DNA of 32,000 bases, taken from Sporosarcina sp. P32b (lineage in GTDB: Bacteria; Bacillota; Bacilli; Bacillales_A; Planococcaceae). This document shows, in pieces, positions 1-32,000 of the stretch; position 1 is the stretch's first letter, and each line of letters opens with the position of its first letter. Where the stretch lies: positions 104,205 to 136,204 of the forward strand of contig NZ_PDZB01000002.1 of NCBI RefSeq assembly GCF_002743335.1, given 5' to 3'. The position numbers and the translations under genes are program-made. Below the pieces are notes generated by a model. That model had not been told where the DNA came from, did not search any database, and saw nothing but the letters and a program-made list of their open reading frames with translations.

Positions 1-169
1 AGTTTGCAGGAGATTGGTTTTATGCGGTTTTTTGATTTGAGCAGAAACATTGTTGAGTAAATAAGACAATTCTTTAGTTCTCTTAGGTTTGCCAGGCTAG
101 AATTGTGTAAAGACAAGTGAAACCTGTCACAATGCGGGAACGTAGAGAAAAGTGAAACGAGGTGATCAA

Positions 170-766
170 ATGGATGTTTTGAAGTTGGATCTTGATGTGT
201 ACTCGCCTTTGATATTACCTATTATTATTCTGATTTTAGCCGGAGGAATTATCGGTATAGTATTCAAATCCCAAATAAACAACTTTGAAAAATATTTTGC
301 AATATTTAAATTTGCTTTTTATATACTTTTAGCCTTTGGAACATTTTTACTGGATGTTACTGTAGATGGCGATAGTATAAAAAGTATTGGTTTCGATATA
401 CCTGATAAACTGACTATAGGACAATTTTTATTGATTGTATTGTCTACATTCGAAGCCTGCTCTAATTTCATAGATTTTTTAAAAGTTCCCAAAAGCGACT
501 TTCACTTAGTAACTAAAGAAAAATATCAAACTGATAAAATTGATGACTCTTCTAGAAGGATTCAAACTGCCAAAAAAATTGCGGAGCTTGAAGAGGAAAT
601 AGCAGATATCAAAAGAAGTACTCTTTGCATAAATAAAAGTGTGAAAGACAATGAAGAGAAAGAAAATATGAAATCAAAAGATGTGACACAAATACAAACT
701 CGCTTGCTTATTATTTATTTTATTCAAGAATACATAGTAGGTAAAATTAGAAGCAAGAAGAAATAA
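170..766 (+). CDS. Hypothetical membrane protein with C-terminal K/E-rich probable coiled coil (orphan, AT-rich)
   Basis: ORF track gives 152..766 (GTG start). The in-frame ATG at 170 has GAGGTG about 6-7 nt upstream, so 170 is preferred. Three hydrophobic segments (LILPIIILILAGGIIGIVF, FAFYILLAFGTFLL, IGQFLLIVLSTF) precede a charged tail (AELEEEIADIKR...). No family recognised. Visibly more AT-rich than all neighbours. Confidence 0.55.
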   Translation: MDVLKLDLDVYSPLILPIIILILAGGIIGIVFKSQINNFEKYFAIFKFAFYILLAFGTFLLDVTVDGDSIKSIGFDIPDKLTIGQFLLIVLSTFEACSNFIDFLKVPKSDFHLVTKEKYQTDKIDDSSRRIQTAKKIAELEEEIADIKRSTLCINKSVKDNEEKENMKSKDVTQIQTRLLIIYFIQEYIVGKIRSKKK

Positions 767-789
767 ATTATTTTTAATAGAATTTGCAT

Positions 790-839
790 CACACCGTAAA
801 ACGGCTTTCTTGACCGGTCGTTTCCCGGTGTGTTTTTTT
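790..839 (+). terminator. Rho-independent terminator after the orphan gene
   Basis: Outer stem CACACCG (790-796) pairs with CGGTGTG (826-832). Inner pairing AAACG/CGTTT. A T7 run follows (833-839). Confidence 0.7.
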
Positions 840-863
840 GTACCCAATTCCAATGTCTTTCTC

Positions 864-891
864 TTTGTACTAACACAAACAATGTTATAAT
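864..891 (+). promoter_or_regulatory. Candidate sigma-A promoter of thyA-dfrA (extended -10)
   Basis: TGtTATAAT at 883-891. The -35 (TTTGTA/TTGTAC, 864-870) is weak and poorly spaced at 15-16 nt. Confidence 0.4.
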
Positions 892-922
892 AGGTGTAAT
901 TTCAGAAGAGGGAGCTTGAAGC

Positions 923-1864
923 ATGAAGCAATATTTAGATCTATGTCAACATATTCTGGATACAGGAACAAAAAAGGGAGATCGTACGGGTACGGGGACA
1001 TACAGTGTCTTCGGGTATCAGATGCGTTTTGATTTAGCGCAAGGATTTCCTTTATTAACGACAAAAAAGACGGCGTTTCGTCTAATTGTCTCGGAATTAC
1101 TATGGTTTATAAAAGGTGATACGAATATCCGCACGTTGATTCAAGAACGTAACGGTATTTGGGATGAATGGGCATTTGAGCGGTATGTGAATAGTGAAGC
1201 GTATACAGGACCGGATATGACGGATTTTGGTCGCCGTGTACTGAAGGATGAAGAATTCGCGGTTACGTACAAAGCGGAGCTCGCATCATTTAAAGAGAAA
1301 ATCTTAGCGGACGAAGAATTTGCGAACGAGCACGGGGATCTAGGTCCTGTCTACGGTAAGCAATGGAGAGCATGGGATAGTGCGAACGGTGTCATCGATC
1401 AGCTTGCACAAGTGATCGACAGCATCAAAAACAATCCGGACTCTCGCCGCCACATCGTCACGGCATGGAATCCAGCTGAAGTGGATGATATGGCGTTGCC
1501 ACCATGCCACTTACTGTTCCAGTTCTACGTGGCGGACGGCAAGTTATCATGCCAGCTCTATCAGCGCAGCGCGGACGTCTTCTTAGGTGTACCGTTTAAC
1601 ATCGCGTCGTATGCATTACTCATTCATTTAATTGCACATGAATGTGGTTTAGAAGTAGGCGAATTCGTCCATACATTAGGAGACGCTCACTTGTATCAGA
1701 ACCATATTGATCAAGTGCACGAGCAATTAGCGAGAGAGCCGAAAGAATTACCGACATTGAAAGTCAATTACGACGGTCGTTCGATCTTTGATTTGACGAC
1801 GGAAGATATTTCGATCGAAGGTTATGATCCGCATCCGAGAATTAAAGCACCAATCGCAGTATAA
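923..1864 (+). CDS. thyA: Thymidylate synthase (long, L. casei-type ThyA with ~50-aa insertion)
   Basis: 313 aa. Motifs [56 protein letters not shown] upstream. Confidence 0.95.
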
Positions 1865-1876
1865 GGAGGACATACG

Positions 1877-2359
1877 ATGATTTCATTATTAGTGGCACAT
1901 GACCTAGGCCGAGTGATCGGCAAGGACAATGAGATGCCGTGGTATATTCCGGAAGAGCTACAATACTTTAAAGAGAAGACGATGGGCAAGGCGATGATTA
2001 TGGGACGCAAAACGTTTGAATCGATTGGTCGTCCGTTAAAAGGTCGATTAAATATCGTCATTACGCGAAATGAAGATTATGAAGCGGACGGGGTAACGGT
2101 CGTTCATAATATGGACAGCGCGGTAAAACTCGCGAAAGACTATGCGGACGAAGTGATGGTTATCGGTGGCGCGGAGATTTTCAAGATGTCGATGGCAGAT
2201 AATGCCGACAGATTGTATGTGACGGTCATCGAGAAAAATTATCCGGGTGATACATTTTTCCCGGAATACGAAGAAGACTACGCGTTAACAAGTAAGTCTC
2301 AGCCGCATTATGCGAAAGACGGCACTGCGTACACGTACCAAATTTGGGATAAAAAATAA
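1877..2359 (+). CDS. dfrA: Dihydrofolate reductase
   Basis: 160 aa. IGKDNEMPW...MGRKTFESIGRPLKGRLNIVITR and VIGGAEIF motifs. Starts 12 nt after thyA, RBS AAGGAGG. Classic thyA-dfrA operon. Confidence 0.93.
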   Translation: MISLLVAHDLGRVIGKDNEMPWYIPEELQYFKEKTMGKAMIMGRKTFESIGRPLKGRLNIVITRNEDYEADGVTVVHNMDSAVKLAKDYADEVMVIGGAEIFKMSMADNADRLYVTVIEKNYPGDTFFPEYEEDYALTSKSQPHYAKDGTAYTYQIWDKK

Positions 2360-2387
2360 CGCTCTTCTCTATACATAGAGAAGAACG
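2350..2387 (-). terminator. Hairpin shared by convergent dfrA and hlyIII; T-run only on the minus-strand side
   Basis: CGCTCTTCTCTAT (2360-2372) pairs with ATAGAGAAGAACG (2375-2387), 12/13 complementary. The A-run at 2351-2356 gives a U-tract for the minus-strand transcript. Confidence 0.5.
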
Positions 2388-3004
2388 CTAAAGAACATAG
2401 ATGCGCTGCCTGCCATAACGAATAGGTGCCAGATCGCGTGATTATACGGTACACGGCGTGACATGAAGAAGTACGCACCCGCTGTATAGAGCAACCCACC
2501 GATCACAAGCAACCATACGCCTTCTGGCGGCAGTGCGTTATATAATGGTTTGATCGCTAACACGATGAGCCAGCCCATTATGAGATAGAGTGCAAGTGAT
2601 AGTTTGGCAAAGCGGTGAATGTAAAAGACCTTGAACAAGATACCGAACAAGGTCAATCCCCAGATGATGCCAAATAACGTCCAGCCGAGTGCCCCTTTTA
2701 AGGTGACAAGCAAAAATGGCGTATACGTTCCGGCAATCAGTACATAAATGGCGGAATGGTCGAGAATCGCGAAAAAAGATTTCAACTTGACCGGCATACT
2801 ATGTAATAGTGTACTTGCGAGAAATAGTAACAACATGGACACGCCGAAGATCGTGTAACTTGTAATAGCGATTCCGGTACCTTGTTTCACACCTTTTAAG
2901 ATCAGCAAGACTAGTGCAGGTATGCTGAGTAAGAACCCGATGGCATGCGTAATTGCGTTCCAGCGTTCTTCCCGCAGATTCTTGTAATCGAATGATTCTT
3001 CCAT
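2369..3004 (-). CDS. yplQ: Hemolysin III / PAQR family membrane protein
   Basis: 211 aa, 7 predicted TM segments. Start of protein EERWNAITHAIGF and C-terminal HAIWHLFV are typical of the HlyIII family. Confidence 0.85.
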   Translation of the reverse strand: MEESFDYKNLREERWNAITHAIGFLLSIPALVLLILKGVKQGTGIAITSYTIFGVSMLLLFLASTLLHSMPVKLKSFFAILDHSAIYVLIAGTYTPFLLVTLKGALGWTLFGIIWGLTLFGILFKVFYIHRFAKLSLALYLIMGWLIVLAIKPLYNALPPEGVWLLVIGGLLYTAGAYFFMSRRVPYNHAIWHLFVMAGSASMFFSVLLYV

Positions 3005-3082
3005 AATTGCACCTCCTGCAACACACTATACCAAATACAGCGATAAAAATCGCAAAAGCCACACGCGAAGGAGATAGAAATC

Positions 3083-3919
3083 ATGAAAAAAATTCATATC
3101 GTCACGGATTCCACTGCAGATTTAACGGATGAAGTGATTGCTCAATACAATATCCATGTTGTACCTTTAACACTAATCGTCAATGACAAGTCTTATATTG
3201 ACGGCGTAGAACTCCAACCGGAAGAATTTCTCAACTTGATGCGCGACGCAAAAGAATTACCAAAAAGTTCACAGCCGGCAGTGGGTGTATTCCAGACTCT
3301 CTATGATGAACTGGGAGCGGATGGCTCGCAAATCATCTCGATTCATATGACCGGTGGCATGAGCGGTACAGTGAAATCCGCAGAGACCGCAGCTCGTGCT
3401 TCAGACGCAGATGTTACCGTCATCGACTCGATGTATATTTCGCACGCATTGTCGTTCCAAGTGCTTGAAGCATGCCGACTGGCTGAAGAAGGCAAAACAG
3501 TAGCGGAGATTGTGGAGGCAATTGATCATGTACGTAAAAGTTCCTCTTTATTCGTCGTACTGGATGTCCTAGATAACATGGTAAAAGGCGGACGTATCGG
3601 CAAAGGGAAAGCAATGTTCGGTTCCCTTATGAATATCAAACCTATTGCGTCGCTTAAAGACGGGGTCTATTCGCCCGTCGCAAAAGTGCGCAGCCATAAA
3701 CAAGTAGTCTCGTATTTATTTGATGAGTTTAAGAAAGAAACAGCAGGGAAAGTAATTCGTAGTGTTGGGATTGCCCATGCAAACGGTCTGGCGATGGCGG
3801 AACCGCTCAAAAGCAAGATAGAAGAGATGGGGATTCACGTGATGCTGACATTTACAACACCGATCGTCAGTACCCATACAGGAGAAGGCGCGATCGGATT
3901 CATGTATTACACCGAGTGA
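3083..3919 (+). CDS. DegV family fatty-acid-binding protein (FakB-like)
   Basis: 278 aa. KIHIVTDSTADL N-terminus, SSQPAVGVF, and HTGEGAIGF near the C-terminus. Confidence 0.9.
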   Translation: MKKIHIVTDSTADLTDEVIAQYNIHVVPLTLIVNDKSYIDGVELQPEEFLNLMRDAKELPKSSQPAVGVFQTLYDELGADGSQIISIHMTGGMSGTVKSAETAARASDADVTVIDSMYISHALSFQVLEACRLAEEGKTVAEIVEAIDHVRKSSSLFVVLDVLDNMVKGGRIGKGKAMFGSLMNIKPIASLKDGVYSPVAKVRSHKQVVSYLFDEFKKETAGKVIRSVGIAHANGLAMAEPLKSKIEEMGIHVMLTFTTPIVSTHTGEGAIGFMYYTE

Positions 3920-3944
3920 TACTAACTACAAAGGATATGACATT

Positions 3945-4748
3945 ATGAGAAGAATGCTAGTGCTAGGTCTCGTCTTTTCATTGTTCTTAGCAGGGTGCCA
4001 GGCCCCATTCAGCAAAAAAGAGACGACGCTTGCGGAACGTGATACCGTTGCGTTCGATCCGTTTATTGTGCCAGAAACTTTTATCCCAAAACGTGTGAAC
4101 GTCTTAGGGCTAGGTGATTCATTGACACAAGGAGTCGGCGATGAACGTAAAGAAGGCGGATATTTCGGCCGTTTGACGTCGGACATGGAACAATGGAAAG
4201 GCATTATGGAAGTGGACGCCGTGAATTTAGCGAAACGCGGACGGCGCAGCGACCAGTTTTTAAAGCAATTGCAAGATGAAGACGTACAAGAAGCGATCAT
4301 TCAGGCAGATTATATCGTCTTTACGATCGGTGGCAATGACATCATGAAAGTCGTCAAAGGGAACTTCATGCAGATGAAAATGTCTGATTTCTATAAGGCG
4401 CTCGGTAAATTCGAAAATAGAATTGAAGAGTTGTTCGAGATTTTGCGTCTGTATAACCCCGATGCACCGATTATCGTGGCGGGTCTTTACAATCCGTTCT
4501 CCGTCGTAACGGACGAGGTACAGGAGTTCGAAGACATTATCGCTGACTGGAACCGCTCAATTGAAGAACAAGTGGAACAAGACGGCATGGCTTGCTTTGT
4601 TCCGGTAAAAGATTTATTTAATTCGAATGAAAACCTGGTTTATCACACAGACTTCTTCCATCCTAATAGTAAAGGATATGATTTGATGGAAAAGCGTTTT
4701 GTAAGAGAAATTAAAAGCTGTTCAGCGGTTGACCTGGAAGTGGAGTGA
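3945..4748 (+). CDS. ypmR: SGNH/GDSL hydrolase lipoprotein (YpmR-like)
   Basis: Lipobox LFLAGC. GDSL block LGLGDSLTQGVG. GGND and DxxHP (FFHPNSKGY) blocks. Confidence 0.8.
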   Translation: MRRMLVLGLVFSLFLAGCQAPFSKKETTLAERDTVAFDPFIVPETFIPKRVNVLGLGDSLTQGVGDERKEGGYFGRLTSDMEQWKGIMEVDAVNLAKRGRRSDQFLKQLQDEDVQEAIIQADYIVFTIGGNDIMKVVKGNFMQMKMSDFYKALGKFENRIEELFEILRLYNPDAPIIVAGLYNPFSVVTDEVQEFEDIIADWNRSIEEQVEQDGMACFVPVKDLFNSNENLVYHTDFFHPNSKGYDLMEKRFVREIKSCSAVDLEVE

Positions 4749-5329
4749 AGTACAATATGAATATTTGGAAAGTAGCGTTTTTCAGCCTGGCAGGAATAGT
4801 GGCAGCGGCGCTCGTGGGAGTAATTATCCTCATCAGTGGTGCTACCGCTTCTCCCCCCCTACCGGAAGATAAAGAGGCAAAAGGGGAAGGCTATACTTTG
4901 GCACTCAATACAACCAAAGTGAATTTTGAAGGAATAGCAAACACATATATTAGAAAAGCGGTAAAAGGCAAGTTGCCAGTGGAATTAGAAATGCGCGACG
5001 ATGTATTGTTAACGTCTGAACTTACGGTGTTCTCGCATACATTACCGCTTGCCATGCATTTTGATCCCATCGTACGAAAAGATGGAAACTTAATTCTCAA
5101 ACAATCGTCCATGGAATTAGGACAATTGAATGTACCTCCTTCTACGGTATTGAAATTATTGAAGAGTTCAGTTGAGCTGCCAAAATGGATGGTCGTTCGA
5201 CCGAAAGAAGAAGAAATTTTCATCGATTTAAAAGACTTGCCGATCTCGGGAGACGTCCAAGTGAAGGCAAAAGAAGTGAATTTAGCACAAGATGAGATTA
5301 TATTGGAAGTATTGATACCGAAAAACTAA
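4745..5329 (+). CDS. ypmS: YpmS-like (DUF2140) membrane-anchored protein
   Basis: Single N-terminal TM helix (VAFFSLAGIVAAALVGVIILI). Overlaps the ypmR stop. The start could instead be the ATG at 4757. Confidence 0.65.
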   Translation: MKYNMNIWKVAFFSLAGIVAAALVGVIILISGATASPPLPEDKEAKGEGYTLALNTTKVNFEGIANTYIRKAVKGKLPVELEMRDDVLLTSELTVFSHTLPLAMHFDPIVRKDGNLILKQSSMELGQLNVPPSTVLKLLKSSVELPKWMVVRPKEEEIFIDLKDLPISGDVQVKAKEVNLAQDEIILEVLIPKN

Positions 5330-5342
5330 GGGGGCAATTACT

Positions 5343-5873
5343 ATGACAACACAACTCGCAACTTTCGCAGGCGGATGCTTCTGGTGCATGGTCAAGCCGT
5401 TCGACCAATACGACGGAGTACATTCCGTAACGAGTGGTTATACTGGAGGACATACCATCAATCCAACGTACAAAGAAGTTTGTTCCAATACAACGGGTCA
5501 CCGAGAAGCTGTAGAGATCGAATTCGACGATAGCGTCATCAGTTATGAAGAATTATTGACTGTTTTCTGGCAAGTAATCGATCCTACTGACGCAGGCGGC
5601 CAATTCCATGATCGTGGTGAATCGTATAAGTCAGCGATCTACACACACTCGGACGAGCAACAACAAGCAGCAGAACAATCGAAGCAAGCTTTACAAGACA
5701 GCGGCAAGTTTAGCGCACCGATTGTGACAGATATTTTCCCAGCGGAAGTATTCTATCCAGCTGAAGAATATCACCAGCAGTATTATGAAAAGAACCCGGA
5801 TCACTACGCGCGTTACACTGTCGGATCAGGTCGTGCAGGATTTATCGAAGAAAATTGGGGGAATCGTTCATGA
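5343..5873 (+). CDS. msrA: Peptide methionine-S-sulfoxide reductase
   Basis: GGCFWC active-site motif, [22 protein letters not shown]. Confidence 0.93.
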
Positions 5874-6295
5874 AAAAAGACTTACGTACTGAATTAACAG
5901 AGATGCAATATCATGTGACGCAAGAAAGCGGAACAGAACCACCGTTTCGTAATGAATATGATGCACACTACGAAGACGGAATCTATGTAGACATCGTATC
6001 AGGCAAACCGTTATTCAGCTCGAACGATAAATACGACGCAGGTTGCGGATGGCCAAGCTTCACGAAGCCAATCGAAGCCGTAGAAGTAACCGAGCATTTC
6101 GATACAGCTCACGGTATGCGCCGCACGGAAGTACGCAGTAAGACAGCGGATTCTCACTTAGGACATGTATTTCCTGACGGACCAACAGAACAAGGCGGGT
6201 TACGTTATTGTATCAACTCCGCTGCATTGCGCTTCGTTCCAGTGAGTGACCTAGAAAAAGAAGGCTATGAAGAATACAAAGGACTATTTGAGTGA
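5870..6295 (+). CDS. msrB: Peptide methionine-R-sulfoxide reductase
   Basis: [16 protein letters not shown] and RYCINS motifs. ATG at 5870 overlaps the msrA stop (ATGA) with GGGGGA upstream. The track ORF start at 5855 is less likely. Confidence 0.92.
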
Positions 6296-6310
6296 AAGTA
6301 GGTGACGACG

Positions 6311-6535
6311 ATGGATCGATCCTTTTACCATTTCGCGCTACGCTACCGTGGCGGTGGAAAAGATGATGTAAAGGCGTTGTTTGCAGATAGAATGTTTGTC
6401 GATGCCGGTTTCCCGAAGGATGAAGAGGATTTCGATTCATTGTCGCGTTACGTCGAGGACATGGCGGACGATCATTTACGTTCTACTACATTTGACGAAA
6501 TATACGCAATCTATCAAGAGCTTTGCAGTAGATAA
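6311..6535 (+). CDS. yozE: YozE SAM-like small protein (UPF0346)
   Basis: RSFYHFALRYRGG... is typical of YozE-type proteins. ATG at 6311 with AGGTG 6 nt upstream. The track start at 6302 (GTG) remains possible. Confidence 0.65.
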   Translation: MDRSFYHFALRYRGGGKDDVKALFADRMFVDAGFPKDEEDFDSLSRYVEDMADDHLRSTTFDEIYAIYQELCSR

Positions 6536-6550
6536 ATGGCGAGGGTTTCA

Positions 6551-6579
6551 TTGCATCTCGCCATTATTCACTGTATGAT
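6551..6579 (+). promoter_or_regulatory. Candidate sigma-A promoter of deoD
   Basis: TTGCAT (6551-6556), 17-nt spacer, TATGAT (6574-6579), about 35 nt upstream of the deoD start. Confidence 0.5.
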
Positions 6580-6613
6580 AATAACAAATTAGTGAAAAGA
6601 GGCTGAAAAAAAG

Positions 6614-7318
6614 ATGAGCATACATATTGATGCAAAACCAGGCGATATCGCAGAAACAGTTCTTCTTCCGGGAGACCCATTGCGCGCGAAGTATATCGCA
6701 GAAACTTTTTTAGAGGACGTCGTACAGTATAACGAAGTACGTAATATGTTTGGCTTTACAGGAACATACAAAGGCAAACGCATTTCCGTACAAGGTACTG
6801 GGATGGGCGTTCCATCTATTTCTATCTACGTAACCGAGTTAATGCAGGAGTTTGGCGTTCAAAAATTGATTCGCGTTGGAACATGCGGTGCGATTCAAAA
6901 AGACGTGAAAGTACGGGACGTTATCTTGGCACAAGGTGCGACAACAAATTCTTCACTAAACGACGTTACATTCGGCCCGATTCGTTTTGCGCCGATTGCG
7001 AACTTTGATTTATTGATGAAAGCGTATAATGCAGGGAAAGAAAAAGGCTTGCATTTACAAGTAGGAAACGTCTATACAGAAGATTTCTTCTATAATGAAG
7101 ACGCACAGCATGAAAAACTAGCGCGTCACGGCGTATTGGCTGTGGAAATGGAAGCTGCAGCACTGTATACACTAGCGGCTCGCTATGGCCGTCAAGCACT
7201 AGCTGTCCTAACAGTTAGTGACCACATCCTTACAGGAGAGATTACGACTCCTGAAGAGCGTCAAACGACATTCAATGAGATGATCGAAGTTGCGCTAGAC
7301 GCAGCAATTGCTGACTAA
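6614..7318 (+). CDS. deoD: Purine nucleoside phosphorylase, DeoD type
   Basis: 234 aa. [45 protein letters not shown]. Confidence 0.95.
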
Positions 7319-7338
7319 TAGAATAGATAGAAACTTGT

Positions 7339-7366
7339 AAAAGACCGCTCTTGGCAGCGGTCTTTT
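7339..7366 (+). terminator. Rho-independent terminator of deoD
   Basis: AAAAGACCGCT (7339-7349) pairs with AGCGGTCTTTT (7356-7366). Loop CTTGGC. Confidence 0.8.
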
Positions 7367-7393
7367 GCAGGGATATGGAAAGTAGGGAAGACA

Positions 7394-8890
7394 ATGAACG
7401 AAAACGATTCGCATGAGAACGAGAAACCTCAACCGGAAGCGCAGAAACCTACTCGCTTTATTCGGATCAAACCGTTTTCTCTGATCATGCTCATTTTTTT
7501 CCTTGTACTGGCGACAGCCGCCGTTACCTTCGTTGCACTGACGGTAGGAGACGAAAAAGTAGTAGAAGTCGTCAAACCGAATCAAGTAGGTATGGAACGA
7601 AAAGAGTTCAAGAAACTGTATGAGGCATACGATCAACTGAAAGAAAGTTATTTTGACGATGTAGATGATCAAGTTGTCATCGACGGTGCAATCAACGGAA
7701 TGGTTGATTCATTGGGTGATCCGTACTCCGATTATCTAAATGAAAAAGAAGCCAAGCAATTGAATGAAAGCATATCTTCAAGTTTCGAAGGAATTGGTGC
7801 GGAAATTCAAGAGTCAAACGGCTATATTAGTATCGTGTCACCAATCAAAAACTCACCTGCTGAAAAAGCAGGTTTACTACCAAATGATACGGTGCTATCA
7901 GTAGACGGCGAAAGCATACAAGGTTTGTCTTCATCGGAAGCAGTATTGCTCATCCGTGGAGAAAAAGGGTCCACTGTGACATTATCTGTTCGACGCGGCG
8001 AGAAATCGGATCCGTTTGACGTGAAAATCGTCCGTGACGTGATTCCGATCAATACGGTCTATGCAGAAATGCTCGACGATAACATCGCACATATCAATAT
8101 CACATCGTTCTCTGAACATACGTATGAAGAATTACTCGAAGCCCTGAATGAAATGACTGATAAAGGCATGGAAGGCGTACTCATTGATGTGCGTCAAAAT
8201 CCAGGTGGCATCTTAAGCGGTGCAATCGACATTTCCGACTTATTCGTTCCGGATGGCAAAGTTTTATTCCAAACGGAGGAAAAAGGGAAGGCACCGGAAG
8301 CGTACCCTTCGTCTGACGGACAGAAAGTAACCGTTCCCGTCGCGTTGATCGTAGATGAGGGCAGTGCGTCCGCGTCTGAGATCTTAGCAGGTGCGTTAAA
8401 AGAGTCTGCGGGTATTCCAATTGTCGGCGTGAAGACGTTTGGTAAAGGAACGGTTCAAACACCGACTCAATTACCGGATGGCTCCAACTTGAAATTAACG
8501 ACAGCGAAATGGCTAACTCCAGACGGCAACTGGATCCACAAAAAAGGGATCGTGCCTGACGTGAAAGTACCGTACCCTTCGTATGCGTCACTTCCTTTCC
8601 TAGATTCATCTGAAGAGATGGACGAAGGTCTCGTTTCACCTTCCGTACAAGCGGCAGAAGAGATGTTAGAAGCGGTAGGGTATGACCCAGGAGAAGCAGA
8701 TGGTCTCTACGACGCAGATACAGCACAAGCCGTTAAAGCGTTGCAGAAAGATCTATCACAAGAGCAGACAGGCATCTTGACTGGCGATACAACAGTCGGC
8801 TTAATGCAGAAATTACGGGACAAGATGAAAGAAGATGACCCGCAATTGCTGAAAGCGAAAGAAGTCGTGTTAAAAGAAATTAACTCATAA
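7394..8890 (+). CDS. S41 carboxy-terminal processing peptidase with PDZ and C-terminal peptidoglycan-binding domain
   Basis: 498 aa with an N-terminal TM anchor. PDZ region SPAEKAGLLPNDTVLSVDG. Catalytic block DEGSASASEILAGAL...KTFGKGTVQ. PG_binding_1-like tail GYDPGEADGLYDADTAQAVKALQ. Confidence 0.9.
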   Translation: MNENDSHENEKPQPEAQKPTRFIRIKPFSLIMLIFFLVLATAAVTFVALTVGDEKVVEVVKPNQVGMERKEFKKLYEAYDQLKESYFDDVDDQVVIDGAINGMVDSLGDPYSDYLNEKEAKQLNESISSSFEGIGAEIQESNGYISIVSPIKNSPAEKAGLLPNDTVLSVDGESIQGLSSSEAVLLIRGEKGSTVTLSVRRGEKSDPFDVKIVRDVIPINTVYAEMLDDNIAHINITSFSEHTYEELLEALNEMTDKGMEGVLIDVRQNPGGILSGAIDISDLFVPDGKVLFQTEEKGKAPEAYPSSDGQKVTVPVALIVDEGSASASEILAGALKESAGIPIVGVKTFGKGTVQTPTQLPDGSNLKLTTAKWLTPDGNWIHKKGIVPDVKVPYPSYASLPFLDSSEEMDEGLVSPSVQAAEEMLEAVGYDPGEADGLYDADTAQAVKALQKDLSQEQTGILTGDTTVGLMQKLRDKMKEDDPQLLKAKEVVLKEINS

Positions 8891-8898
8891 TCAAAGAT

Positions 8899-8933
8899 CC
8901 ACGCGTCCAGCAATCGTTGGGCGCGTGTTCTCT
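8899..8933 (+). terminator. Possible terminator after the S41 peptidase gene
   Basis: CCACGCGTCCA pairs with TTGGGCGCGTG (stem ~10 bp), followed by a weak TTCTCT tail. Confidence 0.45.
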
Positions 8934-8954
8934 ATGGAAAAGGATGATATAACT

Positions 8955-9854
8955 ATGATCGATGTATATTTACTCAGCGGCTTTCTCGGAAGCGGTAAGA
9001 CATCACTACTCGTTAATCTGGTAGACCAGGTAAAGAAATCAGGAAGACAACCAGCTGTTCTAATGAATGAATTCGGAGAACTGAATATCGACAGTCAAAT
9101 CGTCGAGGAAGCAGGAGAGGTTCCGTTAAAGGAATTACTAAACGGCTGTATATGCTGTACGGGTGCGGAATCTACAGAGGCACAATTACAAGGCTTACTA
9201 GCAGATTATCCGGAGATTGACGTACTGTTCATTGAAACAACAGGTGCTGCTCACCCTGTAGAAGCGTTAGACGCCGTTTACTCGCCGTTATTCGCAGAGA
9301 AACTAGACGTCAAGGGAATTGTTACTGTAGTGGACGCCAAGCGCTGGATCGACCGTGATAAGCTGTCGCCTCGTATACAGGCTTTATTCCTCGAACAAGT
9401 TCGCCACGCACACTTCATGGTGCTCAATAAGACGGATTTGCTGACAGACAACCAATTGGCGTTCGTGACGATGCAAGTGACGCAATTTAATAGTTACGCA
9501 CCGCTCGTCCAGACCGTGAACGCGAAAGTCGATTTCAGCTATATCGAGAAGATGGTCAATGTGGAAGCACCCAAGCAGCCGGTCGCAACAGGTAGTGGAT
9601 TACCACTTGCATCAAAGGTGTTGGCGTTTGATACACCGATCAACCAACAACATTTTGAAGACTGGGTGCGGACATTACCAGACAGCGTCTACCGGATGAA
9701 AGGCTATATCCAACTAGAAGGTTCTCGGTACTCGCATTTATTCCAATATGCATATGGCATGGTCAACTGGATACCTGAATATATGCAAATACCGTCTAAA
9801 TTAGTGATCATCGGAGAGCAACTCACCGACATTGAATATACGCCAAAAAACTAG
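8955..9854 (+). CDS. COG0523 / CobW-family G3E GTPase (putative metallochaperone)
   Basis: Walker A GFLGSGKTS, CxCC motif GCICCTG, ETTG, NKTD. The ATG at 8955 gives the canonical N-terminus; the track start is 8925. Confidence 0.85.
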   Translation: MIDVYLLSGFLGSGKTSLLVNLVDQVKKSGRQPAVLMNEFGELNIDSQIVEEAGEVPLKELLNGCICCTGAESTEAQLQGLLADYPEIDVLFIETTGAAHPVEALDAVYSPLFAEKLDVKGIVTVVDAKRWIDRDKLSPRIQALFLEQVRHAHFMVLNKTDLLTDNQLAFVTMQVTQFNSYAPLVQTVNAKVDFSYIEKMVNVEAPKQPVATGSGLPLASKVLAFDTPINQQHFEDWVRTLPDSVYRMKGYIQLEGSRYSHLFQYAYGMVNWIPEYMQIPSKLVIIGEQLTDIEYTPKN

Positions 9855-10032
9855 TTGTCAATAGCTTTCTATTGTTAATAGTCTTCTCTACTGGATAAGG
9901 TTGCTAATTACATCGTTCTCAGACTCTCATTCCATAGCTTTCTAGAGTTCATTGGACAAATTGGTAGGTTTGACCAAAATCTCTCCTTTTCTTTGACGTT
10001 ATGCTAGGTCACGTAGAAAAGGAGGGACCAAG

Positions 10033-10686
10033 ATGAAAAAACCTTTATCACTCATCTTATTAAGCTCAGCTATTTTATTGCCTACACATGCAGCAGAGGC
10101 AAGCACGACAAATCAGGTGAAAACACACACCTATACGTGGAATGTATCGGATCAGCAGGTGTACACGTATTACTTTGGTAACTATCAGTACCAGAAGCCA
10201 CAACAACGTCCGGTTGCGAAACCGACACCACCTGCACAACAACCAACTCAGCCAAACCAACCAGTGGAGAAACCACAAACAGACAAGCCGGCACAACAAA
10301 CAGCGAATGTGTCTGCAACAGAGCAAGCCGTACTCGATTTGACGAATGCGGAACGTACGAAGGCAGGACTCAAGCCGTTGCAGATCGATGCAGCCTTGCA
10401 AAAGTCCGCAAAGCAGAAATCAGCCGATATGGCAGCGAACAACTATTTCTCTCATACGAGCCCGACATACGGTTCACCGTTTGATCAGATGAAACAGAAT
10501 GGTGTTACATATAGTTCGGCAGCCGAGAATATCGCGATGGGTCAGCGCAGTGCACAGGATGTCGTGACAGCTTGGATGAATTCAGCTGGACACCGTCAAA
10601 ATATCCTAACGCCTGGGTTTACGCATATCGGTATCGGTTATGATGCGAATGGACACTATTGGACACAGCAGTTTATACAGAAGTAA
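10033..10686 (+). CDS. ykwD: Secreted CAP/SCP (PR-1-like) domain protein, YkwD-like, with P/Q-rich linker
   Basis: Signal peptide. Low-complexity segment QKPQQRPVAKPTPPAQQPTQPNQP. CAP domain NAERTKAGLKPL...YFSHTSP...GENIAMG-like...GHRQNIL. Confidence 0.85.
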   Translation: MKKPLSLILLSSAILLPTHAAEASTTNQVKTHTYTWNVSDQQVYTYYFGNYQYQKPQQRPVAKPTPPAQQPTQPNQPVEKPQTDKPAQQTANVSATEQAVLDLTNAERTKAGLKPLQIDAALQKSAKQKSADMAANNYFSHTSPTYGSPFDQMKQNGVTYSSAAENIAMGQRSAQDVVTAWMNSAGHRQNILTPGFTHIGIGYDANGHYWTQQFIQK

Positions 10687-10696
10687 AGCTAGTTAG

Positions 10697-10727
10697 GCTA
10701 ACGGAGTGATTTCCGTTAGCTTTTTTT
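10697..10727 (+). terminator. Rho-independent terminator of the CAP-domain gene
   Basis: GCTAACGGA (10697-10705) pairs with TCCGTTAGC (10712-10720). T7 run at 10721-10727. Confidence 0.85.
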
Positions 10728-10990
10728 AATGGGGAGAGTTAGAGACTGCATGATTTCCGTTGTAGAAGTTCAAGAGAGTAGTTGAGACTGATAGAGATGC
10801 GAGGGGTAATGAGCGGATACAGGTTAGTATAGAGCGCTTGACGTGCAGTATGAGCGGTTGTGGACTTTGATAGAGCGGTTGCCTCGTATCATAGAGCACT
10901 TCACGTTGACCATAGAGCGGATACAGATGAACTATGAGCGCGTTAGACGAATGAATGAGCATAACTTGCATGGCTCTCATTCACTTCAGA
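10728..10990 (+). repeat. Copy 1 of a dispersed intergenic element with 21-bp-phased AT(A)GAGCG boxes
   Basis: GAGC boxes start at 10811, 10832, 10852, 10873, 10894, 10915, 10936 and 10957 (spacings 21,20,21,21,21,21,21). A GAGA variant sits at 10794. The last ~55 nt are roughly 85-90% identical by eye to 28342-28395. Confidence 0.85.
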
Positions 10991-10993
10991 CAC

Positions 10994-11028
10994 AAAAAAG
11001 GCCAATGGAATCAAAACTCCATCAGCCT
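10994..11028 (-). terminator. Rho-independent terminator of the MATE gene
   Basis: Imperfect hairpin at 11000-11028 (GGCCAATGGA...TCCATCAGCCT). A-run at 10994-10999 gives a U-tract on the minus strand. Confidence 0.65.
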
Positions 11029-11040
11029 GTAACCAACTCA

Positions 11041-12396
11041 TTATTCCACTTCACGATACCTATTCTGTATAAACCGTAACCTAAACGACAGAATCACCGC
11101 ACCTACCGATAGACCAACTATGAGACCAACCCAGTATCCGTATGCGCCTAGCTCCGTATAGCGGGCGAGTGCGAATCCTGTAGGCAACCCAATGAGCCAG
11201 AATGACACGACACCGACTAGGAATGTCATCGTTACGTCCTTGTAGCCACGTAACGCACCTTGGATTGGCGCTTGCACTGCGTCCGATAGCTGGAAGAGTG
11301 CGGCATAGATGAAGAAGTGCACGGCTAGTGTAATAATCGCTGTGTCCGTCGTATACATAGAAGCAATCGACTCACGGAACATCAGTAAAATGAATATGGA
11401 TAAGAAACTGAAAACCACAGCGAACGCTATGCCGAGATACGTATACTCGCGCGCGTCCTTCGTTTTATTCGCACCAATTGATTGACCGACTAGTATCGTT
11501 GTACCCATCGAGACGCTTAACGGCACCATATAGAGGAGAGACGTGAAATTGAGCGCGATCTGGTGAGCCGAGATGACTTGTGCGGTATAACTGCTCATTA
11601 ATAATGTGACGACAGAAAAGATACTCGTTTCTACGAATATGGATAATCCGATCGGCACGCCAATGAGTAAAATTTCTTTCCATTTGCGGAAAGAGATTCG
11701 TTGCCATCCACTAAACAGCGTAAACTCTTTAAAGTGGCGGGATGACCAAGCGATTAGCACCGCGATGAAGAACACGAGCCAGTAGGTGAATCCGGATGCA
11801 TACCCAGCGCCAGCACCACCTAGTTCTGGAAAACCGAAGTTACCGAAAATCAATAAATAGTTCAATGCGATATTAATGGGTGCAGATAACAGAATGATAA
11901 ACATTGAGACACGGGTTGCACCGAGTGCGTCAAAGAATGAACGCAGAACAGTGTAGGCCATCAACGGCACCAATCCAATGCTCATACCCGTCAGATAGGC
12001 GGACGCTACTTCTATTACCGGTGCATCCAGTGGCATTCTCGTAATAGCGGGTAACACGACAAAGTGGATCAACACGAAAATGATTGCTGAAAGAGCGAGA
12101 GATACGTATAATGCTTGCTGGACAGTCGGACGGACATCGCTTTTATTCTTCGCACCGATTTGCTGTGCGATAATAGGAGTCAGGCCCATCAGAATTCCCG
12201 AAAGGCCGGTATAGACTGGTATCCAGAAGGAACTGCCGATGGTCACGCCTGCTAAGTGGAACGTGTCGTAGCGCCCTGTCATGAGAATATCGAAGAACGA
12301 CATCAGATAAAGCGCGACTTGCGTAATCACAATGGGAATCATAATCTTAATAAAAATCGATGTTTTTTGTTGCAAAGGTTTCGTTACAGTAGTCAT
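11041..12396 (-). CDS. MATE family multidrug/toxic-compound efflux transporter
   Basis: About 451 aa from the ATG at 12396 (GAGGAA 9 nt upstream). 12 TM-like segments, typical MATE N-terminus MIPIVITQVALYLMSFFDILMTG. The track ORF extends to 12540 but would overlap the divergent gene. Confidence 0.88.
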   Translation of the reverse strand: MTTVTKPLQQKTSIFIKIMIPIVITQVALYLMSFFDILMTGRYDTFHLAGVTIGSSFWIPVYTGLSGILMGLTPIIAQQIGAKNKSDVRPTVQQALYVSLALSAIIFVLIHFVVLPAITRMPLDAPVIEVASAYLTGMSIGLVPLMAYTVLRSFFDALGATRVSMFIILLSAPINIALNYLLIFGNFGFPELGGAGAGYASGFTYWLVFFIAVLIAWSSRHFKEFTLFSGWQRISFRKWKEILLIGVPIGLSIFVETSIFSVVTLLMSSYTAQVISAHQIALNFTSLLYMVPLSVSMGTTILVGQSIGANKTKDAREYTYLGIAFAVVFSFLSIFILLMFRESIASMYTTDTAIITLAVHFFIYAALFQLSDAVQAPIQGALRGYKDVTMTFLVGVVSFWLIGLPTGFALARYTELGAYGYWVGLIVGLSVGAVILSFRLRFIQNRYREVE

Positions 12397-12481
12397 AGTT
12401 TTGATTTCCTCTACTAATTTTTTCGTTTTGACTAGTGTAGCATGAAATATAGTAGGCAACGCATAGGGAAGGATGGAATGA

Positions 12482-13555
12482 ATGAAACAACCGGTAGTCG
12501 TTTTAACAGGTGGCGGTACAGCAGGACACGTATCCGTCAATCAAGCATTAATTCCTGTATTTTTGGGTAAAGGGTATAGTGTGCATTATATTGGTTCTCA
12601 TGAAGGTATTGAAAAAGAGTTGATAGGAGAAGGTCATCCGGAAGTGGTCTATCACGCAATACAAAGTGGTAAATTGCGTCGGTATTTCTCAATGAAGAAT
12701 TTTACGGATCCATTTCGTGTTGGTGCAGGGACGCTACAAGCGCTCGCTATTTTGCGGAAACTGAAGCCGGAGATCATCTTTTCTAAAGGAGGTTTCGTTT
12801 CGGTACCCGTTGTCATGGCAGCGAAACTTGCAAATGTACCTGTTGTTGTCCATGAATCAGACGTGACGCCAGGACTTGCGAATAAATTGGCATTGCCGTT
12901 CGCATCCCAAATCTTTACTGTCTTTGAACAGACGTTGCAATATGTGCCTACAGCAAAATCTGAATGCACAGGCCCGATTATTCGTCCTGAGCTGTTTATG
13001 GGCGATCGGCAAGAGGGATTACGCAGAACAGGTTTGAATTCCGAAAAGCCGGTATTCATTATCATGGGAGGTAGTCAAGGCTCTGCCGTGTTGAATGAAG
13101 CGGTGCGCAATGAATTACCCGCGTTGCTACAGAAGTATCAGATCATTCATTTATGTGGTAAAGGGAATGTGGTAGAAGGTCTTTCAGTGGCGGGGTACGT
13201 ACAGTATGAATATGTCACCGATGAATTGCCTGATTTGCTAGCGGTTGCTGATTATGCGGTTTCGCGTGCGGGGTCGAATGCAATTTTCGAATTGCTTGCG
13301 ATCCATAAGCCGATGTTGCTTGTTCCGCTTGCCGCCTCAAAGAGCCGTGGTGATCAAATATTGAATGCAGAATACTTCGCTTCTAAGGGATTGGCATTAC
13401 AAATAGAAGAAGAGCAATTCGAAGTGCAGTCTGTTACAGAACAATTTGATGAACTCGTGAAGGAAAAAAATCGATTGCTGTCGAATATTGAAAAGACGAC
13501 AGAACCGAAGACACCTGAAAAGATGGCAGAATTGATTTTATCGTTCCAAAAATGA
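12482..13555 (+). CDS. MurG-family GT28 glycosyltransferase (UDP-GlcNAc transferase paralogue, not in a dcw cluster)
   Basis: 357 aa. N-terminal G-loop LTGGGTAGHV. C-terminal GGSQGS...RAGSNAIFE...GDQILNA is typical of MurG. Confidence 0.75.
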   Translation: MKQPVVVLTGGGTAGHVSVNQALIPVFLGKGYSVHYIGSHEGIEKELIGEGHPEVVYHAIQSGKLRRYFSMKNFTDPFRVGAGTLQALAILRKLKPEIIFSKGGFVSVPVVMAAKLANVPVVVHESDVTPGLANKLALPFASQIFTVFEQTLQYVPTAKSECTGPIIRPELFMGDRQEGLRRTGLNSEKPVFIIMGGSQGSAVLNEAVRNELPALLQKYQIIHLCGKGNVVEGLSVAGYVQYEYVTDELPDLLAVADYAVSRAGSNAIFELLAIHKPMLLVPLAASKSRGDQILNAEYFASKGLALQIEEEQFEVQSVTEQFDELVKEKNRLLSNIEKTTEPKTPEKMAELILSFQK

Positions 13556-13741
13556 GAATGTACGCGAAGTGCCTAAGAGACGTAGTTTTCAGTATTTTTT
13601 AATATATTTCCAAGTACTTTGCAGAAAACTACGCATATTAGGATTAATCCCTTTCAGTTCTAAGGTTTGCGTGCTATTATTGTATAGAAGTAGTTAAAAT
13701 AAACACAACACGCCGATAGGCAAATGTGGAGGTTATATTAC

Positions 13742-16552
13742 ATGTCGAACAATGTGGATTCCCATCGTTCCCCGTATGCTAATTTTTCGGGTCCAAACCT
13801 TGGGTATGTAATGGAAATGTACGATCTGTTCAAAACAGATCAAGATGCAGTAGATCCTGATTTAGCAGAGCTATTCAGGAATTTTGGTGCGCCTCAGATG
13901 GATGAGTCAGGTCAAGAGGCAGTTATAGCGCAAGGTTCCCAAACGGATTTGCGTAAAGTTCTTGCTGTTTATTCTTTACTTGAAGCTATTCGTTCTTATG
14001 GACATCTTGCAGCAGACATTTATCCATTAAACGATCGACCTAAAGATACATCCCGTCTTGAACTGTCATATCATGGATTGACAGAAAGCGATCTGGTCGG
14101 ATTGCCAGCAACTTTGTTCTTGAAAAATGTTCCAGCGACAGTTGAAAATGGATTAGATGCAATGAATTATTTGAAGTCTCTTTATACAGGCTCCATCGCA
14201 TATGAATTCTCTCACTTGATCGATGAAACAGAACGTAACTGGATTCAATCAAAAATTGAAAACGGCGACGTACAGTCAAAAATGCAAGAAGACGAGAAAA
14301 AACAACTTCTTGAGCGTTTGACGAAAATTGAAGGCTTTGAAAAATTCATTCACCGTACATTCGTAGGAGCGAAACGTTTCTCCATCGAAGGTGTGGACAC
14401 ATTAGTCGTCTTAATTGATGAATTAATGCGTCTTTCCGAAGATGCGAAAATGGAAAAAGTGCTAATCGGCATGGCTCACCGTGGACGTCTGAATGTATTG
14501 ACGCACAACTTAAACAAACCATACGAAATGATGTTTGCTGAATTCGCAGGCGTACCTGCTTCACCGTTCTTACCAAAAGACGGATCTCTTGAAGTAACGC
14601 GCGGCTGGTTCGGTGACGTGAAATACCATATGGGTGCTCTTCATAAAGGTAAGTCTGGGATGAATCGCTTCCTTGCGTATAACCCATCTCACCTAGAAGT
14701 AGTAAACCCTGTAATTACGGGTCAGACTCGTGCTGCCCAAGAAAACACGGACAACCCAGGTATTCCACAACAAGATACAAATAAAGCATACGCGATTTTA
14801 GTACACGGTGATGCAGCGTTCCCTGGACAAGGTATCGTTCCAGAATCATTTAACTACTCTCGTGTTCGCGGTTTTAGAACAGGTGGATCGGTCCATGTCA
14901 TTGCCAACAACACGATTGGCTTTACGACGGAATATTATGATTCCCGTTCTACACACTATGCATCTGATCCAGCAAAAGGCTATGAAGTGCCTGTATTCCA
15001 CGTGAATGCAGATCACCCAGAAGAAGTACTAGCTGTTGCAAAACTGGCATTTGAATATCGCCAGGCGTTCGGCAAAGACGTACTAATCGACTTGATCGGT
15101 TACCGTCGTTACGGACACAACGAAATGGATGAGCCACTAGTGACAAATCCAGTGATGTACCACGAAATCCATAAACACCCTACAGTTCGTGAAATTTACG
15201 GACAGCGTCTAGTAGAGCAAAAGCTTCTAACAGACGAAGAGGTTAAAGAAATGGACAAGTCGGTGATCGCAACGATGCAAGAAGCGTACGATCACGTAAA
15301 AGAAGAATCAGCAGACGCTCCGGAAATTTCTAATGCAACACCGGAAGTGGTACAAGCTGGACTTCCACGTGATCTTGAAACAGGGGTAGCGGAAGATCGC
15401 CTTCGTCAAATGAACGATGAGCTATTGACGTATCCAGAAGAATTCACTGTCTTCAATAAATTGGATAAAATCTTGAAGCGTCGCCTAGAGCCGTTTAAAG
15501 GTAAAGGGAAAATCGACTGGGCACATGCTGAGCAATTGGCATTCGGTTCAATCATTCAAGACGGTAAGCCAATCCGTATTTCTGGACAAGATATCCAGCG
15601 CGGTACATTTGCACAGCGTCATTTAGTATTACATGATGAAAAAACAGGTGAAGAACTTGTTCCATTGCATCATATTAGCGGATCTACTGCTTCATTCGTG
15701 GCGTATAACAGCCCACTGTCCGAAGCAGGTATCGTAGGATATGAATTCGGTTATAACTTAGAAGAAGACAAAACGATGTCGATCTGGGAAGCACAATACG
15801 GTGACTTCTCAAACATGGCACAAGTCATGTTCGACCAGTTCGTATCTTCAAGTTATTCGAAGTGGGGTCAGCAATCTGGCCTTGTGCTATTGTTGCCACA
15901 CGCATTTGAAGGACAAGGACCAGAACACTCCAGTTCTCGCATTGAGCGTTTCCTACAACTTTGTGGAGAAAACAACTGGACAGTCGCGAATATCTCCAGT
16001 GCAGCAAACTACTTCCACGTATTGCGTCGCCAGTCGAAAATTCTCGGCAGCGAAGCAGAGCGTCCGTTAGTAATTGCAACGCCTAAGTCTTTACTTCGTC
16101 ACCCACTAGTTGGAGCAGACGTTGAAGACTTAACGGAAGGTCACTTCAAGACAGTTCTTGAGCAACCTGGTACAGGAACTAAACCTGAAAAAGTAAAAAA
16201 GATCTTGTTCGCAAGCGGTAAGATGGCAATTGACTTGGCTGAGAAGATCAAAGACGGTGAAGGATTCGACTACTTGCACGTAATCCGTGTAGAGCAGCTA
16301 TATCCATTCCCATCCGACAAAATCAAAGAAATCGTTGCTCGTTTCCCGAAAGCAAAAGATTTAGTATGGGTTCAGGAAGAGCCGAAGAACATGGGTACAT
16401 GGTCATTCGCTTATCCGTTCCTAGAAAAACTAGCTGACGGCAAAGACATTTCTTATGTCGGTCGTATTAAACGCTCAAGTCCTTCTGAAGGCGACGGCGC
16501 ATCTCATAAAAAAGAACAAAACCGAATCATTGAAGAAGCTTTGAAAAAGTGA
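13742..16552 (+). CDS. odhA: 2-oxoglutarate dehydrogenase E1 component
   Basis: About 936 aa. MAHRGRLNVL, HGDAAFPGQG, GYRRYGHNE, LLLPHAFEGQGPEHSS. ATG at 13742 with GGAGG 9 nt upstream; track start 13724. Confidence 0.95.
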   Translation: MSNNVDSHRSPYANFSGPNLGYVMEMYDLFKTDQDAVDPDLAELFRNFGAPQMDESGQEAVIAQGSQTDLRKVLAVYSLLEAIRSYGHLAADIYPLNDRPKDTSRLELSYHGLTESDLVGLPATLFLKNVPATVENGLDAMNYLKSLYTGSIAYEFSHLIDETERNWIQSKIENGDVQSKMQEDEKKQLLERLTKIEGFEKFIHRTFVGAKRFSIEGVDTLVVLIDELMRLSEDAKMEKVLIGMAHRGRLNVLTHNLNKPYEMMFAEFAGVPASPFLPKDGSLEVTRGWFGDVKYHMGALHKGKSGMNRFLAYNPSHLEVVNPVITGQTRAAQENTDNPGIPQQDTNKAYAILVHGDAAFPGQGIVPESFNYSRVRGFRTGGSVHVIANNTIGFTTEYYDSRSTHYASDPAKGYEVPVFHVNADHPEEVLAVAKLAFEYRQAFGKDVLIDLIGYRRYGHNEMDEPLVTNPVMYHEIHKHPTVREIYGQRLVEQKLLTDEEVKEMDKSVIATMQEAYDHVKEESADAPEISNATPEVVQAGLPRDLETGVAEDRLRQMNDELLTYPEEFTVFNKLDKILKRRLEPFKGKGKIDWAHAEQLAFGSIIQDGKPIRISGQDIQRGTFAQRHLVLHDEKTGEELVPLHHISGSTASFVAYNSPLSEAGIVGYEFGYNLEEDKTMSIWEAQYGDFSNMAQVMFDQFVSSSYSKWGQQSGLVLLLPHAFEGQGPEHSSSRIERFLQLCGENNWTVANISSAANYFHVLRRQSKILGSEAERPLVIATPKSLLRHPLVGADVEDLTEGHFKTVLEQPGTGTKPEKVKKILFASGKMAIDLAEKIKDGEGFDYLHVIRVEQLYPFPSDKIKEIVARFPKAKDLVWVQEEPKNMGTWSFAYPFLEKLADGKDISYVGRIKRSSPSEGDGASHKKEQNRIIEEALKK

Positions 16553-16651
16553 TATAACAAGTAAAGAAGCTTTACAGAAAAAGTTAAAAAACTACTTATA
16601 CAAAGTAGCTTATCCGTTAAAAAACGGTATACCTACGAGGAGGAATTTATT

Positions 16652-17881
16652 GTGGCAGAGATCAGAGTACCTGAACTAGCAGAATCAATTACAGAAGGTA
16701 CAATTGCAAAATGGTTGAAACAACCCGGTGAAAACGTGGATAAAGGTGAATTCATCGTTGAATTGGAAACAGATAAAGTGAACGTCGAAGTCATTTCAGA
16801 AGAAGCAGGTGTATTGTCTGAACTATTGGCTGCAGAAGGCGACACAGTTGAAGTTGGCCAAGTAATCGCGATTGTAGGCGAAGGTTCAGGTGCACCGGCA
16901 CAACAAGCTCCACAAGCAACTGAAGCAGCAGCGCCAGCACCAGCACAAAAAGAAGAAACTCCGGCTCCAGCAGCAGCTGTAGCAGAAGAAACTTCTTCTT
17001 CAGACCGCACAATTGCAAGTCCAGCAGCACGCAAGCTTGCACGTGAAAAAGGTATCAATCTTGCTGACGTATCACCTGTTGATCCAATGGGTCGCGTACG
17101 CGCACAAGACGTATCTGCTCACAACAACGCTCCAGCACCTGCTGCGGCGGCTCCAGCTCCTAAAGCAGAAGCGAAAGATGATGGCCGTATTACTCGTGAA
17201 AAAATGACTCGTCGCCGTCAAACAATCGCTAAGCGTTTGCTTGAAGTTAGACAATCAACAGCAATGTTAACTACATTTAACGAAATTGATATGTCGAAAA
17301 TGATGGAACTTCGTTCACGCAAAAAAGACCAGTTTTTCGAGCAAAACGATGTACGTCTAGGCTTCATGTCATTCTTCACGAAAGCAGTCGTTGCTGCATT
17401 GAAGAAATATCCATACGTTAACGCTGAAATCGATGGCGATGAAATCCTATTGAAGAATTACTTCGATATCGGTATCGCAGTATCTACTGACGGTGGACTA
17501 GTTGTACCAAACGTAGTAGACGCAGACCGTAAGAGTTTCGCACAAATCGAAGCATCTATCGGAGAGCTTGCGAAAAAAGCACGCGACAACAAGTTGACAT
17601 TGGCTGATATGACAGGTGGTTCATTCACAATTACAAACGGTGGAGTATTCGGTTCACTATTGTCTACTCCAATCCTAAACGGTACTCAAGTAGGAATCTT
17701 GGGTATGCATACAATTCAGAAGCGTCCAGTAGCTATTGGTGACAATATCGAAATTCGCCCAATGATGTATGTTGCACTTTCTTACGATCACCGTGTAATT
17801 GATGGTAAAGATTCTGTAGGATTCTTGAAGATGGTTAAAGAGTTGCTTGAAAACCCTGAAGACCTTCTACTAGGTTCTTAA
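16652..17881 (+). CDS. odhB: 2-oxoglutarate dehydrogenase E2 dihydrolipoyllysine succinyltransferase
   Basis: Lipoyl domain ELETDKV, Ala/Pro-rich linker, E3-binding [12 protein letters not shown], catalytic DHRVIDG. GTG start with AGGAGG RBS. Confidence 0.95.
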
Positions 17882-17896
17882 TTAACACAATCCAAG

Positions 17897-17926
17897 CGAC
17901 CCGCTAATCAGCGGGTCGTTTTTATT
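17897..17926 (+). terminator. Rho-independent terminator of odhAB
   Basis: CGACCCGC (17897-17904) pairs with GCGGGTCG (17911-17918), followed by a T-run. Confidence 0.85.
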
Positions 17927-17944
17927 TGGGAAAGGAGAGATTTT

Positions 17945-18142
17945 ATGTCATATTTACAATGGCTAGATGAGCCTACATTGAAGACGGTGACGTGTACGCA
18001 TACCGATGCAGCGAAATTTTCCGTTAGTAATATGCTAATGGTAGGGAAGTCGTATGAAGTGAAGAATGAGACCGAGGAGTTTATCTTTGTGGTAGACAAC
18101 TCCGGCAAGGTCGGCGGCTTTTATAAGACGTATTTTGAGTGA
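17945..18142 (+). CDS. Small hypothetical protein (65 aa)
   Basis: Strong RBS GGAAAGGAGAG upstream of the ATG, and its own terminator downstream. No family recognised with confidence. Confidence 0.55.
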   Translation: MSYLQWLDEPTLKTVTCTHTDAAKFSVSNMLMVGKSYEVKNETEEFIFVVDNSGKVGGFYKTYFE

Positions 18143-18172
18143 TTGCTAGGTGAATAAATAGTAGGAAGTGTA

Positions 18173-18208
18173 GAGACGATTCTTAATTGAATCGTCTTCT
18201 TTATGTTT
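18173..18208 (+). terminator. Rho-independent terminator of the 65-aa gene
   Basis: GAGACGATTC (18173-18182) pairs with GAATCGTCTT (18189-18198). T-rich tail follows. Confidence 0.7.
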
Positions 18209-18257
18209 GGGATGGGTAGCGCGGGAACTATTGTAGTTTGAAGTTTTAAACTTGAAT

Positions 18258-18456
18258 AACTGGTGAGAACTGTGCGGCTTACGCTCAATAATTCGTCTAC
18301 GTGCTCATAATTCATGCGTATTCGCTCTATGGTCACTGCCAACCGCTCTATTAGGTGCCATATCCGATCATACGATACGCTAAGCGCTCTATCGCTGATT
18401 GTATCCGCTCATTGTCCGCAGACTCACTAGCGGTCCTGACCTATATCTTGAAATTA
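18258..18456 (-). repeat. Copy 2 (inverted) of the 21-bp-phased AT(A)GAGCG element
   Basis: On the + strand, GCTC boxes end at 18286, 18306, 18327, 18348, 18369 (GATC variant), 18389 and 18410 (spacings 20,21,21,21,20,21). The reverse complement aligns box for box with copies 1 and 3. Confidence 0.85.
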
Positions 18457-18463
18457 CACCAAC

Positions 18464-18492
18464 AAAAAAACCGTCTCTCTTATGAGGGACGG
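18464..18492 (-). terminator. Rho-independent terminator of xpaC-telA
   Basis: Hairpin at 18471-18492 (about 9 bp) holds the telA stop codon in its loop. A7 at 18464-18470 gives a U-tract on the minus strand. Confidence 0.7.
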
Positions 18493-19670
18493 TTTTGTGA
18501 TTCTTCATATACAGCGAGTAAACGTGTCTTCAGATCTTGTTCCATTCTAGCGATCTCAGTCTCGGCAGCTTTGCGTTTCGCGCGGCCATCTGCTTGGATC
18601 AGCAACGTTTCTTCGATCGTCTGGATCAAGTTCTCTTGTGTTGTTTTCAATGTATCGATCTCAATAATACCTTTTTCGTTTTCTTTAGCTGTCTCAATGC
18701 TATTCACTTTCAACATTTCGGAGTTACGAAGCAATAAATCGTTCGTCGTCTTCGTGACGAGCTTCTGTGACTCCACAGCCTTTTGCTGACGGTTGAGTGT
18801 CAAAGCAATCGCAATCTGGTTCTTCCAAAGTGGAATCGCCGTCATAATGGAAGCCTGGATCTTTTCAGCCAGTGTTTGGTTCGTTTGTTGGATCATCCGA
18901 ATCTGCGGAGCACTCTGAATCGTGATCTGGCGTGATAATTGCAAGTCATACAGGCGTTTTTCTAAACGATCCACAAATTGTGCCATATCATTGACTTCTT
19001 GAACCATCATTTGATCATCCGATTGTTGTGCTTTTTTATGCAGTTCTGGAATAATTGTACTATTGATTTCATCAATCTTTAATTCAGCTGCTGCGATATA
19101 GACGTTCAATGCTTGGAAGTAAGTTTTATTTTGCTCATACAAATTGTCCAGCATGCGGACGTCTTCCATTAAGCCTCGTTTGGAATGCTCTAGTTGAACG
19201 CTTATTTTATCGACTTGTGTGCCGAGTTTTTCGTATTTTGTCATGATTTCTTTAATCGGGCGAGTGGCTTTGTTAAATAAACGACTAAGGCCGGATTTCT
19301 TTTTATCCGAAAGATCATCTGTATCGATTTCGGATAGTTTGGCCATTAATTCATTCAGTACATCGCCGACAGGGCCTATATCTTTGCCTTGAACATGATC
19401 CAGCATTTTGTGAGAGAAGTTGGATAGTTCGTTTTGCGCATTGGCTCCGTAGGAAATGACGGCTTCGTAATTACCGACAGGAATCTGTGAAGCCAATTGT
19501 CTTGCTTTATCCTGTTCTTCAGGTGTTAATCGATCAATTAATTTAGTAGGTGCAGCTGTGTCCGACAGCGAATTTTCCATCTCTTTCGGAAGCAAACTAG
19601 CATCCATGTCGAATGGATTGTCGAGCAAATCGTCCACTGATTTTTCTTGTAGTGTGTTTTTATCTGTCAT
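18480..19670 (-). CDS. yaaN: TelA-family toxic anion resistance protein (YaaN-like)
   Basis: About 396 aa from the ATG at 19670 (AAAGGGGA 8 nt upstream). The conserved region LTPEEQDKARQLASQI...ISYGANAQNELSNFS matches the TelA family. The track ORF extends to 19736. Confidence 0.88.
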   Translation of the reverse strand: MTDKNTLQEKSVDDLLDNPFDMDASLLPKEMENSLSDTAAPTKLIDRLTPEEQDKARQLASQIPVGNYEAVISYGANAQNELSNFSHKMLDHVQGKDIGPVGDVLNELMAKLSEIDTDDLSDKKKSGLSRLFNKATRPIKEIMTKYEKLGTQVDKISVQLEHSKRGLMEDVRMLDNLYEQNKTYFQALNVYIAAAELKIDEINSTIIPELHKKAQQSDDQMMVQEVNDMAQFVDRLEKRLYDLQLSRQITIQSAPQIRMIQQTNQTLAEKIQASIMTAIPLWKNQIAIALTLNRQQKAVESQKLVTKTTNDLLLRNSEMLKVNSIETAKENEKGIIEIDTLKTTQENLIQTIEETLLIQADGRAKRKAAETEIARMEQDLKTRLLAVYEESQNRPS

Positions 19671-20319
19671 TGGAATGTTCCCCTTTCGATTCGAGCAACG
19701 GTTTGTTTCGCTTGAGTGTAATATCGACGTAATCAATTTCCATTCGAAGTTGTTCCAAATCAGTTGATACAGCGTTACGTAAATCTTGTTCCATTTCGAG
19801 ACTCAAATCGGATAATGTCTCGCGTGTATGTTGTAACGCGATCTTGATTTCCTGGTCTTTTAATGGTTGGTTCACGAGTAGGCTATACTTCGATGTTAAT
19901 TCTACGACGGAATCAAGGTGGGCATAAAAAAAGCTTTCGACTTGATAGAACTTTCTCGGATTGGACTGGACGATCTTGATGATGCGTCTAGCCATCGAAG
20001 ACATATCGTACACTTGTCTGAATGCTTGGATTGAACGGACTTGTCCGTACATATTTCCAAGCTGCTTTAGCTTACGTTTAGATTCATTCAGTTGTTGTTC
20101 AATATGTTTATATTCAGAGCGCGCCATTCCAAATTGTTTTAGTGTGGAGCGTAACTGCAGTTCTTTAATCGCCACGTTGCCTCCTGCATACAGTGCAATC
20201 CCGATTGCGGAACCTAGGAAAAAGTTGATACTAGTACCGCCAATTAGGATAACCCATGTCAAGAAACTAGTCGGAGCCATAATTACATGTCGTGTGAAGA
20301 AGTTTTTTATATTATTCAT
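19660..20319 (-). CDS. xpaC: 5-bromo-4-chloroindolyl phosphate hydrolysis protein XpaC-like membrane protein
   Basis: 219 aa. Two N-terminal TM helices then a helical domain. Its 3' end overlaps the telA start by 11 nt, as in the B. subtilis xpaC-yaaN pair. Confidence 0.75.
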   Translation of the reverse strand: MNNIKNFFTRHVIMAPTSFLTWVILIGGTSINFFLGSAIGIALYAGGNVAIKELQLRSTLKQFGMARSEYKHIEQQLNESKRKLKQLGNMYGQVRSIQAFRQVYDMSSMARRIIKIVQSNPRKFYQVESFFYAHLDSVVELTSKYSLLVNQPLKDQEIKIALQHTRETLSDLSLEMEQDLRNAVSTDLEQLRMEIDYVDITLKRNKPLLESKGEHSNDR

Positions 20320-20481
20320 GATGGTTCAGGCCGCCTTCCATTCTGACTCTATATAATACTTACGGATTAACAGCGAAAAGGTTTCATTTATCGTGCAGAC
20401 AGTAAGGTTACTGGAGCCTATCTCAATTATAGCCGAAAATGGCCAAAAACTCATATATTACGCAACATGAATCAATTTACT

Positions 20482-20509
20482 TTGATTAGCGAGTTGAATT
20501 TGCTAGAAT
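20482..20509 (+). promoter_or_regulatory. Candidate sigma-A promoter of the DUF1033-like gene
   Basis: TTGATT (20482-20487), 16-nt spacer, then TGcTAGAAT extended -10 (20501-20509). Confidence 0.45.
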
Positions 20510-20553
20510 GAATATCATTCCTGCATAGCGCAAGGTAAAGGAGTGCTTACTGA

Positions 20554-20847
20554 ATGTATGAAGTGGTGTACATGAAGGCGGACTTTGAGCCGTGGTGGAT
20601 GTTTGAAGAGTGGAGAGACTACAGTGTCTCATCCAAAACATTTACGAATAAAATCGATACAGAAACATATATTAAAGAAGTAATCGGGAAAATGGAACCG
20701 TATTTTGAGCATTACGAAGTACGGAAAGGCTGCTTTCACGCGTTTTGGACCACATCTGAAAAACACTATTGTGAAGGCTGTGAAGGAGACTTGCAATTGT
20801 ATCACGGCATTATTGTGTTGTTAGACGGGGAACCAAACATATCGTAA
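20554..20847 (+). CDS. DUF1033-like small cytoplasmic protein
   Basis: 97 aa. The N-terminus MYEVVYMKADFEPWWMFEEW and the internal CEGCEGDLQLYHG resemble the DUF1033 family. RBS AAAGGAG. Confidence 0.6.
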   Translation: MYEVVYMKADFEPWWMFEEWRDYSVSSKTFTNKIDTETYIKEVIGKMEPYFEHYEVRKGCFHAFWTTSEKHYCEGCEGDLQLYHGIIVLLDGEPNIS

Positions 20848-20875
20848 GAACATTCTGTAAAAATGTATTTATCAA

Positions 20876-20903
20876 TTGACAATTCAGACCAATATGTTAT
20901 ACT
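20876..20903 (+). promoter_or_regulatory. Near-consensus sigma-A promoter of the cold-shock gene
   Basis: TTGACA (20876-20881), 16-nt spacer, TGtTATACT extended -10 (20895-20903). Implies a 5' UTR of about 145-150 nt. Confidence 0.65.
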
Positions 20904-20930
20904 AAACGTAAGTAAATTAATCGAACGACC

Positions 20931-21013
20931 GTATGCTAAGTGATTCACCTATTACAAAAGGGATCGGCGTCGTCGGCAACTTTTGTAATACGTGAATTTT
21001 TTTGTATGCTAAG
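20931..21013 (+). promoter_or_regulatory. csp leader structure: terminator-like 18-bp hairpin plus U-run, bracketed by 10-nt direct repeats
   Basis: Arms 20943-20960 and 20980-20997 pair at 17/18 positions. T7 run at 20997-21003. GTATGCTAAG occurs at 20931-20940 and 21004-21013. Confidence 0.6.
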
Positions 21014-21056
21014 GTTCGTGTATTAAAGTATTTATATTTTTTTTGGAGGTAATCGA

Positions 21057-21257
21057 ATGAAACAAGGTACAGTGAAATGGTTTAACTCAGAAAAGGGCTT
21101 CGGTTTTATCGAAGTTGACGGAGAAGAAGACATCTTTGTGCACTTCTCAGCAATCCAAGGCGACGGATTCAAATCTCTTGACGAAGGTCAGCAGGTTGAA
21201 TTTGAAGTTGTCGAAGGTAACCGTGGTCTACAAGCAGCTAACGTTGTTAAAATCTAA
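21057..21257 (+). CDS. csp: Cold-shock protein (CspA family)
   Basis: 66 aa. RNP1 KGFGFI and RNP2 VFVHF motifs. RBS GGAGGT. Confidence 0.97.
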
Positions 21258-21265
21258 ACCACTAG

Positions 21266-21296
21266 AAAAGGCGCCCATTGTGGCGCCTTTTTATTT
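21266..21296. terminator. Bidirectional terminator between csp and the convergent lipoprotein gene
   Basis: AAAAGGCGCC, loop CATTGT, GGCGCCTTTTT. A-run on one side and T-run on the other. Confidence 0.85.
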
Positions 21297-21304
21297 GCAA
21301 AAAA

Positions 21305-21997
21305 TTAAGGTTGTGTCACAGTTTCTAGACTAGATGTAACGACGAATTCATCTTCGCCTTCCATAGACATTGTCGACTCACGTTTTACTTCCCCAAAATC
21401 CTTCACAAGATAGATCCTGTTGACGAAGTCTTTACCGACTTGCTCAATTACGACCGCATCTTCGAACTGCTGATAGGGCGTTTCCACTGAGGCGTTCATC
21501 TCAACAATCTTCCAGTCGTCAAATGTCGTCCCCACTTCAATAGGACCTTTCAAATACGTTCGAATCGGATTCATAGATTCTAGTTCTTCGGTCGGCGGAA
21601 CACCAGCATCTAAATCGATATGTTCTTCCTGTAATACTTGAATTTCATCTCCATTGACTTTATACACTTTTTGAACAAATGCACCACCGTTGTTTTCGTG
21701 AATTACGACATAGTCTTGTGCAGGCCTCGCTACAGTAATATCTAGTTCAGCAAATTCATTCCCGACGCCTTTATAATGCGCGCTTGAACCATCTGGAAGA
21801 AAGTAATCCAGTAGGGCTACATCGGTCAGATTCGCATCCTTGTCGTCATTTTGCTGTTCTGACTTGTCACCGTTCGTTCCTTCTTGGTTTGTCTTAGCAG
21901 AGTCAGTCTTACCATCAATAGACGTAGCAGGCTTATTTGAGCATCCAGCGAGCACGAGAAGCAGTGCAGCCATCAGAAACCATAGATTGCGTTTCAT
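21305..21997 (-). CDS. Hypothetical lipoprotein
   Basis: Signal peptide with lipobox LLVLAGC, acidic low-complexity linker, then a globular domain. No family recognised. Confidence 0.7.
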   Translation of the reverse strand: MKRNLWFLMAALLLVLAGCSNKPATSIDGKTDSAKTNQEGTNGDKSEQQNDDKDANLTDVALLDYFLPDGSSAHYKGVGNEFAELDITVARPAQDYVVIHENNGGAFVQKVYKVNGDEIQVLQEEHIDLDAGVPPTEELESMNPIRTYLKGPIEVGTTFDDWKIVEMNASVETPYQQFEDAVVIEQVGKDFVNRIYLVKDFGEVKRESTMSMEGEDEFVVTSSLETVTQP

Positions 21998-22362
21998 AAT
22001 GAAAAACCTCCTTTTACTTTCTGTTATTCCCTTAATAGTGGAAGCTATTCATAGCGAATAAAAAATAAGGTAGTGCAATCGATTTGTAAATCGCATCGAT
22101 CGAGTGGACACTCAAAACATCTTGTACATTTAATTCGATTTCTAACCAGAAAGATTCAGTATAGATCTCTATTTTTATTGTGAAAAGTCTCAAAGTATAT
22201 GATTTATTTACGAGTATCCAAACAAATCCATCTATAAACATATTATATAGTTCTAACGAAACCTGGTTCCAAATAATCCCTGTTTCCTACTTTAATCCTC
22301 GCATCTCATTATTTGGTATACTATACATAATGCACGTACAGCAATCAAGGAGGGGAAGAACA

Positions 22363-22725
22363 ATGAAGAGTACATTTGTAATTCGTCAGAGAGCCTTTTT
22401 AAAGCTCTATATGCTCAACAAGGCAGAAGAAGGGAACTTGTATGGCTTACAAATATTAGATGACCTTCTAGATCATTTCAGAGACCTTGGGTATCGTCCG
22501 ACTAAGTCTGAAGTATACAAGTCTCTACATGACTTACTCAACGACGGTCTTATCGTCAGACATCCAATCCATAAGCAGGGGACAGAGATGCAGACACTTT
22601 ACATCTACCGCATTGGTGATAAGGAGAAGGTCAAAGCTTATAAAGATACGATAAAGTTTGAGATTGATCGATCTATCTCATTACTTAATAGAGCACTGCA
22701 AGACAATTATTCGCAGAAGAGATAA
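22363..22725 (+). CDS. PadR-like winged-helix transcriptional regulator
   Basis: 120 aa from the ATG at 22363 (AAGGAGGGG upstream). NLYGLQILDDL...SEVYKSLHDLLNDGLIVR fits the PadR wHTH pattern. The track ORF start at 22180 lies in AT-rich non-coding-looking sequence. Confidence 0.6.
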   Translation: MKSTFVIRQRAFLKLYMLNKAEEGNLYGLQILDDLLDHFRDLGYRPTKSEVYKSLHDLLNDGLIVRHPIHKQGTEMQTLYIYRIGDKEKVKAYKDTIKFEIDRSISLLNRALQDNYSQKR

Positions 22726-22834
22726 TAAAAGCGGTGCGGTTTCGGCTATTTTTTTAGCCGCTGAAGATTGCGATTACAGCCAATCGACGGTTCTTATACA
22801 TTACTTAAGGTTATCACCAAGTAACACCAATCTC

Positions 22835-22872
22835 AAAAAAACTCCCCTAGAAGTAAAATCTTCTAGGGGAGT
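22835..22872 (-). terminator. Rho-independent terminator of the ABC-F gene
   Basis: ACTCCCCTAGAAG (22841-22853) pairs perfectly over 13 bp with CTTCTAGGGGAGT (22860-22872). A6 at 22835-22840 gives a U-tract on the minus strand. Confidence 0.85.
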
Positions 22873-22890
22873 CTCTATAGTAAATATCAA

Positions 22891-24489
22891 TTAAGCTTTC
22901 TGACCTTTCCATTCCAAGTACTCGTCGTATGACATCGACTTATCAAAGATTGTTCCGTCGTCATTGATTTCGATTACACGATTAGCAATTGTCTGGATGA
23001 ACTGATGGTCATGAGATGTGAAGATCATAGCGCCTTTGAATGCGATTAAACCATTGTTAAGTGCTTGGATAGACTCCAAGTCCAAGTGGTTTGTCGGCTC
23101 GTCAAACAGTAAGACGTTTGCGCTTGTTAGCATCATTTTCGATAGCATACAACGAACTTTTTCTCCACCTGATAACACACTCGGGCTTTTCTTAACTTCT
23201 TCACCTGAGAACAACATACGTCCAAGGAATCCACGCAAGAATGTTTCCGTTTCATCTTCAGGAGAATATTGACGTAACCACTCAACTAGCGACTCTTCGT
23301 CTCCTTCGAAGTATTCGGAGTTATCCATAGGGAAGTAAGCTTTTGTTGTTGTTACGCCCCATTTGATCGTACCTGAATCTGGCTCGATTATTCCATCCAA
23401 CATATCAAGTAACGCTGATTTCGCAAGCGGGTTACCGATCAAGACAATTTTATCCTCTTTATCAAGTGAGAATGACGCATCTTTGATCATCGTTTTGCCA
23501 TCTACTGTTTTGGTAACGTCTTTAACAGATACTACATCATTACCGATTTCACGGCCCATTGTAAAGTTGACGAATGGATAACGACGAGAAGATGGCTTGA
23601 TGTCATCCAACTCAATTTTTTCCAACGTCTTTTTACGGGAAGTAGCTTGTTTAGATTTTGAAGCGTTGGCACTAAAACGTGCGATAAACGCTTGTAATTC
23701 CTGAACTTTTTCTTCTTTTTTCTTGTTTGACTCTTGAGATAGTTTCAATGCCAATTGGCTAGACTCATACCAGAAGTCGTAGTTACCAGCGTAGATCTGA
23801 ATTTTACTGAAATCTAGATCTGCGATGTGCGTACATACTTTGTTCAAGAAGTAACGGTCATGGGAAACTACGATGACTGTGTTTTGGAAGTTGATCAAGA
23901 ATTCTTCCAACCAACGAATGGCTTTTGTGTCCAAGTTGTTTGTCGGCTCATCCAGTAATAGTACGTCCGGCTTGCCGAACAACGCTTGTGCAAGCAATAC
24001 TTTTACCTTATTCGAACCATCAAGTTCCGCCATTTTGGAATGGTGCATACTTTCAGGAACGCCTAGACCTTGAAGGAGAACAGAAGCTTCAGATTCTGCT
24101 TCCCATCCATTCATATCTGCGAATTCGCCTTCGAGTTCAGCTGCACGCATGCCGTCTTCATCAGAGAAATCTTCCTTCATATAAATAGCGTCTTTTTCTT
24201 TCATTACTTCATACAGCTCTTTATGGCCCATGATGACAAGATCCATTACTTCAAATTCTTCGTATTCAAAGTGGTTCTGCTTCAAGACAGCCATACGCTC
24301 GTCTTTTCCAAGAATAACATTACCTGTTTGGGGTTCAAGTTCACCTGACACAATTTTAACAAATGTTGATTTACCAGCGCCGTTCGCTCCAATTAATCCA
24401 TAGCAATTGCCTGGATTGAACTGTATATTGACGTCTTCGAAAAGCTTGCGATCGCCGAAGCGAAGACTTAAATTACTAACTGCTAACAT
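22891..24489 (-). CDS. ABC-F family ATPase, YbiT/YkpA-like (ribosome-associated translation factor class)
   Basis: 532 aa. Two ABC cassettes (GANGAGKST; LSGGEK/LLLDEPTN twice) and no TM domain. The N-terminus closely resembles E. coli YbiT. Confidence 0.9.
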   Translation of the reverse strand: MLAVSNLSLRFGDRKLFEDVNIQFNPGNCYGLIGANGAGKSTFVKIVSGELEPQTGNVILGKDERMAVLKQNHFEYEEFEVMDLVIMGHKELYEVMKEKDAIYMKEDFSDEDGMRAAELEGEFADMNGWEAESEASVLLQGLGVPESMHHSKMAELDGSNKVKVLLAQALFGKPDVLLLDEPTNNLDTKAIRWLEEFLINFQNTVIVVSHDRYFLNKVCTHIADLDFSKIQIYAGNYDFWYESSQLALKLSQESNKKKEEKVQELQAFIARFSANASKSKQATSRKKTLEKIELDDIKPSSRRYPFVNFTMGREIGNDVVSVKDVTKTVDGKTMIKDASFSLDKEDKIVLIGNPLAKSALLDMLDGIIEPDSGTIKWGVTTTKAYFPMDNSEYFEGDEESLVEWLRQYSPEDETETFLRGFLGRMLFSGEEVKKSPSVLSGGEKVRCMLSKMMLTSANVLLFDEPTNHLDLESIQALNNGLIAFKGAMIFTSHDHQFIQTIANRVIEINDDGTIFDKSMSYDEYLEWKGQKA

Positions 24490-24639
24490 AAATAATATCC
24501 TCCTAATTTCACAATGTTCCTAGTATACATTAAAATTACGTGAAATGGAATGTTTGAACTAGTACTGTTTACAATTTTGATTTACGATATAATGAAGATA
24601 GATGTTATATATGTATTATATCTAAAAGGAGTCATTGTA

Positions 24640-25818
24640 TTGCGCTCTAAAACAACTCAAGGTCTACTATTATTTGCGATTTTCATAGTCGCGCTCAACT
24701 TACGCCCGGCGATTACTTCCATCGGGCCGATGCTAGACATCATACGTGATGATCTGTTGTTGTCGAACACGCAAGTTAGTCTCCTGACCGTTATTCCGGT
24801 GATCTGCATGGGTATCTTCGCGATGCTGGCACCGATACTGAATAAAGCAATCGGCTTGAATAAAACGATGTACTTGATGTTGGTGTTACTTGCTGTAGCA
24901 ACGGGCGCGCGTTTTGCTGTTACTTCGTTCAGTATCTTATTATTGACAGCTTTTCTTGCAGGTGTGGCGATTGCTGTCATTGGACCGTTATTATCTGCAC
25001 TGATCAAACAATACTTCCCGATGCATGTTGCTGTTGTCGTAGGAATTTATTCATTCGGCATGGGTATGGGAGCGACGCTGAGTACAGGATTGACAGGTGT
25101 CTTTTATGAAAAAGCCCATTCCTACTCATTCGCACTTGCGGTTTGGGCAGGCATTGCGGTTCTTGGCATCCTGGCGTGGGCTATCACCGCCGCGCATCCG
25201 ATCCAAGTGAAGCAAGTGACAGAGCAAACTATGCAAAAGGGGAAGAATCCTTGGCGCAGTAAACAGGCATGGAGCTTTCTGATCTTCTTTGGTTTACAGA
25301 CCGCGCTTTTCTTTTCCGTTTTAACTTACCTCGTTCCCATCGCGGTATCGAATGGCATGACACTTCTACAAGCGGGGACATTGCTAAGTGGGATGACGAT
25401 TGTACAGATTTTTATGAATATCGGCTTTCCTATTGTTTTACAGAAGTTTACTAGTAGAACGCCGGCACTTGTCGGTATTCTTGCACTCGGTATTGTCTCG
25501 ATCGGGTTAATGTGGACAGCCGATCCGCTGTGGTTTGCTGTGGGTGTTCTCGTCATGGGAATTCCGCTCGGTGGATTATTCCCAATCTGCTTACTGATGC
25601 CGATGGACGCGACAGATACTGCCGAAGAAACGAATTCCTGGACTGCAATGATGCAGACAGGCGGATTTATCATCGGTGGGATCTTGCCGTTACTTATCGC
25701 TTCCTTATATGACTACACTGAAAATCATTACGTGACATTGTTCGTATTTCTTGTTTTATTTGTGGCTATGCTAGTGCTAGCGTTGCAAATAGGTCGATCC
25801 GCCAAGCAAAGCTCGTGA
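24640..25818 (+). CDS. MFS transporter, CynX/NimT-like
   Basis: 12 TM-like segments. N-terminus LLFAIFIVALNLRPAITSIGPML is typical of the CynX family. TTG at 24640 is 9 nt after AAAGGAG. The track start at 24550 is in AT-rich leader. Confidence 0.75.
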   Translation: MRSKTTQGLLLFAIFIVALNLRPAITSIGPMLDIIRDDLLLSNTQVSLLTVIPVICMGIFAMLAPILNKAIGLNKTMYLMLVLLAVATGARFAVTSFSILLLTAFLAGVAIAVIGPLLSALIKQYFPMHVAVVVGIYSFGMGMGATLSTGLTGVFYEKAHSYSFALAVWAGIAVLGILAWAITAAHPIQVKQVTEQTMQKGKNPWRSKQAWSFLIFFGLQTALFFSVLTYLVPIAVSNGMTLLQAGTLLSGMTIVQIFMNIGFPIVLQKFTSRTPALVGILALGIVSIGLMWTADPLWFAVGVLVMGIPLGGLFPICLLMPMDATDTAEETNSWTAMMQTGGFIIGGILPLLIASLYDYTENHYVTLFVFLVLFVAMLVLALQIGRSAKQSS

Positions 25819-25893
25819 CTGGACGCAACCCCTTGTGAACAGAAACGTCCTGATTAACAGGATACACACGGATAATGGAGGAATGAATGCCAC

Positions 25894-26850
25894 ATGGACG
25901 AACACTTCGACGAACAACAGCCGCATCGTAGAAAAAAGAAGCGTAAATTACGCGTTGGCAGAGTTTTTATGACAGTACTATTGCTTTTCACGGTAACGAT
26001 ATCAGCTTATAGTTACTTTCAATATAAACAAGGTAAGGCTTTGACAGCAGGTAGTAAGATTGATCCAGGAGAATTTCAAGGTGATTTGCTGAGTCCACAA
26101 GATCCGACGACAGAAAATTATCTACTGCTCGGCATCGATAATGACGGCTCTGGAAAATATCGTACCGACACCATGATGGTGCTGTCTTGGGATCAAACCG
26201 CTGGAACCGCGCATTTGATTTCATTCATGCGAGATATTTATGCACAAATTCCAGGGTACCAATCGTACAAACTGAATACCGCATACTACTTAGGCGGAGT
26301 CCAAACTGCGAAAGAAACGATTTCGGGGATGTTCAATATTCCGATTCATCACTATGCAGTCGTCGATTTCGATAATTTCGAATCGATTATGGATATTACG
26401 TTTCCAAAAGGTCTAGAAATGAATGTGAAGAATGAAATGTCTGAGAAAATTGGTGTCACGCTAAAACCAGGCGTACAAAAGTTGAATGGTAAAGAACTAC
26501 TCGGCTATGCACGATTCCGCGCAGATGATGAAGGCGACTTTGGACGAGTCAATCGTCAGCAGGAAGTGATTGAAGCAGTGAAGGACGAGTTGTTTAGCGT
26601 ATCAACTGTTTTACAAGCTCCAAAAGTAGCCGGTGCACTCGATAACTTCATTGAAACAGATCTCACGACGAAGGACGAGCTCACTAAAGTACTGACAGTT
26701 ATCGCAAAACGTAAACTAGATCTGCAGACTTTGCGTATTCCAGTTGAGGACAGTTATTCCTTTACTTCGTATAGCCATGCAGGATCTGTAATTGATATTG
26801 ATTTAGATAAAAACAGAGAAGCGATCCGTTCATTTTTAGCAGCACCGTAA
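25894..26850 (+). CDS. LytR-CpsA-Psr (LCP) family cell-wall polymer transferase
   Basis: N-terminal basic region plus one TM helix. NYLLLGIDN...RTDTMMVLS, SFMRDIY, LGYARFR motifs. Confidence 0.88.
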   Translation: MDEHFDEQQPHRRKKKRKLRVGRVFMTVLLLFTVTISAYSYFQYKQGKALTAGSKIDPGEFQGDLLSPQDPTTENYLLLGIDNDGSGKYRTDTMMVLSWDQTAGTAHLISFMRDIYAQIPGYQSYKLNTAYYLGGVQTAKETISGMFNIPIHHYAVVDFDNFESIMDITFPKGLEMNVKNEMSEKIGVTLKPGVQKLNGKELLGYARFRADDEGDFGRVNRQQEVIEAVKDELFSVSTVLQAPKVAGALDNFIETDLTTKDELTKVLTVIAKRKLDLQTLRIPVEDSYSFTSYSHAGSVIDIDLDKNREAIRSFLAAP

Positions 26851-26877
26851 TGGATCGAATAAAGGGGGAGTGAAACG

Positions 26878-28119
26878 TTGAGGCAGCCACCAAAAAAGTC
26901 TTCTTTACGAGATTTCTGGTCTATTCCTTCGACGTCACCAATTGTCGGATTTCTCGGTGGTCAATCTACATTGTTTGTACTGCTTTGTTTATTGTTCATT
27001 GGATTGATCATCTTGGTCTTCACTCAAGTTTCATTTATTTTCTATCCGATTCACGTATTTTTCTCCACGGTCGTTTTACCGGTAGTACTCGCGACCATTT
27101 TATATTACTTAATGCGTCCAATTCTTCGTTTTTTGGAAGAACGTTTACGTATACCACGCGTCTATGGGATTTTGATCATCTTATTGGCAACTGCTGGTTT
27201 ACTAACATTAGTGATTTTCTTAGTATTACCGTTCCTGCGTTTGCAGACGATCAATTTATTCGATGAATTTCCTTCGTATTTCAAACAGTTGATTTTGGAT
27301 ACGGATAACTTTTTCCGAAATTCTATATTTGCCCCAGTCTATGAAGGATTCAACTTTAATGTCAATACGTTTCTCGATTCCGGTTTTGAAAGTATTGGCA
27401 AGTTCTTCACTGAGACAATCGGCGGTATTGCATCAGGCGTTACATCATTCGTTTCTGCGCTTACGGGAATTATATTGAGCATTGTGACTGTCCCGCTCAT
27501 TCTGTTTTATTTACTGAAAGACGGCGAGAAGTTACCACAAATGATTTTACGTATGTTGCCACCACGTATGCGTGACGGAGCATCTATTATCTTCCGCGAT
27601 GCGGATAGGCAAATAAGTGCGTATATTCAAGGGCAGATTTTAGTTGCGATTGCGATTGGAATTATGGTATCAATTGGCTTCCTAATTATTAAAATGAAGT
27701 ATGCGTTACTGCTCGGGGTACTTGCGATGTTCACGAGTATCGTGCCGTATCTCGGTCCGGTGATTGCGATCACGCCAGCTGCAATTATTGCGATGGTCAC
27801 ATCACCATTCATGCTCGTAAAGCTAGCGATTGTATGGACGATTGTGCAAGTGATCGAAGGGAAATTTATTTCACCACAGATCATGGGGAAGTCGCTGCAT
27901 ATTCACCCGATTACGATTATCTTCGTCTTATTGACAGCCGGCTCACTATTTGGCGTCGCTGGAGTGATTCTCGGGATTCCGGCGTACGCGTTGCTGAAAG
28001 TGGTCGCGACTCATGTATTTTATTTGTTCACGTTGCGATATAATCGCTTTGAGACGCAAGAAGAGATGTATTATGAAACGGATTCAATTGAAGAGTATTA
28101 TGACAATGATAGAGAGTAA
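26878..28119 (+). CDS. AI-2E family transporter (PerM/YdbI-like)
   Basis: 413 aa polytopic membrane protein. C-terminal IVPYLGP...EGKFISPQIMGKSLHIHPITIIF is typical of AI-2E. TTG start with AAAGGGGGAG RBS. Confidence 0.85.
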   Translation: MRQPPKKSSLRDFWSIPSTSPIVGFLGGQSTLFVLLCLLFIGLIILVFTQVSFIFYPIHVFFSTVVLPVVLATILYYLMRPILRFLEERLRIPRVYGILIILLATAGLLTLVIFLVLPFLRLQTINLFDEFPSYFKQLILDTDNFFRNSIFAPVYEGFNFNVNTFLDSGFESIGKFFTETIGGIASGVTSFVSALTGIILSIVTVPLILFYLLKDGEKLPQMILRMLPPRMRDGASIIFRDADRQISAYIQGQILVAIAIGIMVSIGFLIIKMKYALLLGVLAMFTSIVPYLGPVIAITPAAIIAMVTSPFMLVKLAIVWTIVQVIEGKFISPQIMGKSLHIHPITIIFVLLTAGSLFGVAGVILGIPAYALLKVVATHVFYLFTLRYNRFETQEEMYYETDSIEEYYDNDRE

Positions 28120-28152
28120 CCCGCCTGTAGTTTAAGGTGGGTTACTTTTTTT
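28116..28152 (+). terminator. Rho-independent terminator of the AI-2E transporter gene
   Basis: GTAACCCGCC (28116-28125) pairs with GGTGGGTTAC (28136-28145). T7 run at 28146-28152. Confidence 0.85.
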
Positions 28153-28159
28153 ATGAAGT

Positions 28160-28416
28160 TGTTGTGGGAGTATGAAAGTTCGGGATTTCATTGAAATGAA
28201 TGCTAGACGTGGTGATGCTTGAGATTTTTAAGTTCAAAATTATAGAGACTCGAAGGCTAATGAGCGGATATTGGTCTTGATAGAGCAGTTAAGTTAAAAG
28301 TATGAGCGATTACGGATCGTGATAGAGCGGTTGACGATGAACATAGGGCGGATACGCATGAACTATGAGCGCTTATACGAATGAATGAGCGAAACCCGTG
28401 CTGTCTTTCACTAGTT
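28160..28416 (+). repeat. Copy 3 of the 21-bp-phased AT(A)GAGCG element
   Basis: Boxes start at 28245 (GAGA), 28262, 28283, 28304, 28325, 28346 (GGGC variant), 28367 and 28387. Spacings are 17,21,21,21,21,21,20. The 17-bp first gap matches copy 1. Confidence 0.85.
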
Positions 28417-28444
28417 GCATAAAAACGATCAACCGTGTCTTCCC

Positions 28445-29398
28445 TTATACCGTCTCATGCAAAATAGTTCCTGTTCTCGTTAGGTCATAACCACCCATAG
28501 CAGCCAGTTGCTCTTTGAACGAAGTAGAATTCAGAGTCTCGATAATAAGTTCGCGTAACCTTTCATTTTCAGCCGTTTTGATCAACACTAAATCATATTG
28601 TTCCTGAATCAAGGGAATGAAGTCTACGTCGATCAGTCGGGCGGTTTTTTCAATTCCGACACCTACATCTGCGTGACCTGAAGCGATGCGTGACGCGACG
28701 GCCATATGATTTAGTTCCTCGTCGTCATAGCCAATGATAGAAGGGCTTGTAATGCCTGCGAGATGTAGTTGCTCATCCAGTAAAACACGAGCTCCTGAGC
28801 CTTTCTCGCGGTTCACAAGGCGGATACTTGGCTGTCCGAGGTCGGTCCAGTTTTGTAGTTGCTTCGGATTATTCTTTTGAACATACAGCCCGGCTTTCCT
28901 GCCAAGCAAGTGAATGACCATATAAGAGCGTCCGGTAAGTAGCCGCTTAATATACGGAAGATTGTATTCACCGGTTTCTCCATCAAATAAATGGGTACTG
29001 ACGATGTCAGCTTGTCCTTGATACATCTTGATCAAGCTATTCAAGCTACCAGAAAATGATCGCAACGGACGAAAGAGTCCCGATTCTTCTATATGACTGG
29101 CTATGATATCCAGGCTCAAATCCTGTCCACTAATGATGATTGGGTTGTCTGTCACGGATTCCGATGCATTGACGTGTGGAATTACGGAATTCGGATGCTT
29201 GTGCGCTGATTCGCCACCGCTTTTTAGTCGTTCTTTATACGCTGTTAAATCTACGGCATCAACACGCATTTGACGTCCCACACGATAGGCACGGATTTCT
29301 CCTTTTTTAATGATGTCATACACCGTTAATTTCGACACTTTCAATAATTGGGCGATTTCATCGGTCGTATAAGAAATATCATTTTCTAGATTTGTCAT
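28445..29398 (-). CDS. yvgK: YvgK-like putative molybdate-responsive regulator (excisionase/MerR-type HTH plus PBP-like domain)
   Basis: N-terminal HTH TTDEIAQLLKVSKLTVYDIIKKGEIRAYRVGRQMRV. The C-terminal ~230 aa look like a periplasmic-binding-protein-like domain. Divergent from modABC, as in the B. subtilis yvgK-yvgLM arrangement. Confidence 0.75.
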   Translation of the reverse strand: MTNLENDISYTTDEIAQLLKVSKLTVYDIIKKGEIRAYRVGRQMRVDAVDLTAYKERLKSGGESAHKHPNSVIPHVNASESVTDNPIIISGQDLSLDIIASHIEESGLFRPLRSFSGSLNSLIKMYQGQADIVSTHLFDGETGEYNLPYIKRLLTGRSYMVIHLLGRKAGLYVQKNNPKQLQNWTDLGQPSIRLVNREKGSGARVLLDEQLHLAGITSPSIIGYDDEELNHMAVASRIASGHADVGVGIEKTARLIDVDFIPLIQEQYDLVLIKTAENERLRELIIETLNSTSFKEQLAAMGGYDLTRTGTILHETV

Positions 29399-29457
29399 GT
29401 CTCAACCCTCCAAGAATAGTACATCTATCTTCTAACAACTTATCAATAATTGCAAAA

Positions 29458-29486
29458 TTGACAAGCTTTATAAAGCATAATATGAT
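29458..29486 (+). promoter_or_regulatory. Near-consensus sigma-A promoter of modABC
   Basis: TTGACA (29458-29463), 17-nt spacer, TATGAT (29481-29486). Confidence 0.65.
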
Positions 29487-29489
29487 GAT

Positions 29490-29529
29490 TCTAGATATAA
29501 CTAGTTATGTCTAGGCATATCTAGTTATA
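29490..29529 (+). promoter_or_regulatory. Tandem 20-bp direct repeat (candidate operator) at the modA transcription start
   Basis: TCTAGATATAACTAGTTATG (29490-29509) and TCTAGGCATATCTAGTTATA (29510-29529) are 16/20 identical. Each unit contains CTAG-N6-CTAG with TATA/ATAT cores. Confidence 0.55.
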
Positions 29530-29557
29530 AGTAATACGGAAGTAGGGATACTACAAA

Positions 29558-30355
29558 ATGAAACGTTTTCCACTTTCTACTTTGTTCATTTCACTAGCGA
29601 TTTTTCTGGTAGGATGTTCAAATACAAATGAAACCGAGAAGACAAGGGCAATTGAGCAGGAGAAACCTGAGACCGAACTAATCGTTTCTGCTGCAGCCAG
29701 TTTAACCGATGCATTGGAAGAGTTAAAAGGTCCTTTTGAAGAAGCGCATGAAGGTATAACCGTGACATACAACTTCGGAAGCTCTGGGAAATTGGCAACG
29801 ACTATTGAAAATGGTGCACCGTCTGACGTATTCTTGTCTGCTAGTTCACAAGATATGAATAATATGGAAGATAAGAGTTTAATCGTTAATGAATCAAGAA
29901 TTGACTTCGCAGAAAATGCACTCGTATTTATTACGCATAAAGATTCCGATAGTACAATTTCTTCTTTTGAAGACATAGATCCCGCAGCAATCGATCATAT
30001 AGCAGTTGGTGAGCCGGAATCAGTGCCGGTTGGTCGCTATACGAAAGAGACATTTGAACGCTTAGATCTCTGGGACCCTTTGCAAGACAAATTAGTTCTT
30101 GGCTCAGACGTGCGTCAAGTACTGACACATGTGGAAATGGGTAACGTAGATTACGGTGTAGTGTATTCCAGTGATGCATTCATTTCGGATAATGTAAAAG
30201 TATTGGCAGAAGCTACAGCTGATTGGCATGAGCCGATAGTGTATCCGGCAGCTGTCGTCGCTGAATCTAATAATCAAGAAGCCGCACAGCAATTTCTTGA
30301 TTATTTGACTGGCGACAAAGGGGAAAAAACGCTACAGAAGTTCGGATTTAAGTAA
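29558..30355 (+). CDS. modA: Molybdate ABC transporter substrate-binding lipoprotein
   Basis: Lipobox FLVGCS. AAASL...NFGSSG...SAS pattern typical of ModA. Followed by modB and modC. Confidence 0.9.
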   Translation: MKRFPLSTLFISLAIFLVGCSNTNETEKTRAIEQEKPETELIVSAAASLTDALEELKGPFEEAHEGITVTYNFGSSGKLATTIENGAPSDVFLSASSQDMNNMEDKSLIVNESRIDFAENALVFITHKDSDSTISSFEDIDPAAIDHIAVGEPESVPVGRYTKETFERLDLWDPLQDKLVLGSDVRQVLTHVEMGNVDYGVVYSSDAFISDNVKVLAEATADWHEPIVYPAAVVAESNNQEAAQQFLDYLTGDKGEKTLQKFGFK

Positions 30356-30371
30356 AGGAGGGGGAGACAGC

Positions 30372-31055
30372 TTGCTGGAAATGGATTATTCACCTTTATT
30401 ATTATCTTTGAAAGTAGCTGCTATCTCCACTTTCTTTGTTTTTGTAGCAGGGGTCTTCATTGCATATTTGCTTGCGAAGCGTGATTTTTTCGGGAAAAGC
30501 ATATTGGAAGCATTGTTTTTATTGCCTCTCGTACTACCACCCACCGTTGTCGGCTTCGGTTTACTCATTTTATTTGGCAAAAAAGGCTGGATCGGCAGTT
30601 GGTTGCTTGAATGGTTCGATTTCCAAATTGTCTTTACGTGGATCGGTGCTGTGATTGCTTCGATTGTCGTATCCTTTCCTTTAATGTATCAAAGCGCAGC
30701 GGCCGCATTTGAAAGTCTCGATGAACGATTATCGAATGCGGCGCGTACAATGGGCGCTTCGGAATCGCGTGTGTTCTGGTCAGTCGTATTCCCACTCGCT
30801 TGGCCAGGATTACTCGCAGGATTGGTGCTTTCATTCGCAAGAGGTCTTGGCGAATTCGGTGCGACTTTAATGCTTGCAGGATACATACCAGGTAAAACGG
30901 ATACGATTCCGATGGCGATTTATTTCGCGGTGGAGTCGGGACAGATGGAAAAAGCGACATTTTGGGTTGTTATGATCATTACATTCGGATTTAGTTTAAT
31001 TTTATGGGTGAACTGGTGGAGCAAGCGCAATATTAGGCGTTTTACGAAATCTTGA
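30372..31055 (+). CDS. modB: Molybdate ABC transporter permease
   Basis: Five to six TM segments. EAA loop ERLSNAARTMGASESRVFWSVVFPLAWPG. TTG at 30372 after AAGGAGG; the ATG at 30381 is an alternative start. Confidence 0.9.
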   Translation: MLEMDYSPLLLSLKVAAISTFFVFVAGVFIAYLLAKRDFFGKSILEALFLLPLVLPPTVVGFGLLILFGKKGWIGSWLLEWFDFQIVFTWIGAVIASIVVSFPLMYQSAAAAFESLDERLSNAARTMGASESRVFWSVVFPLAWPGLLAGLVLSFARGLGEFGATLMLAGYIPGKTDTIPMAIYFAVESGQMEKATFWVVMIITFGFSLILWVNWWSKRNIRRFTKS

Positions 31056-31073
31056 GTATAAGGGGGATTTGAC

Positions 31074-31742
31074 ATGCTGCATGTGGATATCAATACACAA
31101 CTCGCGCACTTTGAGATGAACATTCATTTTGAAATGTGCAATGAAATCATGGTGCTAGTCGGTCCATCGGGCTCCGGTAAAACGACGATTTTAAACTGTA
31201 TTGCAGGACTCGTACACCCAGATCACGGCCAGATTCTATCGAATGAACATACATTCTTTGAAACCGGCGAAAAACCGCTGCCTGCTCGTGATCGTCAAAT
31301 CGGTTACTTATTCCAAGACTATGCATTATTTCCGCATATGACGGTGGAGAAGAATATTTGGTTTGGCGTGAAAAAGAATGAGCGAAAAGAAAGTAATGAA
31401 ATGATTCACCAATTGCTTCAAGTTCTAGGGATTGAGCACTTACTGCAGAAGTATCCCCATCAGATTTCAGGCGGAGAAAAACAACGTGTAGCACTCGCTA
31501 GGGCACTTGCCACACAACCTTCCGTGTTATTGTTGGATGAACCGTTATCAGCCCTTGATACAGAAACGCGGAAACAGTGTCAAGACGAACTTTTACGATT
31601 ACATGACATGTGGAAAATTCCATTCATTATTGTGACTCATAATCTCGATGAAGCAGAACGCCTCGGTAATCGTATTATTTTCCTCGATCAAGGACAAATA
31701 ACGGATGAAAAGTGGAAAAGATATGTAGTTTCAACGTATTAA
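31074..31742 (+). CDS. modC: Molybdate ABC transporter ATP-binding protein (short form, no C-terminal TOBE domain)
   Basis: Walker A GPSGSGKTT, Q-loop, signature ISGGEKQRVALARAL, Walker B LLLDEPLSALD. Only 222 aa. Confidence 0.85.
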   Translation: MLHVDINTQLAHFEMNIHFEMCNEIMVLVGPSGSGKTTILNCIAGLVHPDHGQILSNEHTFFETGEKPLPARDRQIGYLFQDYALFPHMTVEKNIWFGVKKNERKESNEMIHQLLQVLGIEHLLQKYPHQISGGEKQRVALARALATQPSVLLLDEPLSALDTETRKQCQDELLRLHDMWKIPFIIVTHNLDEAERLGNRIIFLDQGQITDEKWKRYVVSTY

Positions 31743-31752
31743 AACGTACTAG

Positions 31753-31779
31753 GCTCCGATTTCATATCAGAGCTTTTTT
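31753..31779 (+). terminator. Rho-independent terminator of modABC
   Basis: GCTCCGAT pairs with ATCAGAGC (7/8), followed by a T6 run at 31773-31778. Confidence 0.7.
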
Positions 31780-31867
31780 ATTTTTTGTGTAATCGAAATA
31801 GAACAGCTATAATTCATAGTAACCGACAATACAGTAACGGGTTTACGAGTAGATAGGAGCTAAAATC

Positions 31868-32000
31868 ATGGGCAAGCAACTAAATGACCGGAAAGCACAG
31901 CATATTCAAATTGTGCTGGATGAACATGTGACGGGAAATGCGATAACAACAGGTTTGGAGCAGTATGATTTTCTACATAATGCCTTACCAGAATTATCAT
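31868..32000 (+). CDS. fni: Type 2 isopentenyl-diphosphate delta-isomerase, 5' partial (runs off the window)
   Basis: My own translation from the ATG at 31868 (AGGAG upstream) gives MGKQLNDRKAQHIQIVLDEHVTGNAITTGLEQYDFLHNALPELS. The RKxxHI...F(V/L)HxxLPE pattern matches Fni N-termini. Not in the ORF track because it is truncated. Confidence 0.55.
   Translation, partial: MGKQLNDRKAQHIQIVLDEHVTGNAITTGLEQYDFLHNALPELS

Follow-up and report, generated by a model that had tools for sequence, protein, structure and literature searches.

GAGCG boxes repeated at a 21-bp phase in intergenic spacers of the Sporosarcina ureae group: a candidate protein-binding DNA array

Closest described systems

Direct repeats bound in helical phase are well documented for plasmid iterons, which measure 17-22 bp, number 2-7 per origin and are bound cooperatively by Rep proteins in a manner that depends on helical phase, the WH2 domain of the pi protein contacting GAG (PMC4980987). 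Analysis of a 32,000-nucleotide stretch of Sporosarcina sp. P32b DNA (hereafter the window) revealed an intergenic element of similar geometry. Like the iteron and inc arrays of R6K, F, P1, pPS10 and RK2, which are served by winged-helix Rep proteins, it consists of direct repeats in one orientation, about 21-22 bp from centre to centre and on one helix face; iterons also have a GAG-containing core, up to seven repeats and an inverted partial repeat after them. Iterons are alike over essentially the whole length of the repeat, whereas identity between different units within a copy of the element is 99% in the core, 43% in the flank and 26% (random level) in the spacer. The rep gene of an iteron array is adjacent or on the same replicon, whereas the element is chromosomal, occurs in four copies and has no rep gene adjoining any of them. 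Iteron origins carry a DnaA box and an AT-rich region, the equivalent of which is weakly suggested in the element. A second comparison is with parC of R1 and the 20-bp repeats of pSK41, tandem repeats on which a small dimeric protein assembles cooperatively into a wrapped or superhelical complex. These centromeres lie directly upstream of a parMR/parAB operon, whereas no partition genes were found beside any copy of the element.

Among interspersed repeats, the Staphylococcus aureus repeat STAR likewise forms intergenic box arrays with poorly conserved spacers, is stable in locus within lineages, differs between related species and often lies in 3' regions behind genes (PMC3532100; bioRxiv 10.1101/2023.05.16.541063). 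The element shares the stability of locus, its four loci being orthologous across species of the S. ureae clade. The STAR box is a GC-rich 14-mer (TNTGTTGNGGCCCN), whereas the box of the element is WWWGAGCGSWT; STAR spacers of ~40 nt carry a covarying stem-loop, whereas those of the element are 9-12 nt, in 21-bp phase and without RNA structure; and STAR has ~100 repeats per genome against ~4 loci here. The REP/BIME, BOX, RUP, Correia and MITE-like repeats are also short, non-coding, placed at gene 3' ends or in convergent spacers and variably present among relatives, but they are palindromic or hairpins with terminal inverted repeats (TIRs), whereas the element is a one-orientation tandem without fold signal and of very low copy number. 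Type III toxin-antitoxin RNA repeats and CRISPR were rejected: their repeats are near-identical, of ~36 nt or of at least 23 nt with 26-72 nt spacers, and stand beside a toxin or cas gene, whereas the 21-bp units of the element share only 5-9 nt and have no toxN- or cas-like neighbours.

The RTP-Ter fork trap of Bacillus subtilis resembles the present case in that an RTP gene lies between the copies, which flank the terminus as oriented sites in spacers behind terminators. Ter sites are single and 29-30 bp long, with two ACTAA/ACYAAAT motifs 16 bp apart (PMC3317982), whereas the arrays span 150-190 bp, have another motif and are of mixed polarity.

Searches for relatives were negative in all collections used. 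Nothing related was found by blastn in distant mode among 72,556 plasmids or 50,697 phage records, and a plasmid or phage origin of the sequence was rejected on that result. A genome pattern scan returned Sporosarcina copies only, plus four chance matches; the generic GAGCG-phase pattern gave GC-rich coding repeats only in viral contigs; of two patterns run against metagenomes, one was empty and the other gave unrelated perfect tandem repeats only. In Rfam, nothing reached the gathering threshold for the window or the four loci and nothing was found for copy 1 at E<=10, at which level only two chance-level matches appeared, both outside the array; a known RNA family was rejected accordingly. 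A literature search found nothing on Sporosarcina repeats. As judged from these sequence comparisons, the element matches no described repeat or RNA family, in line with the original prediction.

Known oriented motifs were also considered. A cluster of Chi (AddAB) sites was rejected since the motif is unskewed outside the arrays (strand counts of 20:22 for GAGCGG and 69:76 for GAGCG); the corresponding counts are 145:71 for AGCGG, which is the B. subtilis Chi, and 33:8 for GAAGCGG. The absent strand skew of GAGCGG likewise ruled out a skewed motif that guides FtsK/SpoIIIE.

Anatomy and constraint of the phased array

The element measures about 230-260 bp. Its box follows the consensus (A/T)(A/T)(A/T)GAGCG(G/C/A)(A/T)T and is repeated in a single orientation in 7-9 tandem units of 21 bp; the usual form has seven units, and copy 1 carries one more. 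Features of the window are listed in Table 1.

Table 1. Coordinates of the arrays and neighbouring features in the window.
Feature	Position	Strand	Evidence or remark
CAP-domain gene	10033-10686		Pfam CAP match
CAP-domain gene terminator (intrinsic)	10695..10727 (scan: 10695-10722)	+	terminator scan; 5' boundary of the spacer holding copy 1
84-aa ORF across copy 1	10726-10980	-	by-product of the 21-bp (7-codon) period, no gene
Copy 1, 5' part	10728..10804	+	degenerate boxes GAGAG/GAGAC/GAGAT and terminator-arm copy
Copy 1 array, eight 21-bp units	10805..10975	+	GAGC at 10811, 10832, 10852, 10873, 10894, 10915, 10936, 10957
Copy 1 last box, inverted degenerate box and short tail	10953..10990	+	alignments
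MATE gene terminator, convergent	10999..11028	-	terminator scan; 3' boundary of copy 1
MATE gene	11041-12540	-	Pfam
Copy 2, seven units	18229..18438	-	nhmmer E=1e-56; cores in order GAGCG, GAGCG, GATCG, GAGCG, GAGCG, GAGCA, GAGCG
Ter-like site, upstream of rtp	22252-22274		core match
rtp (RTP homologue)	22363-22725		Pfam PF02334; PDB 1f4k E=1e-30
Copy 3, seven units	28240..28430	+	nhmmer E=4e-54; cores in order GAGCG, GAGCA, GAGCG, GAGCG, GGGCG, GAGCG, GAGCG

In copy 1 the GAGC-to-GAGC spacings are 21, 20, 21, 21, 21, 21 and 21 bp. All eight GAGC starts of the original prediction were re-found in place, as were the two flanking terminators and an 11-mer, TGATTTCCGTT, common to the CAP terminator (10707-10717) and the 5' part of the element (10751-10761), where it represents a copy of the terminator arm. 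GAGA-type variants lie upstream of the array at 10734, 10742, 10774, 10784 and 10794. The extra unit of copy 1 is unit 5 (10891-10911), which is missing from the S. ureae orthologue and from the other copies; in units 5 and 8 the core deviates to GAGCA. After the last box comes an inverted partner (GAATGAGC at 10953-10960 and GCTCTCATTC at 10973-10982), and beyond this 7-bp box/anti-box pair no inverted repeats were found within the element. Alignments revealed that in other copies the tail runs on as CTCAC(C/T)AGTTAT(T/C)... and then into ~40 bp of AT-rich DNA.

Loss of the 20-21 bp phase elsewhere in the genome had been named as evidence against a protein array, and all other copies were found to keep it: the phase is 21 bp (occasionally 20) in 9/9 copies examined, and the sole length change is one whole 21-bp unit. 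A parameter-free periodicity test revealed a 10.5-bp harmonic of A/T content in 8/8 copies examined (z 2-13.6). Pairs of the form GAGCG-N15/16-GAGCG are internal to the arrays, with none outside them in ~190 kb (the window and related loci) against ~0.2 expected by chance, our estimate from base composition; the eight phased boxes are thus a real signal. No phased box pairs that would point to an autoregulated partner gene were found in promoters within the same ~190 kb.

The GAGCG core is present in 57-60 of the 61 units, while spacer positions carry ~0.1 bit, and only ~9-12 bp are conserved per 21-bp unit. Comparison of corresponding units between paralogues revealed identities of 99% in the core, 81% in the flank and 56% in the spacer. 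The earlier statement that spacers vary freely is therefore correct between units (26% identity) and incorrect between copies, where each unit position keeps its own spacer (56%). It follows that the element spread as a whole after its units had diverged outside the box. Between orthologues of the window species and S. ureae, core positions are identical at 100/105 and spacers at 69%, whereas four-fold sites of odhA, odhB and the CAP gene are 81% identical (Fisher p=8e-5 against the core). Deviant cores number 8/29 in the window genome and 1/29 in S. ureae (p=0.025), two of the three within-species SNPs in copy 2 fall in cores, and in S. ureae copy 2 even the unit upstream of u1 still has a perfect ATAGAGCGGTTG box. 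Cores are thus constrained in S. ureae and decaying in the window species.

These values bear on the simplest alternative, a functionless minisatellite in which a tandem 21-bp duplication became box-like through uneven mutation or gene conversion. The narrow distribution, the dispensability in some lineages and the gain of one whole unit by copy 1 are in its favour. We regard it as very improbable, since neutral decay cannot leave five positions at 99% beside random neighbours across 61 units and four loci, and core conservation exceeds that of synonymous sites. Divergence between units is also too great for ongoing slippage; for the same reason Tandem Repeats Finder was nearly blind to the arrays and reported only a 2.4-unit fragment of copy 3.

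The preferred reading, to which the sequence gives roughly even support, is a cooperative protein-binding DNA array with its sites on the same helix face. The element would act as double-stranded DNA. Since the boxes recur every two helical turns they would lie on one face, with A/T-rich patches every 10.5 bp, and 7-9 copies of one sequence-specific protein would load cooperatively to form a filament or wrap, in the geometry seen on plasmid iterons or centromere-like repeats. The original prediction of a selected recognition motif and phase, read by a protein, gains from the phase itself, the 10.5-bp harmonic, the missing RNA structure and covariation, and core conservation above the synonymous level; on the other side, no binding protein was found, and no candidate is encoded next to any copy at the four loci. 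The anatomy, the kept phase, the distribution, the lack of a coding or RNA-structure signal and the constraint on the box are direct results of the sequence analysis, whereas protein binding and what it would achieve are our inference. Further points against a binding array are a sense-strand G and purine bias that extends into the spacers and is unexplained by a purely double-strand function, conservation of ~9-12 of 21 bp, unlike classical iterons, confinement to one small clade, and dispensability in some lineages (eroded cores, an insertion sequence in copy 2, a relic in P37).

A more specific form of protein binding would be an orphan iteron-type origin or incompatibility array, an oriV-like cassette that titrates or handcuffs a plasmid or phage Rep from the chromosome. 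Its 7-9 units, 21-bp spacing and GAG-containing core resemble iterons; TGAGnG is a motif of Rep_3 iterons, and unit 7 presumably resembles the R6K iteron. The last unit is followed by the inverted degenerate box, then AGTTAT(T/C)(T/C)AC, then the AT-rich DNA, and this tail sequence is 1-2 mismatches from TTATNCACA, a DnaA-box likeness with weak statistics (p ~0.03-0.05 by our estimate) that represents a single ancestral event. We consider an orphan origin improbable, given four loci without a rep gene, the blank plasmid and phage searches, and spacers that are random between units where classical iterons are conserved over their full length.

Coding, RNA and promoter signals

A conserved translated ORF across the array was looked for in 8 copies, as the original prediction had proposed as a counter-test, and none was found: in most copies stops break every one of the six frames, and the minus-strand frames contain 3-8 stops in the S. 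ureae orthologue and all other copies. The earlier view that copy 1 holds no credible gene stands in that no ORF is conserved; it needs correction in that an 84-aa minus-strand ORF does span the array, unique to copy 1. A coding (heptad) repeat was rejected on these six-frame stops.

Neither strand had a better folding energy than its shuffles (z +0.53 and +0.41). RNAalifold gave -8 and -6 kcal/mol for the two strands; compensatory pairs numbered 0 and 2, and the covariation term was close to zero or unfavourable. The tail CYCTCA pairs with a box, again without covariation. A structured RNA on either strand was ruled out by these results. No conserved promoter signal was found at the three window copies, and the promoter scan found no sigma-70-like promoter at copy 1. 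The scan gave one weak match at copy 2, on the window plus strand and hence the antisense strand of the element, and one at copy 3, on the window plus strand within the gene that precedes the array; neither exceeds the count to be expected from shuffles. Upstream terminators are strong, with 12-13 bp stems and T7 tracts. The suggested role as a protein-sponge RNA finds no support here, given the strong upstream terminators and the lack of promoter and structure.

An RNA-level role could nevertheless arise if read-through or an unrecognised promoter yielded a purine-rich, unstructured RNA whose AUAGAGCG motifs bind or sponge a protein or small RNA. Such a role would agree with the single box orientation and with the richness of the sense strand in purines and G, spacers included (GC skew +0.22 to +0.47). 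The sense RNA folds less than its shuffles do, as would suit single-strand binders, and every copy begins 45-100 bp beyond the terminator of a gene in the same orientation, although only locus 4 is informative in this respect. A precedent is STAR, with box-plus-spacer arrays in staphylococcal 3' UTRs (bioRxiv 10.1101/2023.05.16.541063). We hold it to be highly doubtful: the arrays follow strong terminators, no sense-strand promoter lies upstream of any array and none has a terminator of its own, covariation is absent on either strand, Rfam is blank, and the two-turn spacing and 10.5-bp A/T harmonic are traits of the DNA helix with no obvious RNA meaning. A Rho rut site on the C-rich antisense strand was rejected as a misfit with the 21-nt spacing, with the intrinsic terminators at three sites and with the co-directional locus 4.

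Copies, distribution and the replication terminus

Where three copies had been recognised, the genome was found to have four colinear ones, three of them inside the window and the fourth ~130 kb away at ~262 kb of contig PDYZ01000003.1, the same contig as the window copies; the copy number of ~4 loci is an indirect estimate. All four loci have housekeeping neighbours: CAP/MATE, TelA/odhB, AI-2E/regulator and asp23/nusB (locus 4). Copy 2 follows the TelA (yaaN-like) terminator and looks towards the convergent DUF6501/odhB side. Copy 3 lies downstream of the terminator of an AI-2E transporter gene and abuts the 3' end of a convergent HTH_17/PBP_like regulator gene. No rep, par or transposase gene, and no regulator gene with boxes in its own promoter, adjoins any copy.

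The copies have orthologues in S. ureae, P34 and P2. At the sites examined, the element is missing from four sister species (copies 1 and 2 in each of them, locus 4 in PTS2304 alone), and the copy 1 and copy 2 sites in L011-L014 hold no copy. In Sporosarcina sp. PTS2304 the entire CAP-MATE spacer is one 42-bp bidirectional terminator, i.e. an empty site, and in sister species a different, TIR-bearing repeat occupies the same spacers. Locus 4 of P37, first scored as empty, is a decayed relic of the element. The element is thus confined to one small clade, the S. ureae group.

This distribution could also be the legacy of a selfish non-autonomous mobile or recombining element, its boxes having bound its own transposase, recombinase or Rep and now decaying without host function. 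The empty 42-bp site in PTS2304, the vacant sites in L011-L014 and the different repeat in the same spacers fit such a relic, as do the copying of the element as a whole with positional identity of its units, the erosion in the window species, the relic in P37 and the tolerance of an IS3-family insertion that interrupts copy 2 in one strain (L167). Terminator-like hairpins on both sides of the insert at copy 1 fit it too; clean ends, exact insertion boundaries or a target duplication could be defined neither there nor at locus 4 of P37. We judge a selfish relic unlikely, though deserving weight. As originally noted, no terminal inverted repeats and no transposase were seen at the loci, and neither were a target-site duplication or another mobilising gene. 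The ~4 copies all stand at orthologous sites in species that are 10-12% diverged, and therefore no recent movement is indicated. S. ureae cores (0-1/29 deviant) are far better kept than synonymous sites (p=8e-5), which argues against a dead element. The earlier suggestion of a selfish repeat thus holds as history only, in the presence/absence pattern and lineage decay. In the preferred reading of a protein-binding array, an ancestor of the S. ureae clade would have acquired whole copies of the element in four terminator-proximal spacers flanking the terminus, after which its boxes would have been held constant in S. ureae, eroded in the window species and nearly lost at one P37 site.

Copies 1 to 4 together straddle the replication terminus, as judged from convergence of the leading-strand GC skew: the window copies lie at 104-136 kb, where the leading strand is plus, and locus 4 at 262 kb, where it is minus. 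The sense strand is the leading strand in 3/4 copies, copy 2 being reversed. Between copies 2 and 3 lies rtp, a true RTP homologue (Table 1).

In the window, in S. ureae and in Ureibacillus alike, the Ter core WCTAA-N9-GTWCYAAAT has a single 14/14 match per rtp locus, ~110 bp upstream of the gene. According to one review, only a few Bacillus species have the RTP system (PMC10331603). The occurrence in Sporosarcina and Ureibacillus of an RTP homologue together with a Ter-like site is a by-product of this study that may be of wider interest.

It was asked of these data whether the arrays are extra cis sites for RTP or another terminus factor that pause forks or organise the terminus. Pointing that way are the RTP homologue itself, the four copies around the GC-skew convergence point, and the joint occurrence of rtp and arrays in the S. 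ureae clade with joint absence at these loci from the four sister species, although a co-occurrence drawn from a single clade amounts to one evolutionary event. Within the window, the B. subtilis Ter consensus KMACTAANWNNWCTATGTACYAAATNTTC is matched best (23/29) by the antisense strand of copy 2, but this is no outlier because scores of 22 recur every 15-30 kb, and the arrays score 22-23/29 like background matches. No array position reaches even 12/14 of the Ter core, no arrays were found in the 20 kb examined around Ureibacillus rtp, and array orientations are mixed with respect to fork direction (+,-,+ in the window). We set this reading aside, since the conserved Ter core occurs only upstream of rtp, and give it a slim prospect. 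The earlier guess of a termination-type protein gained appeal from the rtp gene between the copies, but the Ter-like site that matches the B. subtilis consensus core stands upstream of that gene and in none of the arrays.

A related and equally speculative reading, which we would rate as quite improbable, is that the arrays are novel chromosomal cis sites, phased docking platforms that flank the terminus, serve a clade-specific factor and were acquired together with the RTP/Ter trap; such a factor could be RTP itself, binding in a second mode, or another partner. If true, the arrays would act in fork pausing or terminus organisation and would be a Gram-positive counterpart, in role and not in sequence, to matS-type Ter-domain sites.

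If no protein binds, the element would be an ordinary lineage-specific intergenic repeat, of use mainly for marking strains and for illustrating box-plus-spacer repeat evolution. If a protein does load on the arrays as preferred here, they would be rare iteron-like phased platforms on a chromosome, away from an origin or partition operon and clustered at the terminus. The S. ureae group provides a natural comparison set, with boxes intact in S. ureae and P34, eroding in the window species, reduced to a relic in P37 and missing from PTS2304, from which it should be possible to find the partner gene by phyletic profiling.

Structure and composition of the GAGCG arrays

Reading of positions 10500-11200 located the GAGC starts at 10811, 10832, 10852, 10873, 10894, 10915, 10936 and 10957, with spacings of 21, 20, 21, 21, 21, 21 and 21 bp exactly as in the original prediction. 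GAGA-type variants of the box occur 5' of this array (10734-10794). The terminators proposed on either side of copy 1, between the genes for a CAP-domain protein and a MATE transporter, were recovered by a terminator scan, and a promoter scan found no sigma-70-like promoter in the copy-1 region. Phased GAGCG-N15/16-GAGCG pairs were restricted to the arrays in about 190 kb (the window and related loci), so the pattern is far beyond chance and the predicted phased array as a whole is real. Tandem Repeats Finder detected just 2.4 units, in copy 3, because the units have little in common beyond the box.

Analysis of 61 units taken from eight copies revealed (A/T)(A/T)(A/T)GAGCG(G/C/A)(A/T)T as the box motif, the GAGCG core being present in 57-60 of the 61 units and each spacer position carrying about 0.1 bit of information. 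The unit step is 21 bp, the final step is often 20 bp and the mean is about 20.8 bp. A typical element comprises seven units. Upstream of these lie one or two further units that have degenerated (unit 0 of S. ureae copy 2 remains a perfect box), and on the 3' side come a degenerate box in inverted orientation (CYCTCA), the conserved motif AGTTAT(T/C)(T/C)AC and about 40 bp of AT-rich sequence; copy 1 has one additional 21-bp unit. Matching units of S. ureae paralogues share 99% of core, 81% of flank and 56% of spacer positions; for different units inside one copy the values are 99%, 43% and 26%. This comparison indicates that units have positional identity, and hence that the element was copied whole, after its units had diverged everywhere outside the box.

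The repeated 11-mer TGATTTCCGTT (10707-10717 and 10751-10761) was likewise confirmed and is restricted to the window species. In S. ureae, the orthologue of copy 1 lacks the second occurrence, and its terminator stem reads CAATGGA/TCCATTG versus TAACGGA/TCCGTTA in the window species, with compensatory changes. The terminator arm may have been locally duplicated or converted.

Positions of the arrays and other features (in the window unless a fetched locus, L, is named)
Feature	Sequence	Position	Strand or remark
Copy 1	window	10805-10975	+
Intrinsic terminators of copy 1	window	10695-10722; 11028-10999	+; -
Copy 2	window	18229-18438	-, colinear with copy 1
Copy 3	window	28240-28430	+, colinear with copy 1
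Locus 4	L170, window genome	2568-2784	about 262 kb, same contig
Locus 4 relic	L161, P37	9658-10001	asp23-nusB spacer
IS3-family insertion	L167, strain of window species	4532-6075	window equivalent about 18350
Single boxes at asp23 terminator and nusB ribosome-binding region	L004; L160, S. ureae	1877-1887 and 2360-2372; 9475-9500	
Other repeat	L014, GW1-11	6600-7230; 14380-14941	
Other repeat	L013; L012	14412-14878; 14417-15876	
Other repeat	L011; L163, PTS2304	14393-14569; 9044-10001	
Single CAP/MATE terminator	L011, PTS2304	7248-7290	
Paired hairpins and insert	L009, S. ureae; L014, GW1-11	6931-7300; 6561-7272	
rtp gene	window; L009, S. ureae; L135, Ureibacillus thermophilus	22363-22725; 18680-19045; 10001-10369	
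Ter-like site	window; L009; L135	22252-22274; 18569; 9889	window site: TCTAAC-N8-GGTTCCAAAT
Repeat in divergent promoter region	window	29490-29529	
Inverted repeat upstream of cold-shock gene	window	20922-21018	

Distribution, constraint and decay

Contig PDYZ01000003.1 of GCA_002743315.1 matches the window at 100% identity. The window species shares 88-90% DNA identity with S. ureae, which holds copies 1-3 at orthologous sites. Pattern scanning, with each species represented by one genome, returned only S. ureae DSM 2281 (two matches), Sporosarcina sp. P34 and Sporosarcina sp. P2, together with four further matches at chance level; relatives of the element were not found in two metagenome scans and one viral scan. 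Locus 4, a fourth copy between the asp23/yqhY terminator and nusB, is occupied in P34, P2, S. ureae and the window genome. Since the strict pattern returned only copies already known, such pattern scanning puts the probable number of copies in a genome close to four. No copy occupies the sites of copies 1 and 2 in four sister species whose OdhA identity is about 91-92% (PTS2304, S. obsidiansis, GW1-11 and a record labelled Mammaliicoccus sciuri), and the CAP-MATE spacer of PTS2304 is one 42-bp bidirectional terminator. The element has a narrow distribution, and some lineages appear able to dispense with it. Locus 4 is flanked on both sides by single GAGCG(G) boxes, on one side directly 5' of the asp23 terminator (AATGAGCGGTT) and on the other within the ribosome-binding region of nusB (GATGAGCGGTAGAGGAG); these may be chance.

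Comparison of the window species with S. ureae revealed identity at 100 of 105 core positions, at 81% of 4-fold degenerate sites of odhA, odhB and CAP, and at 69% in spacers; cores exceed 4-fold sites (Fisher p=8e-5). All core changes are on the window-species side, deviant cores (GAGCA, GATCG, GGGCG) make up 8 of 29 in the window genome, a higher share than the 1 of 29 found for S. ureae (p=0.025), and of the three SNPs that copy 2 shows within the window species, two fall in cores. These patterns show in-place constraint on the boxes in S. ureae; the constraint looks relaxed in the window species and no longer holds at locus 4 of P37 (CP015027). Here recognisable array spacer fragments remain (CGGTTGTGGATAT, GTGACTG...), the boxes have mutated away and about 180 bp have been lost; the locus is a decayed relic and not an empty site. 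In a strain belonging to the window species (metagenome assembly ERZ25039577), an IS3-family element (genes HTH_28/HTH_21/rve) has inserted into copy 2 between units 3 and 4. With this decay on one side and the constraint in S. ureae on the other, a decaying selfish element is unlikely, and a functionless minisatellite, whose tandem units would have to coexist with such conserved cores, is barely credible.

In sister species, the spacers that correspond to array sites of the S. ureae clade are occupied by another, GC-rich repeat family, whose termini are long and inverted (...CGTTCCAGGCGGACGCGTTC... / ...GAACGCGTCCGCCTGGAACG...) and which has no Rfam match at the gathering threshold. The single CAP/MATE terminator of PTS2304 corresponds to two similar hairpins around an insert, which is the GAGCG element in S. 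ureae and the other repeat in GW1-11. The S. ureae hairpins retain the T-run only (left) and the A-run only (right); in GW1-11 both runs are retained in both copies. The terminator was either duplicated by insertion or rebuilt later.

Replication terminus and neighbouring features

GC skew is positive on the + strand at 104-136 kb of the contig (the window) and on the - strand at 258-265 kb. S. ureae (L160 versus L009) and PTS2304 (L163 versus L011) show this reversal too, and the majority gene orientation also reverses between the odhA and nusB regions, in the sense of converging leading strands. The skew reversal implies that leading strands converge between copy 3 and locus 4, which places the replication terminus within about 120 kb between the odhA and nusB regions, just past the right window end, with the four copies on either side of it.

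The window also encodes a genuine homologue of RTP, the replication terminator protein of B. subtilis (E=1e-30 to PDB 1f4k), part of a system that a review reports as confined to a few Bacillus species (PMC10331603); rtp is missing at this locus from four sister Sporosarcina species. Each rtp locus holds a single 14/14 match to WCTAA-N9-GTWCYAAAT, the core of the B. subtilis Ter consensus, about 110 bp 5' of the gene, a layout shared with S. ureae and Ureibacillus thermophilus that mirrors the autoregulatory Ter site at rtp of B. subtilis (PMC10331603). Within the window, the full Ter consensus of B. subtilis (PMC3317982) is matched best inside copy 2, at 23/29, but scores of 22 are common background. 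Since the Ter core lies upstream of rtp and never inside any array, the arrays are unlikely to be RTP sites and this identity was set aside. A terminus- or RTP-linked site, which the position of the four copies would suit, is very improbable.

A Chi cluster was rejected, GAGCGG having no strand skew outside arrays (20:22). In about 115 kb of leading-strand-oriented sequence (array-masked window, L160, L161 from P37, L163 and L011), AGCGG (145:71) and, more strongly, GAAGCGG (33:8), the Chi sequences of B. subtilis and S. aureus, respectively, are skewed to the leading strand. Sporosarcina Chi is probably GAAGCGG-like.

Two other window features were observed. A 20-bp unit repeated twice (TCTAGACATAACTAGTTATG), also readable as a 10-bp palindromic motif repeated four times, lies in the divergent promoter region of an HTH_17/PBP_like regulator (28445-29398, -) and an ABC transporter operon (from 29558); it probably serves as operator for the regulator. 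A cold-shock-domain gene (about 21058-21258) is closely preceded by an imperfect inverted repeat of 39 nt, with arms 72% complementary and separated by 19 nt, which is probably the structured csp 5' leader.

Identity and proposed function of the element

A coding repeat was rejected, as an 84-aa minus-strand ORF over copy 1 occurs in copy 1 alone and all six frames are interrupted in most copies. With neither a palindrome nor terminal inverted repeats, the element falls outside the REP/BIME, BOX, RUP and MITE-type families. No match was found in any of the collections searched (Rfam, plasmids and phages). Structured RNA was likewise rejected: neither strand folded better than shuffles, and RNAalifold of eight copies gave -8 and -6 kcal/mol; compensatory pairs numbered 0 and 2, and the covariation term was near zero or unfavourable. 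An RNA-level element, very unlikely in our assessment, would draw on the purine- and G-rich sense strand, for which the protein-array reading does not account.

A strong 10.5-bp harmonic marks the A/T content of all eight copies examined (z 2-13.6), and the sole length change seen is one whole unit. Together with the strict two-turn step these are properties of the double helix and fit same-face cooperative loading, in which a sequence-specific protein would load cooperatively on one face of the DNA array. Rep proteins load in this way on 17-22 bp iterons, and a half-turn shift abolishes cooperativity (PMC4980987). We hold the same-face cooperative protein-binding array with about even confidence; all tests run are consistent with the original prediction of such an array, rather than proof of it, and binding, protein and consequence we infer only. 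Iterons and the STAR elements of staphylococci (PMC3532100; bioRxiv 10.1101/2023.05.16.541063) have the closest layouts. Unlike plasmid iterons, the element lacks a neighbouring rep gene, and conservation does not extend along whole units; an orphan iteron-origin or incompatibility array, which would share the spacing, is highly doubtful. Unlike STAR elements, it has neither a STAR box nor a spacer stem-loop. Failing defining features of both, the element is classed as interspersed box-plus-spacer direct-repeat arrays with iteron-like geometry.
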